Source: a virus (taxonomy: Duplodnaviria; Caudoviricetes). Taken from it: DNA of 64,000 nt. Below are positions 1-64,000 of this stretch, one piece after another. Made by a program: the position numbers and the translations under genes. The notes beneath the pieces were generated by a model. That model made no database searches. It saw only the letters and a program-made list of their open reading frames with translations, and was not told the origin of the DNA. Within the stretch, counting starts at the first letter, position 1; the number at the start of each line of letters is the position of its first letter. The DNA is taken from positions 113,820 through 177,819 of the IMG/VR virus record IMGVR_UViG_3300021387_000299. The stretch is one strand, 5' to 3'.

Positions 1-522
1 TCGAATACTATTTAAAGATTTATCTAAATCTTGTGCATATCCATATGCGCCTTGCAAAGCACCCACAAATCCATGTAAAATACTACTTGATAATTGCCAT
101 CTTGCAGTATTTTTCAACGCAATTCACATGCTATCTAACAACTTGTTAGATTCTACCATAGGTTTTTGCGCAGTAACAATACTATTAGCTAAATTTAAAA
201 AAGCTTTTTGACCATCAGCACCCATCGCAGTCATATCTCTAGCTAATTTGCTTAAACTTAAATCAGAATTATTTAATTGTTGATTAAATTTAGATAAATC
301 TAAACGACCGGTATCCGCATTTAACGAATTATTTAAAGCTGTTTTAAGTTTTAAGACTGACTGTTGCGCATTAGAAATTTGTTGGTCAAATCCATTTGTA
401 GCACCATTTTTAATAGAACCACTCATTAAATTATCTAATGAATTTTGTAAATCTTGGATTTGCTTTTTCGCTTGCGTTGTATCTGCTTGAAACCCTAATT
501 TAACATTTATCTGTTTTGGCAT
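1..522 (-). CDS. Tape measure protein, N-terminal part (runs off window); TGA at 124-126 read as Trp
   Basis: Frame stays open past the TGA to base 1: LLDSM[W]IALKNTARWQLSSSILHGFVGALQGAYGYAQDLDKSLNSIR; helical Ala/Gln/Leu-rich sequence downstream of tail genes. Confidence 0.85.
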
Positions 523-631
523 GTTCTACTCCTTTCTCTCTTCCATAAAAAAAATACCCCATGAAGAAAATATCCTCATAGGGTATAAAATAACTATTCT
601 TCTTTATTCTTTTAAAAAGTAAATAGATTGA

Positions 632-1156
632 TTAACCAAGTTTGGTCACAACTTCATTTACAAGTTCAACACCTTTACTTTGATTAAGTTCGTTAACAAA
701 TTTTTGAACGTCTAAATCTAAATTCTTATAATCCTCATTTATAGCATCTAAAATTCCATATGCAGAATCTTGATATTTATAAAATTGTTCGATAGTTTCT
801 TTTAATAAAGTATATAGATATCCAATATCGCTTTCTGGAATCGCAGTAAATACAGCATGATAAAAACCAGAAGAGATAAAATCGTCATAAAGTTTTCCAG
901 CGTTTTCTTTCTGTTTATCAGTAATTGATAAATTAGTATAATATTCAATTACTTTTAAATGAAAATACATATCTACTTTTCCTGGATTATAAAAACGATT
1001 TTCATCCGCTGCTAAATTTAAAACTTCAGTAATCAAATCTAATTTCTTTTCAATAGATAAATAAGGTTTAACTTCAATTTCCTGTTCATTTCAAATTAAT
1101 GTTTTAACAGGATCTTTTGGAGTTAACTTTAATTTGTTCAATGTTGGTTTTGCCAT
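632..1156 (-). CDS. Putative tail assembly chaperone (TGA 1091-1093 = Trp)
   Basis: ATG at 1156 with AGGAG RBS; MAKPTLNKLKLTPKDPVKTLI[W]NEQEIEVKPYL joins ORF 632-1036 in frame; lies just before the tape measure gene. Confidence 0.65.
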
Positions 1157-1224
1157 ATGATATAATTCTCCTATTATGTTCTATTTTATTATACCAAAAA
1201 TTTTTTATTTATACAAACTTGTTT

Positions 1225-2763
1225 TTATTTTAACGCATTAGAAGAAATTGTTATTAATAGATTCATCGTTTTCATTTTATTAGTAAGTCTTGTAATTCGC
1301 CTTGCAGAAGACGCCCTATTTCTTTTAGATTCTGGAGCAACCCAATCATTTTCTGTTCAAATACCATCAGGATATTTGGAAAAGTTCATTAACTCTATAT
1401 TTCCAATTATTTTATCTAATAATTCAGATAAATAATAAACCTTGTATCCCTCATTAGTACTATTATCATTAACTATAAATAAATCAACTTTTTCACTATA
1501 TCCTTTATCTGTAAACACTCCACCAGAAATAGCTTTTACAAAAGCTGTGATTTTCATAGCTTCATGCATTTTATTTACATCATTCAAACTAAAATTTGTA
1601 TCAGTATGAGTTCCAACAATATTTAAAAAATGATTTATAAAATACGAGTAATCTTGAACTAAACCTAATAAATTTTTACCTTCTAATAATTTCAAGTGAT
1701 CAAACCCTGTACTTAAATTATAATTTTTTATAGAAGTATTTATATTTTCAAAACCTTTAAAATATAAAGTTGCATCTACTTTATCTTCAGTTAAGTTAAC
1801 GGTAAACTCATCTTGCTGCAATTGCTTAAGAGAAAGTCTGTTACCAGAATCATCAAACATTTTATCTTCATCTCTATATAAAGCATAATAACTCAATAAA
1901 GATCCTTTTACTCCTTTTCGACTTTTGTGTGGCTTATTTTTTGGATCATTTAAAAACTTTAAAAGTTGATTTTTAGAAACCCTTCCTTTATGATTTAAGA
2001 CATAATTACTTGCTTTTGCCACAACTTCACCAAATTCGCCCTGAGCCTTTCCCGCAGAGGTTAATTTAAGAGCCCTTATTAATTCACTTAATTCATCATC
2101 AAATCTTTGATATTTTTCATTTTTTCTAAGCCAACGACGCCATATTACTTTAGTATTTTTAGTCTTTTTTGTATATGCTGCAACATCATCTTTAAAGTTC
2201 GTATATTTTAAATCTAAATCTTCTAATTTTTTATAAAGATCTGCGGAAATTTTATCTTTTGCTATTTCTTTTCTAAATGCAACCAATGCCTTATATCTAT
2301 CTTCTATTGATTGAATAGAACGTTTATCTGCTATTTGATAATTACGAAATTTTTTTACCTTTTCTAAAAGCTCTTTTTCTTTTTCTGTTAAACTTGCTAC
2401 ATCCACACCAGAAGAAACTGATAACGTATTATTGTCTAAATATATATGACTACCGAACATATTTTCCATATATTCTGAAAGCGCTGCCCGCATTGTTTCA
2501 ACATCCTTTTCATTCAATTCACCCTTTTCTATATTTGTTTTTATTGCAGGATTAAAAAATAAATTTAACATTTTTTCAAGTTTTTCTTTATTTCCAGCCA
2601 AATCATTTTCAAATTTTTTCCTCGCCATTTCTTGTTTCATCATTGCTATTTGAGTATCGTATATTTCTTGCGGACGAGGAGGGGTTTCTTTTTTATATAA
2701 ATTAGTTGAATAATTAAGATAGTGTACTCTTGTTGCATGAATATAATCTCCAATACCCGCCAT
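1225..2763 (-). CDS. Hypothetical tail-region protein (TGA 1357-1359 = Trp)
   Basis: 468-aa ORF extends a further 44 codons to TAA at 1225 if TGA is read through. Confidence 0.65.
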
Positions 2764-2801
2764 ACTTTATCACCTCTTAAATAAACAAAAAAAGGGAAAG
2801 A

Positions 2802-2987
2802 CTATTCGTCTTCCCCTTCATTTTCTTCAACCATAATTTTTAAACCAGCTTCAGGCTTAATAATAGTAATTTTAGCTTTAGATAAATCTAAAACAGGTTC
2901 TTTATTTTCGCTCTGTTCTGGTTTGATAATCTTAATAGTAGCCGGTTTAGAGACTACTCTTTTTCTTTTACTAGAGCGAGAAAACAT
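2802..2987 (-). CDS. Small hypothetical protein
   Basis: AGGAGG RBS; internal repeat IKIIKPE/ITIIKPE. Confidence 0.6.
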   Translation of the reverse strand: MFSRSSKRKRVVSKPATIKIIKPEQSENKEPVLDLSKAKITIIKPEAGLKIMVEENEGEDE

Positions 2988-3001
2988 AATTTACCCTCCT
3001 A

Positions 3002-4126
3002 CTAGTCATCATGGTTATCAGATGACATGCTTACTAATTCATCTGAATATGTTTCACCATCATGCCATGTACGACCACGATGTAGGTCATTATTAGCATC
3101 AGAAGCTGTTGTAGCACTCTCAATAATCTGAATAACAGCAAATACTTTATGACTCTTATCGAATCTTGTGTAGTCTGGGAATGCATCCATTGTAAATGTA
3201 AATGTTGATGGATCACCAGTAGCAGCCATAGTAAATGTAAATGCTGACTGAATCTTACAGTTAGGAATGATAAATTCAGCTGGATGGTCTACACCATTTG
3301 TATCTCTCCAAAGTGTTGAACCTTCAAGATAATATGTACCAGCGAATTTTTCAGCATCAATTTCAATCTGTTTAGCGCCAGAACGAACTGGTGTATAGTA
3401 ATCAATTAAAACACCATTACCAATACCAGCATCAACAGCAAGATTTGTCTTACCATCATCACCTTTACCGACGCCAATTTCATACATATGATTCATATCA
3501 GTATCATGGCAATTTAATTCTTTTCCAAAATTACATTCATGACTTTCAACAACCATCTTATATGAACCATCTTCTTGAGGTTCAATTTTTGCATAAGTCT
3601 TTGAAGCTGCATCAAATGCAGAACCTGTCTGCTGATTAACAATATAAGGTTCAGAAATAACTTCACCATCTTTTGTGATCATAATGCAAGCGTAATTTTC
3701 ATTTTCAACTGCGCCATTAGCTGTTGGAACAGGTAAGAAAGGTTCTTTATCTACGAAAACAGTTAAAGTCTTTCCATCTTCACTAACAGTATATTCATCT
3801 GTTGTTTCAACAATATGCTGATAAATAGGCTTATCTTCAGAAGCTTCAATTAAACCAGCACCAGTTAAAACTGATAAACTTTCTGGAGAAATCAATGCAT
3901 CTTCCATAGTGAAAGTAACTGTACGTTCACCTTCCCACGCCATTAAACGAGCATTACCTTTACCACCCTGCGCATAAACAGTTGTAGAAGCACCCTCTAA
4001 TGTTGAAGTAGTCAGTGTGTCGAAATATAATACTGGTTCATTCTTATAGAAACGCTTGTTTCCCAAATTCATTGTACCCTTGGCTCTAAGTACAACGTCA
4101 ACTACGTCACGAACACCATATTTCAT
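3002..4126 (-). CDS. Major tail (tube) protein
   Basis: Strong RBS, biased codon use, tube-like motifs (GGKGNARLMAWEGERTVTFTMEDAL; FTFTMAATGDPSTFTFTMDAF), position in tail module; no in-frame TGA. Confidence 0.75.
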   Translation of the reverse strand: MKYGVRDVVDVVLRAKGTMNLGNKRFYKNEPVLYFDTLTTSTLEGASTTVYAQGGKGNARLMAWEGERTVTFTMEDALISPESLSVLTGAGLIEASEDKPIYQHIVETTDEYTVSEDGKTLTVFVDKEPFLPVPTANGAVENENYACIMITKDGEVISEPYIVNQQTGSAFDAASKTYAKIEPQEDGSYKMVVESHECNFGKELNCHDTDMNHMYEIGVGKGDDGKTNLAVDAGIGNGVLIDYYTPVRSGAKQIEIDAEKFAGTYYLEGSTLWRDTNGVDHPAEFIIPNCKIQSAFTFTMAATGDPSTFTFTMDAFPDYTRFDKSHKVFAVIQIIESATTASDANNDLHRGRTWHDGETYSDELVSMSSDNHDD

Positions 4127-4144
4127 GGGCTTTTTCCTCCTTCT

Positions 4145-4867
4145 TTAATCTTTATGGATATTTCTCATTCAATCTTCAGGCTTGCCATCAGCTTTTGCCC
4201 CAGCAAGTCTTGATCGAATATCAAGGTCTCAATTAGTATAAAGACCAAATCTTTCTAATGAATCTAATACTTGATATACAGTATAGTCCACTAAAGTTGT
4301 AATTGGTATTTTTAATCCAATAGATAAAGCTGATAAATATCGTGCATAAACACTTCCAATATCATCACCTTTTAATTTAGCAATTCGTTCTCTACCTTTT
4401 TTAATTTTTTCAGCAATTTTTCGAGCTTGCTCATTTACTGGATTAAAATCATCCTCTTTTTTCTTTAAACAAAAAACTTGCCGCAAGATAGTCTGGAAAT
4501 ATTCAAAATTTCCTTCATCTATTATAATGTTTGTGCCATTATAATTTAACAATAATGCCCTTGGAGTAAAGGTTATTTTTCCATTTGGTACAACTAAAGA
4601 TAAGGCTTCTTTTACTGCTTCTTTAGTTTCTTTAGCATCTTTCTCTGACATTATTGTCATAAATATTTGAAAATTTGAAGTATTAGATAAATCTGATCCG
4701 CCCTGCTCAAATTGTTCTTTATCTATACAAAATACTTGTATTCCTGTTAAAAATTGTTTTTCTCCAACCATTGATATTTCTTTAATTGTCGGTTGATGAA
4801 TAATTAATTGACATTCTGGAATGGGAATATCCACTCCAGTAAATAGTGCAAGATCAATATCTTTCAT
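4145..4867 (-). CDS. Tail-associated protein (TGA 4229-4231 and 4169-4171 = Trp)
   Basis: Read-through gives LYTN[W]DLDIRSRLAGAKADGKPED[W]MRNIHKD then TAA beside the next RBS. Confidence 0.75.
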
Positions 4868-5463
4868 TATTCTTTAAACTGCTTTTGTTTAAATAATTCA
4901 TTAAAATCATCAACCATCTTCTGCTGATCATCTGGATTAGGAGTATCTTTCTTATCCTCTCCACCATGAACTGCTTGATACATTAAAGTTAATCCTGCAA
5001 ATTCATCATTAAGAATAATCTGACTTGCGCCTAAAAAATGTAATTCTCCAATCCCTGTTAAATGCTCATTATCAAACATTGAATCAATTTCCGCAGCAAT
5101 ACGATATGGACGCAATTGGAAATCCTTTAACTGCCATTGATCGAAATGACATATAATATCAAAGGTAATAATATTATCTCTAAATTGTGGATTCGCACTT
5201 GGCGTAAAATTATCCATAGATATAATTACATAAGCCAACACACTTCCATCTACATAAATTTTTGGAATAATTTTTATTTGCTTTCCAATCATATTTGCAC
5301 GTTGTTCTTCAGTCAATGCTGGTCGATCCAACGCATCTCTATCCGTGTAATATAAAATTTTACATAAATTCTTATTCTTCATCATTCATTCAGTTATTAA
5401 AGCTAAATCTTTGTCGACCGACATAAATGATGAATGCGGAATCGTATATTTCTTAATTATCAT
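4867..5463 (-). CDS. Putative tail terminator/completion protein (TGA 5386-5388 = Trp)
   Basis: ATG 5463 with GGAG RBS, in frame with ORF 4867-5385; synteny. Confidence 0.65.
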
Positions 5464-5481
5464 AATACTCCATTTTCTCCT

Positions 5482-6474
5482 TTAAAATAAAGATTCTGCA
5501 ACAATAGTTTTTTCAGCATCGCCGCATTTTAATACAAACTGACCATGATAACTTGATTGTCAGCTAATAACACATTTACGACCGTCTGCTTTCATTTGAA
5601 CAGGAACTTTCTTTCCTATAATCTTCCATTGTGCAAGATCTTTTCCTCTATAGTAATAAGTATATTCAATTCTTGGTTTAATAAAAGTATCTCCTTTAAT
5701 TAAATCATCGAGTGTAGAATCTGCGTTTGGATCAATCGGATCCATTACAAGACCATCTACCAAATAATTATTAACGTCATCTTTAGTCTCATTTGCATAA
5801 TATTCTACAGCTACAACTTGTAAAATTCCAGGCATACTAATACTATCAGTTGCTTCAACTCTTCAGCAAATATTCTTATCAGCCTCATCAATACCCTTTA
5901 AATAAAACTTTGCATAACGTCTAAAATATTTTAATGCTTCGGGTGTTTTAGTCATAAGAATATCTAAAGAGTGATTCGGTTCATCTACACTTATACCATT
6001 CTTTTGAATAAAATTAATCTTAGTTTCTACTGGACCTCTTACCGCAAGATATTGGGTAAACTTCTCTTTATCTTCATTTAACCAAGATACAGTATAATTA
6101 CAACGTCTAATTTCTGCTCTAAAATAAGCAAGTTCAGTTAAATCTTGTAAATAAATTATTCATTTAGTTCCAGTATTTAATCAATCAAAAATGTCTCCCG
6201 GTTTATAGCGATACTCATATCCAACAGAGAGAACTTTATCATCATAATTTTGTTTTGTCTTATCCGGATTAATTAACGCTGGTGCTTGTTCTTGATCTAC
6301 CGCATCAGTATGTTTAATTTTTGCCGCTTGATAAGAGTATTTTGTTGCATGATCTAATGTTCATCTTTTATCGCGAATCATTCGATCTTGTTGCGGTTTT
6401 CCGCCATGCCAATTTATTCTATTTGCCATTAAATTTATTCCAGAAAATTGAGATCTATCAGTACTATATGGCAT
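5482..6474 (-). CDS. Putative head-closure/neck protein with five TGA=Trp codons (6361, 6181, 6160, 5863, 5560)
   Basis: One 331-codon frame fills a gap in the ORF track; contexts IFD[W]LNTGTK[W]IIYLQDLTE and IC[W]RVEATDSISMPG. Confidence 0.8.
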
Positions 6475-6769
6475 TTAACGTCCCCCTTAATAAAGAAATT
6501 GATTCAAATACTGTCTTTCTATAAATACTAAATTCCAAATCTTCAGATACTCGCAAACCTTCAAGTTTACTTAGTAAAATTAAGAATTCATCATTTGAAG
6601 CAAATATCTCTGATAATCCCCTAATTTCAATAAGGACAGTATTTAATTGTTCCAATCAATTTTCTCCATTTTCTCTCATTGGAATTAATTTTCAAAGTTG
6701 ATTTGTCAATCTATTTATATCAGATTCAAAACTAGACCTTGAAATATTAATGCCTAACTTCGTAGTCAC
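6464..6769 (-). CDS. Hypothetical head-tail region protein (TGA 6692 and 6656 = Trp)
   Basis: GTG start at 6769; NRLTNQL[W]KLIPMRENGEN[W]LEQLNTV. Confidence 0.7.
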
Positions 6770-7343
6770 CAAAGATTCCATTTCTTAGCACATCCCAATT
6801 TGACTCAATATAGCCATCGCTATTTATTCGTCTACGCTTATAAAGGCGTTGCATATGGAATGATTGTCTCTGACATTCTGCTAATAAATTTAATAATTTG
6901 GCAAGATGATTGGCTTGGGAGGTCATTTTAAAATCAGACCCACTATATTTCATGCGGGTATTTTCAATAGATGTAACTTGGCGTTGAAGCCATCCGCACA
7001 TCATTAATAATGCAAGAATATTAATCTCTTCACTCGTTAAATCTACATTAAAATGCGAGCGTTCAATATATACATCAGGAATTCCCTCATCTTCCTCTTC
7101 ATCTGGAGTGTTTCAAACAACTCCAATAACAAAATCCCCTTCTTCAACCTTATCTTCTCGAACAATAAGAGTTTCAATAGAAAAGTCGTCTAAAATTTTA
7201 CGAGGGAATTCAAATCCAGGAATTGCATCAATTAAAAGGGACCTTAAGTCCCTCATTGTGTCTTCTGGAGTTAACTCCATGTACATATCATCTGTGATTT
7301 TACCAAGAAAGCGATTATATATATCTGTGAACTGAGTTCCCAT
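6747..7343 (-). CDS. Putative head-tail adaptor (TGA 7113-7115 = Trp)
   Basis: ORFs 7113-7352 and 6747-7004 are one frame separated by a single TGA. Confidence 0.7.
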
Positions 7344-7367
7344 AATATACACTCCTTTCTTATTTAA

Positions 7368-7973
7368 TTATTTCTTAATAATCTTAGGTTTATTTGCGGC
7401 GACTGCTTCTGCTGCAACCCCTCCAGCTGATCTACGTGTAGTTGTCTGAACTCTACGAGTCTTTGGAGCCTCTGCCGCAGGTGCTTCACCGTCATCATTA
7501 GCTCTATTTTCTCTATCATGAGCAATTGCTGCATCAACATCAAATCCTGTCATTTCCTTAAGAGCCTGTCTCTTAGAAAAATCATTTAAAGGAATCTGGA
7601 CGCTTAAATCTTTAATCATATCTTTAACACCATCTGGCGCAAAATCAAGAGCATCCTTAAATTCGTTTAAAGTACCCTCTCTAATAAGCTTAGCGACATT
7701 ATCAGCATTCATATAATACTCAGGTTCTCTATGAATATTTAAATCATCTAAAACCTGTTCGTCTTTAACCAAGAGGTGGTTTCTGATTAAGTCAAGTCCG
7801 CCAGCTGTATATGATAAAGCTTCAATTTCCTCTTTTGGAACTCTGATAGCCTGTCTAGGAGCTAATTCTCTGCGAATATGTCTATCGGGAATTTGATAAA
7901 CAATTTTTCCAGCTGTTCTATTTTCAACTGTTACTAAATCTGCCATATTGTAATAATCTCCTTTTTCTCTCAC
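7368..7973 (-). CDS. Virion-module protein of unknown function (start probably MADLVTV)
   Basis: Long ORF, GGAG RBS, between capsid and neck genes. Confidence 0.7.
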   Translation of the reverse strand: MREKGDYYNMADLVTVENRTAGKIVYQIPDRHIRRELAPRQAIRVPKEEIEALSYTAGGLDLIRNHLLVKDEQVLDDLNIHREPEYYMNADNVAKLIREGTLNEFKDALDFAPDGVKDMIKDLSVQIPLNDFSKRQALKEMTGFDVDAAIAHDRENRANDDGEAPAAEAPKTRRVQTTTRRSAGGVAAEAVAANKPKIIKK

Positions 7974-8030
7974 TTAATGAAAATAAGGGGAGAGGGGATT
8001 TACCCCTACTCCCCTTTAACTCTTAAATAT

Positions 8031-8441
8031 TTAGTTTTCTTTAAATGTTACTGTTAATGTAACACTTTCGCCCTTAGCACCAATTGTAATTGTTGCTGGT
8101 GTTGTGGCAATTGTTTCTGCCTTAGTCCAGAATACAATATGTCCTGCTCCAAGGCCTAATCCAGCTGCTTCCTCTACGTCAGCATCTGTTAATTCAGCAC
8201 CATTCCATGTAGCACCAACGATTGTCTCAAGACCTGTATTAATATCTAATCCAATCCACTTATGCTCTCCTTGAGCCGCATTAGAAGATGGGAATGTAAC
8301 TAAGTCTTCAAGTTTACCTTTGATGACAATGGAAGTACCACTTTGTTCAACCTCAACGGCCCCATTATTGACTACCATGCTATCATAGCTGGCGTCCCAT
8401 GATGGAAGAGTGGCCAACTTACTAACCGTTGTTGTTACTAC
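8031..8441 (-). CDS. Ig-like/decoration domain, probably fused to the major capsid protein by -1 frameshift
   Basis: No ATG or SD; frame is open back to the capsid stop (CAG GGG TAG) in the -1 frame; beta-rich, ends VTLTVTF. Confidence 0.6.
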   Translation of the reverse strand, partial: VVTTTVSKLATLPSWDASYDSMVVNNGAVEVEQSGTSIVIKGKLEDLVTFPSSNAAQGEHKWIGLDINTGLETIVGATWNGAELTDADVEEAAGLGLGAGHIVFWTKAETIATTPATITIGAKGESVTLTVTFKEN

Positions 8442-9589
8442 CCCTGCTGGCCGTTACCGCCTTGATTGTCGCCTGCACCTTCGCTACCGCTTTGGAAATC
8501 AGATGCATTGTCAACAACGACAACGTTCTTAACTGTATCAGCAAGCTGGAATGAACCTTCCTTAGATAATGAAGTATCCTTATAAACGCACATTGCATTG
8601 TTCATCATGCAAACTACGCCGACCTTCTTATATACCTGGATCTCACGGCTCCAGTCACGATTAGCTCTTTCGTCAACAAGTGTATCGCCTTCGAAAGCAA
8701 CCTTAACTGGCTTCATATCTGTGCCTGATGGGATAATCCAGCAGAATGAAGGATCAATAACCTTTTCCTTACCTTCAATAATGTCCTTATAAGCGTTAGG
8801 AAGAATGACAACATTCTTATCTCTATATCCGCTTAAACGACCTGTTCTGTAAAGTTCATCCTTCATAGCTTCTGTGTATCTCCAAGCTTCTTGAGGAATC
8901 ATCTTAACAGCAAATTCGTTAGTGCAGTAAATTGTTACATTACCATATGATTCAGCAAGGCGAACAAGTTCGTCAAATGAAGCTGCATCAAATCCGTTTG
9001 TAACAACGCGGTTCATTGCAGGAAGCTGGTTAATAGCACCTTCAAGAGCCTTACCAATTTCTTCGTAAACAAGGTCATCCATACCTTCCATTACGATATT
9101 TGTAAGTTCAGCAAAGTCAGCACGACCATCAAGGAATTCCTCAAATCCGATCTGTGCAGCTCCGCCAATTGCACTTGTTGGAACTTCGAAGCTTTCAGAA
9201 CTCTTAGCAAGCTTGAAGACTTCATAGTTACCTGCAAGTCCAACTCTTGTAATGAACTGCTTAGCACGATTAGTGCCATCAATCTTTCTACGGAACATAG
9301 GTCTGTCGCCCTGCGCAAATGTCTTTACTTCTGCGAACTGACCATAGTTCTGAACGACTCTCTTAGGAAGAACATCATTCAATGTTTCTTCAATAATAGA
9401 GAATACTAAATTCTTATTTTCACGATATAACTGGTATGTTCCAGCAATCTCTCTGAACTCATTACGAAGTGTTTCGTTAAGTTCATTATAGCTGAAATCC
9501 TGTCCATTATAGCTATACGCCTTAGGAGCTTTAGGATCAGCTTTAGCTACAGTCTTAGCTAATGCAATAAAATTCTTCTTATCTAACAT
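8438..9589 (-). CDS. Major capsid protein
   Basis: 383 aa, strong codon bias, downstream of protease/scaffold; no in-frame TGA. Confidence 0.85.
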   Translation of the reverse strand: MLDKKNFIALAKTVAKADPKAPKAYSYNGQDFSYNELNETLRNEFREIAGTYQLYRENKNLVFSIIEETLNDVLPKRVVQNYGQFAEVKTFAQGDRPMFRRKIDGTNRAKQFITRVGLAGNYEVFKLAKSSESFEVPTSAIGGAAQIGFEEFLDGRADFAELTNIVMEGMDDLVYEEIGKALEGAINQLPAMNRVVTNGFDAASFDELVRLAESYGNVTIYCTNEFAVKMIPQEAWRYTEAMKDELYRTGRLSGYRDKNVVILPNAYKDIIEGKEKVIDPSFCWIIPSGTDMKPVKVAFEGDTLVDERANRDWSREIQVYKKVGVVCMMNNAMCVYKDTSLSKEGSFQLADTVKNVVVVDNASDFQSGSEGAGDNQGGNGQQG

Positions 9590-9608
9590 TTCCTTACTCC
9601 TTTCTTAA

Positions 9609-10334
9609 TTATTTAACGCGCATAACTTTTACGCCAGGCTGCATATCAGGCATTGTGTAAACCTTAACAACCTGCATTGTTGGGTGAAGAGCGTCTGCGC
9701 CTTCGCCCGGTGCAAGATAACCATCAGCGCCAGGTGTAAGCATATCGCCAACCTTTAGGCTACCTGGTTCAGCAGCAATTGTATTTGTTGTCCAAATATC
9801 GCCAATATTAATCTTGAAAAGACGAGGAACCATTCTTGTTCCCTGTGGCATTAACTTATGCTTCTTGTAGTTTTCAACTACATGGAATGGATCATCTGTA
9901 GAATCTACTTCATAAGGAGAAGCTGGCTTTGTAACACGTTCAACATTGTCATTGCCATCTCCATCTTTAGCTCCGTAGAAACGAGCCTGCCATTCTGTTA
10001 AAGGCTGTGTTCCATCAATTGGACTATAAACACGAGCAACATAATCTTCTTTCTTCATAGCAAAATCGCAGTCCTGTTCCCAGTCACGATAAAGCTTGAT
10101 TTCATTAAAGACCATCATCCATTCGCCTTTGCCTTCAAAGTCTACTGCTCCGCCATCATCAGCTGCATAGTTATATGTAGCAAACTGTCCATTCTCAAGA
10201 ATGTCAATATCTGCTGCTGCAGGTAACTGAGCATAGATCTGAGCAGTCTTCTGGGCAGATAGATGGTTTGGTTCAACCTGACCATAACCACGAGCGACAT
10301 ATGTGGCCTTTTCACTTAATCTTTCTCTAGCCAT
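9609..10334 (-). CDS. Capsid-associated (decoration/cement-like) protein
   Basis: Between scaffold and major capsid; strong RBS; all four Trp are TGG. Confidence 0.65.
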   Translation of the reverse strand: MARERLSEKATYVARGYGQVEPNHLSAQKTAQIYAQLPAAADIDILENGQFATYNYAADDGGAVDFEGKGEWMMVFNEIKLYRDWEQDCDFAMKKEDYVARVYSPIDGTQPLTEWQARFYGAKDGDGNDNVERVTKPASPYEVDSTDDPFHVVENYKKHKLMPQGTRMVPRLFKINIGDIWTTNTIAAEPGSLKVGDMLTPGADGYLAPGEGADALHPTMQVVKVYTMPDMQPGVKVMRVK

Positions 10335-10351
10335 TTACTGTCTTCCTCCTA

Positions 10352-11632
10352 TTATTCCATCTCTCTTTTCGTAGCCATAGCAGCTTTGATCCAAGCCGGT
10401 ATCATATCATCTTCAATTCCCTGTTCATCTAAACTGAAAACTGTGTTACCATTTTGCTCTTCATCTTTTTCTTCATCAAGATCAAAACTAACCTTGTTAC
10501 GAACACAAATTACAGAAAGCTTCGCTTCGATATCATCAATACTGTAGTTGTCAATATTCTTAACTACATCCTGCTTATCTTCATCAGATAGCATGTAGAA
10601 ACTATCAATCATTGCCTGCTTTTCTTTACGATCGGCCGCATTCTTAAATTCTACAAGTTTATCATAATCAGCTTTCATATTGTTGAACTTAGTTTCTAAC
10701 TCTTCATAGTCAGCCTTTAGTTCTATATATTCTTGAATATCATCAAGATTATATTTAACGCTTTCGTCCTCAGAATTTTCTTCAGGTTGCTCGTCTTCCT
10801 GAACTTCTTCTTCGGTTTCAGCAGGAGCTTCTTCTGCTTCTTCTTCTGGAGTTTCTTCAACTTCAGGTTCTGCAGGAGCTTCTTCTTCTGGTTTTTCTTC
10901 TTCGTTATCTAAAACTTCTTCTTCCATTTCTGGTGTCTTTACTTCTTCCACAGAATCTGTCCCTCCTTTTATTTCCATCTCTTTAACTTCTTTCATCATA
11001 GATAAAATCTTTTCCTGGAAAGAAGGTTCAAATGAGAATTGCACTCTGGTGATTTGCGCACCCTCGAAGCAAGGTTCAACATCCTCACCAAGAATACAAA
11101 GTTTAGAGATTATTGCTTCATTTATAATGAAAAAGCTCAAATTTTCATTATCATTTTCTGACCAAAAACCTTTTAAAGTAGATTCATCTAATTCCATAGA
11201 TTGATTATTACCCTTGGTAATAACTCTTTGAGTTTCTGGATATTGGCCTGTTCATAAATATCCTTCTGTCATCAAATATTCATGTTCAACGCCATCATCA
11301 GAAAATTTTTGAAACCACACCTTTGGATTTAAATCAACAAATCCATAAGGCTGTGTAGTATCTTTAAAGAACCAATCTCCATTGCGAATATCAATGCTTT
11401 GATTATGTGCCTCAAAGTCCTCAGTGTTTTCGTTATAATATCCCACAATTGGACAGCCCGGTAAAGTTTTTGCCATATCTGTGGCAACAGCTTTAGTAAT
11501 AACGCTACCATTACGATTAGGGCTATCTCCTACATAACATACCTTAATTTGGCATTTTGAAATAAGAGGATTTAATGTTGGTGTAACATTGATAAGCTCA
11601 ATAGGAGAATCTACTGCTATACTATTATGCAT
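10352..11632 (-). CDS. Prohead protease/scaffold (TGA 11252-11254 = Trp)
   Basis: Fused frame EYLMTEGYL[W]TGQYPE..NNQSMEL..LCILGEDVEPCFEGA, then acidic coiled-coil scaffold. Confidence 0.85.
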
Positions 11633-11645
11633 TATCTAACTCCTC

Positions 11646-13289
11646 CTATTTCATACTCTCTCTATTTGCAATTGTTTTGTCGGATAATTGATCATCATCC
11701 TTTTTAGGACGACCTGCTTGTTTTGATTCTCCACCTACCGCAGATCCTCCTCCTGTAGAAGTTTGCGAATTACCACTATTTGTTTTATTTTTTCTGCCCA
11801 AATTTTGAATATCTTCACTACCAATAGTAGATGACATCATAGGCGGAATCATAATTTCACTTAATCCTAAAATATCATTTTCGAAATAAGCGGTGCTCAT
11901 GATTGTATTTTGAGAGTGTCCAAGAGCAATCTGCGCAAACATCTTACCATAACCAATTTGCATTTGTTCTTTATACATTTTTGATAATTCTTTATAATTA
12001 TATTGTGTAGTATCTAATATGTAAAATCTAAAATTATATTTCTTCTTATTCTTGACTTTTCTCTGTACTATTGTATCAAATAAAATCTCAAATTGCAACT
12101 TTAAGTCCCTCATGACGCCCTCATCTTGCAAAATCGAATTGGTCTGTGCAAGATTTCCATCCGAGTTAAATATATTTTTAGATACGCCGGCCGCATTATA
12201 TACAGTACGTTCAACTCTCTCTAAATCGTCATTATCAACATTTCTTGCATCCGATAAATCAATAGAATCAATATCCGCGAATGTTGTAATAATATCTGTT
12301 CCAACAGAATGTTGTAACATCGCAACAGCATTATTATGAATATCTCTTGCTTCATCAACATCGAAAATTAAATCACCATTTTTATCTATTGGAAGTTTCT
12401 GCACAATAATTTTTAACAGATCTTGCATCTGTTTGCGGCGATCAAGATCCTGCGCGGCATCAAGATCAAGTAATGCTGGAATTACGTTAAAGAATAATGG
12501 TAGATCTCCAGCTCCACTTAAACTAAATTTAACTGCATATCCAGGATCTAATAAGTATCATGTGCCAATATCTCCTTGGAAATCTGGTTGCAATCTTCTT
12601 TCTTTATATAGCATATATCCTTTTTGGAAATCTTTAGGGAACATTTTAAGAACTCGCATTCTATAATTAATGTCCTTAAATTTTTCATCAAAATATGCCA
12701 TATTAAATTCAATAGCAGGAAGATTATTTATATAATATCTGCAACGGCAATATTCTGGAGGTAACTCTTGGAATAACACTCCATTCGTTCCTTCAATAAT
12801 ATAGCCATAGCATACTCCATATTTAAGAACCTTTAACGCAATATCACCGCATAATTTCTTAATATGAGTATTATCTAAATAATCTAAATTTTTAAAAAAT
12901 TCATTAGTAATTTTTAAACAGTCTTTTTCACTGTCCAAAACAGATTCATCATAGATTGTTGGAACGGTATACCAGTCCCAACGATACATTGTTGCATAGT
13001 AATTAACAAGTCTTTGATAAATACCGTCTATTCTATAGAAATAATCTGAAATCATTCTAATTGAATGATAATCTCTGTCTATAATGGCACGCATTACAGC
13101 ACGTTTATCAATACATCTTCGACCATCTATTTTTTTATAAAATCCTAAATCTATAATAGCATCTTCAAGAGTTTTTATACCTACTTTAATTTTCCCATAG
13201 TCAGCGGCGCCATTCATATCAAAGCCTTTATCTCTAATGGCCTCTTGTCTATCCTTGTTTTCCAAAAGCTCCACCTCCTTAGCTTCCAT
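11646..13289 (-). CDS. Portal protein (TGA 12558-12560 = Trp)
   Basis: Two ORFs in one frame joined by GDIGT[W]YLLDP; about 547 codons; between terminase and protease. Confidence 0.8.
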
Positions 13290-13638
13290 ATGCTTTATTA
13301 ATTATGTAATCGTAACTAATAAGATTTTCGTCAGTATATGGAATTTCTATTAATTTAATATCATGTAATTGACAAAATCTACGTTTTTTCGCATCATTAA
13401 ATTGCTGCTGATAAAATCCTTTTTTTCCACCAAATTTACTACTTGGTTCATAATGTTGTCTGCCTTGATATTCAATTAAAAAATCTATATTACCGTCATC
13501 ATCAAAGACCGCAAAATCAAAACGAAGAGGTCTACCATTTGAACTATTTAATCCTTCAAATGATAATTCCATCTTAAAATTTAATCCCGCTTCTTTTAAA
13601 ATTTCTTCTATTTTAATTTCTCCTCTACTTGCTCTCAT
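13279..13638 (-). CDS. PD-(D/E)XK / Vsr-like endonuclease
   Basis: Motifs LRFDFAV, LIEYQGRQHY, D..KRRFC..HDIKLIEIPY. Confidence 0.75.
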   Translation of the reverse strand: MRASRGEIKIEEILKEAGLNFKMELSFEGLNSSNGRPLRFDFAVFDDDGNIDFLIEYQGRQHYEPSSKFGGKKGFYQQQFNDAKKRRFCQLHDIKLIEIPYTDENLISYDYIINKAYGS

Positions 13639-13648
13639 ATTAATTCTC

Positions 13649-15433
13649 CTATCCTATATGTGAACTAAATCGTCATTCAGCAGCATTAAATTTCTTTTTC
13701 TTTTTTCGTTTACTGTCTTCAACTTGTTTTATATAATATAATCCATATTCAAATGCTGAAAATTTATCTTTCTTAATTCCACGATTAGCTTGTTTTAAAA
13801 TAATATTAACACCTTCATTTTCTTCACGAAGATTTAACATCTCTTCTTTTAATATAGAAGTTAATGTATATGGTTTTAAGTAATCTGCCCTTTCTTCTGG
13901 AGTCATTTGTTTTCCTTTAGATGTTCCTAATAATTTTGTTTTAGCAATTCTTTCATCAATTAAAAATTTAATTCGTCCAGAAATAAGTTGCGTTTGAACA
14001 TTAGAATGTGCTTCAGTATTGATAGGTGCATTTGCTTTCATTAAATACATTGCATCTTGTTCTGTGCGAGGTGTTCTAAATTTTTTATATTGTTGTTCAA
14101 TATCTGGGGTAGTTCCACCAATAACGCCAAAATCTGGATATTCATCTCCAGTAATAGGGTCAACTTGTGATTTGACCATAAAGTCTATTAAACCACTACC
14201 AAGACCATTAGCGTCAATTACAATACGTCTAGCTTTATATTTATAGAATAGACGCTTTGCTCAAATTGCTTGGTCTTCAAAATGCATATCACTTAGAATA
14301 TACAAATTAACCAAAGATTTAATAGATACATCGCCATAGTTTTGCGGAATTACTTTAAATACAGTGATTACACTATCGCATCCATCTTTACCAGAGCTTT
14401 GGCGCGCAACGTCCATTGATAAGATGTAATAACTTTGTGAGCTTGATCGACCGGAATATTCATATTCTGGTTTTTGTAATGCTCTATTTCTATCAAAAGC
14501 TTCGCCATTAAAGAAAGCATCCGCAACAGTTCCACTTCATTTAGATTCATATTCACGCTCAAATGATGCCTCATTAAACGTACCATCTCGTTTAAGGTCT
14601 TGAATAAAGTTTTTATCCAATAGTCCGGTCAATACTGGAATACGGAATGTACCACCCATAATTATAGCTTTTTCAGGCTCGGTAATCATCCATACTAAGA
14701 ACTGAATTAGTTTATCATATGCAAAAGTATTTTTATATCCAGCAGTAGTAACAAAAATTTGAGATTTATTTAGAGTCTCTTCTGGATGCATTGTTCCATC
14801 CATACAAAGTCTTGAAACGTTCATGGTAGGAATAATAACTTCAGAAAGAATCTGTCCATCAACGCCTACGCACTCTTCTACAAGTCCGCCATGACGACGT
14901 TTACCTCTTGATTTTTCACTTGCCGCAATATTATCAAAGAATGATCCATTTTTAAACATATAACAGACATAGTCCTTACCTTCTCTTGTTCGACCAGGAC
15001 TTCTATCTAATTCACGCTCAAAAGCTGGAACTAAAGTGCAAATTTCATTAACTTTTTCTTTAACAATACCCGCTGCCTGTTCTTTACCTCCAGAAGTAAC
15101 AAACAACTTAGATCTGGGATAAAGCACGCAACGGCACATTAATACTAATACTGACAAGAATGATTTTGAATACGCACGGGGGAATACCATGTATACATAT
15201 TTATATCGCATCGCCGCACGCAAGAATACTCTTTGATAAAAAAAGAATTTTAAGCCATTTTCGGGAATTTCTCCATCTCGTCCTGTTTGCATAAAATCTA
15301 CAAACATATCGGGATATTCTCTCCAAAAGGCAATGTATTGTCTTAATGCTGGTTTAATAGCTTCAATTCTTTCTTCTGATAATCCAATCTTTCTTCTATC
15401 TTGAGAAAGATTTAATAAATCTTGTAGAGCCAT
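13649..15433 (-). CDS. terL: Terminase large subunit (TGA 14537, 14261, 13673 = Trp)
   Basis: Walker-A-like FPRAYSKSF, RGKRRHGGLVEE, VTTAG coupling motif, FEREYESK[W], nuclease motifs LSMDVAR, IDANGLG, KDKFSA in one frame. Confidence 0.9.
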
Positions 15434-15435
15434 AA

Positions 15436-16686
15436 TTATGACCTCTTTTCTCCAGATAAGTTTAAGAAAATATCTTCATTTTCTTGTCTTAAAGATTCTT
15501 CAAAATCATTAAATTCTTCAAATTCTCCATCAGTAATATATTTTAAATCATCACTAAATAAAGCATCTTCAAGAATATCTTCATCACTTGCCGCATCTGC
15601 ATCAGTTTCAGCTTCACGACGTTTATCTTCCTCAATTTGTTTAACCGCACTCTCAATAAGATTACCAATGTTGGTTTCTTCAGTAATCAATGATTTTGTA
15701 TAGCCTTGAAGATCTTGAAGCACTCGATCAACTTTATCTTTTGGTGAATCTATATAATATCTTGGAATAAATCCATCTTTTTCGCACATCATAACTAATT
15801 CAGAAATTGAATCAACAATTTCACCATTTTCTGCTTTATTCTGAGCAGCAGTAAATTTACCACTCTTCATTAAGCTATCATACATTTTTTGCATTTTTTG
15901 TGCGCCATCGACATCACCAAGATCAATAAGCTGATCAAGTTTTAGTGAAGTCTTTGCCAATTTTTTTAGAGTGTCTTTATGTCCAGCTGTTTGAATGTCA
16001 TAAGATTCCATAAAATCGTTATAGTATTGCTCTAATTGAACCCATTCCTCTGGTTTATAAGATTTTCCTCATTTAAGTTTTAAATAAGTTACATCTTCAT
16101 CAGTTAAGCCAAGTTCATCCGCAGATTTAGAAGGTTCTTGGGAAAATTCTATTGTCGAAAAGGTATCTGCGCTTTCAGCTTGTTCAGGCTCTTCCGCATA
16201 TACTATTTCTTCAAGACTCTTTTCCTCTTCTGGAATTATATTTTTTTGTTCTTCAATAGCTAAGGTAATTTCTTGAATATCTTTACCTTGACGCTCCATG
16301 CTTTCGCGCAAACGCTTTTCTGCAAGTTCTTGTAAAAATTCAGTATCTTTCCAACGATATTGTTTATATTGGTTTAACTTCATTTTAGATAGATATCTAC
16401 CTAAAATAGTCATACCAGTTACTTTACGTTTATCTTGTCCATATTTTGCTAAAAGTTTATTTCACTCTTCTGGAATATATGGAACATCTACTTCTTTTAG
16501 AATCGGCGTAAAAGTAGAAGCATCTCAATTATCGACATGCATTGTCAAACATTTTTTACAAATAGGAATAGTTCCGCCATCTGGATATTTTTCTAAATTA
16601 TTTGATTGATAAAATTCTCCACGTTTTAGTGTTCTATGACATTTTTCACAATATATTAAATCATTTTTATTTGCTGCTGTCGCCAT
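15436..16686 (-). CDS. Probable terminase small subunit with N-terminal Zn-finger (TGA 16525, 16462, 16069 = Trp)
   Basis: CEKC..CKKC; HVDN[W]D, VPYIPEE[W]NKL, YLKLK[W]GKSY; directly upstream of terL. Confidence 0.7.
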
Positions 16687-16728
16687 AAACTACCTCCTTT
16701 ATTTATTTTAATATCCACCTGCCGCAAA

Positions 16729-17781
16729 TTATTGTTTTTTGCCCTTTTTATTGCGGCATTCTTTACAAATACTATAGTAACCATCTTTGCTAGTTTTATT
16801 TTTACTAAAATATTTATTATGAGCTAATTTAATTTGACCGCATCGAGAACATTTCTTATATGTTCCTTTTTCCTCGTTTAAATAATATCAATTTAAAAAA
16901 TCATCCTCTGCCGCTGAAGCTATCAGATTGGGAATCTTTTTTCGCCATAAAGATGAAATATATTCAAGGCTATGACGAATGCCAAATTCCTCTTGAATAA
17001 TATCTCGTATTTCCGCATTTTGTAAGCCATCTATTTTGCATTCAACGATTCGATAATATAAAGGATGATCTTTAAGTGCCGCCGCACTTATTTTATCGAA
17101 CTCCTCCATGAGGTATCACGTATCACTAAAGAAATCACCCCATGAACGCTCTTTTAATTTTGAGTAATTACATAAAATGATAGAGCAGATATTCGGATCC
17201 ATTAGCGACACTCCAGAAGGAACAGGATATCCATCCTCATCCCAAGAGATCTCTTCTGGTAATGTTGTGTAATGTTCTGAATGAACTAGATGCATGGCCT
17301 GTACGGGAGGTTTATATGCTTGTTTTATTACATATTGATCTTTGCGGGTTTCTATTAAAGCCTTCTTGGCGATATATGTATCTCGTCCTTCCGACTGCCG
17401 CACGATCTTATCCCATGCTGCGATTGCGCCATCTGTTTGTGCTAATTCTGGTATATCTTCTCTATCTTTTTTAGTTATTGAAATCTTAGGTTGCATTATT
17501 ATATGTTTATTATCTGTAGTTATATTATAGACGCCATCTTCGCCATTTTCAAATTGGGAAACCAAGCCTTCATAAGAGGTTTCTCTCTTATTCACTGTAG
17601 CCAAACGGTTTTCGGTAAGAATTTTTTTCTCCTTTTTCTCTTCTTTCTCCATACAAAAGACTAGATAGTCAGCTAGAATTTCAAGATAACTAGGGTCAGG
17701 ATTAGGATTTTCCTCTAGTATTTTGTTAACTACTTCTAATCTTTCTTGGGGAGAGTCTAAACTATAATCTAATTTAGTCAC
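16729..17781 (-). CDS. HTH plus C-terminal Zn-finger protein, candidate late-transcription regulator (TGA 17116, 16888 = Trp)
   Basis: Sigma-region-4-like GLQNAEIRDIIQEEFGIRHSLEYISSLW; CSRC..CKEC appears only after read-through. Confidence 0.65.
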
Positions 17782-17816
17782 TAATTCTTCCTCCGAAAGT
17801 TTCCTTTACAATTGTA

Positions 17817-17846
17817 ATTATACCAGAAATTTTCTATAGTTGTCAA
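17817..17846 (-). promoter_or_regulatory. Sigma-A-type promoter upstream of the morphogenesis operon
   Basis: TTGACA-N18-TATAAT with extended -10 TG on the minus strand. Confidence 0.65.
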
Positions 17847-18056
17847 ATAAATAATTTTTTGATATAATATTTTATATAAAGAAAGGGATAATATTATGGA
17901 TAATTTTAATGAAATCATGGCACTTATTTGTATGGTTACTGCTATGATTATGCTATGTTGTAAACAAGCACAATATGCAACTTATTTTATAGCATTGGCA
18001 GTATATTATAAAGTAGATTCACTAAAACAGAAGCAATAAAAGGAGAAAATTTATTT

Positions 18057-18335
18057 ATGTTAATGACAATTTATTGGTATGGCGTATTAGCTTATATTAT
18101 TGGAGTTATTTTAGTTTGTGTTAGAATAATTTATGATGAAAGATGGAGAAATTTTTTAGCTACCTATACAGGTGATGGTGGTGAAAATCTTAATGTTATA
18201 AAAGTAATTGTGTCAGGAATGATCCCTATTCTTCATTGGCTTTATGCAATTGGGTTCATTTGGATTTTCTTAAATGATAATGAATGGAATGAAATTTCAG
18301 ATAAGATTATAGGACAGGATAATAATGAACGATAA
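18057..18335 (+). CDS. Small membrane protein
   Basis: Two hydrophobic segments; AAGGAG RBS. Confidence 0.7.
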   Translation: MLMTIYWYGVLAYIIGVILVCVRIIYDERWRNFLATYTGDGGENLNVIKVIVSGMIPILHWLYAIGFIWIFLNDNEWNEISDKIIGQDNNER

Positions 18336-18855
18336 AGTAAAAGTTTTTATAAAAAATTGGAAAGATGAGTTGCGGTCCCAGGTTCAACCGATCGTTAAAG
18401 CGGGCAAGCGCAAACCAACTATTACGATTATTAGAATTGGGGATACGCCAGATAGTGGAATGGTAGAGGTTGCTAAAGATATTGGATTCATTGGAGATCT
18501 TTATCAAATTCCAATAGATAGTGGAATTACGCAAGAAGATTTAATGAATTTAGTTTTGCAATGCGATACCGATGAGGTTTATGTAGAGGAACCGTTGCCG
18601 GACGGTTTTAGTAATCCGGTATTTACTGGAGAGTATGTAAAAGAAGGAATTCTTATTTTCCTAAAATCCCTAAATATAGACCCCTCTGTCAGTAAAGTGA
18701 TAATTGGATTTCAAATTTTAGCTGCGGCCGAGGGGTATGAGGTGCAGATAGGAGAAGAGGTTTTAAGCGGAGAAGATGTTAAGCTGTTGGAACAAATGGC
18801 GGTGTTAGAGAGCGGAATTAAATATTGGCAAGAGAGCGAGAACGAGAGCAAGTAA
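18325..18855 (+). CDS. Degenerate FolD-like protein
   Basis: RKPTITIIRIGDTPDS, ITQEDL, VEEPLP, EGILIFLKSLNID are collinear with FolD motifs; catalytic YxxxK and GRS motifs not seen. Confidence 0.5.
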   Translation: MNDKVKVFIKNWKDELRSQVQPIVKAGKRKPTITIIRIGDTPDSGMVEVAKDIGFIGDLYQIPIDSGITQEDLMNLVLQCDTDEVYVEEPLPDGFSNPVFTGEYVKEGILIFLKSLNIDPSVSKVIIGFQILAAAEGYEVQIGEEVLSGEDVKLLEQMAVLESGIKYWQESENESK

Positions 18856-19195
18856 TTGCTCTTTTTTTTTCGTGTTTGGGATGGAAAAGAGTTTTAGTGG
18901 GAGGGATGGGGAGGCATAATCGCTGAGTTAGTTCAAACTAACTAACTTCCCAAAAACCAGCCCCCGTCTATATTTTTCGATTGATAAAAATTTCACAAGT
19001 ACGCCTATAGGCTCTCCCGCTGATCATGAACAAACGGAACAATCAACCGCGCCCGCCTCCCGCAAAATTTTACAAAATACAGGAAATGTAAAAGTTGCAA
19101 AAAAATTCAATTTGGGGCTTGCAATGGTCAAAGAAATGAGTATCATAATAGATGTAAGCACAAAAGGTGCTTAGAACAAAAAGGAGACAAAGAAA

Positions 19196-19420
19196 ATGAA
19201 AAACAATGAAACACTTTACACACTGACAGTTTTCTATCGTGATGAATCCACCTATACATCAAATGTATCCTATCGCACGCATGCCTATCAGTTTACTAGC
19301 TTGCACGGCCTCCATTCTGCTATGGATTGCGCAATGAGTACCGCAAGAGACTTAACTAGTCAGTATACAAAAGAGCGTGTCTATAACATGCGTGTTCGTA
19401 AGACTGTCATTTTCCGCTAA
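19196..19420 (+). CDS. Early hypothetical protein
   Basis: Own promoter and AAGGAG RBS. Confidence 0.75.
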   Translation: MKNNETLYTLTVFYRDESTYTSNVSYRTHAYQFTSLHGLHSAMDCAMSTARDLTSQYTKERVYNMRVRKTVIFR

Positions 19421-19447
19421 AACTGAAAACATTGTGAAACATCACAA

Positions 19448-19498
19448 TGTTTCACGTGAAACAATCAGTAAAACGCATTGATTGTTTCACGTGAAACA
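19448..19498. promoter_or_regulatory. parS: Two perfect parS sites (TGTTTCACGTGAAACA at 19448-19463 and 19483-19498)
   Basis: Exact match to the Firmicute Spo0J/ParB consensus TGTTNCACGTGAAACA; intergenic if the next gene starts at ATG 19532. Confidence 0.9.
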
Positions 19499-19531
19499 AT
19501 GCGATACACAAAAAGAAGGGAAGGTAAACAC

Positions 19532-19978
19532 ATGAAACATTACAGCATGACCAAAGCTATGACATTGTATCACATTAACAACTACGCAACATCCTACACG
19601 ATAGGTTTTGTCTACGATAGCAGAGTGTATGCTATCTCATTGACCAAAGTACCTAACAGGTGGCTGTATTGGATGTATAACGGTAGTCAGTGGGTTGTGC
19701 GCATGCGCATTGCACAAGCCGAAAAGATTAAGCTTATTAAAAAGGCGGGCTGTATCTGTTTAGGCAATGAAGCGGAGTTATTCAGCAAAGAATCTATCTA
19801 CAACAAAGGCGATCAGTTTGAGGGCATCATCTACGAAGCTATGACAGGCAAAACATGGCACAAAGATTCAACGCCATGGTGGAATGGTGCAGACATTGAG
19901 ACAGCAGGTGCTAGAGTGCAGGTAAAGTTTAACGGTGCAACTGTTGTCAAGATGAATCAGTTGATCAAATACGCATGA
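19532..19978 (+). CDS. Early protein, possibly PD-(D/E)XK-like; ends in TGA
   Basis: NKGDQFE..GADI..VQVK motif; GAAGG RBS. Confidence 0.65.
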   Translation: MKHYSMTKAMTLYHINNYATSYTIGFVYDSRVYAISLTKVPNRWLYWMYNGSQWVVRMRIAQAEKIKLIKKAGCICLGNEAELFSKESIYNKGDQFEGIIYEAMTGKTWHKDSTPWWNGADIETAGARVQVKFNGATVVKMNQLIKYA

Positions 19979-20039
19979 CTCACACGGTGAAGCGATAACA
20001 CCATAACAACACTAATCTATTGAAAAGGAGAAAAATATC

Positions 20040-20219
20040 ATGAAAAGAATCATCACTGTATCAGAACTGAAAAGACAGCTTGAAGAGTTTGAAAAGATGG
20101 GTTGGGGCGATGCTGTCGTATGGTATCGTGACGAGCAGAGCATGGATTACCAGCTTGAAGAAGGCGTATGGGATTGTGACGATGATCCCAAGTATGGCAA
20201 AGCCATTGCATTAGCGTAA
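20040..20219 (+). CDS. Small acidic early protein (not in ORF track)
   Basis: AAGGAG RBS; 59-aa MKRIITVSELKRQLEEFEKMG... Confidence 0.7.
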   Translation: MKRIITVSELKRQLEEFEKMGWGDAVVWYRDEQSMDYQLEEGVWDCDDDPKYGKAIALA

Positions 20220-20282
20220 AGCTTAACTAGTGAAGCGATAACACTTAAAACACTAACTTATTATGAAAGAGAGGAAAATATC

Positions 20283-20666
20283 ATGGAAAAAAACGCTGTA
20301 AACATCACTATTAAGAGCACAAAAGTAGGAGTCAGAGGACTTTACAAACTCAAGAAGGCTATTAAATCAGATTTTGAAGCTTTCACTTCACTGTCCCCGA
20401 TTAACTGCACAACTGAATGGAATAACTACTATGTTATCTGTCATGTCAACAACCTCTTTGACTTCTCTGACATCTATGATGATGAGACAGCTAACGAAAG
20501 GCTTGAGTCTGAAAGAGTCGCAGAATACACTCTTGAAAGATATTATGGGGATATGGTTGTCTGTATCACTCTTACTCTTGGATACTCACACAATGAATTG
20601 ATTATTACAAATCTCAATGTTGATACTGTGATGTATGCCGGAAGCCACATGCTCACATTAGATTAA
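20283..20666 (+). CDS. Early hypothetical protein
   Basis: GAGG RBS; 127 aa. Confidence 0.75.
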   Translation: MEKNAVNITIKSTKVGVRGLYKLKKAIKSDFEAFTSLSPINCTTEWNNYYVICHVNNLFDFSDIYDDETANERLESERVAEYTLERYYGDMVVCITLTLGYSHNELIITNLNVDTVMYAGSHMLTLD

Positions 20667-21292
20667 CACTTCAAGGTGAAGCGATAACACCTAAAACACT
20701 ATTTTAATTTACTATAAAACAAATAGAAAAACTAAACGGGGAAAAACATAAATCAAATTTATATTTTTTAATACTCAAAATAAAATTAAAAATTGAGTTT
20801 TAAATCCTAAAATAAAAGTCAGATCCTAAAATCTAGGCTTTCTATATGCGGCCCCGCGCGCCGGCCGCGGGCGTGGACCAGCCGGGCGGCGCGATTTTAA
20901 AAGCTTTATCGCGATCGCAAATTTTCGGATGGGAAGCTGGCTTGCCCTCTTGGCGCCAAAAGTTCCCAAAAGTGAAAATTAGGATGAAAATCCCTTTCTT
21001 TAATGCTTTAACGTATTAAAGCGTTAGGGCGCCGAGTTAGTTCAGACTAACTAACTCTCCGGCAAAATAGTTGGATTTCCAACTATTTTTTTTTACATTA
21101 GTCTGCCGAGTTAGTTTAGGCTAACTAACCATAAATGGTTGGATCTCCAACCATTTATTTTAGTTTCATTTCCAACTATGTTCCAGGAGGCGCATTTGTG
21201 AAAAAATTAGCAAACATTTTTTTACAAATGGGTATTGACAAATAGCAGTGTATCCGTTATACTATAGTTGTAAGTTAAGAGGAGGACAACCC

Positions 21293-21601
21293 ATGATCAA
21301 CATTCGCACACTCAAAGGACTCAAAGACAACGACGGTTTAACTTTGAAAAATGGAAAAAGAATCACTTACAAAAGCGGTTATCAGGTCGCTACAGAAGGC
21401 ATTGAAACAACCGATGTAAGAGAAGCCATGAATTGGATCAAAATCAATGGCGGCAACTGCGGAGTATGGTTCGCAAATGGTATCTACTACATTGACAAGA
21501 GTCACAGAGAATCAACCAAAAGAAAAGCTCTTGAAATTGGTAGAGCTTGCAAACAGATTTCAATTCTGAAATGGTCTGACATGAGTCTGATCTACTGCTG
21601 A
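21293..21601 (+). CDS. Early hypothetical protein; TGA stop inside terminator hairpin
   Basis: GAGGAGG RBS; ACTGCTGAAAAGCAGT followed by T-run. Confidence 0.75.
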   Translation: MINIRTLKGLKDNDGLTLKNGKRITYKSGYQVATEGIETTDVREAMNWIKINGGNCGVWFANGIYYIDKSHRESTKRKALEIGRACKQISILKWSDMSLIYC

Positions 21602-23047
21602 AAAGCAGTTTTTTATTTGCGGCGGGGAAGTTTGTGAATGTTTTAACTTTCACAAGCAAGTACGGGCAGTTAGTTTAGACTAACTAACTCGTGCGCTTTT
21701 CAATTTGAAATCATAGATCGTTCCATTTGTCAAGAGAAAAATTTTTTTATTTTTGGTATTGACTTGATCCCGAAATGTGCTATAATAATAATGTAAAAAG
21801 AAAAAGGAGAAAAAATTATGTTCGTATTAATTTCAACAAATGGAAAAATTATGGGTACTTCTGAGGATGCGGAAACTGTTAAACTGGCTTATCTCATGTA
21901 TAAGAAATTGTATCCTCTTAGTGATTTCAAAATTGTGAAAGCTTCCACTCTTAATAAAAAGGGAATCATTAAATTCTTAACAGAAAATATTGAAATTAAT
22001 TAAAAAAGAGGGTTGACAAACCCTTTTTTCGTGTTATAATATAAGTGTAAAAAGAAAAGAGGTAAACAAAATGATGAAAGTTAACAACCTGCCGGAATAC
22101 GCTAAAACAAAAAAGTACATCGTCGCAAGACGCGTGGATGGAGAACTTTGGTTCTGGGGCGCGTGGAACGATAGAGACGCCGCTAATGAAGCCGCTTTAG
22201 AGGAAGGCGGAATCACAATCACAAATGATCTTCTGAAAAATGAATGATCATTTTTTTTATTTCATTTCATTTTCATTTGGGTTTCATTTCATTTTCGTTT
22301 GAGTTTGTGAAAATTAAAACTTTCACAAGTTTAAACGGCGCGGAGTTAGTTTAGACTAACTAACTGGGAGTTAGTCTCCGCTAACGACCCAAAATTATAG
22401 CAGAACTGGCGCCAGAAGTCAAGCGAAAAATTGATCAATTTTTTTAAAAAAATTTCATTTTCCCTATTGACAACAGAAATAAAAGTAGTTATAATAAAAG
22501 TGTAAAAAGAAAGAGGTAAAAAAAATGTTATTAAACAATTTTGACGGAATGGTTACAAAAGTAGATGATGAGCATTACATGATCTCTGATGAATTTTTTG
22601 AAAAAAATAAAAAATGGGCTGGTGATAAAGAAGTCCTGTATGTCCATGAGTTCTTCTATGATGAAGAAATTGAAGATTGGTTCTCTGCTCAGCTTTATAG
22701 AAAAGATAAAAATTTATATTATCTTGAAGAATTGTTCTAAAAATACAAAAGTGGGGGTTGACAAAACCCCCGCTGATACTGTATAATCTAAGAGAAGATG
22801 AGGAGGGAATGACAATGACAATCTTCTATGTATACTACAATAACACTGCTGAAATGTTTGAGGATTTCTACGAAGCCGAAGCATTCGCTGAAAAAGTTGA
22901 CGGGATCCTGTCAGACGCATGGGGTGAACCGATCTGCTGATCGGTTTTTTTATTTTGATAAAAAAGATGAATAAGTTGTGCATCTTTTTGTTGCATTATT
23001 AGAATTTTGAGCGTATAATGATAGTAGAAATAAGGGAGGAACACAAG

Positions 23048-23260
23048 ATGGAATTTGCTGAATTGAACAACCATGAGGAAAGAATGCTCAATCTCTACTT
23101 AGAGTTTTGGATCGAAGAGTCTGAAGGAATATTCGATGACAAAGACGAAAACTATAGCTTCGAAGATTGGTTGGTTGAATCTGCTGAATGGTTTGCGCAG
23201 GAATGCGGAGAACAGTATGCAGAACCCTATCGGCAGGCATTAGCTGAATGGCGGGCTTAA
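23048..23260 (+). CDS. Highly acidic small protein (DNA-mimic/anti-defence candidate)
   Basis: E/D- and aromatic-rich; shares SFE(D/E)WL motif with 27703-27933. Confidence 0.7.
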   Translation: MEFAELNNHEERMLNLYLEFWIEESEGIFDDKDENYSFEDWLVESAEWFAQECGEQYAEPYRQALAEWRA

Positions 23261-24448
23261 AGCCTGCTTTTTATTCTTAGTAACTTGTGAATGTTTTATC
23301 TTTCACAAGTTTGAGTTAGCGGCCGCTAACGGGTCGAAAAATTATAGCACAGTCCGCCGCAGATGTCAAGAGAAAAATTGAAAAAAATTTAAAAAAATAA
23401 ATAAAAAATCCCGAAATTAGGTGTTGACAAATAATAACCAATAGACTATAATAATAATGTAAAGAGAGGTAAGAAAGATGAAAATCAAGGTTGAATACTC
23501 AGAGGGCGCTGGGTGCGTAGCTTCCTATTGTGAAGAATGGTTTGAAGAGTTTGAATCAATCGTGGAGATGGTAGCATTTATGAAAAAGTTTGAAGAGCGG
23601 TTCCCGGATGCTGAAATTTCATTCCATTCAGATGGTATCCTGTCTATCTGCAGAGAATTATAAAAAAAATTAAAAAGAGGGGTTGACAACAACCCCTCAA
23701 CCGACTATAATAATAATGTAAAGATAAGGAGGACAAAAACATGACACTTTACATCTTCGAAAGAGGCGAGGCACTCGCAAGAAAGCTCAGCAGAGCTGAG
23801 ATCAGAAACCACGAAAAGGAATTCGGAAAGCTGATCCGCACAATCAAAAACTACTGCTAAAAAGCAGTATTTTTTTATAAAAAGTATTGACAAATAATAG
23901 CCAGTAGGCTATAATAATAATGTAAAAAGAAGGAGATAAAAAATGAAAGTCCAGTTTAATAAAAATGAAATTGAATACCCTGAAAATACAATTCCCGTTG
24001 AGTTCATCTGCGCTTATAGGGATCAGGCATTGGCTGAAATGGTCCACTGTAAAGATGATCCTGTGAAACATGATCAGTATGTATTTTTAAGAAAAACTCT
24101 TAAAGAAATGATTGAAAATTGGGAAAACATTGTTGACAATCAGTAAAAAAGTGCTATACTATAAGTGTAAAGAAAAGGAGAACACAACATGCTGAAATAC
24201 CTCGGAACAATCAAAAAGTCATCCTTCACTCATCCCACTCACAAATGGGTGGTATCATCTGAAGAACATCCCTTCCGCAAGTTCCCTACTAGCGGAGAAG
24301 GCGCTTCAAGAATGATCAGAAAGATCCGCGCAAAGGGTGAAAATCCTACTATCTATAAACTTGTGGATTAACACAAGTTTTTTTATTTTAGGTATTGACA
24401 GACCAAAAGAAAAATGTTATTATAATAGTGTAAAGAGAGGTAAGAGAA

Positions 24449-24676
24449 ATGAATGAATGGATTCCCTGCAAAGAAAGAATGCCCGAACATGGCGGCGATT
24501 ATCTGGTTACGTATTTAGAAGATGGTTGCTGTGATCATCTCACAGTCGGAATTGAAGATCTGTGGATTTCCGAAACTGGAAAGCATAAATCTTATTCCTG
24601 GGCAACAATTCCCAATGAAAACGTTATTGCATGGATGGAATTGCCCGAACCTTATCCATACATTGAAGAAGAATAA
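24449..24676 (+). CDS. DUF551-like phage protein
   Basis: MNEWIPCKERMPE...YLVT...VIAWMELPEPY. Confidence 0.85.
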   Translation: MNEWIPCKERMPEHGGDYLVTYLEDGCCDHLTVGIEDLWISETGKHKSYSWATIPNENVIAWMELPEPYPYIEEE

Positions 24677-26766
24677 AAAAAGTGTTGACAAACACTTTTT
24701 TTGTGTTATAATAATAATGTAAAGAGAGGTAAGAAAAATGAAAGAGTATTGCAATGACTGGGAATGCCCGCACAACAAAGACGGAGAATGTGTCGCAAAT
24801 GCTGAAGAGTACGCACAGTGCTTTGATGAACTCTTGGCGGCGCTCTCAAGGCTGAAAAAGTCGCAAGAAAAAAATAAATAAAGTGTTGACAACAATCCCA
24901 TAATCAACTATAATAATAATGTAAAGAGGAGGAAACAAAGATGATGCATCTCTCACTGATTAAAACTTACTGCAAGGTGATCGCCGAAAAAGGCGACTGG
25001 GCGATCTGGTATGAGGACGGTGGCTATAAGTATGCCGAAGTCCTCGACCCCGAAGAGGGTTGGATCTCCTACTCCTGCAATTCAGAGTCTGAATGGCAGA
25101 TGCTCACCGAGAGGTGAGTTTTTTTTGCTTAAAGCGTTTGGTCGCGCGCCCACGATCCATGCGCGCGAAACTTCAATTATACCACGCGATCAGCAATTTG
25201 TCAAGCGATTTTTTGCAAAAAAATTTTTTTATTTTTTTTCCTAAAACCCTTGACATTTTTCTAAGGTGTGGTATACTAATAATGTAAGGAGGGGAGGGCA
25301 ACCCGAACGGGATGCTCCACGTGAAGCGCGTAAGACCCTTCCGCCAAAGACCTTGCACCGCCCGGAGTCCTGTTGGCGCGGTATATAAATGTGAACCAAG
25401 GAGGCAACTCCAACCCGCGGTTGACCGCTCGCTCTTGGAAAGGGGACGGCAGGACAGAGCAATTTCTTTGAAAAAATACTTGACTTTCCAGTCAGATGTG
25501 CTATACTATACTTGTCAATAGGAGGAACTTACAATGACAGCTAGATATTTCTTATTCCACGATGCAGAGCACGACCAGGACTTCGTGGTCTGGGCCCATG
25601 ACGAGATGGGCGCTTGGCGGTGTCTCTTTGAAGACGACCCCGTCTGGGCTGATGCCCAGGTCACCTTTATCGGTGAAGTCTCCTACGAGGAGCAGAAAGG
25701 AATGAAGCAGTATTATTAAGCTTCATCCTTTTTTAATTAACCATATAGCGCCCGGCGTGCCGCCGACGCGCGCTTTTTGCGGAGGCGGCACGTCCTTCCA
25801 TTATAACACGCATAGGCAAAAAAGTCAAGCGCAAATTGCAAAAAATATTCGAAAAATTTTTTTCCTAAAATGCTTGACTCATGCCTACCCATGTGCTATA
25901 CTATAAGAGCAGTAAGGGAAAGAGCTATAAAGCGATAGACCAGTGTGCGGACGCTCTCTAAGAATACCGGAAAAACCTTATTGCGGAGCCTATTGGTACG
26001 GCTTTCATATATGGCTTATGGGAGAAAGTAACTCTGTGCACAAGTTTTTCTCCCATAAGGCTTGACATTTATTTCCAAATCAATTATAATAAAATTAACA
26101 AAAGGAGAAAAGAAAAATGGAAAAAACAAACAACACAATCGCATTGAGAAATGGTCGCTACATCTCTCTCTCTGAAATGGAATACAAATATATTTCCAAG
26201 ACATGTGATATTATCAAATGGTTAGTTATTCTGATGGGCAATTGTGATTATAGTTGCGCATGTGATGAGAATGGAACCTATCTCTTCTCAAAAGAAGATT
26301 TAAGGCTGTTAAATGATCTTCTTTCCAAAGTAAAAGATATTAAAAAAATTGGACTTTAAAAAGAGTTGACAAACTTTTTAAAAAATGATATAATAAAAAC
26401 ATAAAGAGAGGTAAGAAAAATGTTTGAACACAATAGCACAGTTCATGTAGTCTACGTTAAAAGCTCCGATTCAGAACAGTACAGACAGAAGTACCAGGAC
26501 GCCGTTGATGAAATTCAGAGACTGAATAGAATCATTGACGAGCTTAAAGAAAAGCTTCAGTCTACAGAAAAGGAACTTCATCTCATGGAAATTGCCAACA
26601 GTTCCCTTGCAGGAATGGTTGACGATCTGACCGATGAGGTTAATGCTCTCTATGTAAAGCTTCATGACTTCAACAACTAAAAAATAGCACAAGCTATTTT
26701 TTTAATTTAGGGGTTGACATTTGTTCCAATAGTGCTATAATAATAATGTAAAGAGAGGAAAATGAA

Positions 26767-27177
26767 ATGGAAAAAATCGTTGTATACCTTGACATGGATG
26801 GAACTATTGCTAATCTGTATGGCATCAAAAATTGGCTTCCCCGTTTAAGAAATGAAGATGAAACAATCTTCTTGGAATGTGCGCCGATGGTTACTGAAAG
26901 CGAACTGCGCAAACACTTTCCCGAAAGTCTGTATGATGTGCGGATTCTGTCAATGACACCAATGAACGCAAGTGCTGAATACTGCATGAATGTAATCAAT
27001 CAGAAAAACGCATGGCTTGATAAATATTTCCCTTCAATTTCGAAAAGAATCTACCGCAAGTATGGACACAATAAGAATCTGAAAAATTCACAGTATGCAA
27101 TTCTGATTGATGATTCAAAATCTATCAGAGAATCTTGGAGAGGTTTAGCTTTTGATCCCGCTATCTATTGGGATTAA
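26767..27177 (+). CDS. HAD-superfamily 5'(3')-nucleotidase-like protein
   Basis: YLDMDGT motif I, ILS motif II, K..WL, ILIDD motif IV. Confidence 0.8.
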   Translation: MEKIVVYLDMDGTIANLYGIKNWLPRLRNEDETIFLECAPMVTESELRKHFPESLYDVRILSMTPMNASAEYCMNVINQKNAWLDKYFPSISKRIYRKYGHNKNLKNSQYAILIDDSKSIRESWRGLAFDPAIYWD

Positions 27178-27702
27178 AAGTTTTTTTTATTTGACTTTTC
27201 ATTTTAAAATGATTATAATTAAAGTATAAAGAAAGGAAAAATAAAAAATGAAAGTTATTATTAGCTACACTATCTATGAAGAAAAAGAAATTAAGGTCTC
27301 CAACAAGTATGCTATCCTTCGCAATTATCCTGCCGAATTAAATGAACAGCTCAGGCGAGAATGGAGGGCTAAATCTGATGAACTTTACACCGAGGCGCTT
27401 GAAGCCATTCCCGCAGATGCTGAATTTTGCGCAGTCAGAGACGCCAAAGATGATGAAATTTTATTTGAATTATAATTAAAAATGCGGAGACCCCCGCATT
27501 TTTTAATTGATTTTTGCTTGAACCTTTTGGCGATCCGCGCGCGAGCGTCTTTCTTGCGCGCGGATCGAACTTTCATTATACCATGCGATCCAGATTTTGT
27601 CAAGCGAAAATTGAATAAAAAATTTATAAAAAAAATATCCCAAAATGCTTGACTCCAAGAGCAAAAAGAGTTATTATAGTAGTGTAAAGAGAGGTACGGA
27701 AA

Positions 27703-27933
27703 ATGACAGAGTTTGAAAAGAAATTAATTGGCACTTTGGAAGAGTTCGAGGATGAAGATACTTGCGGAATGTCTTTTGAAGAATGGCTCATTGACGGAAT
27801 TGAATTTTTTACAGAAGATTGCAATGAAGAAGGTACTACAGAAGAAGAAATTGAATGGAATAAAAAAGAAATTGCATGGTATAAACAGGTTCTTGAAGCT
27901 TTAAATAATGGAACGTATGATAACTTAATTTAA
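27703..27933 (+). CDS. Highly acidic small protein, probable paralog of 23048-23260
   Basis: MSFEEWLIDGIEFFTEDCNEE vs YSFEDWLVESAEWFAQECGEQ. Confidence 0.7.
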   Translation: MTEFEKKLIGTLEEFEDEDTCGMSFEEWLIDGIEFFTEDCNEEGTTEEEIEWNKKEIAWYKQVLEALNNGTYDNLI

Positions 27934-29443
27934 CCATTTATAAAAAAGAGTTGACAGACTCTTTTTTTGTGCTATAATAATAATGTAAAGAGAGGTAAAG
28001 CAAATGAAAACATTCACAAGACAGGACATCGCCGAATTAATCGAAAGTATTGGCGGACGTATCCTTGATAACGGAGATGATTACATTGAAGCTACTAGCA
28101 ACTATAGTTGGAATACCCTTTGGTTCCAGTTTGATGAAAATGGAATTTTGATTGGAATCGGTTGCTAAAAAAATAAAAAGGGGGTTGACAATAACCCCCT
28201 AATTAGATATAATAATAATGTAAAGAGAGGAACCAAAAGATGAAACAGTACAAGAACTCAAACGGAACAGTTACAACCTACAACATGCGCAATGAGGAAA
28301 TGGCTCGCAACCTGCGCAAGCTCGGTCACAAAGTCGTTGAAGATAAAAAGAAGAAAGCAAGTAAGAACGCTTGCAGAAAGGGGTGGGAATAATGACAAGG
28401 GAAGAAAAGTCAAAATTCCATCGTGATCTTATTGACCTTTTGACCAACTGTAAAGATGATCAAACATACTATGAAAGAATGGTTTACAGCTTACAGATTA
28501 TCTCAAATGAATTAACTTATTTCAAAATCCAAAAGGAAGAAAAATAAAAAAATACTTGCATAAATACTAAAAGCGTGATATACTAAAGATATAGAAAGAA
28601 AGAGGTAAAAAAAATGAAACTTACAGAAGAACAGAGAATTATCCTTGACGGCGAAATTACCCTTGCAATTCTTAGATTTGTTGGGGATGAAAATTTCGAT
28701 AAAGCGATTGAACGCTATGACGAAATCAGCGAACTCTGTAACACTGCAATTGAAAATTTCCTTGCGACTTGCTAAAAAAAATTGGGTAAAAGCCCATTTT
28801 TTAGTTGATTTGGCGTCGCGCTCGCGGGCGCTTTTCCTGCGAGCGCGACGTATTTTCCATTATACCACGTATACCAGATTTTGTCAAGCAAAAATTGTGA
28901 CAATTTGTTGGCAAAAAATTTTCCTAAAATTGACACTTTTGGGGGTTGTAATTGTCATAAAAAAGAGTATAATAATAATTGTCAAGAGGAGAAAGCAACC
29001 AACCTCTCCCAAGCGCATAACTTGGTGTAAGTAAAATCGGCACTCTTCACAAAAAATACTTCAAAAACCTCTTGACAAAGTATAACGAATCTGCTATACT
29101 ATAATTGTCAAGAGGGGATGGTTGGGTCATCCCGTGGGGACAGAGCTATCTGATGAACTATAGTAAACTGACCACCATTAAAAATAAAAAATGCAAAAAA
29201 ACCTCTTGACAAAGTATAGTAAATCTGCTATACTAAGAATGTAAGAAATGAGGAGAATCCCGTTCGTGGCACAAAGGAAGGTTGGAAACCGAGGGATCTT
29301 AAATGGAAAGCGACAGAACTCTGATAAAAATCCTCTATCAGACAGAGCGCAAAATCCTCAAATTTCTTCAAAAAACTTATTGACAAATCTTAAGAAACAG
29401 TGTATACTTAAAGTGTAAAAAGAAAGGTAAAAGGTGATTACAC

Positions 29444-29818
29444 ATGGCAGAAAAGATGAACCTCACAGAACAGATTAACTCCATCGCATTCGAAGGACTG
29501 ACAGAAGAGCAGTTCGCATTCCTCAAGGAAAGAGCACTGAAGTCTATCAGAAAGCCTTCCAAGACAAAGGCTCTGACCAAGACTCAGAAGGACAACCTCG
29601 TTTTCAAGGAAAAGATCCTCGCCCTGCTCGGTGAAAAGGGTAAGCTGACCGCTACCCAGATCGGCGAAGAGCTTGGGTGGAAGGGTTCTCAGAAGGCAAC
29701 CGCTCTGCTTACTCCGATGGTAAAGGCGGGTACGGTTGTCAGAACCGAAGAAGGCAAGGTCAAGTTCTTCTCCCTTGCCGAGGTTGAAGAAACCGAAGAA
29801 GAAGAAGAAGAGGAATAA
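29444..29818 (+). CDS. Winged-helix DNA-binding protein (family with 45836, 32343, 37118, 53756)
   Basis: C-terminal ILALLGEKGKLTATQIGEELG..KATALL..V.R; strong codon bias; poly-Glu tail. Confidence 0.75.
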   Translation: MAEKMNLTEQINSIAFEGLTEEQFAFLKERALKSIRKPSKTKALTKTQKDNLVFKEKILALLGEKGKLTATQIGEELGWKGSQKATALLTPMVKAGTVVRTEEGKVKFFSLAEVEETEEEEEEE

Positions 29819-29847
29819 CCCCGAAGGGGCGCAAGCCCCTTCCTCAT

Positions 29848-29923
29848 ACGCCCTTAGCTTAATAGGTAAAGCACTTGACTCTGAATCAAGAGAGTGAGGG
29901 TTCGATTCCCCCAGGGCGCGCCA
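29848..29923 (+). tRNA. tRNA-Gln(CTG)
   Basis: Cloverleaf; anticodon arm CTTGA-CTCTGAA-TCAAG; GTTCGATTC; CCA end. Confidence 0.9.
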
Positions 29924-29929
29924 TTATAT

Positions 29930-30073
29930 GGGAGATTGGATTGCACAAATCTGACACGGCGGGCAGTGCCTGACCGCTTCACCTCTGACAGTTGCCGTGA
30001 ACCTAGGATAACACGGTAAACAAGTGAAAGCGCGTAGAACAGGCGCAATTGGGTTCGACTCCACCTTCTCCCC
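29930..30073 (+). ncRNA. tRNA-like structured RNA
   Basis: GGGAGA/TCTCCC terminal stem and GGTTCGACTCC T-loop, but about 140 nt and no canonical anticodon arm. Confidence 0.5.
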
Positions 30074-30310
30074 TAAAAAACCGCTCCAAGCCAATAGGTC
30101 CTCCTCCTTGCCTATTGGCTTTTTATTTGGCGTTTCGTTGCCGGGCGCTTCTCTTGGCAACGAAACGTGTTTCATTATACCACACGATCCAGCATTTGTC
30201 AAGCAAAAATTTCGAAAAAATTTTTTTAAAATATTTTTCCCAAAAGTATTGACACATGCCCTTAATAGTAGTATCATTATTACAGATAAAGAAAGAGAGA
30301 GGTAAATAAA

Positions 30311-30637
30311 ATGACAAAAGTTGGAACAGTTTACATGGTTACAGAAAAGGGTCTCCGCACAGTAAAGGTTGGTTTCACAACAGACTGGGCAAAGAGAAGA
30401 GGGAATTATCACACACACAGCACTTGCGCAAGAATCATTGACATTATGGATGGTACAGACACTGATGAAAAGATGTATCAGCAGAAAATGCTTGAAATGG
30501 GATTTACAAAAGCCTTCAAGTATTCTCCAAGAAATGAATGGTTCAGACTTCCTAAGGGCATGAAGAAATCAGAACTCGAACATCTCGGATTCGGAATCTT
30601 TCAGAAAGATGAAGAAGAAGATGAAGAAAATGCTTGA
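30311..30637 (+). CDS. GIY-YIG/T5orf172-like domain protein; ends in TGA
   Basis: GTVYMV..VKVGFT....R..Y, E..Y, NEWF. Confidence 0.7.
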   Translation: MTKVGTVYMVTEKGLRTVKVGFTTDWAKRRGNYHTHSTCARIIDIMDGTDTDEKMYQQKMLEMGFTKAFKYSPRNEWFRLPKGMKKSELEHLGFGIFQKDEEEDEENA

Positions 30638-31176
30638 CAAAGCATTTTTTTTGTAGTATTATAATAATGTAAAGAGAGGTAAAACAAATGAGAATGACAT
30701 TAAAACTCGCTAATCAGCTTATGGATTCACTCGTATGCCTTGCCATTAGTGCTAATGGCGGTGCAGACTATGACCACTTACCAACAGATGAACAGATGGC
30801 GTTGGTTACGAAGTATGCCAGCAATAAACTTCTTGAAATTTGCGCAGAATGGGAAGTCCTCAAGGGAGAAGAGTGGGAGATTGAAGAACCGGAAGAAGAG
30901 GTCGATGAAGAACCCACCCTCGATCTTGACATGGGGTTTGACCCCTACATGGGATGCTACACAGATGACTGCTGAAAAGCAGTTTTTCTATTTGACTGGG
31001 CGGGCCGTTCGCAGGCGTCTTTTCCTGCGAACGGCCCGAGCTTTCCATTATACCACGCGGCAGAAAATTTGTCAAGCATTTTTTTTGAAACTTTAGTGTC
31101 AATTTTTATCCCAAAATGGCACGCCTGGATCTGTGTGCATGGTTTGCTATTGGTAAACTTTTTGTTTAAAAAAGGC

Positions 31177-31869
31177 TCATCTCTGAGCCTTTCTCCAACA
31201 GTTATAGTATAAACCGTACTGCATGTTATACTTCTTAACATTTTTTACAATGTAGCGCAAGATTTCTGTTTCATCTTCTGCGTCACTTAATGCCGTGTGT
31301 TTTTCAACATAGTCATTCTTTCCTGTAATGAACCGATAACAAACTTCTGCATTTGTTTTAAAATTGCCTGCTTCAGAAATGTAGTGATTTTCTTCTGCAA
31401 ACTGATGATACCGTTCAGTCTGCAAGATTGTTTCACATGCAAGGTTATAGATACAGAGCAGATTTTTACTCTTCTGATCAAGGACCTTTGCAAGATTCTG
31501 TTTTTCTCTATTGAACAGCTGTTCAGTGTATTTAATAGCTTTGTAGTCAAACTGTAAATTGTATGCGCTGATAGTTGTTACTTTAAACTCTTTGATCAAT
31601 TTCACAATTGTTTCTGAAATTTCTTTCCAATAAACAATCTTTTCAGTTTTCCGTGCCTGCTTGTAATCTTCTGAATACTGATTGTAAAATTCTGATGTAG
31701 CAAGCATCCACCTTGCATCTCTGTGAAGTTCTCTAACTAAGAACCGATCTTTGTGTAAAATATTGAAATTTTTATCAATGATTGTAAATCCAATGTCATG
31801 AACCAGCGGAGTCCCAAAATTGCCGATTGTTTCAGTATCAAGCACCATGATGTTGTTTCTTGTTCTCAT
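31177..31869 (-). CDS. DEDDh 3'-5' exonuclease
   Basis: VLDTET, AYNLQFD, HTALSDA motifs. Confidence 0.85.
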   Translation of the reverse strand: MRTRNNIMVLDTETIGNFGTPLVHDIGFTIIDKNFNILHKDRFLVRELHRDARWMLATSEFYNQYSEDYKQARKTEKIVYWKEISETIVKLIKEFKVTTISAYNLQFDYKAIKYTEQLFNREKQNLAKVLDQKSKNLLCIYNLACETILQTERYHQFAEENHYISEAGNFKTNAEVCYRFITGKNDYVEKHTALSDAEDETEILRYIVKNVKKYNMQYGLYYNCWRKAQR

Positions 31870-32342
31870 TCTTATTACCTCTTTTCTATACCATTATTAT
31901 AACAGTTCCAATTGAAAATGCAATACTTTTTTTAATATTTTTTTAAGGGGAGTTAGCTACCGCTAACGACCGAAAATTATACCACACTCACGACCAGAAG
32001 TCAAGAGGAAAATTGCGAAAAAATAGTTGAATTTTTCTAATTTCCCGGACGACTTTGTGAAAAAATTAGCAAAATTTTTTATTGCAATTTTAAAAAATAA
32101 ATTATATAATTATTATAGAAATAAGGGAGAGATAAAAAATGAAGAAAAAATTTATTGAGCATTACTTTAATGACTGTTTAACTCAAGAAGATTTTGACTA
32201 TCTTAGAAGTCTGCCTAAAGAAGAGGCTTTAGAACTCTATCAAGAAATTCAAAGAATGGAAATTCTTCTTTACTTAAGAGGTTGACAATCTAACCAAAAA
32301 GGTGTATACTAAAGATACAAAGAAAGGTAAGAGGTGATACAC

Positions 32343-32693
32343 ATGAAAGAACCGACAAAGAAAGACCGTTATGAACAGATTCTGACTTACGTTGCAGACA
32401 ATGCTGAACTGGTAGCATTTGTCAACCATGAACTTGAATTGCTTGCAAAGAAGAATGCGTCAAAATCTGCAAAGCAGACCGACAGACAGAAAGAAAACGC
32501 TGATCTGATGACCGTTATCTATGACGCCATGGAGAATGCAAAACAGTACAGAGTAACTGATCTGATTGCGGAAATTCACGAATTGAACGGAATGAACACA
32601 CAGAGAGTTGCTCCGATTCTGAAAAAGATGTGCGACAATGTGCTGGTCACCCGTGAAGTTGTGAAGGGTGTCGCTTACTTCACAAAGATTTAA
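32343..32693 (+). CDS. Winged-helix family protein, close paralog of 37118-37471
   Basis: Shared QKENADLMTVIYDAME, GMNTQRVAPIL, DNVLVTREVVKG.AYFTKI. Confidence 0.8.
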   Translation: MKEPTKKDRYEQILTYVADNAELVAFVNHELELLAKKNASKSAKQTDRQKENADLMTVIYDAMENAKQYRVTDLIAEIHELNGMNTQRVAPILKKMCDNVLVTREVVKGVAYFTKI

Positions 32694-32765
32694 TCTCACA
32701 AAAATAGCGGATAGGGGTTGACAAAACCCCTATCCCATGCTATTATTATTACAGAAAGAGAGGTA

Positions 32766-33161
32766 ATGACAATGGCAAGACGGACAGCCGAACAGACTGA
32801 AGCGTTGATTCAGAAACACATGAGAACATTACATTGCACTAGAGAAGAAGCGATTGATGTTATCAAGTGTGATGATGAAATTGACGGCGGAAACACTGAA
32901 TTATTTGCACTGACCGCTGATCAGAAAAAGATGGTTAGAAATCTCACGAAAGCGGATAGAGATCCTACGGTGAAAAGAGAAGTCAAAAGAGATAGAAAGA
33001 TTGACGATGATAAGTTGAAAATCTTCACTGTCTTGAAAGAAGCCCTTGAAGGTGCAGAAATTGAAAATCTGTCATGCAAGAATGAAGCAGAAATCAGTTT
33101 CACCTACAACGGCGCGGAGTACACCGTAAAGCTCACAAAGCATCGTGCAAAAAAGGCTTGA
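32766..33161 (+). CDS. Hypothetical protein, paralog of 37518-37889
   Basis: Shared LI..HMRTL.CTREEAI and YT..LT.HRAK. Confidence 0.75.
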   Translation: MTMARRTAEQTEALIQKHMRTLHCTREEAIDVIKCDDEIDGGNTELFALTADQKKMVRNLTKADRDPTVKREVKRDRKIDDDKLKIFTVLKEALEGAEIENLSCKNEAEISFTYNGAEYTVKLTKHRAKKA

Positions 33162-36100
33162 CAATAAGCCTTTTTTGTGCATGGGAAATGATACACCTGG
33201 AGCTGTGGACATGATAGACAACGGAACCAGGTGTGCCGAAAAATTTTTTAAAAAAGTGCTTGACAAACGCTTGCGGATGTGGTATAATGGCCGGTCCGCT
33301 CGCGGCGCTTCTCTTTGCGAGCGGACCGAACTTTTATTATAACATACGATGCACATTTTTGTCAAGCAAAATATCAAAAATAAATAAAAAAAGAATTTTC
33401 CTAAAATTCTTGACAGGTAAGCGATAAAGTGTTATTATTATTACAGATAAAAGGAGAGGTAACATGGATATTTCGGAAATTGAGAACAACCCTATTGCTA
33501 TTGAAGCAATAAATCATTATTTATCTGAAGTGATTGCGCATAGTTATAAATGTCAGCATTGTTTTCTTTACCACCCTAAGAGAAACTATTGCCTTTATGC
33601 CTATGAATGTATTAAAGATGATTATTGTTTTTACAAAGAAGATGAATAAAAACTCTTGACAAACCAATAGCTAAATGATATTATTATTACAGATAAAGAG
33701 AGGTAAGAAAAATGACGTTAACTTTAAGAGAAATTGCCCTTATCGTAGTATTCGCTGTATGGTATTTAAGTGCTTTAATCAGCAATTGGGATGATAACTA
33801 TACATGGCATAATGCATTCTATGCTATCGTTCAGCCAATTGTACTTCCAACAATTGTGTGTGGAATCCTTTACATCTTATTCTTCTAAAATATTTCCGAA
33901 GGGGGTTGACAACCCCCTTCCAATAGGCTATAATAGTTAATGTAAAGAGAGGTAAAAGAAAATGATGTTTGAACCGTTAATTAGTGGTGTTAGAGTTACA
34001 GGATTTAAAATTGAGTGTCCTATCAGTAGACGACTTGTCACTTTGCAGGAATGCATGGAAAAGTTTCATCGGCAGGAAACAATGGATTTCGTTCTTGATA
34101 CCTACCGTTTCACTTTGTGTGAAGATGGTGAATGGTGCGCAATCCTTGATTACGATGATCTCTATAAAATTGCAATCCTTGAATCTTATCCATGGTATGA
34201 AGAAGAACTGATTGAATATTTCGGTAAAGACTGGCTGAAATATTACATCAGATTTGAGCACTAAAAAAAATGTGGGTCGGAGCGATAAACTCCGACCCTT
34301 AGAAAAGTTTAAAATGGAATGGAATGTAGGTTTTCCCTACGATTTTATTATAACAAAAAATTTTTTTTAAGGCAAAAAATTTTTTATTGACATTTAAAAA
34401 AAATCTGTTATAATAATAATAGAAAGAGGGATAAAAAATTATGGATTTAGGAAAAGTTTTCACTAAAAAGTATGAAGAGTTTGAAAGAGCAAGTATTCAG
34501 ACACTTGTTTCTCGTCATGTTACTGCTATGCAGTTAAGGGATGGCTACGATGCAGACGCGTATTTCCTGTCAAAGCTGGCGCTTCTTGAAAAATTAAATT
34601 ATGACGTTGTAGAATTTAATGCCTTGATTATTAAGGAAAAAGAGCGCAGATATAATTGGGAAATTGAATGTGCTAAACGTGATTACGATCGCTACAAAGA
34701 TGTTTCTACTGAAGACCTTGGTCGCACCATTAAACATTGGGGTTCGGTTGATGGCCCGGGAGATTATGCAGCTCTTGGTTGTATGGAACGCGAACTTGAA
34801 ATGAGACTGGAACCTCTTGACATTCGTAAAGCGTTATTCTTGTCTGATCTGTAAGAAGCTGAAAAAATCAGCTTTTTGCTATTGATTTGGCGAGACCTTT
34901 GCGGGCGTCCCTTGCGCAAAGGTCTCGAACTTCCATTATACCATACGACGCAAAAAATGTCAAGAGAAAATGTTAAAAAAAATAAAAAAAATAATTTTCC
35001 CAAAACTATTGACAATGAATAACCAATAGTCTATAATAGTTAATGTAAAGAGAGGTAAGGAAAATGACACTTGATGAAATTGCTAAAAAAGTTATTGAAA
35101 AGGCTCGGAATGACTGGAGAGACAGCGTTATTCAGAGTAGAATTACAGTTCTGAAAGCTATGGACAATGCTATTCGTAACATGAATGATGAAGAAGCCTT
35201 GGAGCCTTGGCTGATGGGTGGTGTTCCGGATGAAGCTTGTGAAGAAGATTATGAGGATATCGCAAGCGACCATAACAGCTACATTGAAGTAGTTGAATTA
35301 TTTGCAAAGATTACAACAAACTACGCTAAAGAAGATTTCTAAAAAATGTAGAAGAAGGGGTTGACAACCTCAGCCCCTTCTGATACAATAGTTAATGTAA
35401 GGAGAGATAAATATGAAATTTGAATGGTCTTATCATTTAGATGGTGTTGTTAAGTTTAAGCCGTATCCTTTCTATGACAAATCGTATGATACTTGCGCTA
35501 TGTTCTACAATGAAAAAGGTGAAAACATTGTATTATGTTTTGACACCTGTCAGAATTGCTGTGAAGACTTTAATCTTGAATACAATAAAAATTTTCACAG
35601 AAAAGAAGTAATTTCTGAAACAGGAATTACTGTAAGTTGCCATAGAGTGAACAGATTCCGCTGTGAATGCGGTGAAAAATATATCTTCTTTGTTGATACT
35701 GGTAAAAAGATATATCAGATTGCCGTATCAAATGATCATAATGGATATTATGGTCATTACGTAGGTGTTTCCAAAAATAAAGAATTTGTTTGGGAAACTT
35801 GCATTTAGGGGGTTGACAACTCCCCCTTCTTGCACTATACTATTATTGTAAAAGAGGTAGGTGCAATGAAGAACAACATCCATAAGAAAATGACTCATGA
35901 AGATGAGTTTAGTCGTAAACACGCTTGTTGGGTAGAAAATAACCGCAAAGCTTGGCACTTTTGGAAACATAAAACCCGCAAAGATTTCCGTAGAAAAATA
36001 AAAAAAGTAGTTGACAATTCTATGGAATAGAGTATAATAATAATGTAAAAAGAGGTAAGAAAAATGGAATTGAAAAAGGTTATTACATTGGGATTTAATC

Positions 36101-37117
36101 GCAAAGAATGGAATACCCTTCTTGATGCGGCCCGCCTGCTTGAAGATCTCGGTAAAGAACTTCAGAAGCTTGGTCCTAACGAAGATGTAACTCTCAGATG
36201 CTCGGAAAATGGCGTTGAATGCGTCTTCATTGCTTCCCAGCTCTACGAATTTTCCACCACGCTTGATCTTATCGCTGAAGGTGGCACGATCACTACTTCA
36301 TAACCGCTCGAACTGACCACCCTCCTCCTCCTTGGGGTGGCAGTTTTTTATTTGGCGGCTCGTCTGCGGGCGCATTCTGCTGCAGACGAGCCGAGTTCTC
36401 CATTATATCACGATCCGCAAATTTTGTCAAGAAAAAATCAAAAAATTTTTTAAAAATTATTTTTCCCAAAATGCTTGACACCATTATTGTAATGTAGTAT
36501 TATTATTACAGATAAAGAGAGGTAAACAAAATGACGATAGATGAATTAAGTATCTTCTTTGATAACATTGAACATAATATTAGTCCAAACGCTGAAATTA
36601 CTTTCCTTCAGTATGATAGCAGCGACAACAAAGCAATAGTTGATTACGTTAACAGTATCGGAGAAGAACTTCGCTATACTTGCGAAATTAATACTGATTA
36701 GACGCTCCAACCGCTGATCTACTCCTCCTTGGGTCAGCGGTTTTTTTATTGATCCAGCGGACCCTTTGCGCGCGTATTTTGCGCAAAGGGTTCGAATTCT
36801 TCATTATACCACACGATCAGAAAAATGTCAAGCAAAAATCTTGGCAAAAAAGTGCCAAAAATTTCTCCCAAAATTGACACTTTTCCTATTGCAATTGTCA
36901 AAAAAATCAGTATAATTATAAGTGTTAAGGGGATGGGGCAAGCCCCACGAACCGAGCCAAAGGGCGAGCACGTAAACCATGGTAAATCGTGCAAAGGGGA
37001 GTGGGATACAGGGCTGAAGTCACTCGCACAAATTTGCGAAACTTTAACCAAAACCCCTTGACACATTCTCCAAAATCTGCTATACTATCTATGTAAGAAA
37101 GGAAAGGTGGTAACACT

Positions 37118-37471
37118 ATGGCAAACAAGCCGACTAAGCGCGATTTATTCGCAAGACTCCGCGTTCTCGCTGAGAACGATCCCGAACTCGTTTCTTTCAT
37201 CGACCATGAGGTTGAACTCCTCAACAAAAAGAACGCGTCTAAGACTGGCAAGCAGACTGAGCGTCAGAAGGAAAACGCTGACCTCATGACCGTCATCTAT
37301 GACGCTATGGAAACAGGAAAGCAGTATACTGTTTCCGACCTTATCGCTGAGGTTCCTGCGCTCGCAGGCATGAATACTCAGCGTGTCGCTCCGATCCTCG
37401 GTAAGATGAAGGACAACGTCCTCGTCACCCGTGAGGTTGTGAAGGGCAAGGCTTACTTCACAAAGATCTAA
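37118..37471 (+). CDS. Winged-helix family protein
   Basis: Paralog of 32343; own promoter and RBS. Confidence 0.8.
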   Translation: MANKPTKRDLFARLRVLAENDPELVSFIDHEVELLNKKNASKTGKQTERQKENADLMTVIYDAMETGKQYTVSDLIAEVPALAGMNTQRVAPILGKMKDNVLVTREVVKGKAYFTKI

Positions 37472-37517
37472 GCCACTGAGGGGGCGAAAGCCCCCTTCTC
37501 CCCTCACTGAAAGGTAG

Positions 37518-37889
37518 GTGATACACTTGAACGAAAAACTCATTGCTCATCATATGCGCACGTTAAAATGCACGCGTGAGGAGGCCATTCAGTTAATTGC
37601 GGATGACAAGGAAACCGACCGCGGAATCCCGCATGAATGGGATTTAACCCCCGAACAGATGAGAAACGCTCGCAAACTTGCAAATGCGCATACGCGCAAA
37701 GTGACCGCCACCACTCGCACCCGCAAGGAGAATCCCACTAAGCAGGGCATTATCTCCGCTGTTCATCAGTGTGTGAGCGGTATCACAGGGGCGCAGGATG
37801 TGCGGATTTCCAACGCTGAGCGCGCGGTGGATTTCATGCTTGACGGTGTCAGCTACACGCTCACCCTCACGGCACATAGGGCTAAATAG
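37518..37889 (+). CDS. Hypothetical protein, paralog of 32766-33161
   Basis: Same two-gene order as 32343/32766. Confidence 0.7.
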   Translation: MIHLNEKLIAHHMRTLKCTREEAIQLIADDKETDRGIPHEWDLTPEQMRNARKLANAHTRKVTATTRTRKENPTKQGIISAVHQCVSGITGAQDVRISNAERAVDFMLDGVSYTLTLTAHRAK

Positions 37890-37899
37890 CCCTATTTTT

Positions 37900-38700
37900 T
37901 TATGCAAAAAGCGCAAGTTAGTCTTGACTAACCGCGCCGAGCCGCTGCCCAGCGTAGCGGCTCGAATTTCCGATCGGTAAACCCATATGGCAAATTTTTT
38001 TTCGGAAGTGCAAGGTACATATGGCACGCGGATTTTCCCAAAAATAGACCAGGGGCCGATCGGGTTTGTGAAATTTTTCACGAACGATTAACCCGATCGG
38101 GCGAGCGCATATTTAGCCGCATATGCCGATTTTTTGACAAAAAATTGTCAAAAAACGCAATTTTCCAATAGAAAAACACATAAAACACCATATTTTTAAC
38201 TATTTTTTTGACATTTTTAATAATTTTTGCTATAATTATAGGCGTTTTTTATAAAAAAACGCCTTAAAATCATTAAAATTTGACATTTTTTATTAAAAAT
38301 GTTATAATATAATGGGATTTTATATAAAAACCGATCGGAAATTGAAAATTTATTGTCAAAATTACTCCAAAAGTCAAGCAAATTGTGCTGTTCCAGCTTA
38401 ACCCGATCGGTTAAACGGCCAGCCGCATATACCTTATTACTATTGGACCTTTGGGGACTTTGTGAAAGTTCAAACTTTCACAAAATTGTTTTATTTAAAA
38501 ATATATGATATAATATTTATAGGGGGACCCTTCTCCCCGAACGGAATACCAATAAATAAAAAAAGAAAACCCTGGGTGCGCACCAGGGTTTCTATATATT
38601 ATAAACACTCATTCCGCCAAAGGCTGTTTTTAGAAAGGGAGGTAAACAAAATATCTACATCTTAACCAGTGCCCGGGCGCACTCCAAAAGCACTAGCTAA
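37900..38700. other. Non-coding junction with CCGATCGG palindromes and AT-rich TTTGACA repeats (origin/terminus candidate)
   Basis: CGATCG cores at 37971, 38057, 38094, 38332, 38404 (sixth at 39520); no credible ORF; convergent gene blocks meet here. Confidence 0.45.
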
Positions 38701-38709
38701 AAAGAATTA

Positions 38710-39231
38710 TTAATATTTAAGTCTATGATCGCTCCAGTTAACAATACTAATCCAATCATTTTCATTATCATCAGCATAAAATTGATTGGGATCAACCGTC
38801 GTTGAACTTTTCTTTTGGTTACTAATCTGTTTTAAGAAATCCGCAATGATCTGCGCATCCTTATCTTCCTGCGGTGCTGGTGCGGTTCTACGTTTCGTAT
38901 CAGTAGCTGCTTCCTTAGCTGCCTTCTGGTAACCTTTAATTCCATTCATCATGTCATCAACCGCATCAAGAACAGATTCAGTCATCTTATCATAACCCTC
39001 ATCGGCCAGGCTCTTTGCTACATCTTCGCCATGCGCCATTTGGATATATTCCTTTAAGAAGTCTGTTAATGCTACTTTATATCTGGATTCAAGTGCCTCT
39101 TCTAAGACTTTATCAATAGTGTGCACTAAATCCTTTTTAATATCCTCTGGAGTTCGACCATCATCCATCCAGTCAGTAACCCAGTCATAAATCTCATCTT
39201 TTACATAAGTACTCATATTTCTTTTCACCAT
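38710..39231 (-). CDS. Hypothetical protein
   Basis: Long ORF with a middle-type promoter (TATAATATATATGTAA) upstream. Confidence 0.75.
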   Translation of the reverse strand: MVKRNMSTYVKDEIYDWVTDWMDDGRTPEDIKKDLVHTIDKVLEEALESRYKVALTDFLKEYIQMAHGEDVAKSLADEGYDKMTESVLDAVDDMMNGIKGYQKAAKEAATDTKRRTAPAPQEDKDAQIIADFLKQISNQKKSSTTVDPNQFYADDNENDWISIVNWSDHRLKY

Positions 39232-39570
39232 TCCTTACTTACATATATATTATACAATAATTTTTTTATTTTTGCAACCGTATTACATAAAATTTTCTTG
39301 TCCGATCTTATATTGACTTATAAAAATTTTTTTGTAGATCTGTTCCAAAAGTAGAATTGAATTTGCTTCCAGAATTTTCAAACGAATTTTCATTTCGTTC
39401 CTTGGATTGTTGCGGGGATGCGGACCTGGGAGTTTACCGACCGGGTTTACACTAGGGTATACCCCGGTTTCGGTCGAGTTTTCAAAATCTCTACTTGACA
39501 ACTTCAAAATTTTTTATCCCGATCGGCGGCCACCCCACTCACCCAAAAGTTAACAAAAGTAATCCTAATT

Positions 39571-40869
39571 TTAATAAAACATTTCAGTATCACTTTCCGC
39601 AGTGCATTTTAACGATTCAACCGCTTCGCGCACAGTTTTATCTTCCTCTTCCTGCTCAATCAAATTCAAAATCTTTCTTATCGCAGTGCAATAATCATAC
39701 TCCCGCCTTAAACACTTCCAAGCCCGGATAAAATCTCTTTCACTACTTCCACGCCCCATTTTTTAATCCTCCGCTACCCAATAAGAACTATAAAAATCCT
39801 TTACTCTATCCGATAACTCCTTCTTCGGTTCCGAATAAAACTCATCTATTTTTTCAAACGAAATTTCCAAATAGCAGCAATCGTTCGCTTCTACCACCCT
39901 ACAATAAAAATTAGGTAGCCTTAACTCAAGCTGATGGCATAACTCATATATTTCATAAAAGTCCTCTTTCGTTCCTTTATAAACTACTTTCATTACTGGA
40001 TTAATTAATTCCATCTTTTAATCTCCTACCTATTACTTGCATCGCCGTATTAGTAATCCTAGAAATATCTTTACTATCAAAATATGGAAACTTTTCTCTT
40101 AACCAATCTTGCAATCCCCAACCAAACGCAGCTAATTCCTCAATACCCCAATCATCTAAGCTTTCAATCTTATTTTTTACAAAATAATCAGTCATATCTT
40201 TATAAAAATCTTCTATCATATCTTTACCTTTTTAAGTGGACATGCCAAACTTCTTCTCCCTTTCGGTTTACCAAACCCAGTTAACGGACAGATCCCCTCA
40301 GATAAATTCCCCTTGCGCAATTTTCCAATTTCACAATCCGCGCAAGTCTTAGGAAATGGAATATCAATCGTTACTATCTCCCTTTTCATTAAGTAACCCA
40401 CTCTTTTTCAGTTTAATTCTGAATTTCGTCGCAGTCTTACAATCTCCTAAAAACTCAGAAAATCCCTCCATCAACTTTCCATGATGATAACAAATATATT
40501 CATCTTCCGCATGTCCAATATCATCTAAAATAATCCATAAAGCTTCATCCGCAGTACTTCCTTTAATCTGCCTTAAATATACCCAATAGTCCATAAAATT
40601 ATAAATCTTATCTTCCATTATTTAATCTCCTATTAATTTCCAAATACCATTCTTAATTTTTACTTTTCCTTCCCAGGTTCCATCTTCTTTTCTGCGGCAA
40701 ATAATAAAGACCTGCATTCATCCTCCATCTCAAAATCTATTATTTCAATAGGCTCCATCACTCTAGCAGTAATTTCCAAAGCAGCCATAAACTTCTGTCC
40801 CCAAGGCCAATCTGAATGATAACAATCTATGTATTCAAATACTACATTAAATATTTTTTTACTTTCCAT
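39571..40869 (-). CDS. Run of six small coupled hypothetical genes
   Basis: Overlapping stops/starts including an ATGA overlap at 40216-40219; GGAG RBSs. Confidence 0.7.
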
Positions 40870-40938
40870 ATTAATATCCTTAATAAAAATATTACATTTT
40901 TTTAGAGAAAAGGGGTATAAGTAAAATTTGTAATATTT

Positions 40939-41637
40939 TTACTCTTCCCAATCAAACCCTTTATCTTCTATTTCCAAAGACTTTCTTTCATAATGATTAA
41001 TCCTAACAGGAATATATCCATAAGTCTCAATCCATTTCCCTAAAGCTTCAATAAAACTTCCAGAAGCCAAGTTTTTAACCTGCTGATTATAATCCGCAGT
41101 TTTAATCATTCCACTTGCTCATTGTTCAGTTAATTCAATCAATTTTTCACCAGTCTCCTTAGACTTAGTAAACTTTATCTTATTCCACTCTTTAACCTCT
41201 TCTTCAGTCATAAATCTTGGATATTGCCCAGTTCCCATACAAGCCGCATATTTCTTTTCAGTAATATCATATTCATTACCAAGCACTTCTCTTACATAAG
41301 AATAAGCAGTACTCATCAAATGCTGAACTTGATTAACAAGATCTTCTGTATAAATAACATTAGTAACACCACTAGCAGTATTCCAACTATTCTGTTCAAT
41401 AGCTTCAACTACTTTAGGCAAATAAACTTCTTTATATAATCTTTCTTTTTTACTAGCAATATAATCTTTCTTTTTCTTCAAAAAGATGTACTTTCTTTTC
41501 TCCATCTTTCATTCATAACATTCAGAAAGTTTTGCTTCATAATCGCTTCTCTTATTTCTAAAAGATCCATAAGAAACATTAAAGAAATCTTCCGCAACTT
41601 CTTGCGTCTTATAAGGTCTATTTAACTCAAACTCCAT
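40939..41637 (-). CDS. 232-aa hypothetical protein with two probable TGA=Trp codons (41509, 41119)
   Basis: ORF 41119-41505 extends on both sides to ATG 41637 and TAA 40939, filling two gaps. Confidence 0.7.
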
Positions 41638-41719
41638 AACCAATATTTTTATTAAGTTTTGTCATATTTTTGCTCAAACATCTAATATTATAAGGTTGAG
41701 TCAAAATATGACAAAAATC

Positions 41720-43439
41720 TTAATTTTTCTTCCTCCTTGCGGCGCGTATATCTTTCATAGTTACTTCATAACCAAAAGTATAACCTCTAATAAACTTCGG
41801 GCCAAATCCTCTTAAATTCCTTATAATTTCATGCTTTGAAATATTCATTTCCTTCGCTGCTTCTTCTACAGTTTTAAATAATCCAACAGCAACATTATCT
41901 ACATCATAAGCTACTATTCTACTCATTGCGCAATCCTACCTTTACTTGCGCGCGGAGCTTATCTATACCCTTATCTTTAAGTTCTTGCGCTTCCTGCTCA
42001 AAAATATCTTTGCCGCAATATTTTCTAATTTCAATAACACAGAAAGCCATAACATCATCTTCTATTTCTTTCTGTTCTTCTTCAGTAAGAAGTTTTTCTC
42101 TAAATCTTTGAACTTCTGACTTCATTAGATCATTAATATCATCTCTTAACGCCATTTTATTTCCTCCTTTTGCGCTTCGCGCTTAACGGAGAGTTAAATC
42201 TTCGCTTCGCTCGATTTACTCTCCTAGCGAAGGTAAAAGTCCCTCCGGGCCTTTTCCTTCGCTTATATTATTTATCGTTTTTACGTTTTTTCCGTGCCAT
42301 ATATCTTTTCTTTTTTGAGAGAGTTTCTAAATCATTCATATCAAAAGTAATTCTTACATATATATTATATCATATAAATCTGTTTTCGTCAAATAAAAAG
42401 AGACGATCTCCGTCTCTTATTTTTCATTATATTTAAACCAAATCCGTCTAGGAAAACCACCGATATTGAAATAACTTGCGCTGACCACGCCTGTCGTTTC
42501 ATCATATTCCCACTTTAAACCATGATCAATTTCATCGTAACCGATTTTTTCAACGGTTTTATAAATTGCTCTTTCAATCTTTTCCTTATCCATTATATTC
42601 CCCCGTCAATACCATTACAGCACATATCAAAATAAACCAGAAAACTACTACAAGTGAGATATTAAATAAAAGTATGACATCGCTTTCAAGGAAATCTGCG
42701 AAAGCTCTAAAAATAAATCTAAATCCTCCCATAGAATCAGCTTCCCAATCAAACCAATCTGAAAGCGAATATCTTAACCAATCAAGAAATGAGAACAACA
42801 TACCAGCAATTAATACAGTAAACGGAAACGCAATTACAGTCATTATTCCATATACTCCTTCGGAATTGCTTCCCAACCTTCAGTCTTTCTGACATTATCG
42901 AATCTGCTGCAATGACCAGAAGCGCACTTAATACCGTAGCAATAAGGTGCCCAATGATCAATGAATCTCCTTAACTTACCAGTCTCAGAAACCCAAGCTC
43001 TTCTATCTTCATATCTCATATCGCAGTTAGCATGTCCGTTTTCATAATAAGTTGACAACTGATAGTCACATTCCGCAACCATGTCACGAAGATTCCAATC
43101 ATCAGTATCTTCAGAAAGTTCGCCACCAATCGTATTATGTTCTAAGCAGAGACATTCCATGATTTCATTATACTTTCTTAAAGCCTGATTATACTTTCCT
43201 TCAGTTAATACCTTCATTATTTTCCCTCCTTAGCAAAAGAATAAACTAACGAAAAAGAGAGCAACACCAATAGAGAAACAAAGAAATATAACACTTACAG
43301 CAAGATTATCTTCCATATTAGTTTCAAAAGCAAGCGATAAGAAATTATAAATAAGTGCGGCAACCAGTCCTACGCCTCCAAAAACTGAAAATACAATAGC
43401 GCCCATGCGAAGCACAATACCCAAATTTGTGTAATCCAT
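41720..43439 (-). CDS. Cluster of small genes (NUMOD1-like HTH 41720-41926; 41919-42155; membrane proteins 42586-42876 and 43230-43439; 42843-43217)
   Basis: F.TVEEAAKEMNIS motif; hydrophobic segments; RBSs. Confidence 0.65.
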
Positions 43440-44276
43440 ATTTTTATCACCTTTCTTTCTTTTACATATATATTATATCATATTTTTTATTTTTTTCAAA
43501 TCCGATCTTTTGCCTTTAATAAAAATTTTATGTATAATAATACTATAAGAGAAATTAAGGAGAAAAAAATGCCAAAAAACTATATTGACTTTGATACCTT
43601 TAAAGCGCAGCATAATGCAAAACCTCGCTATCCACGCTGTCCCCGTTGCAAGAAACCAATGGAATCAGTAATGACCAATAAGTTTGGTAAAGTCATGTGC
43701 GCCGATTGCTTTTATATTGAAGTCGAAAAAATGGAAGCTGCCGCCAAAAGAAAACAAAAGGTAGAAATAAATGAGCCAGAATCAGAAGATACCTTCACAA
43801 TCGACATTGACGAGTAGTATGTATATTCTTACTCATCAAGAATACAGGTATAACGGATATTCAGCAGATATTTTGTGTGAAGATGGGAAATTCTATAAAA
43901 TTGAAAAAGTGATGAGCGGCGACATAAGACCAATCTTATTTTTATCTAAAAAAGAAGCCAGAAGCGCACGAAAAATATATGGCCGATGGCCGAAATATAA
44001 AATTATCAAAATAAACGATCCTTCTTGGTTATGTGAATAAAGGCGAGTAAAAATCGCCTTTTTGATTTTTTATAAAAATAATTATATAATAATAATGTAA
44101 AGAAAGAGAAGGTAAAAATATGACTGTTGAAGAATTAATTCATGAACTTGAAAAATACAATCCAAAAGCAAAAGTTGAAACATATGACTCTGATTATGGA
44201 CCTGTATCTATCTGTGCTATCCATAAAGAAGATAAAGAAACTATCTGCCTTGAATGGGAATAAAAAAACTAATATT

Positions 44277-44729
44277 ATGAAGATTATAGATTTTGAAACA
44301 AAAGGAAATGTTATTAGATTTGCGCTCGGCGCAGATGATTGCAATGACTATTGGGGGGATGACTGGAATGATGCTCCTTATGAACATAATGCAGGACCTG
44401 TTTATGACCGTTATGTCACTGAATATGCGACCATTCTTGTTCCTTTTGATCATACTGTTTGTGATATGGAGCATGATTGGCATTATCAAGATAATTCTGG
44501 TTATTCTAAAGAAGATTTTAAGCTGGGCAAAGCTCCTTGTATTGTTATTGATATGTTTTCAGATTGGGATGCGAATTATTCTAATGCTGTTTTAAAAAAG
44601 GATAGCATTAGGTTTTTCTTCAATGATCCTCTTGAACCGGGTTTTTATATCTTATGTATTACAGGATCATTAAAACAGGTTATTACTACTGGATTAACTA
44701 AGCCAACCCCCATTCATTTGAATAAATAA
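44277..44729 (+). CDS. Hypothetical protein (WGDDWNDAPYEHNAG motif)
   Basis: Start reassigned to MKIIDFE; a separate small ORF occupies about 44120-44263. Confidence 0.7.
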   Translation: MKIIDFETKGNVIRFALGADDCNDYWGDDWNDAPYEHNAGPVYDRYVTEYATILVPFDHTVCDMEHDWHYQDNSGYSKEDFKLGKAPCIVIDMFSDWDANYSNAVLKKDSIRFFFNDPLEPGFYILCITGSLKQVITTGLTKPTPIHLNK

Positions 44730-44774
44730 AAAATATATAATATAATAATAATGTAAAGAAAGGAAATACAAAAA

Positions 44775-45143
44775 ATGTTAATGAATCATTTCCCCAAAGG
44801 GGATACCCTTCGTTCCAAGAGAAACTTAAAGCGTAGGGTTCGCCGCACTATTCGTCACCTCAATAAGGATTTGCGCGAGGACGTTTTTAAGGACAGATTT
44901 TGGCTGGAGGTGGAAAATGCGCACATTGTTCCGTATAATGACAACTCTGGTTGGGATGCTCATTTCTATATCATTTTTCACGATAGGGATTGTCCTGATC
45001 GTGACTATGGCTACTGGTTTGAGCCTCATTGCATTGTCTATTCTGGTATGTTTGCTGGTGGTAGATATGTTGATTCGGATCTTAACGACTTTATCGTAAA
45101 TTCTGACTTCTGGGAGAAGTATAAGGCGCAGAAAAATCAGTAA
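44775..45143 (+). CDS. Hypothetical protein
   Basis: Own promoter and AAGGA RBS. Confidence 0.75.
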   Translation: MLMNHFPKGDTLRSKRNLKRRVRRTIRHLNKDLREDVFKDRFWLEVENAHIVPYNDNSGWDAHFYIIFHDRDCPDRDYGYWFEPHCIVYSGMFAGGRYVDSDLNDFIVNSDFWEKYKAQKNQ

Positions 45144-45211
45144 TTTGAAAAGTCTTAAAAAAAATTATATAATATATATGTAAAAAGGAAATGGGAAAGT
45201 AAACAGGGGTT

Positions 45212-45460
45212 CGAGGCCCAGGCGGTGATTTCCGGTCGTAACTTTCATCAAGTTACCCGCGCCGTCAGCTAAGGGAGCGGTTGCTTTTGGAGGATGATAG
45301 ACTTCACCATATTCTAATTACTTAATCGTTAGTTTACAGGAAGCCCGAACGCAGCATCGGGGTAGCTGTGCCAAGTAAATCGAAAGATGATTAGGCGGTG
45401 CCATTACAAAAGTGGCGGTCTTGACAGAGAAGACTGGGGTTCAATTCCCCCGGGCCTCGT
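45212..45460 (+). ncRNA. ~250-nt RNA with tRNA-like closing domain
   Basis: CGAGGCCC/GGGCCTCG terminal stem, GGGG-TTCAATT-CCCC T-arm, own promoter, no ORF. Confidence 0.6.
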
Positions 45461-45835
45461 GTAAGCCAACGATTATTTGAAAAGTTTAAAAATAAATTAT
45501 ATAATATATATGTAAATAAGGAAAGGGAAAATAAAAAATGAATGTAACTGTAGGAATGCTGAAACGCTATCTTGAAAATCTCGATGAAAACCTGGAAGTT
45601 GTTGTTTACAATGATGACTATGAATGCGATACCTTCCTGAATGGTGCTCCAGTCGTTTGCACCGCAGATAAGTTTAGATACTGTAGTGGCGACTCTTGTA
45701 TCTGCATGGAGGATAATGATCCCGACAAGCTGTATTGCTACTTCAACATGTAAAAATCCACCACTTAAAAAATTAAAAAAAATATATTAAAATATAAGTG
45801 TAAAGAAAAAAGAAAGGCAAAGAGGTGATTACACT

Positions 45836-46177
45836 ATGACAAACAAGGCTACTCTTACTGACAGAATCAACGCCATCACATTCGAAACTTTGACTGAAGA
45901 GGACTTCCAGTTCCTGGTTGAACGTGCTCTGAAGTCTGTCCGTCCTGCTGGAAAGCGTTCCGACAAGCCGACTAAGGCACAGGTTGCTCGCCAGGCTGAA
46001 CTGGAAAAGGTTGTCGCCTTCGTCGCTGAAAAGGGCGCTGTCACTTGCGCTGATGTTGAAGCTGAGTTCGGCATCTCCAACCAGAAGGCAGCTCGTGCTC
46101 TGAAGGACGCTCCGGGCGTTGTCAAGGCTACTGAAGCCAAGGGCAAGACTAAGGCAACTTGGGTTCTTGCTCAGTAG
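45836..46177 (+). CDS. Winged-helix protein, paralog of 29444
   Basis: LTDRINAITFETLTEEDFQFLVERALKSVR vs LTEQINSIAFEGLTEEQFAFLKERALKSIR. Confidence 0.8.
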   Translation: MTNKATLTDRINAITFETLTEEDFQFLVERALKSVRPAGKRSDKPTKAQVARQAELEKVVAFVAEKGAVTCADVEAEFGISNQKAARALKDAPGVVKATEAKGKTKATWVLAQ

Positions 46178-46260
46178 TATAAAAAGAGGGAGGCGCATGC
46201 CCCTCTTTTTTATTTTTTAAAAAATATATGTTATAATATATACATAAGAGGTAAGAAAAA

Positions 46261-46710
46261 ATGAAAATTAAATTAATGGAAGGCTGTGAGTTAACAGGCT
46301 ATGATATTGTTGCCAAGATAGTTTTACAAATGATTAAATCTCATTTATCTACAACTCCTGATTGTAGCATTATTGTTCGAATAGGAGAATTAAATGAACG
46401 TGAGGGCACTAAATATATTACATATAATAATGAACTTCTTACTCCCATTGGTTGGCACAATATACATGATATGTCAGAGTGGGAATGGGAAAATGACTGG
46501 TGGGAAGGACAACGAGAATTTTATTTTGATGGATTTACTTTATTAAAAGATGTTACCATGGATTATGTTCCATCTTATGATCCCTATTTTTCTAAAGACC
46601 CGTATCTTGCTAAAATTCATTATAAAGGAAATACGTGGATAAAAGATGTAGGTGATATGTCCTGGCTTCCCAATTACTTTCCATTGGTAGAAATAACTGA
46701 AGATAAGTAA
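46261..46710 (+). CDS. Hypothetical protein (all Trp are TGG)
   Basis: WEWENDWWEG motif; GAGG RBS. Confidence 0.75.
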   Translation: MKIKLMEGCELTGYDIVAKIVLQMIKSHLSTTPDCSIIVRIGELNEREGTKYITYNNELLTPIGWHNIHDMSEWEWENDWWEGQREFYFDGFTLLKDVTMDYVPSYDPYFSKDPYLAKIHYKGNTWIKDVGDMSWLPNYFPLVEITEDK

Positions 46711-47128
46711 TAAAAGGGGATTTTAAAATCTCCTTTTTTATTTTTTAAAAAAATATGATATAATATATATATAAAGAAGGTAATGATGAAATGAATAGTT
46801 TTGAATGGATTGGCAATGATGCAATTTTGTATAAAGGAAGAATTTGTCCAATAACAGAGAATGATGGATGGGGCGTCGTTAATGCCATGAATAGAGTTGA
46901 TAAAGAAGAAAAAGAAAAACTTGATCGCCTTAAAGCTGAATTAAGAAATGAATTAATAGCGGAAATAAAAGAAGGTCGTTATGGGAGATATTGATTGTGA
47001 TATTTGTAATTATTGTATTCAATCTTATTTTATTAATTTAAATACATTGGGATGTAAAGTTTTAGATACTACAGGATATTGTCCAATTAAAAAAGTAAAA
47101 ATTGAAAAAACGGAGAAAAATAAAAAAA

Positions 47129-47659
47129 ATGATTACAATGTTAGAGCTGCTTGAAAAAATTAAAAGCGATTCTCAGCCGTCTTCAATTGTTTATAATGAT
47201 GAATATTACTATTGGACTTATGAAAATGAAGAAGGATTTCTTGAAAGTAATTACGTTACTGTGGATAGAAATAAGTTACAAGTAAATTCAAAAAATTCTA
47301 TTGGTGAAATTATTTACAAACGAGTAATTGATTCAGAACCATTAATTACACGAAAAGAGCGCGATTATTTAAAAACAGTTATTTCACCATTCCATGATCG
47401 TATTAAAAGTATTCTGAAAACATGTCCATCAAGGAAAGAAGGCGGAAGAGAAGCAATTGTTATTGTCTATACTGGCGATGATATCACCGAATCAGTTTGT
47501 CAGTTACCCACATTTGAATACAATTCTTCTTTTAAAGGAATGGAATTATGGAAAAACTATCAACTTTCAGATCTTCATATTCATTTTAATAGCAACAAAT
47601 ATGAAGATGAAGATCTTGATGATGAAGATGAATTCGATGATGATGATGAGGAGGAATAA
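47129..47659 (+). CDS. Hypothetical protein with acidic tail
   Basis: ORF with RBS; KERDYLKTVISPF..LPTF..FKGMEL. Confidence 0.7.
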   Translation: MITMLELLEKIKSDSQPSSIVYNDEYYYWTYENEEGFLESNYVTVDRNKLQVNSKNSIGEIIYKRVIDSEPLITRKERDYLKTVISPFHDRIKSILKTCPSRKEGGREAIVIVYTGDDITESVCQLPTFEYNSSFKGMELWKNYQLSDLHIHFNSNKYEDEDLDDEDEFDDDDEEE

Positions 47660-48217
47660 ATGTTATCTACAGAAGTTATGTATTCAGTATTAACTCATTT
47701 ACTTTGGATGGTAGGCGTTCTCATTTTAATCGGAGTTATCCTGGGATTGGTTTATGTAATAAGCGATGGTATAAGGACATGGATAGAAGAATGGAGATAA
47801 AAATGACTGATACAGAAAAATATGTTAAAAAAATTGCAATGGCAATTTCAGCTACAATCGCGGCAAAGTATGGAACAAAACATTGGTGCGAGGATCTTTG
47901 TGGAATTGATCCAGAAGATTTGCGCAAATTCTTAGATTTCGGTCAGGCAGCAATGCTTGGATATTTAGAAGGCAAAGAAAAATGCGGGGATTAAATGAAG
48001 ACAAAACAGAAAAAGACTAAGTTTGAAAGAAACCTTTTCCATTTTATAAACGATTTGCAAATGATGAAAACAAATTCCTATCATCAATTATGGAAAACTT
48101 GGCGCCCAATTAAAATGAGGAAGGCAAAATAATGTAAAAATTCAGATAAGTAATACTTATTTGAATTTTTTTTATTTTTATAATATAATATATATGTAAA
48201 AGGAAAAAGGTGATTAT

Positions 48218-49417
48218 ATGATGGATGTAAGAGGAAAGTTTGGAGAAGCAAAGATTTTTACCGATGTAGTTGACGAAGCTAGCATCGCTCAGGTTATTGA
48301 AATGTTAAATCAGCCTTTTGCGGAAGGTCAGAGAGTCAGAATGATGCCGGACATCCATGCGGGAGCAGGATGTACTGTAGGTACAACTATGACCATTGGC
48401 GACAAGATTTGTCCAAACTTAATTGGTGTTGATATTGGATGTGGTATGCAGGCAGTTCGTGTAGACGCTGATCACATTGATTTTGCGGTTCTTGACAAGA
48501 CTATCCGCAATCTTGTTCCTTCAGGGATGAATGTCCATACAAGATCTGGTAGAAGACCCGTATCAATTGATCTTGAGTCTTTAAGATGCGCGCATGCGTG
48601 TGATCTTGAAAGAGCAAGAAATTCAGTTGGAACTCTTGGAGGGGGAAACCATTTCATTGAGGTAGATCGTGACTCTGCTGGAAATTTATGGCTTGTTGTT
48701 CACTCTGGATCTCGCCATCTTGGAGTTGAAATTGCAACTTTCTACCAGAAGGCGGCAATTGAGAACTTACACCAGGTTTCTGCTGATAAAAGAACTGCTT
48801 TAATTAACTCTTTAAAGGCAGCTGGAAGACAGTCTGAAATTCAGAATGCTTTAGCTAACTTACAGCCGGCATATCCGCACATCCCGGATGCTTTATGCTG
48901 GTGTGAGGGTGATTTAATGCAGGATTATTTGCACGATATGAAGATTGCTCAGCAGTTTGCGGTAGCAAACCGTCAGGCTATTGTTGATATTATCTTAAAC
49001 CGCATGGGTCTCCACGCTGTTGATGGTTTTTCAACTATTCATAACTACATTGACCTTGATAACATGATTCTTCGGAAGGGTTCTGTATCTGCGCAGAAGG
49101 GAGAACGCTTAATTATTCCAATGAATATGAGAGACGGTTCTTTAATCTGTGTTGGAAAGGGAAATCCTGACTGGAACTACTCTGCTCCGCATGGTGCAGG
49201 AAGAATCATGAGCCGTGGACAGGCAAAGAAAGAAATCTCTTTAACTGACTTCGAAGATTCAATGAAGAATGTATGGACAACTTCCGTACAGATTTCAACA
49301 ATCGACGAATCTCCTATGGCTTACAAGCCTATGGAATCAATCCTTGAGAATATTGTAGATACCGTAAGGGTCGTAGATATTATCAAGCCGGTTTATAACT
49401 TCAAGGCATCAGAATAA
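48218..49417 (+). CDS. rtcB: RtcB family RNA 2',3'-cyclic phosphate/5'-OH ligase
   Basis: MPDIHAG, GVDIGCG, GTLGGGNHFIE, HSGSR, HNY, HGAGR, DESPMAYK. Confidence 0.95.
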   Translation: MMDVRGKFGEAKIFTDVVDEASIAQVIEMLNQPFAEGQRVRMMPDIHAGAGCTVGTTMTIGDKICPNLIGVDIGCGMQAVRVDADHIDFAVLDKTIRNLVPSGMNVHTRSGRRPVSIDLESLRCAHACDLERARNSVGTLGGGNHFIEVDRDSAGNLWLVVHSGSRHLGVEIATFYQKAAIENLHQVSADKRTALINSLKAAGRQSEIQNALANLQPAYPHIPDALCWCEGDLMQDYLHDMKIAQQFAVANRQAIVDIILNRMGLHAVDGFSTIHNYIDLDNMILRKGSVSAQKGERLIIPMNMRDGSLICVGKGNPDWNYSAPHGAGRIMSRGQAKKEISLTDFEDSMKNVWTTSVQISTIDESPMAYKPMESILENIVDTVRVVDIIKPVYNFKASE

Positions 49418-49498
49418 CGATAAAAAATTCAAGTAGAAAAATCTCTATTTGAATTTTTTATATTTTTATTATATAATATATATGTAAAGAAAAGGAAG

Positions 49499-50248
49499 GT
49501 GATAAAAATGCCTGTTGCAAAAACTTACGAGAGTTGGGAAATTGTTGAAGGTCCTTACGCTAAGATTGGAAAAAATGGATATTCCACCAACAACTATGTA
49601 AAAGTTAAATCCCCTACTGGAGTTATTAAAGAAGTTCGTTTTTACACCAATAGAGAATATCTGAGAATGTATCCGTCTAAAAAGCAGACATTTTCACAGA
49701 GAGAAATGTTGGGATTCGGTGAAGCTGGATACATTACCATTTACCTCGGCAACACATATGAAAATCTGAATTGGTTTAAGGCAGAACCTAATTGCCGTTA
49801 CCATAAGATTTGGGGTTGGTACACACCTTCCAATCAGGAACTGCCGGAAGAGATTCCCGAAGGTATCTCTACTGCTCAGCTGACTTGGGAAAAGGTTGTT
49901 GGCGAAGGTGGTTTAATCGTTAATGAAACAAAAGCCCAGGACGCAGTTAACGAAATCAAATATGCCAACACAGAAAGCACTAGTGAATATGTTGGCGAGA
50001 TCGGAGATAGAAGCGATTTTACTCTGACTGTAAAAAAGGCAATCTCTCTCTATGGTGCATACGGCGCAAGCACAATGCATATCATGGAAGATAAAAATGG
50101 AAATGTCTTTGTTTGGACTACTTCCGTAAAAGATTTGGAGCAGGGTGTTACTTATGTTCTGAAGGGGACTATTAAAGATCATAAGGAATATCGTGGTGTA
50201 AAGCAGACTATCCTGACTAGATGCAAGGTTATGAAGGAGTTTGAATGA
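49499..50248 (+). CDS. Protein with C-terminal OB-fold; TGA stop in ATGA overlap
   Basis: SEYVGEIGDR..YG..H..D..GNVFVW.T..GTIKDH.EYRGVKQT.LTR. Confidence 0.7.
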   Translation: MIKMPVAKTYESWEIVEGPYAKIGKNGYSTNNYVKVKSPTGVIKEVRFYTNREYLRMYPSKKQTFSQREMLGFGEAGYITIYLGNTYENLNWFKAEPNCRYHKIWGWYTPSNQELPEEIPEGISTAQLTWEKVVGEGGLIVNETKAQDAVNEIKYANTESTSEYVGEIGDRSDFTLTVKKAISLYGAYGASTMHIMEDKNGNVFVWTTSVKDLEQGVTYVLKGTIKDHKEYRGVKQTILTRCKVMKEFE

Positions 50249-50403
50249 TCTACGAATGTATCAAACAGTATAACGATATTGAGCCGGGTACATGCTGGGT
50301 TGCCAGGCTCAATCATTACATGTTTCGTGAAGTAAATGGAGAAAGGATTAGATATTTAACACCATATGTCTTAGAAAAATTTTTCAAAAGAAAGGAATAA
50401 TAT

Positions 50404-50898
50404 ATGGGACTTGATTTTTGCGGTTTTTGGTTAAAAAAGGACGAAACCATGTCAGACTATTGGGCTTTACCATACAAAGAGAAAAAAGAGCGCGAGTTAT
50501 TCTATGGAAGAAGATCTTGGGAACTTGTTCACTTTTTGCAATGCCCAACTGGAAAGAAATGTGACAGCGAATTAACTCTTGAAAGATGGGTTGCATTAAT
50601 GGAAACATTAAGTCAGTTTGGCGATACTTTTGAAGATGTTTGGGACGCCTATTATCTTTGGGAAGAGAGAATGGATGCGTATAATTATGATTTTATGAAT
50701 TTTTGGAAAGTGCATCCAAAAGAAGCCCAGCTGATTGAGACTTATGAAATCTGGTATAAAAAAACTTTTAATGAAGAGCCTTGTCTTGGTTACCGTTTTT
50801 CTGTTGGATACATGCTTGCTTTTTGGAAAGCATGTGATGAGGTGCTTAAATATCTTGAAGATCCTGAATACAAAGTCTGGATGGGTGCATTCTATTAA
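50404..50898 (+). CDS. Hypothetical protein
   Basis: MGLD start; AAGGA RBS. Confidence 0.75.
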   Translation: MGLDFCGFWLKKDETMSDYWALPYKEKKERELFYGRRSWELVHFLQCPTGKKCDSELTLERWVALMETLSQFGDTFEDVWDAYYLWEERMDAYNYDFMNFWKVHPKEAQLIETYEIWYKKTFNEEPCLGYRFSVGYMLAFWKACDEVLKYLEDPEYKVWMGAFY

Positions 50899-51971
50899 GA
50901 GGAGCTTTGTTCCTCTTTTTATTTTTTAAAAAATATATGATATAATATATATATAAAGAAAGATAAGGTGATAAAAATATGGAATATAAAGTTGGTGATT
51001 ATGTTATTACAGATTGGATTATAGATCCTGTAAAAATTATTTCAATGGATGAAGAAGAGGGAATTATCGTTTTACTTCCACGCTTTATAACATATTATGA
51101 TAATGATGATGTTGCTTTTTGGCAAAGCGAAATTGAAATTAGTGATATTGTAGATTTTTCTACAAAGGAAGCTTTCGTTCGAGCTGCGAAAGATAGTTTA
51201 ATTGATTATCAAAACACTGTAAATAAACATCTTACAAAAATGCAAAATTTAATTACATTAAGTGAGGTATTTGAATAATGAGAGACCCAAAGAGAATTGA
51301 TGAAGTTACCCAAAAGTTAAATGAACTTTGGCATAAGTATCCAGATCTGCGATTTTGGCAGTTGCTGAGTTGCATTCCGTTACCTGGCAGAAGAGATCCA
51401 TTTTATCTTGAAGATGAATTAACTCTTGAAATTCTTGAAAAGGTGATTAAGGAGGGATTTTAATATGAAAATTGGTGTTGATGCTCCCTGGTATAATGAT
51501 TCAGTAGAAAGAACTGCTTTTAACCTTTATGCAATGAATTGTGAAGAGGTTAATGAAATTGCTGAACAGATTGTTAATAGTTTTCCATATAGCGAACTTG
51601 AAGGTATTGATATTGAAGATATTAAATATAGCTTTGGCGTTGATGACGCAACTGCGCAAGCAGTTTATGATAGAATGTGGGAATTGATTGATTAATGGAT
51701 TGGATTAAAAATATTTTGTTTGTAATTATTATTTTTCAAGAACTTCAAATCATATTATTAAACAAAAGAAATATGGATTTAAGACAGGATGTTATGGTTT
51801 TAAATCAGATGATGGCAAGACTAATTGATAAGAATTTGTCTGAAAAAATCCTTATTGAAGATAAAAGAACCAGTGCTAAAAATAAAGAAACCGACAAATA
51901 AAGGTCGGTTTTGATTTTTAATAAAAAATATAATATAATATATATGTAATGAATAAGAAAGAGGTAAATGG

Positions 51972-53564
51972 ATGGGCAAGTTGTTTGATAAGTTAGACCA
52001 TAAGGATGAACTTGACGCATGGATTAAAACGTATGCTGGTTATGAAAATGTTACAAATGAAAATCCGCCAGCATCATTGGCACATTTAATGCGCTATTGG
52101 GAGGCCGCAAAATCTGAATATCTTTATAAGATGTTTGGCGAACAGTTTATTATTGAAAAAACTATTTCAGTGGAAACTTCTAGAGAAGAAATTTTTGATA
52201 AAATGTGGAATGCGTTGACCTATGAATCTGATATGACAGATTTTAAATTGGCGTATAGAAATTGGTTAGGCGATGCAAATTTAGATCTTAACGCAAATGC
52301 TGAATTATGGTATTTAATTTCACCTGATATTTTGACTGATAATAAGTATAGTTTTGAAACTCATAAGATTTCTATTAACGATACTACAATTACTGTTCAA
52401 AAGGGATGCAAGCCGATGAAGGCTTTAGCTAAAATCGCCGAACTTGCTGGACTTGAAGGTTTTGAAAAATTCAGAATTGCGCATTCTAATATCTTGGGTA
52501 AGAAAAAGACAACTGGAACTCTTTGTCTTTCAATTCATCCGCTTGATTATATTACAATGAGTGATAATGATAATGGATGGGATTCTTGCATGAACTGGAT
52601 CAATGCTGGCTGTTATAGAATTGGCACGGTTGAAATGATGAACTCTCCTGCTGTTGTTGTTGCTTATTTAAAGAGCCATAAGACAATGAGATTCCATGAT
52701 AGTGAGTGGAATAGTAAAAAGTGGAGAAATCTATTTATCGTTGATAGAGATTTCATTACTGGAATCAAAGGATATCCATATCAGGATTCTTATTTGGATG
52801 AAACGTGTATTGACATCCTTATGAATCTTGCGGAAAAGAATCTTGGTTATCGTTATGAGCATGATATTGTTGAACATTCATTTGAAAGTTATAAAGACGA
52901 AGTTGAGTTTCCAGAACTTGATAGAAATGTTGACTTCAGATTCTTTACCAATTGGATGTACAATGACTTTGGCAATGGCAATACCACTCATATGGTAATT
53001 GCTCCAGATACATATGATGTTGATTTCAATTACTCTGGAACTCCAGAATGTATGTATTGTGGAAATGTTTTAAATGACTGTGATAATTATAACGAAGAGG
53101 AAACTTCTGCTGTAATTTGTACTGATTGTATGCAATTAATTAGATGTGAATATTGTAATGAAGTCATTCGTCCAGGAGAAGAGTGTGAACTCGACGGACA
53201 CATCATTTGCGGTGATTGTTATGAAGCCTATGCAACATACGATCCGCTCAATGATGAAACGCATAGTCGAGAGAATATGGATACCGTTTTTTTGGTAGAT
53301 GATACAAAAGTGTCAGAAGATGATGATCCATTTAGATGCTATTGCTCCTTTGTTAAATTATTTACTTGCATTGATACTGTTATTGATAATCTTCCAAAAG
53401 ATATTCGTAGAAAAATTCATACAACAAAAATCAAAAGATTCCTTGATTTTGAGTTTAATTGGTATGAGTATATTAACTATATTAAGTTATCAGAAATTGA
53501 AAATGAAGTGGATAGAAAATACCTGAAAGAAGTTTATAACGAATACGGGTATTGGTCTAATTAA
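51972..53564 (+). CDS. Large hypothetical protein with C-terminal CxxC clusters
   Basis: 530-aa ORF; CMYC, CTDC, CEYC, CGDC. Confidence 0.8.
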   Translation: MGKLFDKLDHKDELDAWIKTYAGYENVTNENPPASLAHLMRYWEAAKSEYLYKMFGEQFIIEKTISVETSREEIFDKMWNALTYESDMTDFKLAYRNWLGDANLDLNANAELWYLISPDILTDNKYSFETHKISINDTTITVQKGCKPMKALAKIAELAGLEGFEKFRIAHSNILGKKKTTGTLCLSIHPLDYITMSDNDNGWDSCMNWINAGCYRIGTVEMMNSPAVVVAYLKSHKTMRFHDSEWNSKKWRNLFIVDRDFITGIKGYPYQDSYLDETCIDILMNLAEKNLGYRYEHDIVEHSFESYKDEVEFPELDRNVDFRFFTNWMYNDFGNGNTTHMVIAPDTYDVDFNYSGTPECMYCGNVLNDCDNYNEEETSAVICTDCMQLIRCEYCNEVIRPGEECELDGHIICGDCYEAYATYDPLNDETHSRENMDTVFLVDDTKVSEDDDPFRCYCSFVKLFTCIDTVIDNLPKDIRRKIHTTKIKRFLDFEFNWYEYINYIKLSEIENEVDRKYLKEVYNEYGYWSN

Positions 53565-53755
53565 ATTCAAAAATTTGAATTTAAAAAAAATAAATTGTAT
53601 AATATATATGTAAGGTAAGGAAAGAGGAAAAAATAGAGTAGACGCCGCCTCTAAGGACTTGAAATCGCGCTCAACCTTACAGTCCTTGAAAAATTAAAAA
53701 AATAATTGTATAATATAAATGTAAATAAGGAAAGGAAAAATACGGTAAAACATTT

Positions 53756-54136
53756 ATGACAGACAAAAAGATGACTAAAAAGGATTTCTACAACATGATC
53801 AAAGACGCTATGGCTGATAACGCTGATGTGGTTGCATTCTGCGAGAAGGAGATCGCAGCTCTTGATAACAAGGCGACAAAGGCAAAGGAGAGAGCTGCGG
53901 CTAAGGCAGCTGAGGGCGACGCTCTTACAGATGCAATTCTTGCAGTATTAACTGAGACTCCGATGACAAATGCTGAGATTCTTAATGCAGTAAATGCTGG
54001 TGAGGATGTCACAGTTAACAAAATCGCTTATAGAGCAAATAAGTTAGTTACAGACGGTAAGGCAGTAAAGACCGAGGTCACTGTAGCTGATACAAACGGT
54101 AAGAACAGAAAGCTTGTTGCTTATACAATCGCTTAA
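53756..54136 (+). CDS. Winged-helix family protein
   Basis: KMTKKDFY..VVAFCEKEIAALD.K resembles 32343/37118. Confidence 0.75.
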   Translation: MTDKKMTKKDFYNMIKDAMADNADVVAFCEKEIAALDNKATKAKERAAAKAAEGDALTDAILAVLTETPMTNAEILNAVNAGEDVTVNKIAYRANKLVTDGKAVKTEVTVADTNGKNRKLVAYTIA

Positions 54137-54332
54137 TGAAAAAACGAGGGTTCATACCCTCAAGAAGGTTCATGCCTTCGTTTTCTGGAGAACGTCCATG
54201 CGTTCTCCCTTTTTTTTATTTTTAAAATCCATAAGCTGAGATCGCCGCGCGGCCGGCCGCACATGCCGCTTCCGCAAATAAAATTGCCATTGGGAAAAAA
54301 CTATGGTAAAATAATAATAAGGAGGTATTTTT

Positions 54333-55115
54333 ATGAAATATTGTTTAAGAAGTCGCTTAACTCCTCGATATTTATCAAAAGCAGATGAAATTAGAGTGGA
54401 TTATAGAGACAAAGCAACAATTCCAGATTTGCATCACACATATCCAAAAGCTACTATAATTTTATTTCCTCCAATAGACAAACAAATTGAATACGATTGG
54501 AATGAAATAATGCAATATAATTTGTTATGTAATTCTAATTTCATTCTTAACTTAAATGATTTAAGGCTTGCTAAAATTACCAAAGATCAAGGCATTAGAT
54601 TTATGATCAATATTGAAGCAACCTCATATTGGGAATTAGATGGATTAGAAAAGCTTGGCGCAGAATATGCATATGTTGGGATTCCTTTATTCTTTGATTT
54701 ACCAGATACTGTAAATTATAATATCAAACTAAGAGCTGTTCCAACAGTAGCATATAACCATAGTTTGCCTCATAATAATGGTATTTGCGGTCAATGGATT
54801 AGACCAGAAGATGTTGAAAAATACGAAGAATATATTGAAGTTTTAGAATTTGAATCTTGTGATGTTGCAAGAGAACAGACGTTATATAAGGTATATGCTG
54901 AGGACAAAGAATGGAGTACTCGACTAGATATATTAGTTCAAGATTTAGGTTCTCCCGCAATTAATCGTATGATTATGCCAGAAGTTGCAGAAAATCGCTT
55001 GCGTTGTCGCCAACGTTGTAAGTCAAAAGGATCTTGCCATATATGTGAAACCGCACTTAAGCTAGCTGATCCGGATTTTTTGCCTAAGCAAATAAATCAA
55101 TCAATTGAAAAATAA
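54333..55115 (+). CDS. Hypothetical protein with Cys-rich C-terminus (possibly U32-like)
   Basis: WIRPEDV..Y; C-terminal CRQRC..CHIC. Confidence 0.55.
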   Translation: MKYCLRSRLTPRYLSKADEIRVDYRDKATIPDLHHTYPKATIILFPPIDKQIEYDWNEIMQYNLLCNSNFILNLNDLRLAKITKDQGIRFMINIEATSYWELDGLEKLGAEYAYVGIPLFFDLPDTVNYNIKLRAVPTVAYNHSLPHNNGICGQWIRPEDVEKYEEYIEVLEFESCDVAREQTLYKVYAEDKEWSTRLDILVQDLGSPAINRMIMPEVAENRLRCRQRCKSKGSCHICETALKLADPDFLPKQINQSIEK

Positions 55116-55153
55116 TAAAAAATATTATATAATATATAAAAGAGAGGTGAAAT

Positions 55154-56146
55154 ATGAAAACATTAAGCAATAGCGATGTTGCAATTATGGAAAGCTTGGT
55201 TAATGCAAATCAAAAAACTCTCCAAGGTGTATTATATAAATTTTTAAAGCAATATTACGAGAATGTAACAAATGATGAAAGTTTCTTATTTGCGGAAGGT
55301 GATATTCCTATTGCCCTTGTGGCGCATATGGATACAGTTTTTCCTCATCCCGCAGAAGAACTTTATTATGATCGCAAAAAGAATGTAATGTGGTCACCTA
55401 CTGGAATGGGCGCAGATGACAGAGCAGGAGTTTTTGCGATTCTTCAGATTATTCGCGCGGGATATAAACCACATGTAATTTTTACAACAGATGAAGAGAT
55501 AGGTGGTATTGGCGCAGAGGTATTGTCATATTTACCAAATCCATTTAAAGATCTTCGTTATATGATTCAATTAGATCGTAGGGGATCAAATGATTGTGTA
55601 TTTTATGATTGTGATAACCCAGATTTTGAAAAATATATTGAAAGTTTTGGATTCGTAACTGCATATGGTTCCTTCTCAGATATCAGTACAATTTGTCCAG
55701 AATGGGGTGTTGCAGGAGTAAATCTATCTATTGGATATAGAGATGAACATAGTGTTTCAGAAGTCTTATTCGTCGGGCAAATGCTTGATACAATTGAAAA
55801 AGTAAAGAAAATGCTTTCTGAAAAAGATATTCCACAGTTTGTATATATCCCTGCATATTATAGTTGGGATTATAATTATGGTTATGACTATGATTATTAT
55901 AAGCCAACTTCTCAGAATGAAATGACAACAAATATTAAATATAGATGTCATTACTGTAAATCAAAAAATGATGAAAAAGATGTTTTACCTATCAAATTAG
56001 TTAGAGGTGGAATCGGTTATATTTGCTCTAATTGTTTAACAACTAAGCCAGATGTTGAATGGTGTCAAAGATGTGGAGAACTTTTTGAAGTTGATCCAAA
56101 GCATCCATATTCAGCTTTTTGTAAAAGCTGTCGTAAAGGAAAATAA
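55154..56146 (+). CDS. M28/M20-like zinc peptidase with C-terminal Zn-ribbons
   Basis: AHMDTV, GADDRAG, DEEIG, SD, H motifs. Confidence 0.8.
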   Translation: MKTLSNSDVAIMESLVNANQKTLQGVLYKFLKQYYENVTNDESFLFAEGDIPIALVAHMDTVFPHPAEELYYDRKKNVMWSPTGMGADDRAGVFAILQIIRAGYKPHVIFTTDEEIGGIGAEVLSYLPNPFKDLRYMIQLDRRGSNDCVFYDCDNPDFEKYIESFGFVTAYGSFSDISTICPEWGVAGVNLSIGYRDEHSVSEVLFVGQMLDTIEKVKKMLSEKDIPQFVYIPAYYSWDYNYGYDYDYYKPTSQNEMTTNIKYRCHYCKSKNDEKDVLPIKLVRGGIGYICSNCLTTKPDVEWCQRCGELFEVDPKHPYSAFCKSCRKGK

Positions 56147-56195
56147 TTTCATTTTATAAAAATTTATGATATAATATATATGTAAGGAGATAAGA

Positions 56196-56507
56196 ATGGC
56201 AAGAGGATCAGTAGCAAAAGAAAAAGTTGCAGAAAAGATTAAAGCAGCTTTTGGCGCCGATTATGTCGGAGAAGTTGATAAAAAGGTATATGTTTGGGCT
56301 GATGACGGTGGGGAACGAGTTCAGATTGCGCTTTCCATGACATGTCCAAAAGTATTTGTCAATACTGTAGATACAGCAAGTCTTAATTACAACAGTGGAA
56401 TTGATTTTTCTGGAGAAGATACCGTAGTGGTTGCGCCAGAAAAGGTAGAAATTTCAGACGAAGAGAAAGAAAATGTTAGAAATCTGATGCAAAGATTAGG
56501 TTTATAA
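56196..56507 (+). CDS. Hypothetical protein
   Basis: AAGGAG RBS, own promoter. Confidence 0.75.
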   Translation: MARGSVAKEKVAEKIKAAFGADYVGEVDKKVYVWADDGGERVQIALSMTCPKVFVNTVDTASLNYNSGIDFSGEDTVVVAPEKVEISDEEKENVRNLMQRLGL

Positions 56508-56633
56508 AAAAATTGGACATTTTTAAAAAATTATTATATAATATATATGTAAGATAAATAAAGGCACTCGCAGCAAATTTTAAACAATACTTACCACAAC
56601 TTTAGTATCTGGATTAAATGTGCCTTGAATTTT

Positions 56634-56711
56634 GGGGGTATAGCTCAGCTGGTCCAGAGCAATCGGCTGTTAACCGATGTGTCGAAGGTTCAAATCCTTC
56701 TATCCCCGCCA
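56634..56711 (+). tRNA. tRNA-Asn(GTT)
   Basis: ATCGG-CTGTTAA-CCGAT; canonical arms; CCA. Confidence 0.95.
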
Positions 56712-56785
56712 TAGGGTTAAGGTCCCACAACAAACATAACCTTAAGAGAACGCCGGTAACTCTCTATAATTATCCCGGCTTTTCC

Positions 56786-56873
56786 GCCCATATGCGCCAA
56801 TTGGTAGGCAAGCTGACTTGAAATCAGTGCCAACTTAGCGGTTGTCGGGGTTCGAGTCCTCGTGTGGGCGCCA
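56786..56873 (+). tRNA. tRNA-Ser(TGA anticodon; reads UCA)
   Basis: GCTGA-CTTGAAA-TCAGT, long variable arm, G73, CCA. Confidence 0.85.
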
Positions 56874-56897
56874 TTTTTTATTTTGAGAGGTAAAATA

Positions 56898-57773
56898 ATG
56901 AAAGCGTTAAGAAAAATTGTGGCAACATCCATTGCTTTAGGTGTCGTAACAGGAATGGGAGTAAAGCCTTCTGAATTAGAAATATTGATGCCTATTCAAC
57001 CAAAAGCTGAACAAAAAATAGAAAAAATTACTAATATTTTTCCTATTTACGCTCTAAAAAATACTCATATCTTTTATAATGCCTCTTTACTTTCAGGCAC
57101 CGTAAAAAACATTTCTATTGGTGATACATTATATGCATCTGATTTACAAGATGGATATTATGTTGTAAGTAAAGGTCTTGTGAGAGAAAATGATTTTACC
57201 TTAGATAAAAAATATGTGTTCTATCCAATAGATAGAATTAAATATGCGCTGCCTGGAGCTAAAGGACTAGATGATTTTGATGGTACAGTTTTGTCTAATT
57301 ATTCATTAAATGATGAGATTCATTTAATCGGAAAAAATGATTATGGTTATTACTTAACAGACCAGAATGAATATATTAAAGCAACAGATGTGATGAATAC
57401 TCCATATACTGAAATTGTTCCAATTGCAGCGCAAGAAACCATTGCTTCTACTTATGCTCCACCAACAGGTTCTGGTAAATTAACACCAAGCGCAGGTGTA
57501 TTTTATGGGCCATCCGGTAAAGAAACATATTATAACTTACCGATGGATGGGGTAATTTCAATTGCCCAAGCCGCAGGCATCCAGGGCAATTATTGGGAAC
57601 GTGCGGACGGCGCAAAAATGTATGGTGATTATATTATATGCGCTTGTGGCTTTGACGTTCGTCCAAGAGGGACAATTGTTGAAACATCTCTTGGCGCAGG
57701 TATTTGTTTAGATACTGGAACGTTTGCTTATACAGACCCCTATCAAATTGATCTAGCCGTTACGTGGAATTAA
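56898..57773 (+). CDS. Secreted cell-wall-acting protein (SH3-like segments plus 3D/RlpA-like C-terminal domain)
   Basis: Signal peptide MKALRKIVATSIALGV; ETYY..GT.VET..G.GI..DTG..IDL. Confidence 0.65.
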   Translation: MKALRKIVATSIALGVVTGMGVKPSELEILMPIQPKAEQKIEKITNIFPIYALKNTHIFYNASLLSGTVKNISIGDTLYASDLQDGYYVVSKGLVRENDFTLDKKYVFYPIDRIKYALPGAKGLDDFDGTVLSNYSLNDEIHLIGKNDYGYYLTDQNEYIKATDVMNTPYTEIVPIAAQETIASTYAPPTGSGKLTPSAGVFYGPSGKETYYNLPMDGVISIAQAAGIQGNYWERADGAKMYGDYIICACGFDVRPRGTIVETSLGAGICLDTGTFAYTDPYQIDLAVTWN

Positions 57774-58007
57774 TAATTTTGGGTAAAAACTGTTAGTAAA
57801 ATAACTGGTGGTTTTTATATATTATGAAGGAACAAGGTCCTCCTGAAGGCGTGTAAAGAATATAAAAATATTGTCAAAATTTATGAATTAACTTCAAACT
57901 TGTTCCTTCATTTATTTGTATTTTTAAAAAATTTTTTATATAATATATATAGAAAGAAACAAATCCCCCCCTTCTTTCAATAGAGAGTTTTCTCTCTATT
58001 CTTATAC

Positions 58008-58097
58008 GCCCGTATACTCAAGTGGTCAAGAGGGCACACTGCTAATGTGTTAGGTCGATAACTCGGCGCGAAGGTTCAAATCCTTCTGCGGGCGCCA
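58008..58097 (+). tRNA. tRNA-Ser(GCT)
   Basis: GCACA-CTGCTAA-TGTGT, long variable arm, CCA. Confidence 0.92.
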
Positions 58098-58116
58098 TTT
58101 TATTTTGAGGGAAAGT

Positions 58117-58425
58117 ATGCAGATAAAACAAATTCGTTATTATAGTAAAGATTTATTTCAATCTTTAAACTATCCTGCGGATATTACAGTAGCTCAATTA
58201 GTGAATGGAGATCTTTTTTCTGAAAGTAAAGAAATTATGATTCGCGCCACTGAAGGCTTAAAATTTTCCATTAACGGCACAGAAGTGGTTATTGGACCAG
58301 TTGAGATTTACAACATTCCAGTAGAAGAGAATGTAAAGATTGAAAGTTTGAAATTAATTGAAGATTCAATTATTGATAAAAAGGATTGGTATGTTGTTAT
58401 TACTTTTATCCTAAATGAAGATTAA
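58117..58425 (+). CDS. Hypothetical protein
   Basis: GAGGG RBS before MQIKQIRYY. Confidence 0.7.
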   Translation: MQIKQIRYYSKDLFQSLNYPADITVAQLVNGDLFSESKEIMIRATEGLKFSINGTEVVIGPVEIYNIPVEENVKIESLKLIEDSIIDKKDWYVVITFILNED

Positions 58426-58691
58426 TTATTTGAAAATTTAAAAAAATTATTATATAATATATATGTAAATAAGGAAAAGACTCATAAACAGCAAAAATAT
58501 ATTCTGAAATTAAGGAAAAATGGTTGCCTTCCAAGCAACACGTCATATGCAGGATGAGTTCTATATGAGACAAACGGTGGCATCTTGGGGAGTATTCAAC
58601 GTTAGAGTCTTATGAGTCTAGTAAAAATCCTTATTTGAAAAAATAAAAAAATTATTATATAATATATATGTAAGGAAAAGATAAAAGAAAC

Positions 58692-58768
58692 TCTTAGATA
58701 GTTTATTATGGTAGAAACGGTCGCGTGCGCAGCGAAAGGTGCCGGTTCGATTCCGGCTTTAGGAGTCA
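58692..58768 (+). tRNA. Atypical/pseudo tRNA (anticodon position GCG)
   Basis: Good D- and T-arms (GCCGG-TTCGATT-CCGGC) but G32/C37 loop, mismatched first anticodon pair, TCA instead of CCA. Confidence 0.55.
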
Positions 58769-59103
58769 GCCTTACAAAAAGAGAGTCTCAGATGGTAGGG
58801 ACTATAAACTGCAAAGCCTTCAAGGATGTTGCCTGACTTGTGCAATCAAGGCATATGACCTATCAAGTAAGTAGCCGCCGCGGGGAGCATAAGGTGATGC
58901 AGATCCGTGGTAGGGACTGGTCATCCTTAGTGAAAACTTGATACCTACGCTAAATTAATGAGCAACCTTGACGTGGTGCGTAGGCTTTAGATCAAGACGT
59001 TGATCTTACACTAATGGCTCATAAAACATTCTGTTAGTTGCTTGGCAACGGGCGCAGGAGAAAGGTAAGTCGGACGTTAACCCTTTTCAGAATGTTCTCT
59101 TAT

Positions 59104-59176
59104 CCCGGGTTACACTGGATCGGTCCCAGGTCGGGCTCATATCCCGAAAAGGTGGGTTCAACTCCCACACCCGGAA
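59104..59176 (+). tRNA. Initiator tRNA-fMet(CAT)
   Basis: C1:A72 mismatch, GGG/CCC anticodon stem, CTCATAT loop; CCA not encoded. Confidence 0.85.
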
Positions 59177-59253
59177 CGAGAGGGGTGGCAAACCTCAGTA
59201 AAAACCACTTATTTTGACAAAATGAAAAAAATTTGTTAAAATAATATATGTAA

Positions 59254-60445
59254 GCTGAAAGTTAATCCATGGAAATATTAACTTTGATTGCTATTGTGAT
59301 AAAGTCAAGGAGTAAAACCTTGGTAGCAATCTTTCCAACTTCTAGGCGTTGGTTCGGGCAGATAGTGATACCCCCGATAAAAATCACTCCCATCCGTCAG
59401 GGTTACGACGTGCATATATGCGCCCTCAGCTTACTATGAGGGCAATCCCATACGATTTAAGCAACCTTGACGTGGTGTATGGGCTTTCCACTAATAGCTT
59501 AAATATTATATGTAAGGTCAAAACAGAATGCACCTGTCGGCGGTAAGTAGAGAAGTCTGACGTTGGCGCCATCCAAAAACGCAGGAGTAACGCCCTGCAC
59601 CGTGCGGCTAAACAAATGTGGGTCCGGCAAGCCTCCTTACATCTTGGGATCATAGAACAGCCTCCTCGTGGCGATCCTGGATAACCAACTAATGTTCTGG
59701 TGCGGCTTCGGCACCTTAGGATAACCCAGTGATGGGCTAAAGCGGAAAGTAGCGTAATCCGCGGTTGCGAAAGCAACTCTACAGAAAGCCATTCGCGCAT
59801 TTCCCTCGCTTCAATCAACGTGCAGGCGATTGATGTATGTTGGGGCCTTCGCTTGGCGGCGGAGAATAAGCTATGAAAATAGTGATAATGCGGAATGATA
59901 CCTGGTGCGAACTAAGCCAAAGGTTAGTGCTAGGATTATTAATGCGCCGACATGTTAGATGAAACGCCATGTGTCGACATTAAAGCAAGTAAGTGGCATG
60001 AAAGCAGCACGGTGTCGGGCGGGCTGTACTCAAAAGGTACGGAACCCAAACCAGCACCACATCGCGCAGTAAATCGCAAACACTTTAGCTGATAGGTTCA
60101 AATCCTGTACCATTGCAGAATTAATGGTTTCATTTGGTAAGATAAAAAGCAAAAGTGTGCTGGACGTAGTTTCAGAAAAATGGACTTATTCTCCTGGAAT
60201 ATGGAGACACCACTAGGTCGCAAGCTATAGAGTGAACGAGTACAATTAGTTGTCGTCAATAAATGCAGGGATGTATTGAACTCTTCCAAGAGGTTGGGCA
60301 ATGAACGGAATGTTATAATGAGCTACGTAAGATTCTACTGGTCTTCGCAAGATCAGAGTCCATGCCTACTACTCACTGAAAAGTTGAGTGTGAAAACGTG
60401 CGGCCAACCGCATAGGATGTAGGTATAACAGGTCAATTTCTCAGC
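59254..60445 (+). ncRNA. Large (~1.2 kb) structured ncRNA candidate, GOLLD/ROOL class
   Basis: Own TTGACA promoter at 59214, raised GC, no RBS-led ORF, many hairpins, 5' GCTGA pairs with 3' TCAGC, flanked by tRNAs. Confidence 0.65.
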
Positions 60446-60484
60446 CAGTTAAAAGTATAAATCCGAAAGGGTTTATTTCTTTAT

Positions 60485-60560
60485 GTGGGTGTCGTCTAAT
60501 GGCTTAAGACCTCTGCCTTCCAAGCAGATAATAAGGGTTCGATTCCCTCCATCCACTCCA
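60485..60560 (+). tRNA. tRNA-Gly(TCC)
   Basis: TCTGC-CTTCCAA-GCAGA; T73; CCA. Confidence 0.93.
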
Positions 60561-60645
60561 TTCCAATCCATTTTTTAAGGGCAAGTTATATTAAATGACT
60601 TGTCCCTTTTTTTATTATATTTGAAGTGAAGAAAGGAGAAAGTCG

Positions 60646-60960
60646 ATGATTACAGTGGTAAAAAATGAACGACAGACAGGGGTAAAAAGATACGTTTGTG
60701 ATAAATCAGATGAACTTTCTAAAATAGATCTTCGCACTACAGTTATGGGCAGCACTTGTTTTGTTATCGAAGAAGACGCTAACTATATTTTGAATAGTAG
60801 TTGGGAATGAAAAGCCGTTAAAAACTATGGCGGCGGAGGATCTGGCTCGGGTTCTGGATCTGATTCCTCTTCAGACGATGAACCAAGTGATACAATTCCT
60901 TCAGACACTCCAATAGATGAAGAGAACACCTATATTTGAGATGGTGGCGAAGTGCGCTAG
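60646..60960 (+). CDS. Small virion accessory protein (TGA 60808 and 60937 = Trp; not in ORF track)
   Basis: AAGGAG RBS; MGSTCFVIEE..YILNSSWE[W]K, Gly/Ser linker, YI[W]DGG. Confidence 0.75.
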
Positions 60961-60974
60961 GCGAGGTTTAACAT

Positions 60975-61340
60975 ATGGCAGAGATTGTATTAAAAACGAA
61001 GTTTCGCTTAAGAAGAGGAACATCTGAAGCCTGGAATAGAGTAAATCCTGTCTTACTATATGGAGAGCCAGGCTTTGAAAAAGATACCAACAAATTAAAG
61101 ATTGGTGATGGGGTAAAAGCTTGAAATGATTTACCTTATTTAACTCAAGATTTTCATATTGGAAAAGACAATAAAACTATAATTTATGAAAATAACCAGC
61201 TGGGTTTATATGGTTACGAAACTGCGGCAGTTGGTCAATTTCCAATTAAAGGTGAAAATAATCTTGAATGGATTAATCAAGCAGATTCAATTTCAAATTC
61301 AGAAATTGAATCTATATGTGTTAGAAAGGAGAATGCATAA
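60975..61340 (+). CDS. Mtd-N/hyaluronidase-N-like tail-fibre attachment domain protein (TGA 61122 = Trp; not in ORF track)
   Basis: LRRGTSEAWNRVNPVLLYGEPGFEKDTNKLKIGDGVKA[W]NDLPY; the family motif has W at this site. Confidence 0.88.
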
Positions 61341-62647
61341 TGGCAGATAAGAAGTTTTTAGACCAGGATGGTCTTGCTAAATTGTGGGAACTTATTAATG
61401 ATACTTTTGAAGATGCGACGGCCCATGAGCTAGATATTGAAGAACTTCGTTCTTTAATTCAAGAAGTGGATTCAAAAACAGATACAACAATTAGTTCCAA
61501 ATTAAATGAACTAGAAGCAAAAGTTGATGCGAATAAAGAACAAACTGATGCAGCCATTGAAACAAAAATTGCTGAAGTAGTTGATAATGCTCCAGAGGCA
61601 TTCGATACTTTAAAAGAATTGGCTGAATATGTGCAAAATGATGATGGACGAGCTTTAGATATGCTCGCTCGTATTAATGAATTAGAAAAAATGAAAGCTT
61701 TAACTGAGTTAGAAGTTGAAGAAATTTGTGAAAGAGTGAATATGACCACTAAGGTTGCTAGTGCTGATGAACTCGTAGCAGCTGCGGCCGCAGGTGGAAT
61801 TGTTAAACTATCTAGCGATATGTCTCTTACAGAACCAGTTTCTGTTCCAGCAGGCAAGAGTGTTGAACTTGACTTAAATGGTAAGACATTATCCGTACCA
61901 ACAAACGCTTTATTAGCTAATGGTGGTGAATTAAAGATTACTAACGGTACTGTCACTTCTACTAGTAGAATTGGTGCTGCTATTGGTGGTGGTAAGTTAA
62001 TTATTGAAAATGCTACTGCTAACAGTGGTGATGTTGCTTTCCAGGCAGCTGGTGAAGGTTCAGAATTAATTATCAATTCTGGTGAAATTACAGCTCAGGA
62101 ATGCGGTGCTTTAGTTACAACTAAGGGTGCATTTACAATGAATGGTGGTACAATCACATCTATTGATAATGCTGCTATCATGGGTAATGGTACAGTTAAA
62201 CCTGATAATGACCAAGGTCATGTTGTAATTAATTTCAACGGCGGTGAATTAAACTGCGGAATTACTTCTGCTGGTTATTCAGCATGCGGTATCTATATGC
62301 CTAATAGCGGTGAACTCAATGTCACAGGCGGCGTTATCAATGTCGAAAAGGGTTGCGGTATCTTAATGCGTGCTGGTCAGTTAAATATGACTGCTGGTGA
62401 AATCCATTGTGCTGATAACTCTGGTGTTGAAGGCGGATTCGTTGGTAAAGTTGGCGACAGCCGCGTTGTAGTACCATGTGCCGCAATCGTTATGGATGAC
62501 AAGGCTGCTTATCCTGGATTGGCTAATGGTCCATTCGGTGCTGAAATCGCTGATGGCGTTATCCTTGAATCTGCTCCTGGCCTTGACGATATTTGCTTCG
62601 TCAGTGATGATCCAAGTAAGATTAGCGTTGTAGACCATCGTGCTTAA
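61340..62647 (+). CDS. Fibre/adhesin-like virion protein with beta-helix-like repeats
   Basis: FLDQDGL..LW N-terminus, APEAFDTLKELA, LDLNGKT, repeated xNGGxI turns. Confidence 0.7.
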   Translation: MADKKFLDQDGLAKLWELINDTFEDATAHELDIEELRSLIQEVDSKTDTTISSKLNELEAKVDANKEQTDAAIETKIAEVVDNAPEAFDTLKELAEYVQNDDGRALDMLARINELEKMKALTELEVEEICERVNMTTKVASADELVAAAAAGGIVKLSSDMSLTEPVSVPAGKSVELDLNGKTLSVPTNALLANGGELKITNGTVTSTSRIGAAIGGGKLIIENATANSGDVAFQAAGEGSELIINSGEITAQECGALVTTKGAFTMNGGTITSIDNAAIMGNGTVKPDNDQGHVVINFNGGELNCGITSAGYSACGIYMPNSGELNVTGGVINVEKGCGILMRAGQLNMTAGEIHCADNSGVEGGFVGKVGDSRVVVPCAAIVMDDKAAYPGLANGPFGAEIADGVILESAPGLDDICFVSDDPSKISVVDHRA

Positions 62648-62750
62648 TTTTTAGTTTAATAACTCCTCTTTCTTAAAGAGGAGTTATTTTTTTTATTTTT
62701 TATAAAATTTTTGATATAATATAAATATAAAGAAAAGAAGGTGATGGCAG

Positions 62751-63290
62751 ATGACTAAAATCATATTTTTAGATATTGATGGAGTTCTTAATTGCAATTC
62801 TTCAGATCCTTATATGCCAAATGGATATGTTGGCATTGATGAGGATAAACTTCAAAATTTAAAATATATTGTTGATCAGACTGGAGCAGAAATTTATCTT
62901 ACTTCAACTTGGAAGCATGGTTGGTCACCAAGAGAAAGTGGTAAATTTATTCAAGATGATTTTGGCAATGAAATTGATTTTAGATTCTCTGCGGTCGGAC
63001 TTAAAATTACAAATAAGACCTATGAAGGACTTGGTGGTCGAGGAGATGGCATTTATCATGTGCTGATTACTCTAGATCCTGCGCCGGAAGGCTGGGTTGT
63101 ATTAGATGATGAATACTGGCCGGATTTCCCAATCTTTGACATCGACGCTCATTTCGTAAAGACCGAATGGTATGGAATGGGTTTAACCAAAGAAAAAGCT
63201 GATCTGGCAATTCAAATCTTAAATAATGAGATTGAAACGCAGTACGACAAATCCCTTTTTACATATCATGATCATAATGGAAAGGAATAA
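62751..63290 (+). CDS. HAD domain protein (Swiss-Army-knife RNA-repair type)
   Basis: IIFLDIDGVLN, LTSTWK, RGDGI, WVVLDD, GLT. Confidence 0.85.
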   Translation: MTKIIFLDIDGVLNCNSSDPYMPNGYVGIDEDKLQNLKYIVDQTGAEIYLTSTWKHGWSPRESGKFIQDDFGNEIDFRFSAVGLKITNKTYEGLGGRGDGIYHVLITLDPAPEGWVVLDDEYWPDFPIFDIDAHFVKTEWYGMGLTKEKADLAIQILNNEIETQYDKSLFTYHDHNGKE

Positions 63291-63533
63291 ATTGAAAAAA
63301 TAAAAAAATTATTATATAATATATATGTAAAAAGGAAAAGGCAAACAGAAATGGAAAAAAATAAAGTTTATGGTATGTCGTTCTTAGATGGATTGACTCT
63401 AGTGTTTATTGGTTTGAAACTTGCGAAAGTTATTGAATGGTCTTGGTGGTGGGTATTTTCACCCATGTGGATTCCATTCGTTCTTCTTCTTATTCTTGTT
63501 TTCTTAAATTGGCTTATTAACGGTTAAGTAGAG

Positions 63534-63767
63534 GTGAAAAAAATGAAAGTTTATGAAGGATATTTTAAGGCATATGAACATATCGGAGTCCCCGATGATA
63601 TGCCAATTGAGCAGATTCGAGACGCATTAGCTACTCATCTTAGTCATTATTATTTTGCAAATGTTGGTGCAGAAGATGTAGAAGGTGTTGAAGAGATTGA
63701 GGGATACGATCTGAATGATGAATTTTTATCTATCTACGGAGATGAAGACGAGGACGAAGACGAATAA
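63534..63767 (+). CDS. Small acidic hypothetical protein
   Basis: GAGG RBS region; DE-rich tail. Confidence 0.65.
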   Translation: MKKMKVYEGYFKAYEHIGVPDDMPIEQIRDALATHLSHYYFANVGAEDVEGVEEIEGYDLNDEFLSIYGDEDEDEDE

Positions 63768-63854
63768 TTATCTTGGAAAAATATAATAATTTGAAAAATT
63801 AAAAAAATTATTATATAATATATATGTAAGGTAAGGAAAGGTAAGAAATCTAAC

Positions 63855-64000
63855 GGGAGTGGTACCACCGAGTGGAGAGCCTCAAGCCCGAGGTCGTTGA
63901 ATGATGAAACGATACAACAGTACCAGTGGGGAGAAGGAGTCATGACCTTCGAAATTTCGACCATAGAAAGTGGCTGGGAGTCGTAGAAAGTATCCTAAAC
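63855..64000 (+). ncRNA. Start of a probable structured ncRNA (truncated by window)
   Basis: Middle-type promoter followed by GC-richer sequence with no RBS/ORF; GGTAC/GTACC and GAAGG/CCTTC stems. Confidence 0.4.

Follow-up and report, generated by a model that had tools for sequence, protein, structure and literature searches.

The sequence of this uncultured phage indicates that TGA has two readings within one genome, as tryptophan in the late genes and as a stop codon in the early genes. This interpretation, made in a preliminary description of the same DNA, is supported by our analysis. We propose, with a probability of roughly 80%, that the phage infects a host with the standard genetic code and that its own tRNA(UCA) turns UGA into Trp for the late proteins, TGA at the ends of early genes being read as stop. 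The genome would then be a clean natural case of a single codon having two meanings.

The window analysed here, a stretch of 64 kb, is the last part of a genome of 177.8 kb. Its source is most likely an SPbeta-like siphophage of the animal or human gut. The MAG bins of its relatives are of scattered taxonomy, and for this reason we infer, rather than demonstrate, a standard-code host, on the indirect evidence of conserved TGA stops in the early genes and of TGA stops in sister lineages. Gene calling under translation table 11 breaks the late block into around 90 fragments, whereas treating TGA as sense raises the coding density from 75% to 86%. A region-by-region comparison of codes 4 and 11 found the entire gain in the late regions. 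Annotation under table 11 mis-calls this genome as well as its numerous relatives.

TGA as tryptophan in the late genes

The preliminary description had counted 24 in-frame TGA codons in 13 genes of the late block (positions 1 to 17,781, minus strand) and, for the window as a whole, 29 in 16 genes. Listing the code 4 open reading frames and scanning their codons gave the same numbers, the extra five codons lying in three genes beyond the late block (40939-41637, 60646-60960 and 60975-61340; Table 1). The three sequence contexts suggestive of Trp are present, namely EGYL-W-TGQ (codon 127 of 10352-11632), EYESK-W (codon 299 of the terminase) and KIGDGVKA-W-NDLPY (codon 50 of 60975-61340). Reading through TGA yields the full-length products that had been claimed, with 594 aa for the terminase, 547 aa for the portal (PHROG 2739, E=3e-79) and 2800 aa for the tape measure, which matches PHROG tape-measure families. 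The 'protease' is likewise restored to 426 aa, but our searches do not confirm its label, its PHROG families being of unknown function. The two halves of the terminase are filed in PHROGs as separate families. Frames in the recoded late genes are interrupted by TGA alone and never by TAA or TAG, and all 19 of the 19 late genes close with TAA or TAG, as described.

Codon alignments for 23 of the 24 late sites against 85 related phage loci gave 786 aligned codons, of which 622 (79%) are TGG and 66 (8%) are TGA, although many of the loci are near-duplicates, so that these counts and the p-values exaggerate how many independent events there were. Tryptophan in the homologues is thus what was found at the TGA columns. 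No glycine codons occur at the 23 aligned sites (786 codons, 688 of them TGG or TGA), nor was enrichment of GGN or TGY found in the same set. The terminase columns agree with Trp in the relatives, including one site only 7 codons from the end of the gene. The sole late site without coverage in the relatives, at 1357-1359, is followed by 43 codons that score as coding (+8.1).

Over the whole genome, Trp is encoded by 186 TGA and 119 TGG in the late block versus 6 TGA and 187 TGG in the early region (Fisher p=3e-45). The early/late partition of the preliminary description is far beyond chance, but the split follows function and not position. Its statement that early genes use TGG for Trp also stands, with the exception of one recoded gene (40939-41637), whose homologues in two recoded relatives contain two and three TGAs. 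Outside the late block, recoding extends to tail-fibre/LRR genes, an amidase endolysin and a RuvC resolvase; the product of 60975-61340 has an Mtd_N tail-fibre N-terminal domain. In the virion, tail-fibre, endolysin, resolvase and sigma-like genes, TGA makes up 40-60% of the Trp codons.

The 85 related loci comprise 20 without a recoded codon, 50 with TAG read as Gln and 15 with TGA read as Trp. TGA closes homologous late genes in 8 instances among the standard relatives and in 37 among the TAG-recoded ones (jointly 45/351), versus 0/88 in the TGA-recoded lineage. These figures support an ancestral standard code and show that the TGA-recoded lineage has removed TGA stops from its late genes. 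With standard-code, TGA-recoded and TAG-recoded lineages in such close relationship, the group could serve for studying code change.

Table 1. Features bearing on the reading of TGA (window positions unless marked as genome)
Feature	Position	Strand	Remarks
Tail tape measure, N-terminal 174 codons	1-522	-	1 TGA in window (124-126); whole gene at genome 105939-114341, 22 TGAs
Late gene, 174 aa	632-1156	-	1 sense TGA (1091-1093)
Late gene, 512 aa	1225-2763	-	1 TGA (1357-1359)
Virion structural protein, PHROG 2729	3002-4126	-	No TGA, 3 TGG; recoded relatives also TGG-only
Late gene	4145-4867	-	2 sense TGAs
Late gene	4867-5463	-	1 sense TGA
Late gene	5482-6474	-	5 sense TGAs
Late gene	6464-6781	-	2 sense TGAs
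Late gene	6747-7352	-	1 sense TGA
Putative major capsid protein, YonB-like, SPbeta type	8438-9589	-	0 TGA, 3 TGG
Capsid-adjoining late gene	9609-10334	-	0 TGA, 4 TGG
Head-module protein, acidic coiled middle, in scaffold or protease position	10352-11632	-	Sole TGA (11252-11254, in EGYL-W-TGQ) is TGG in 65/69 relatives
Portal	11646-13289	-	1 TGA (12558-12560), TGG in 68/71 relatives
Homing/HNH endonuclease, in terminase-portal interval	13279-13638	-	Zero Trp codons
Large terminase	13649-15433	-	3 TGAs (14537-14539, 14261-14263, 13673-13675)
Late gene, 416 aa, PHROG 3314	15436-16686	-	3 TGAs, each TGG in 54 to 70 relatives
Sigma-factor-like gene, first of late block	16729-17781	-	2 TGAs (17116-17118, 16888-16890)
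Promoter match TTGACA-18-TATAAT	17817-17846	-	Sole perfect match in late region; directly upstream of sigma-like gene
Early gene	21293-21601	+	TGA stop within terminator hairpin 21594-21609
Small early ORF	22809-22940	+	TGA stop within terminator 22926-22947
Early gene	30311-30637	+	TGA stop within terminator hairpin
Early gene	30694-30975	+	TGA stop within terminator hairpin
Exonuclease-like gene, 230 aa	31177-31869	-	TGA stop within terminator stem
Early gene	32772-33161	+	TGA stop in terminator loop
CxxC ORF, GTG start	40216-40401	-	TGA stop overlaps ATG of 40001-40219
Exception inside early region, 232 aa, no function label	40939-41637	-	2 sense TGAs
Middle gene, 246 aa	49508-50248	+	TGA stop overlaps following ATG
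Two small genes upstream of 435-aa beta-helix-like protein	60646-61340	+	3 sense TGAs jointly
Phage tRNA(UCA), outside window	genome c58412-58506		ARAGORN; Rfam tRNA match, 62 bits

The tRNA(UCA) unit and the proposed timing of late expression

The phage tRNA(UCA) has a Trp-type anticodon loop, CUUCAAA, which matches the loop of the phage tRNA-Trp(CCA). It belongs to a TGA-free unit consisting of a promoter-like site, a 73-aa ORF, an Hsp20-like gene, the tRNA, a holin and a terminator. Neither a release factor nor a TrpRS was found in the phage genome. Searches by BLAST and by pattern did not find a suppressor tRNA in two recoded relatives with a completeness of 93-94%, and it was absent from the holin neighbourhood of one of them. 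Perfect host-type promoters occur at 128 sites in the early region versus 56 expected, the late block being at background.

In the proposed mechanism, the host would read UGA as stop by way of release factor 2. The early and middle genes have many consensus host-type promoters, lack sense TGA and in about 13% of cases end in TGA. As tRNA(UCA) accumulates, it would compete with termination and insert Trp at UGA, and only afterwards could the virion, tail-fibre, endolysin, resolvase and sigma-like proteins be made at full length. We infer that the tRNA is late in its timing and that the arrangement delays the late and lysis proteins.

There may instead be no temporal switch, with the tRNA present throughout infection, TGA gained by AT pressure and drift where read-through was harmless, and the early/late split a product of history or of tolerance of a lower yield and not a timing device. 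The promoter-like site of the tRNA unit is of host type (11/12 matches), so the tRNA could be expressed early; the holin next to it is free of TGA, which leaves at least one lysis gene ungated; and the recoding is young and variable between close relatives. Against this explanation, TGA stops are retained in 13% of early genes and purged from late genes (0/88 versus 45/351), the outcome predicted for two gene sets in which TGA is read differently. The early genes, moreover, are essentially without sense TGA although their base composition is equal, and the same functional classes have been recoded convergently in TAG lineages and in published clades. We thus regard the absence of a switch as improbable and favour delayed decoding by the tRNA(UCA).

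The putative capsid gene and its neighbour (9609-10334) are almost without the recoded codon in both lineages, as seen in 0/39 Trp codons in the TGA lineage and 13/682 Gln codons in the TAG lineage, an avoidance which a cost in yield explains as well as timing does. The sigma-like gene, on the other hand, carries two to four TGAs in all 10/10 TGA-recoded relatives, and TAG in TAG-recoded relatives. Since the capsid is spared and the sigma-like gene always recoded in both lineages, we tentatively raise the possibility, itself rather doubtful, that recoding across TGA and TAG lineages provides graded control of dose and timing and not only an on/off gate. The most abundant proteins would then be exempt from inefficient read-through, and if the sigma-like protein drives late transcription, accumulation of the suppressor tRNA would license late transcription. 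The product of the sigma-like gene matches PHROG 5767 'sigma factor' (E=4e-49), the sole sigma match by profile. Comparisons with Pfam, NCBIfam, PDB sequences and Foldseek gave no match, and VIA-align gave sigma-H with a Z of 6.6 over residues 201-300, a value within helical noise.

TGA as a stop codon in early and middle genes

Thirteen early and middle genes end in TGA. Beyond these ends the coding score is 1 or lower, in contrast to strongly positive values in the late genes. Six of the 13 TGA stops lie within terminator hairpins, three of them known from the preliminary description (21599-21601, 22938-22940 and 30973-30975) and three further ones at 30635-30637, 33159-33161 and 31177-31179 (minus strand). 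The ATGA overlap described at 50245-50248 is present; that at 40216-40219 also exists, but the ORF upstream of it has only 61 aa and a GTG start.

For three genes the homologues bear on the position of the stop. The TGA of 21293-21601 falls on the same codon as TAA in six relatives, and that of 32772-33161 on the same codon as TAA in a homologue with 67% identity (locus L087). Reading through 49508-50248 would produce a protein of 275 aa, whereas each of the 120 homologues listed is 233-247 aa long, with a coverage of this query that does not exceed 89%; the one homologue checked ends in TAA, and five PHROG profiles end at the TGA. No alignment of these three genes continued beyond the stop, and neither of the two refuting observations named in the preliminary description was therefore made. 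An excess of nearby backup stops behind the early TGA stops was not seen.

Under code 4, the code of the Mycoplasma and Spiroplasma type, a tRNA with the anticodon UCA inserts Trp at UGA. A host of the Mycoplasma type, in which every TGA including those at early ORF ends is Trp, seems very unlikely for this phage, even though TAA or TAG is available as a stop for all its genes once TGA counts as sense, and even though the early extensions are mostly short (median 8 codons) and might be tolerated. A host that reads UGA does not account for the 187 TGG and at most 6 sense TGA of the early genes when the late genes have 186 TGA. Furthermore, the phage brings its own tRNA(UCA), and sister lineages end the same late genes in TGA. 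In an organism with code 4, this reading holds for all genes and no UGA serves as a stop. In this phage, by contrast, TGA is also found at conserved stop positions: in three genes it coincides with a TAA stop in the homologues, and in six it lies within a terminator, with the coding signal stopping at TGA.

That TGA encodes selenocysteine or glycine (code 25), or that the frames are pseudogenes or sequencing artefacts, can practically be dismissed, for while ARAGORN labels the tRNA(UCA) 'SeC' because its anticodon is UCA and its extra arm long, the anticodon loop matches that of the phage tRNA-Trp(CCA), the codon alignments contradict a glycine or Cys/Sec codon, TAA and TAG do not interrupt the frames, and the pattern is common to 15 independent assemblies.

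Comparison with other recoded phages

Recoding of this kind has been published before, together with its suppressor tRNA and the hypothesis on timing, and the preprint of Borges et al. later appeared in Nat Microbiol (2022). As noted in the preliminary description, recoding concentrated in late genes has been described in gut phages (Borges et al., bioRxiv 10.1101/2021.08.26.457843; Mgcod, bioRxiv 10.1101/2022.06.29.495998). The former reports TGA to Trp recoding in phages of standard-code hosts in the Agate and other clades. Our comparison with Agate is based on genome size, type of recoding and similarity to phages of Firmicutes hosts, not on TerL phylogeny. Both have AT-rich genomes well over 100 kb with a strong preference for TAA stops, in-frame TGA that aligns with Trp, an accumulation of TGA that affects the structural and lysis genes but spares the replication and early ones, a phage TGA-suppressor tRNA close to the lysis genes, and close relatives with the standard code. 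Agate hosts are predicted to be Firmicutes, to which our phage is linked by similarity to phages of such hosts. The Jade phages of the same study, in contrast, have a TrpRS/RF1 'code change module' (bioRxiv 10.1101/2021.08.26.457843), and none is present here. That paper stresses the loss of TGA stops, citing 4/146 genes with TGA stops in one standard-code relative, whereas about 13% of the early genes here end in TGA. Capsid and sigma genes go unmentioned in the text of the preprint, and the avoidance in the putative capsid gene and the constant recoding of the sigma-like gene are possibly new details.

Block-wise dual coding is known from crAss-like phages (Mgcod, bioRxiv 10.1101/2022.06.29.495998; Yutin et al., PMC7886860), in which, as here, one genome has blocks with different translation tables, the standard code in one part and stop reassignment in the late part. 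They are, however, podovirus-like Crassvirales of Bacteroidetes hosts with mostly TAG to Gln recoding, whereas our phage falls in an SPbeta-like siphovirus family and also has recoded genes scattered beyond the main block.

The nearest named relative is phAss-1 (OQ749652), with identities of 34.5% for the portal and 49.6% for the capsid (tblastn). This gut siphovirus of the proposed Phassvirus group (PMC10607447) has 136 kb and suppressor tRNAs. The kinship is distant, and TAG is read as Gln there whereas TGA is read as Trp here. The two phages nonetheless share a very long tape measure, recoded stops in TerL and tape measure, and the lack of an aminoacyl-tRNA synthetase, and in phAss-1, too, the capsid gene is missing from the list of recoded genes.

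Reading of TGA in the late genes

Table-4 ORF listing of the part of the late block in the window, the minus-strand genes at 1-17781, gives 24 in-frame TGAs in 13 of the 19 minus-strand genes, which matches exactly the hand count of the preliminary description; three genes elsewhere add a further five TGAs, so that its window-wide figure of 29 in 16 genes also holds. Read-through of TGA joins fragments into a full-length terminase (594 aa), portal (547 aa, matching PHROG 2739 with E=3e-79) and tape measure (2800 aa), as had been claimed, and restores a 426-aa head-module protein as a fourth product. The three peptide contexts quoted as Trp-type are all present in the sequence. Gene calling under codes 11 and 4, compared region by region with a simple codon-usage gene caller, showed genome-wide coding density rising from 75% with table 11 to 86% with TGA as sense, with the bins at 12-132 kb climbing to 89-100%. 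In PHROGs the N-terminal and C-terminal halves of the terminase belong to two different families (phrog_15503 and phrog_24618), and therefore its relatives in public databases have probably been cut by table-11 gene calling.

We then mapped the aligned codons in 85 related loci, comprising 80 IMG/VR loci found via the terminase and 5 stretches of near-complete relatives. The proposal that homologues carry Trp at the TGA columns was borne out at the 23 of 24 sites covered, where TGG accounts for 622 and TGA for 66 of 786 aligned codons; other codons are confined to a few variable columns and none is a glycine codon. The terminase TGA seven codons before the gene end would also encode Trp, since TGG is found there in 57 of 63 relatives. 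The base following sense TGA differs weakly from that following TGG (p=0.012), with C depleted, the reverse of what a leaky-context model would give.

For Trp the late block (genome 58-131.6 kb) uses 186 TGA and 119 TGG codons, and the early region 6 and 187 (Fisher p=3e-45). The partition follows gene function. The genes recoded outside the late block are those for tail-fibre and LRR proteins, an amidase endolysin with 5 TGAs, a RuvC resolvase with 4 and, in the window, an Mtd_N tail-fibre protein; one gene without a known function inside the early region is also recoded.

Coordinates of features (window positions unless marked genome)
Feature	Position	Strand	Remarks
Structural gene	3002-4126		
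Capsid candidate, YonB-like	8438-9589	-	
Neighbour of capsid candidate	9609-10334		
Homing/HNH endonuclease gene	13279-13638	-	between terminase and portal; in nearly all relatives; zero Trp codons
Terminase	13649-15433	-	
Sigma-like gene	16729-17781	-	heads the late block; product 350 aa in full, 221 aa if truncated
Gene ending in TGA	21293-21601		
Gene ending in TGA	32772-33161		
61-aa ORF, CxxC...CP motifs	40216-40401	-	overlaps the upstream gene's end by 38 nt; TGA stop overlaps the ATG of the next gene
Recoded gene in early region	40939-41637		homologues in two relatives also recoded
RtcB-family RNA ligase gene	48218-49414	+	middle region of this tRNA-rich phage; TGA-free
246-aa middle gene	49508-50248	+	
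Seventh tRNA	59104-59176	+	Rfam 40 bits; missed by ARAGORN
Mtd_N tail-fibre gene	60975-61340		
Tail-fibre and LRR proteins	genome 13.6-19.9 kb		
tRNA(UCA), 95 nt	genome c58412-58506		

TGA at the ends of early and middle genes

Under table 11, TGA closes thirteen early and middle genes, and five lines of evidence say that these are real gene ends. The coding score of the stretch between the TGA and the following TAA or TAG is at most 1 and usually negative, compared to tens to hundreds in the late genes, and six early TGA stops lie within stem-loops followed by T-runs. The end codon of the gene at 21293-21601 is TAA in six relatives and TGA in a seventh, and that of the gene at 32772-33161 is TAA in a 67%-identical homologue. 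We extended the 246-aa middle gene through its TGA to 275 aa and searched it against 5.8 billion proteins. The 120 homologues listed were all 233-247 aa long, with query coverage of at most 89% and none aligning past the TGA. Furthermore, a 48%-identical homologue ends in TAA, the ATGA overlap is kept in an 89%-identical relative and five PHROG profiles end at the TGA. The preliminary description had named, as evidence against a dual code, early TGA-ending genes that align to homologues beyond the TGA; homologue ends, lengths and profiles showed no such case.

A search for loci related to the 246-aa gene returned none, and a DNA-level search of the early region matched mainly repeated promoter and hairpin elements. 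In-frame backup stops are no closer after the early TGA ends than after TAA or TAG (median 8 vs 14 codons, p=0.27).

Three coding states among the relatives

Over the same late genes the 85 loci divide into 15 that are TGA-recoded, 50 with in-frame TAG and 20 without either, hence a single phage family contains three coding states. The 15 TGA-recoded loci, in which TGA makes up 21-59% of Trp codons, are the closest relatives (at least 73% protein identity); the in-frame TAG of the 50 loci lies opposite Gln in 56% of cases. We tabulated the ends of homologous late genes by lineage, giving TAA 65, TAG 23 and TGA 0 for the TGA-recoded lineage, TAA 72, TAG 16 and TGA 8 for the standard-code lineage, and TAA 216, TAG 2 and TGA 37 for the TAG-recoded lineage, counts that overstate independent events because many loci are near-duplicates. 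This late-gene stop use (0 of 88 vs 8 and 37) argues that the ancestors used TGA as an ordinary stop and that the TGA-recoded lineage purged it from its late genes. TGA persists as the stop in 13% of the phage's early genes; late purge with early survival is the pattern expected of early and late genes whose translation gives TGA different meanings.

The dual reading of TGA in this phage is real and well supported, and adds one more case to a phenomenon already in the literature. Borges et al. describe suppressor tRNAs, standard-code relatives at >90% ANI and codes 11, 15 and 4 together within four clades, and propose a code switch part-way through infection (bioRxiv 10.1101/2021.08.26.457843). 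Mgcod was made for genomes with blocks of different codes (bioRxiv 10.1101/2022.06.29.495998).

Three late genes, the YonB-like capsid gene, its neighbour and a structural gene, use only TGG in the phage and in every TGA-recoded relative (in the window 0 TGA : 13 TGG, compared to 24 : 23 for the remaining late genes; p=8e-4). In TAG-recoded relatives the terminase, portal and sigma-like genes have TAG at 22-37% of their Gln codons, compared to 3% for the capsid gene and 1% for its neighbour. The phAss-1 paper lists TerL and the tape measure as recoded, and the capsid not (PMC10607447). The YonB-like gene is a putative capsid gene on one basis, its membership of Atlas clusters that take their name from SPbeta YonB; its structure model (pLDDT 50) was too poor to use and a profile search found no PDB sequence relative. 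The first late gene, the sigma-like gene, is recoded in 10 of 10 TGA-lineage relatives (2-4 TGAs) and also in TAG-lineage relatives. PHROGs name it a sigma factor, a tentative identity: searches of Pfam, NCBIfam and PDB sequences and by fold returned no clear hit, and its structure model (pLDDT 75) found no convincing PDB match. Capsid sparing and the always-recoded first late gene may be new details; the Borges preprint is silent on both capsid and sigma genes (bioRxiv 10.1101/2021.08.26.457843).

The record is 177,819 bp long and 95% complete (CheckV), with a GC content of 34% and 29 tRNA genes; the window takes up its bases 113820-177819. For portal, capsid and terminase the nearest cultured relatives are phages of Firmicutes (Brevibacillus Sundance, SPbeta-like Staphylococcus phages, Enterococcus and Bacillus phages), and the closest named relative is phAss-1, a TAG-recoded gut phage. 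Nine bacterial MAG contigs bear the terminase and are probably mis-binned phage contigs, because their assignments are scattered (Treponema, Clostridia, Bacteroidales, Lachnospiraceae, Erysipelotrichaceae and others). In loci L073 and L078-L086 the match to the terminase extends over 2.0-2.6 kb, compared to 1.8 kb in the phage under study, which points to an inserted intron, intein or endonuclease in the terminase of these relatives.

Candidate decoding tRNA, and promoters

The phage encodes a candidate TGA-suppressor, tRNA(UCA), whose anticodon loop matches that of the phage tRNA-Trp(CCA) and which has a long extra arm and an encoded CCA end. It has an Hsp20-like gene on one side and a holin gene on the other (PHROG 13712, E=3e-23), in a short unit that starts, after a terminator, with an 11/12 promoter match and has a strong bidirectional terminator at its end. 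The three protein genes of this unit are TGA-free. No ribozyme or other Rfam family was found beside the tRNA, and neither a release factor nor a TrpRS was found in the genome. The anticodon loop of the seventh tRNA reads CAT by eye (Met/Ile type), and this tRNA is no suppressor.

BLAST and the anticodon-loop pattern found no tRNA(UCA) in five related genomes, nor was one found beside the holin in any of the 4 relatives having that gene. For the TGA-recoded genomes G001 and G002 (the records that contain loci L033 and L009, 93-94% complete) BLAST and the pattern search were both negative, the G001 holin having no adjacent tRNA; their suppressor may be of a different type or at another location.

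We infer a standard-code host and the timing of tRNA(UCA) expression, and also a role of the arrangement in delaying the late and lysis proteins, though it may simply be tolerated. Host-type promoter matches in the early region are twice the shuffled expectation, 29 of them perfect, and those in the late block are at background, where the sole perfect match is upstream of the first late gene. The 29 perfect matches (TTGACA-16/18-TATAAT) lie on both strands of window 21000-37000, many of them pointing against the genes and adjoining GC-rich hairpins. Several early TGA stops fall within the TTGACA of the next promoter.

Follow-up and report, generated by a model that had tools for sequence, protein, structure and literature searches.

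Avoidance of the recoded TGA codon in capsid and tail-tube-like genes of a phAss-1-group phage looks like ordinary codon optimisation

Results

The DNA analysed here, called the window, is a stretch of 64,000 nucleotides (IMGVR_UViG_3300021387_000299:113820-177819) that is part of the 178-kb genome of an uncultured siphovirus-like phage of the phAss-1 group. Its late module is filled by open reading frames (ORFs) of genetic code 4, in which TGA is read as Trp (Table 1). Code-4 reading raised the coding cover of genome 60-132 kb from 0.19-0.84 to 0.89-1.00, and portal, TerL-like and tape-measure-sized ORFs were regained once TGA was taken as a sense codon. When the late genes were aligned with those of relatives, 28 of the 32 conserved Trp columns outside the TGA-free genes had TGA in some relatives and TGG in others; as judged from these alignments, TGA occupies Trp positions in the late genes.

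Table 1. Features of the window, with TGA/TGG counts for each code-4 ORF (all ORFs on the minus strand).
Feature	Position	Strand	TGA/TGG
Putative tape measure, 2800 aa	ends at 522	-	22/6
Terminator-like hairpin	554-586		
Late gene	632-1156	-	1/0
Late gene	1225-2763	-	1/3
Terminator-like hairpin	2791-2819	-	
Small gene	2802-2987	-	no Trp codon, uninformative
Putative major tail (tube) protein, 374 aa	3002-4126	-	0/3
Neck/connector-region gene	4145-4867	-	2/0
Neck/connector-region gene	4867-5463	-	1/1
Neck/connector-region gene	5482-6474	-	5/3
Neck/connector-region gene	6464-6781	-	2/0
Neck/connector-region gene	6747-7352	-	1/2
201-aa gene between capsid block and neck genes	7368-7973	-	no Trp codon, uninformative
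ORF after capsid gene, 128 aa	8031-8417	-	0/4
Major capsid protein (modelled HK97 fold), 383 aa	8438-9589	-	0/3
Head-module protein, 241 aa	9609-10334	-	0/4
Head protein, 426 aa	10352-11632	-	1/4
Portal	11646-13289	-	1/2
HNH gene	13279-13638	-	no Trp codon, uninformative
TerL-like	13649-15433	-	3/2
416-aa protein	15436-16686	-	3/2
Sigma-factor-like protein	16729-17781	-	2/4

ARAGORN placed a tRNA(tca), labelled SeC, at genome c58412-58506, which is a candidate suppressor with anticodon UCA, and also found a tRNA-Trp(cca) gene in the genome. A release-factor gene and a TrpRS gene were both looked for across the genome, and neither was found. TGA is all but missing from the early and replication genes at genome 24-57 kb, and sister phages have either TAG recoding or the standard code; the TGA-free replication genes and the codes of the sister phages give indirect support that the host presumably uses the standard code.

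Recoded phages of the gut and rumen read TGA as Trp or TAG as Gln in their late genes, and two studies describe a split between early and late genes, with lysis genes preferentially recoded (Borges et al., bioRxiv 10.1101/2021.08.26.457843; Yutin et al. 2021, PMC7886860). The present phage shares with these phages the standard-compatible early genes, the in-frame TGA in late genes, the suppressor tRNA, the low GC content and the switching of code over short phylogenetic distances. In contrast to their recoded lysis genes, its endolysin-like gene is almost free of TGA. The phage can also be compared with phAss-1, for which the genus Phassvirus has been proposed (Babkin et al. 2023, PMC10607447). 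The two capsid proteins are 49.6% identical, and 11 head, neck and tail genes are homologous, 10 of which keep a common order across the stretch compared. However, phAss-1 recodes TAG to Gln while the present phage recodes TGA to Trp, and its genome is 136 kb against 178 kb. Because the identity is too low and the code differs, the present phage lies outside the proposed genus.

Four genes of the head and tail region contain Trp codons and no TGA. An AlphaFold model of the 383-aa protein, built from an 18-sequence alignment (pLDDT 67), gave 332 PDB matches at E<=1e-3 in Foldseek with a probability of 1.00 for the top rows, and the top matches listed were all HK97-fold capsid or encapsulin shell proteins. 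On the strength of this model, the 383-aa protein is an HK97-fold major capsid protein. The 374-aa protein matches PHROG 2729, annotated as 'virion structural protein', and its gene stands between the neck genes upstream and the giant putative tape measure downstream. Its model is of low confidence (pLDDT 57), and the best fold matches of that model include the siphovirus tail-tube proteins of SPR, YSD1, Chi and JBD30 at weak scores (Z 3.5-4.3, Foldseek probability 0.35-0.72, E at least 1.3e-3); we thus call it a putative major tail (tube) protein. Of the functional labels in an earlier note on this DNA, the capsid assignment agrees with the modelled HK97 fold, while the tail-tube assignment meets a weak resemblance only.

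The 241-aa gene lies directly upstream of the capsid gene and matches only PHROGs of unknown function. The Atlas feature search gave a weak lead to Phage_cement, which occurs in 15-19% of members of nearby clusters; Pfam did not confirm this candidate, and a decoration/cement or scaffold role is only a lead. Pfam returned no family above cut-off for any of the TGA-free genes, the 374-aa and 241-aa proteins had no PDB sequence match, and PDB searches with alignment-based profiles of the capsid, 241-aa and tube-like proteins gave nothing at E<=1.

The 128-aa frame that follows the capsid gene opens roughly 12 nt ahead of the capsid stop, and a Shine-Dalgarno site was not detected for it. All 12 relatives that have such an ORF carry it in the -1 frame relative to the capsid gene, and in 8 of these 12 loci (3 dereplicated lineages) GGGAAAT or GGGAAAC stands just before the capsid stop. 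The capsid gene of the window ends in CAG GGG TAG, and GGGG precedes the stop here and in two other loci. Capsid C-terminal extensions made by frameshift are known from T7 gene 10A/10B, and phage structural genes can gain Ig-like domains by frameshift. As in T7, a -1-frame ORF follows the capsid gene, and several relatives have a canonical slippery heptamer before the stop; the window site, G GGG TAG, is non-canonical, and the extended product is a predicted one. The 128-aa frame is probably a C-terminal capsid extension made by ribosomal frameshift. That these four genes encode high-copy proteins is suggested by the capsid fold, the weak tail-tube match, the gene order and the codon bias itself.

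The earlier note had claimed that the tail, capsid, capsid-extension and 241-aa genes use TGG for every Trp codon, while their low-copy neighbours carry TGA. Our recount bears out both statements, with 14 TGG and no TGA in the four genes against 23 TGA and 23 TGG in the late neighbours in the window (Fisher p=4.1e-4). Against the late module (192 TGA, 104 TGG) the test gave p=8.1e-7. The neck/connector-region genes among these neighbours have PHROG matches that are virion structural or unknown, and eight late proteins, mostly of unknown function, contain 14-22 TGAs each.

To see the same genes in relatives, we scored orthologs by recoded and standard codon counts, written like TGA/TGG, in 9 dereplicated TGA-recoded (code-4) and 19 TAG-to-Gln (code-15) representatives. 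The TGA-free gene set had 0/87 in the code-4 representatives, against 173/179 in neighbours (CMH p=5e-16), and 13/622 in the code-15 representatives, against 932/1895 (CMH p=3e-56); since the representatives share ancestry, these pooled p-values overstate independence. Thus the avoidance holds in a Fisher-type comparison across related genomes, as the earlier note had suggested making, and the contrary case it named, that TGA is common in capsid and tail-tube genes of relatives, finds no example among the nine code-4 representatives. By gene, the scores for code 4 and code 15 were 0/26 and 2/256 for the major capsid, 0/26 and 3/230 for the 241-aa gene, and 0/20 and 6/131 for the tail-tube-like gene. 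The code-15 orthologs of the 201-aa gene, which has no Trp codon in the window, were partially depleted of TAG (19/117, 14%). Orthologs of the neck/connector-region genes (4145..7352) were 27-76% recoded, and those of the upstream late genes (10352..17781) 20-65%. Six or more switches of the genetic code lie on the capsid tree; the avoidance therefore recurs across multiple recoded lineages. For phAss-1, too, the published table lists no suppressor TAG in the capsid gene, its neighbours or the homologue of the tube gene, on which that paper makes no comment (PMC10607447).

Where a TAG does occur in a capsid, partner or tube gene, it is confined to a single lineage, which is what one would expect of weakly deleterious variants. 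Single TAGs stand in the partner or tube genes of several relatives, and in L037, a TAG-recoded relative, the capsid gene carries one at a column where 30 of 33 sequences have Gln. Such cases indicate that dependence on a suppressor is tolerated in these genes, which speaks against a timing explanation, namely that expression of the capsid, partner and tube genes precedes the activity of the suppressor tRNA, so that they must be readable in the standard code. Timing would fit the essentially TGA-free early and replication genes, and it agrees with the model of code switching during infection given in the gut-phage study (bioRxiv 10.1101/2021.08.26.457843). However, the TGA-free genes lie inside the late gene string, between the TGA-containing portal and neck genes, and have no strong host-type promoter directly upstream. 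In tailed phages, capsid assembly requires the portal, here a TGA-containing gene, and the avoidance is graded rather than all-or-none. We regard the timing explanation as quite improbable.

The TGA-free genes also differ from the other genes compared in their general codon usage. The share of ATA is 0.02 against 0.26 elsewhere, AGG, CGA, CGG and GGG are near 0, and TTC, ATC, CGT, GCT and GGT are preferred; the same preferences were found in code-4, code-15 and four standard-code loci. A local, GC-richer composition or mutation regime that favours TGG without translational selection would be in line with the higher GC3 of the TGA-free genes (0.28 against 0.22) and with the fact that AAG, CAG and TGG all end in G. 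Yet these genes avoid each of the G-ending codons GCG, GGG, GTG, TTG, TCG, CCG, ACG, AGG and CGG and prefer the T-ending GCT, GGT and CGT, so the bias is codon-specific and not directed by GC. Such a regime is hardly credible as the cause.

We trained a bias score on the four bona fide standard-code loci, leaving out Trp and Gln codons; three short contigs (L019, L080, L081) belong to the TGA clade and were kept out of the final standard-code training, with the result unchanged. Across ortholog groups it predicted the recoded share, which fell as the score rose (rho -0.93 for code 4, -0.87 for code 15), also with the training genes removed (rho -0.88 and -0.76). Inside the phage genome the recoded share likewise fell with rising codon bias (rho -0.60, p=2.5e-4); the major capsid gene has the highest bias score of the late module (0.216), and the 241-aa gene has 0.142. 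Shine-Dalgarno strength, taken as an independent proxy of expression, gave no distinction between the two classes of genes. Outside the window, a 713-aa gene of the tail region is also TGA-poor, with only a middling bias score; expression is perhaps not the sole cause of the avoidance.

Within the TGA-free genes, all 10 conserved Trp columns are TGG, while the third base varies in 64 of 93 conserved Lys/Glu/Gln columns. This turnover of synonymous sites beside unchanged TGG codons is difficult to reconcile with the idea that the capsid and tube genes came recently from standard-code phages by horizontal transfer, so that TGA has yet to build up in them. Each of the closest capsid relatives (70% identity or more) lies on a TGA-recoded contig or on a fragment of insufficient length for classification, gene order around them is conserved, and the avoidance is common to every recoded lineage on the tree. 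Acquisition, which we consider very unlikely, could draw on the GC content of 0.41 at window 8-10 kb against 0.30-0.36 around it, and on the clearly mosaic tail genes of the group. The avoidance of TGA (0 of 87) also exceeds the A-versus-G preference in the same genes (AAA 0.40, CAA 0.23), which indicates that something beyond simple wobble preference acts on TGA.

Discussion

The pattern appears to be the usual codon optimisation found in genes of high expression. We propose, with a probability of roughly 0.7, that the recoded stop is a costly codon, among the least optimal sense codons, purged from highly expressed genes, and that dose differences follow from expression level and not from the number of TGAs. 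Late genes would read TGA as Trp via the phage-encoded tRNA(UCA). In late genes of low expression, AT-biased mutation would let TGG drift to TGA, leaving TGA at about half to four fifths of their Trp codons; in the bulk genes (capsid, its upstream partner, the frameshift extension and the tail-tube-like protein), the translational selection that shapes other codons would also remove TGA. The single phage tRNA presumably competes with host release factor 2, and we assume this competition to be behind the extra avoidance of TGA. If so, UGA would be decoded more slowly and with some truncated product, at a cost that would grow with the number of protein copies made.

The earlier note had started from a similar premise, that UGA decoding is costly, and the premise fits an avoidance that recurs in several TGA- and TAG-recoded lineages. 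Its further proposal, that TGA count tunes protein dose, is not supported: the recoded share tracks general codon bias, the sites flip among relatives and there is no enrichment. It had itself named general codon bias, with near-complete read-through, as a reading that would speak against it, and the bias is indeed present in standard-code relatives as well. As an adaptive stoichiometry throttle, suppression would be incomplete and the number of TGAs selected to set the dose of low-copy virion proteins. Such a throttle would match the presence of TGA in low-copy genes and its absence from bulk genes, and would also yield a recoded share that falls with rising inferred expression. However, the TGA sites are not conserved, as the mixed Trp columns attest, and TerL ranges from 0/6 to 5/0 among close relatives. 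TGA positions are uniform within genes, with no 5' bias (p=0.57), the TGA share in low-copy genes (0.49-0.65) is not above the share of A-ending Lys/Glu/Gln codons (0.73-0.78), and the TGA-free genes show codon optimisation also in standard-code relatives, where no throttle exists. If the proteins with 14-22 TGAs are needed, each codon must be read through efficiently, and 1-5 TGAs would then alter yield only slightly, far less than the 10- to 400-fold differences in virion copy number. A throttle is therefore unlikely, and we give equally little credence to the idea that the TGA or TAG load of each late gene is an evolved dosage control tying yield to the level of suppressor tRNA. If it were true, virion stoichiometry would be partly written in recoded codons, besides promoters and ribosome-binding sites.

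Codon optimisation, the reading we prefer, belongs to classical theory, in which translational selection shapes the codon usage of highly expressed genes. Reassigned or ambiguous codons are rare in highly expressed genes, e.g. CUG in Candida. The present case shares with classical translational selection a codon choice graded with inferred expression, and the lack, in genes of the highest expression, of those codons that are decoded least efficiently. It differs in that the disfavoured codon is a stop read by a phage suppressor tRNA within a host of presumably standard code, and in that the presumed cost is premature termination besides slow decoding.

The searched passages of the two studies of gut and rumen phages (bioRxiv 10.1101/2021.08.26.457843; PMC7886860) hold no report of abundant virion proteins avoiding the recoded codon, or of recoded-codon use falling with codon bias, and the wider literature searched likewise yielded no such statement about abundant virion proteins. 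In crAss-like phages, recoded stops can occur in the capsid gene (PMC7886860; PMC11210395), and the rule may therefore not hold everywhere.

The finding alone reveals no new regulatory mechanism. It provides indirect comparative evidence that suppression of a recoded stop carries a cost in the infected cell, and it refines the published early-versus-late picture of recoding by a purging proportional to expression, in which the recoded codon behaves like the worst of the sense codons; this is in keeping with models that let a reassigned codon spread among weakly expressed genes first. The recoded-codon share could serve as a rough proxy for late-gene expression. Standard-code reading leaves the capsid and tube genes whole, so they are detectable in recoded phages even when the code is mis-set.

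Two minor observations concern the window and its TGA codons. The terminator-like hairpins in Table 1 are consensus matches only: one, with a 12-bp stem and a T run, lies downstream of the tail-tube-like gene, and the second follows the late gene at 632-1156. The base after an in-frame TGA differs from that after TGG (A 0.46 against 0.31, C 0.07 against 0.21; p=0.0016), and T is not enriched there (0.20, against 0.43 after true stops).

Recoding of TGA in the late genes

The source record is 177,819 bp long (CheckV completeness 95%, GC 34%), with the window as its final 64 kb, and it carries 29 tRNA genes, a tRNA(tca) and a tRNA-Trp(cca) among them; no release factor or TrpRS gene was found in the search of the genome. 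TGA is recoded in the late genes of this phage. Between 60 and 132 kb of the genome, ORF cover rose from 0.19-0.84 to 0.89-1.00 once TGA was read as sense, and the 24-54 kb region, with its long replication-type ORFs, was equally open under both codes. The first 17.8 kb of the window forms the head-to-tail portion of the late module on the minus strand, and PHROG matches of the late genes include portal, terminase-like, HNH endonuclease, sigma-factor-like and 'virion structural proteins'. A perfect extended sigma-70 promoter (TTGACA, 18-nt spacer, TG, TATAAT) adjoins, upstream, the sigma-factor-like gene at the head of the late gene string, next to a near-perfect divergent promoter (Table).

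An earlier note had counted 14 TGG and no TGA codons in four virion-type genes, and the recount agreed. The late neighbours in the window have 23 TGA and 23 TGG codons (Fisher p=4.1e-4 versus the four genes) and the remaining late module has 192 TGA and 104 TGG (p=8.1e-7). These four genes avoid the recoded codon. Three small genes in this stretch lack Trp codons and are uninformative either way. Genome-wide, the nucleotide 3' of an in-frame TGA in late genes was A at 46% of sites and C at 7%, compared with 31% and 21% after TGG (p=0.0016), and true stops were followed by T in 43%; the bias after in-frame TGA may arise because sequence context influences either read-through or mutation.

Table. 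Coordinates of the features discussed (window positions unless marked as genome), with the recoded share in relatives
Feature	Position	Strand	Assignment or evidence	Recoded share
Putative tail tube	3002-4126	minus	low-confidence model, weak fold matches; position fits	0-4%
Probable capsid frameshift extension	8031-8417	minus	-1 frame of capsid gene
Major capsid protein, HK97-fold	8438-9589	minus	predicted model and fold search	0-1%
241-aa protein	9609-10334	minus	usual site of scaffold or decoration genes	0-1%
Three intermediate genes	632-1156, 7368-7973, 10352-11632			12-25%
Sigma-factor-like gene	16729-17781
Extended sigma-70 promoter	17817-17846	minus
Divergent promoter	17840-17868	plus
Terminator-like hairpins	2791-2819, 554-586	minus
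713-aa tail-region protein	genome 78158-80299 (L006:5159-7300)	minus	0 TGA, 9 TGG
Endolysin-like gene	genome 59562-60293 (L005:5563-6294)	minus	choline-binding repeats; 11 TGG

The best fold matches of the putative tail tube include the siphovirus tail-tube proteins of SPR, YSD1, Chi and JBD30, at a Z of only about 4. For the 241-aa protein, a weak Phage_cement lead found no support in the Pfam search. Where the capsid gene meets the ORF 3' of it (window 8417-8460; loci L016, L026, L028, L030-L033, L036 and L078), that ORF is in frame -1 in 12 of the 12 relatives that have it, and a canonical slippery heptamer, GGGAAAT or GGGAAAC, directly precedes the capsid stop at 8 of these 12 loci (3 dereplicated lineages). 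The window has CAG GGG TAG at this point, without such a heptamer. The arrangement probably reflects a programmed frameshift, through which some capsid subunits would gain a C-terminal domain. By inference, expression among the late genes is highest in the TGA-free ones. Strong terminator-like hairpins, one after the tail-tube-like gene block and one (554-586) after the 174-aa gene preceding the giant putative tape measure, would fit raised transcript levels of the genes upstream.

Recurrence in recoded relatives

To compare relatives, IMG/VR was queried with the capsid protein, and the 74 loci retrieved were assigned a code by coding density: 23 read TGA as sense, 37 read TAG as sense and 14 were called standard, 3 of the last being short fragments from the TGA clade. 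Orthologs of 19 window genes were collected by BLASTP, recoded and synonymous codons were tallied, and dereplication at 95% capsid identity left 35 clusters. In the 9 TGA-recoded representatives, recoded/synonymous codon counts were 0/87 in orthologs of the four genes versus 173/179 in other late genes (CMH p=5e-16); in the 19 TAG-recoded representatives the counts were 13/622 and 932/1895 (CMH p=3e-56), with a one-sided Fisher p<0.01 in 19 of 19 genomes. The recoded share grades by gene (Table), remaining genes lying at 27-76%. Avoidance thus recurs in both TGA- and TAG-recoded relatives. On the capsid tree (one gene tree, midpoint root) the code label requires at least 6 changes, and therefore the pattern arose or persisted in several recoded lineages. 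Standard-code and TAG-recoded phages also occur as sister taxa (loci L038 and L042; L077 inside a TAG clade), separated by a capsid distance of about 0.13 substitutions per site, which points to a recent code switch in the group.

Among described phages, phAss-1 from the human gut is the nearest; it recodes TAG to Gln, and the window phage recodes TGA to Trp (PMC10607447). Its capsid protein is 50% identical to that of the window phage, and 11 of its genes for head, neck and tail have homologs there, 10 of the 11 colinear within the compared stretch. The supplementary table for phAss-1 lists the equivalent genes without suppressor TAG, and terminase, portal and tape measure with TAG; its authors leave the TAG-free genes without comment (PMC10607447). 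Enterococcus EF1-like and SPbeta-like siphoviruses are remoter capsid relatives.

Horizontal acquisition of the TGA-free genes could produce a similar pattern. However, every one of the nearest capsid relatives sits either on a TGA-recoded contig or on an unclassifiably short fragment, gene order is conserved, and the synonymous sites of the TGA-free genes have turned over, with the third base varying at 64 of 93 conserved Lys/Glu/Gln columns.

Codon bias and a proposed cost of the recoded codon

General codon bias, which the earlier note had set against its own proposal, largely accounts for the avoidance. The ordinary synonymous codon usage of the capsid, 241-aa and tube-like genes is sharply distinct from that of other late genes: ATA (0.02 versus 0.26) and GCG (0.03 versus 0.22) are avoided, AGG, CGA, CGG and GGG are near zero, TTC (0.56 versus 0.21) and likewise ATC, AAC and TAC are higher, and CGT, GCT, GGT, AAG and CAG are favoured. 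TAG-recoded and standard-code relatives show these preferences too. A GC shift was rejected as the source, since most G-ending codons are avoided in the TGA-free genes and the bias is codon-specific.

A bias score trained on four bona fide standard-code loci, with Trp and Gln codons omitted, predicted the recoded share per ortholog group, with rho -0.93 in the TGA clade (-0.88 without the training genes, p=1.5e-4) and -0.87 in the TAG clades (-0.76, p=2.7e-3); among 32 late genes of the window phage itself, rho was -0.60. Avoidance of the recoded codon is thus tightly linked to a codon bias that exists without recoding. In the TGA-free genes TGA stands at 0 of 87, against 0.40 for AAA and 0.23 for CAA; TGA is thus avoided more strongly than Lys and Gln codons ending in A rather than G, and ranks with ATA and CGA among the most-avoided codons. 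In the TAG clades the orthologs favour CAG, one step from TAG, yet are without TAG, so that mutational supply does not explain the absence.

The earlier note had also proposed that TGA count tunes protein dose. Bulk-type genes do lack TGA, but the tuning part was not supported. Among 32 conserved Trp columns in the other genes of TGA-clade relatives, 28 were mixed TGA/TGG, 1 was all TGA and 3 were all TGG, versus 10 of 10 columns TGG in the TGA-free genes; TGA/TGG in TerL ranged from 0/6 up to 5/0 among close relatives. TGA sites lack conservation, and within-gene position did not differ between TGA and TGG (p=0.57). Low-copy genes have a TGA share of 0.49 (head module of relatives) or 0.65 (late module of this genome), no higher than the share of Lys/Glu/Gln codons that end in A (0.73-0.78), and thus TGA is not enriched past the mutation-bias expectation. 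Eight late proteins have 14-22 TGAs apiece. If these proteins reach useful levels, read-through at each codon must be high, in which case 1-5 TGAs would shift yield only modestly.

A further possibility is timing, in that the TGA-free genes must be translatable before or without the suppressor. Yet they are flanked by TGA-containing portal and neck genes, and the promoter search found no strong host-type promoter directly upstream of them. TAGs in capsid, partner (241-aa) or tube genes are rare singletons, each private to one lineage, one of them in the capsid gene, at a column where 30 of 33 sequences have Gln; this favours a quantitative cost over a strict need for suppressor-free translation. 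The cost of a TGA would lie in release factor 2 competition and in the truncated product. Taken together, avoidance is best read as the result of translational selection on a recoded codon that carries a cost, with a stoichiometry throttle at most a side effect.

The feature is real, statistically robust and recurrent, and is a modest extension of known phenomena. The Borges et al. preprint proposes that recoded stops regulate late and lysis genes as an extreme case of codon-based control, and the passages searched do not mention capsid or highly expressed genes (10.1101/2021.08.26.457843). Our literature search found no paper stating that these genes avoid recoded codons. In recoded crAss-like phages, as shown by Yutin et al. 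(PMC7886860) and Cook et al. (PMC11210395), capsid genes can carry recoded stops, and the rule may therefore be lineage-dependent.

Other TGA-poor genes

Outside the window, the gene for a 713-aa tail-region protein is free of TGA among neighbours with 50-89% TGA. Its orthologs on 7 TGA-clade contigs have 5 TGA and 66 TGG in total and are 41-69% identical, and the capsid proteins on those contigs are 88-96% identical. The gene may be baseplate-like (weak BppU lead) and of mosaic or exchanged origin, or may encode another abundant protein. The endolysin-like gene has its sole TGA at codon 241 of 243 and is effectively readable in the standard code, unlike the preferential recoding of lysis genes proposed in the literature.

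Follow-up and report, generated by a model that had tools for sequence, protein, structure and literature searches.

We found that the early region of this uncultured gut phage carries a repeated promoter-hairpin unit, which is a real, non-private early-region module and apparently undescribed so far. In the window (the whole stretch of DNA analysed, 64 kb of a 177.8-kb genome with 34% GC), ten minus-strand promoters of the form TTGAC(A/T)-N17/18-TATAAT lie between early genes, and each is followed 6-8 nt later by a GC-rich hairpin, usually of 12 bp with a 13-nt loop. The reading that we tentatively favour, at a confidence somewhat short of even, is that each unit is transcribed antisense as a self-contained element, which punctuates the early-gene cassettes and acts in cis as a brake or insulator.

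The existence of these ten units had been proposed in a preliminary description and was confirmed by exact promoter matches and hairpin coordinates. The window contained 36 exact TTGACW-N16-19-TATAAT matches compared to 0.26 expected from shuffles, and nine of the ten listed minus-strand promoters carried TGn or TRTGn ahead of the -10 box. Perfect GC-rich stems of at least 10 bp with 7-20-nt loops were nearly confined to these units in the whole genome. The window loops were purine-rich and ended mostly in CGCC(C), while CCAAA followed the stem in six of the ten units, as originally noticed. The units, together with a promoter that opposes one of them, are the following:

Unit 1: 25142..25204, minus strand; promoter 25204-25176, hairpin 25168-25142 (8 bp, 11-nt loop), then CCAAAC.
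Unit 2: 25756..25828, minus strand; promoter 25828-25800 (TTGACT), hairpin 25792-25756 (9 bp, 19-nt loop).
Unit 3: 27531..27603, minus strand; promoter 27603-27575, hairpin 27567-27531 (12 bp, 13-nt loop), CCAAAA, then a bidirectional terminator at 27503-27478.
Unit 4: 28814..28887, minus strand; promoter 28887-28859, hairpin 28850-28814 (12 bp, 13-nt loop), CCAAAT, then a terminator with T runs on both sides (~28796-28783).
Unit 5: 30131..30202, minus strand; promoter 30202-30174, hairpin 30167-30131 (12 bp, 13-nt loop), CCAAAT; it converges on a tRNA-Gln operon and its terminator (30088-30121).
Unit 6: 31001..31075, minus strand; promoter 31075-31047, hairpin 31038-31001 (15 bp, 8-nt loop).
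Unit 8: 33292..33365, minus strand; promoter 33365-33336 (N18), hairpin 33328-33292.
Second consensus promoter opposing unit 8: 33260..33288, plus strand; on the other side of the same hairpin, 3 nt from the stem (face-to-face pair).
Unit 9: 34891..34963, minus strand; promoter 34963-34935, hairpin 34927-34891 (13 bp, 11-nt loop), CCAAAT.
Unit 10: 36356..36430, minus strand; promoter 36430-36402, hairpin 36393-36356 (12 bp, 14-nt loop), CCAAAT.
Unit 11: 36758..36831, minus strand; promoter 36831-36803, hairpin 36794-36758, with one A.C mismatch on the minus strand that is a G.U pair on the plus strand.

The RNA predicted for unit 8 would be ~180 nt long, up to a bidirectional terminator at 33177-33148. 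Face-to-face promoter pairs like the one at this unit were also present in L012, L015, L020, L032 (twice) and L034. Unit 6 is located behind a minus-strand gene (31869-31177) and has no divergent sense promoter, indicating that the role of the unit is independent of such a partner. When hidden small ORFs were looked for, no credible ORF appeared downstream of any window unit, in agreement with the initial reading; the SD-like strings found behind the units were rejected as ORF signals, being terminator loops or tRNA T-arm complements. Other ORF-less transcripts of this phage also have a small hairpin near their start (34326-34340; GTTAGC-N4-GCTAAC class), while its mRNAs have a ribosome site there instead.

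In the window stems, both sides varied in 9 of the 12 pairs, yet 91.7% of the cells paired, compared to 27-41% when the partners were slid, and none of 500 shuffles reached the observed covariation score. Similarly, an orthologous compensatory change distinguished L029 (GGCGCTTTTG/CAAAAGCGCC) from L030 (GGCGTTTTTG/CAAAAACGCC). This covariation and the compensatory changes indicate that pairing is under selection, supporting the earlier suggestion that selection acts on structure and not on the stem sequence. The 12-bp/13-nt geometry, in turn, held for this phage but not for its relatives, whose stems range from 7 to 16 bp and whose loops range from 4 to 22 nt.

A search of related phages yielded 237 hairpin promoters in 119 loci of uncultured animal-gut phage contigs. 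The contigs carrying the module were ~20-400 kb long and came from animal-gut metagenomes, and the module was repeated 5-15 times per genome, behind unrelated genes. Further units were present in 25 out of 33 MAG-binned contigs, mostly labelled Clostridia or Eubacteriales, a weak host assignment given that the bins also take in Treponema and Methanobrevibacter. Megablast, tblastn and blastn searches found no relative among isolated phages; a lone match in Clostridium prolinivorans had no hairpin and was rejected as a family member. As anticipated for an unfamiliar RNA family, no Rfam family matched at gathering score (tRNAs were the only matches), and we found no description of this module in the literature.

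Two properties were shared across the family. The first was orientation: 174 hairpin promoters were convergent with the opposite-strand ORF and 33 were not, whereas among hairpin-less promoters the figures were 110 and 746 (odds ratio 36, p = 1e-87). The units of L018 and L037 were likewise antisense to their genes. The second was spacing, since the distance from the -10 box to the stem was 7-8 nt in 179 of the 237 units, in many phages and regardless of stem or loop length, a distance at which the RNA would begin right at the base of the hairpin. In the comparison of L029 with L030, the modules were 90-96% identical while the cassettes between them had been replaced or inserted (one pair). 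The module thus behaves as portable punctuation, kept while the flanking genes swap.

From these features, we infer that these sites drive transcription of the minus strand, that the RNA gains stability from its hairpin and that the neighbouring genes are affected in cis. Unmodified host sigma-A RNA polymerase would bind a near-ideal promoter, in which A/T-rich DNA lies upstream of TTGACA, a 17-bp spacer, TRTGn and TATAAT, followed by a GGA discriminator, and would start at a purine 2-3 nt ahead of the GC-rich hairpin, producing an RNA nearly devoid of a single-stranded 5′ end. In Firmicutes, a 5′-terminal stem shields untranslated RNA from 5′-end-dependent decay (RppH, RNase J1). Beyond its hairpin, the RNA would extend through the A-tract and through the hairpin that terminates the preceding early gene. 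At least four T residues past the terminator in the antisense direction were found in only 16 out of 82 cases. The terminator therefore serves mostly one direction, that of the sense gene, and the RNAs, presented at the outset as discrete species of ~60-110 nt, are not necessarily so and may often run antisense into the upstream gene. Converging polymerases, together with a stable RNA able to pair with the 3′ end of the upstream message, would wall off or damp the upstream cassette and stop read-through into the next one. Promoter quality, fixed spacing, convergent orientation, selected pairing and the absence of an ORF all count for this cis-antisense reading, as does the fact that the other ORF-less transcripts start with a hairpin and the mRNAs with a ribosome site. 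Against it, the hairpins fold somewhat better as sense-strand RNA, and a simple protective cap needs neither 9-15-nt loops, nor a loop motif, nor such strong stems. Moreover, the timing of the brake is not accounted for, as sense and antisense promoters are both of the sigma-A type.

RNA libraries provided a weak hint of transcription at these sites. Parts of five hairpins were covered by metatranscriptome contigs, which were unstranded, so that sense read-through fits them equally well. Contigs from the RNA libraries of two studies ended at 30161, which is 6 nt away from where unit 5 is predicted to start, and one contig carried sequencing adapter at 33319-33321, 8-10 nt from where transcription of unit 8 is predicted to begin. 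None among the contigs listed crossed from a hairpin into its promoter. Hairpins 2 and 9 were not or barely covered, and hairpin 10 only by half.

The properties of the loops bear on an alternative that we regard as possible, although on the unlikely side, in which the units produce abundant small hairpin RNAs that act in trans, their loop being bound by a host or phage protein, either as decoys or sponges (for a nuclease, a sensor or an RNA-binding factor) or as nascent-RNA elements that modify the polymerase. On the promoter strand, the loops of the family are long and U-poor (T 10-12%), and in a subfamily spread across several distinct phages the loop has, towards its 3′ side, a purine run and then CGY(C) (22.9% compared to 9.1 +/- 2.6% in shuffled loops). 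In addition, orthologous units kept the loop while their stems were compensated (cccggagga in L038/L053; cagctgcaagcgcc in L015/L020), and each genome carries many copies, every one with a very strong promoter. On the other hand, with lengths of 4-22 nt there is no loop common to the whole family, and within the window the idea that loops were better conserved than stems had to be rejected (pairwise identity 0.556 vs 0.61). Of the selection on stem length and loop originally put forward, the loop part found support in the subfamily with the enriched motif; across the family, neither stem length nor loop was conserved. A trans role also leaves unexplained the strict convergent position behind early-gene terminators, a constancy that favours action in cis over a sponge acting in trans; most units have no terminator in their own direction; and the RNAs have neither a known binding partner nor a match in Rfam. 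We consider unlikely a more specific version, in which the loop would be a recognition element and abundant 5′-triphosphate hairpin RNAs would act beyond their own locus, as decoys that occupy a host RNA-binding factor of defence or decay, or else as put/boxB-like nascent switches with which the antisense polymerase could read past terminators and shut down the early cassettes on a timed schedule.

Several specific candidates were tried and rejected. SD/anti-SD mimicry by the loops was not apparent, since core SD words occurred in 14.8% of the loops compared to 12.7 +/- 2.9% in shuffles, and the resemblance between the loop sequence AAGAGAAG and the leader sequence AAAGAGAGG of this phage is expected for purine runs. 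The Cuckoo/CcsR anti-SD hairpin RNAs (RF02344), whose loops contain CCUCCUCCC, matched positions 30044-30172 with 32 bits, below the gathering score of 58.8, and did so because of the neighbouring terminator loop. Searching the phage genome for trans targets of stems and loops returned no match of at least 12 nt beyond the units' own loops and a single 12-nt match of unit 11 at ~24327, which is probably due to chance. A decoy mimicking a tRNA acceptor-T minihelix and its CCA end was discarded, as the stems span 7-16 bp, there is no T-loop and CCA lay at most 6 nt from the stem in only 36 out of 99 units. REP/BIME-like palindromes, one of the matches that would have spoken against a new system, were discarded as well, the stem differing in nearly every copy. 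Solitary repeat units of the RNA anti-CRISPR type did not fit copies that share no stem sequence, a comparison made among the copies. The SR6 antitoxin scored as a relative only at noise level (Rfam E 0.9).

A further alternative, in our view improbable, places the function on the sense strand. Here the hairpin would be a fail-safe second terminator and the polymerase parked on the super-consensus antisense promoter a head-on roadblock, so that the next cassette would be insulated and the antisense RNA a by-product. In line with this, the sense-strand RNA folded better by 3-5.6 kcal/mol in 7 of the 10 window hairpins, with additional G.U pairs that reduce the loop to 7 nt, and in the family the better fold was on the sense strand in 46 cases vs 26 (p = 0.02). 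Unit 11, as listed, has its G.U pair on the plus strand, and in a few relatives (L012, L018, L020 and L116) the hairpin comes after the stop codon and no other terminator is present. RNA-library contigs extend from sense genes as far as the hairpins, or into them, and stop there. As for resemblance to a known terminator, there was none on the minus strand, where CC and an A-tract, not a U-tract, follow the stem, while on the plus strand four of the ten window hairpins were called terminator-like by a simple scan. Nevertheless, across the family the sense-strand sequence past the stem has the consensus (G)AAAUUUCC, and the A adjoining the stem suggests that this is not an optimised sense terminator, a (G)AAA beginning being poor for intrinsic termination. 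The roadblock predicts a fixed geometry between the promoter and the upstream terminator, which was not found (41-91 nt), and the start of the stem within 7-8 nt of the -10 box is left unexplained. When the strand was read from wobble pairs, A.C mismatches, equivalent to sense G.U pairs, outnumbered promoter-strand G.U pairs by 13 to 6, a small and non-significant asymmetry that follows from the U-poor composition of the loops.

It is very improbable that the promoter block (~130-170 bp) serves chiefly as a homology patch for early-cassette shuffling, as proposed for PeSLs (promoter-early stem-loops), with the hairpin being incidental. The L029/L030 pair agrees with such a role, DNA matches to five related genomes were limited to the modules, and an orphan TTGAC 5-8 nt ahead of the hairpin in 18 out of 117 units suggests insertion into older promoters. 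However, the covariation and the fixed promoter spacing reflect selection on the hairpin itself, variable stems lower homology, and any repeated regulatory block could cause shuffling as a by-product. Barely credible is a DNA-level element, cruciform or transcription-primed replication origin: although perfect inverted repeats lie beside strong divergent promoters with an A/T-rich stretch between them and divergent -35 hexamers are spaced in ~10.5-bp steps, there are ten or more copies per genome, 9-15-nt loops disfavour cruciform extrusion, the GC-rich DNA downstream of the start is not easily unwound, and the compensatory changes fit an RNA or single-strand hairpin equally, with nothing specific to replication.

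The cis-antisense arrangement that we favour has partial parallels among known systems. Lambda OOP, the RatA, SR4 and SR6 RNAs of Bacillus prophage type I toxin-antitoxin systems and the pAD1 par RNA II are cis-antisense RNAs, each with its own constitutive promoter, that converge on their target and overlap its 3′ end or terminator, and par RNA I has a protective 5′ stem-loop. The units resemble OOP, RatA, SR4 and par RNA II by geometry only (own promoter, non-coding, convergent on a protein gene whose 3′ end or terminator they overlap), but OOP/RatA-type RNAs are single loci with one target gene each, while the units are a generic module behind unrelated genes and, once, a tRNA operon. The 5′-terminal stabiliser stem-loops of Bacillus RNAs, such as ermC-type leaders, are short and head mRNAs. 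They share with the units a hairpin few nt from the 5′ end, an RNA made by sigma-A polymerase and U-poor unpaired parts; the units differ in their 7-16-bp GC stems and long loops, and in heading predicted non-coding antisense RNAs. The boxB element of lambda nut, a 5-bp stem and a 5-nt loop with an adjoining boxA, acts on the polymerase as a nascent-RNA hairpin. So does HK022 put, which has two conserved stem-loops and a conserved sequence (PMC9378689). The units are similar in being a predicted promoter-proximal RNA hairpin in a phage early region, with purine-rich loops that recall boxB; neither pattern is present in the units.

The PeSL cassettes of T4-type phages (Arbiol et al. 2010, PMC2839356) are likewise repeated intergenic blocks in a plastic early region. 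PeSLs and the units alike join a strong sigma-70-type promoter to an A/T-rich stretch and a stable stem-loop, and in both the blocks flank small orphan genes. Gene cassettes are exchanged at PeSL blocks, as was seen here in one pair, L029 vs L030. In PeSLs, the stem-loop precedes a promoter from which the next gene is expressed, an SD and ATG coming after it (PMC2839356). The promoter of the units, in contrast, points backwards; its predicted transcript begins with the hairpin, and no gene follows. Compact PeSL-like junctions, in which the sense -35 box lies within a G-run/C-run hairpin, also occur in this phage. In the early terminal-repeat region of Kayvirus K, a large Firmicutes phage, stranded RNA-seq detected small RNAs of unknown role, some of them antisense, among sigma-A-driven early genes (PMC9241854); no repeated promoter-hairpin module was reported there, and the units have no sequence relation to it.

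If the units fire backwards into the early genes, they would offer a simple, portable and host-polymerase-driven means of bounding or timing host-takeover genes, and the same rule, if true, could guide annotation of the early regions and non-coding transcripts of uncultured Firmicutes phages. The compact design, which joins an ideal promoter to a 5′ clamp hairpin and a convergent terminator, is also a possible engineering part. Should the loops bind a factor, they would represent a new class of phage RNA effector, and the recognition-element reading, if true, would mean a new RNA-based layer of early-gene control or counter-defence, common to many uncultured gut phage contigs.

The window covers the final 64 kb of an IMG/VR virus record that is 177.8 kb long (34% GC). 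Between ~21.7 and 38.3 kb it carries small plus-strand genes. Each has a TTGACA-N17-TATAAT promoter to itself, followed by a short leader (AATAATGTAAAGAGAGGTAA..ATG), and exact consensus promoter matches number 36 in the window against 0.26 expected. Ten consensus promoters on the minus strand were found where the preliminary description had placed them, each followed 6-8 nt later by a GC-rich hairpin and with no ORF downstream. Perfect GC-rich stems of at least 10 bp were nearly missing elsewhere in the genome. An Rfam search gave only tRNAs at thresholds and just noise below them, and the units were unmatched. As an observation, the promoter-hairpin units stand. We then counted covariation in an alignment of the ten units over a 12-pair helix. 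Nine of the 12 pairs had changed on both sides, 91.7% of cells were paired as compared with 27-41% when partners were slid, and none of 500 shuffles reached the observed score, bearing out the claim that the stem middle varies while pairing is kept.

The family was collected by IMG/VR pattern scans (30 and 83 loci) together with regions from five related genomes. These 119 loci contained 1,271 consensus promoters, 237 of them with a GC hairpin beginning 5-12 nt past the -10 (7-8 nt in 179 units). Promoters with and without a hairpin differed strongly in orientation (odds ratio 36, p = 1e-87).

Orientation of consensus promoters in the 119 loci
With hairpin: 174 convergent onto an opposite-strand ORF; 33 with a same-strand ORF next
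Without hairpin: 110 convergent onto an opposite-strand ORF; 746 with a same-strand ORF next

Family stems measured 7-16 bp and loops 4-22 nt, T was scarce in the promoter-strand loops (10-12% of bases), and the consensus was TATAAT-GGAAATTT(C)-stem-loop-stem-CC(N)AAAAAA. No match to the module was found in the isolated phage genomes searched. More units occurred in contigs binned into animal-gut MAGs, mostly labelled Clostridia or Eubacteriales, a weak hint as to the host.

On the gene-sense strand, the module runs from the stop codon through a canonical terminator with its U-tract (T1, belonging to the preceding early gene), GG, the hairpin, 7-8 nt, the reverse complements of TRTGnTATAAT and, across a 17-bp spacer, TTGACA, and ~45 bp of A/T-rich DNA to the following sense promoter, where the -10 commonly departs a little from consensus (TATACT, TATTAT or TATCAT). 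Unit 6 lacks the divergent sense promoter. At unit 8, a second, plus-strand consensus promoter faces the antisense one, just 3 nt off the stem. From this layout, the minus-strand RNA is predicted to start at a purine 2-3 nt ahead of the stem and to continue through the hairpin, CC and an A-tract (complementary to the U-tract of T1) into T1. In 18 of 117 units (L010, L020, L033, L034, L037 and L050-L052 among the related gut-phage loci, and window 30990-31000), the gene-sense strand carries an orphan TTGAC without a matching -10, 5-8 nt ahead of the hairpin, which looks like insertion of the module into an older promoter. Across the family (loci L009-L133), divergent -35 hexamers on the upstream side of hairpin promoters preferred gaps of 44-48, 58-59 and 68-69 bp, about one helical turn apart (10.5-bp stepping).

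Our favoured reading of the unit is a hairpin-capped convergent antisense transcription unit that would serve as a cis brake or insulator on early cassettes, an interpretation we hold as plausible and not quite probable. Its anatomy, covariation, orientation and conservation are observed. We infer transcription from the unit promoters, stabilisation by the 5′ stem and an effect on neighbours: the minus-strand promoter would fire, the hairpin would cap the 5′ end and its stem stabilise the RNA, and convergent antisense transcription would act in cis to brake or insulate the cassettes. Stabilisation by a 5′ stem is a rule of Bacillus RNA decay. The purine-run-CGY loop motif, the face-to-face promoter pairs and the 10.5-bp stepping of -35 hexamers are fitted well by no reading.

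Four runs deposited as metatranscriptomes (two studies) provided unstranded contigs, nearly all at least 99% identical to the region. Contig starts fall 4-38 nt past predicted sense start sites (28984/28998, 32133, 34433, 35082 and 36064/36066), which suggests that the contigs come from RNA and not from carried-over DNA. Toward the units, contigs ended at 25753, 30161 (both studies), 33321 (with adapter sequence), 34892/34897 and 36377, and none of those listed crossed from hairpin into promoter. Two of these ends, 30161 and 33319-33321, hint weakly at minus-strand starts because they lie 6-10 nt from predicted antisense starts, within the usual 5′ loss; sense read-through halting inside the hairpin would give an identical picture. 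The plus-strand stretches 25250-25480, 25874-26060, 28946-29420 and 36876-37100 are ORF-less, GC-rich and structured, behind sense promoters with a TATACT -10, and several sit directly downstream of an antisense unit; 28946-29420, with three tandem promoters, had the top depth among these contigs.

The preliminary description had proposed abundant early RNAs of ~60-110 nt that bind a protein, for instance as decoys or sponges. In the window, good own-direction terminators were found at units 3, 4 and 8 only. In the antisense direction, T1 has its A-tract ahead and seldom a T-run behind (at least four T in the next 8 nt in 16 of 82, about the base-composition expectation). Polymerase from many units would therefore continue into the gene upstream and not yield a discrete RNA of 60-110 nt. 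Trans-acting RNAs recognised by their loop seem unlikely to us on balance, even with a loop motif enriched in a subfamily. Other hairpin-bearing elements of the early region were as follows.

22394-22422, 23341-23369 and 31976-32004, minus strand: a second class of consensus promoters, followed at ~+9 by a small hairpin, GTTAGC-N4-GCTAAC, conserved across all three; the last lies upstream of minus-strand gene 31869-31177
34274-34375, minus strand: a self-contained small-RNA gene of different design (TTGCCT-N17-TATAAT), with a hairpin at its 5′ end (GTAGG/CCTAC, 34326-34340) and, at 34298-34274, a proper terminator with T run
30088-30121, 36313-36343 and 36709-36742, plus strand: three sense terminators sharing a 12-nt loop, UCCUCCUCCUUG, which resembles the anti-Shine-Dalgarno sequence. 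The flank on the 5′ side, CCGCTCNAA, is likewise common to all three, whereas the stems vary but remain paired. The first, with hairpin 5, gave a sub-threshold Rfam match to ar14/Cuckoo RF02344 (E 0.009, 32 bits, gathering 58.8)
22753-22771, 23677-23698, 28179-28200 and 32709-32735: compact gene junctions with the sense -35 hexamer in a G-run/C-run hairpin loop, PeSL-like (PeSL, promoter-early stem-loop cassettes), the T run often better on the minus strand

A sense-strand fail-safe terminator combined with a parked-polymerase roadblock appears less likely still. In its favour, the sense-strand fold was more stable in 7 of the ten window units and across the family (46 vs 26, p = 0.02), and a simple scan called 4 of the 10 window hairpins plus-strand terminator-like. 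A.C mismatches also exceeded promoter-strand G.U pairs (13 vs 6), a difference short of significance. The fold asymmetry arises because the loops are U-poor, and is readable either as open A/C-rich antisense-RNA loops or as tighter G.U-closed sense-RNA loops. For the minus strand speak the near-ideal promoter at fixed spacing to the stem and the phage's other ORF-less transcripts, which open with a hairpin while its mRNAs open with a ribosome site. No U-tract follows the stem on the minus strand, and the sense-strand family consensus has a poor one, with (G)AAA adjoining the stem. A dual role is possible, since a few relatives have the hairpin directly 3′ of a stop codon without other terminator.

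Between loci L029 and L030 the modules were retained while surrounding cassettes had been swapped out. Recombination patches as the chief role seem improbable. Two relatives have direct terminal repeats, and their matches to the window's early-region modules fell chiefly at the genome ends. Close relatives showed compensatory pair differences between orthologous units. A DNA-level element seems very improbable.

Directly 3′ of tRNA-Gln lies a ~144-nt tRNA-like element (29930-30073, plus strand) with acceptor-like GGGAGA/TCTCCC pairing and T arm GGGTTCGACTCCACC, called by neither ARAGORN nor Rfam. The window also holds several tRNA genes and an RtcB RNA ligase gene (48218-49417, plus strand; Pfam E 2e-62); the phage seems heavily committed to RNA biology. 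PeSL cassettes of T4-type phages have parts and cassette-shuffling behaviour in common with the module, whose wiring is reversed (PMC2839356). No description of the module was found in Rfam, isolated phage genomes or the literature searched. Lambda OOP, Bacillus prophage RatA/SR4 and pAD1 par RNA II are convergent 3′-overlapping antisense RNAs. They come nearest to how the module, with its predicted antisense RNA, would work. Each of them is the partner of one gene, whereas the module would be a generic many-copy punctuation mark, notable mainly for how widespread and regular it is.
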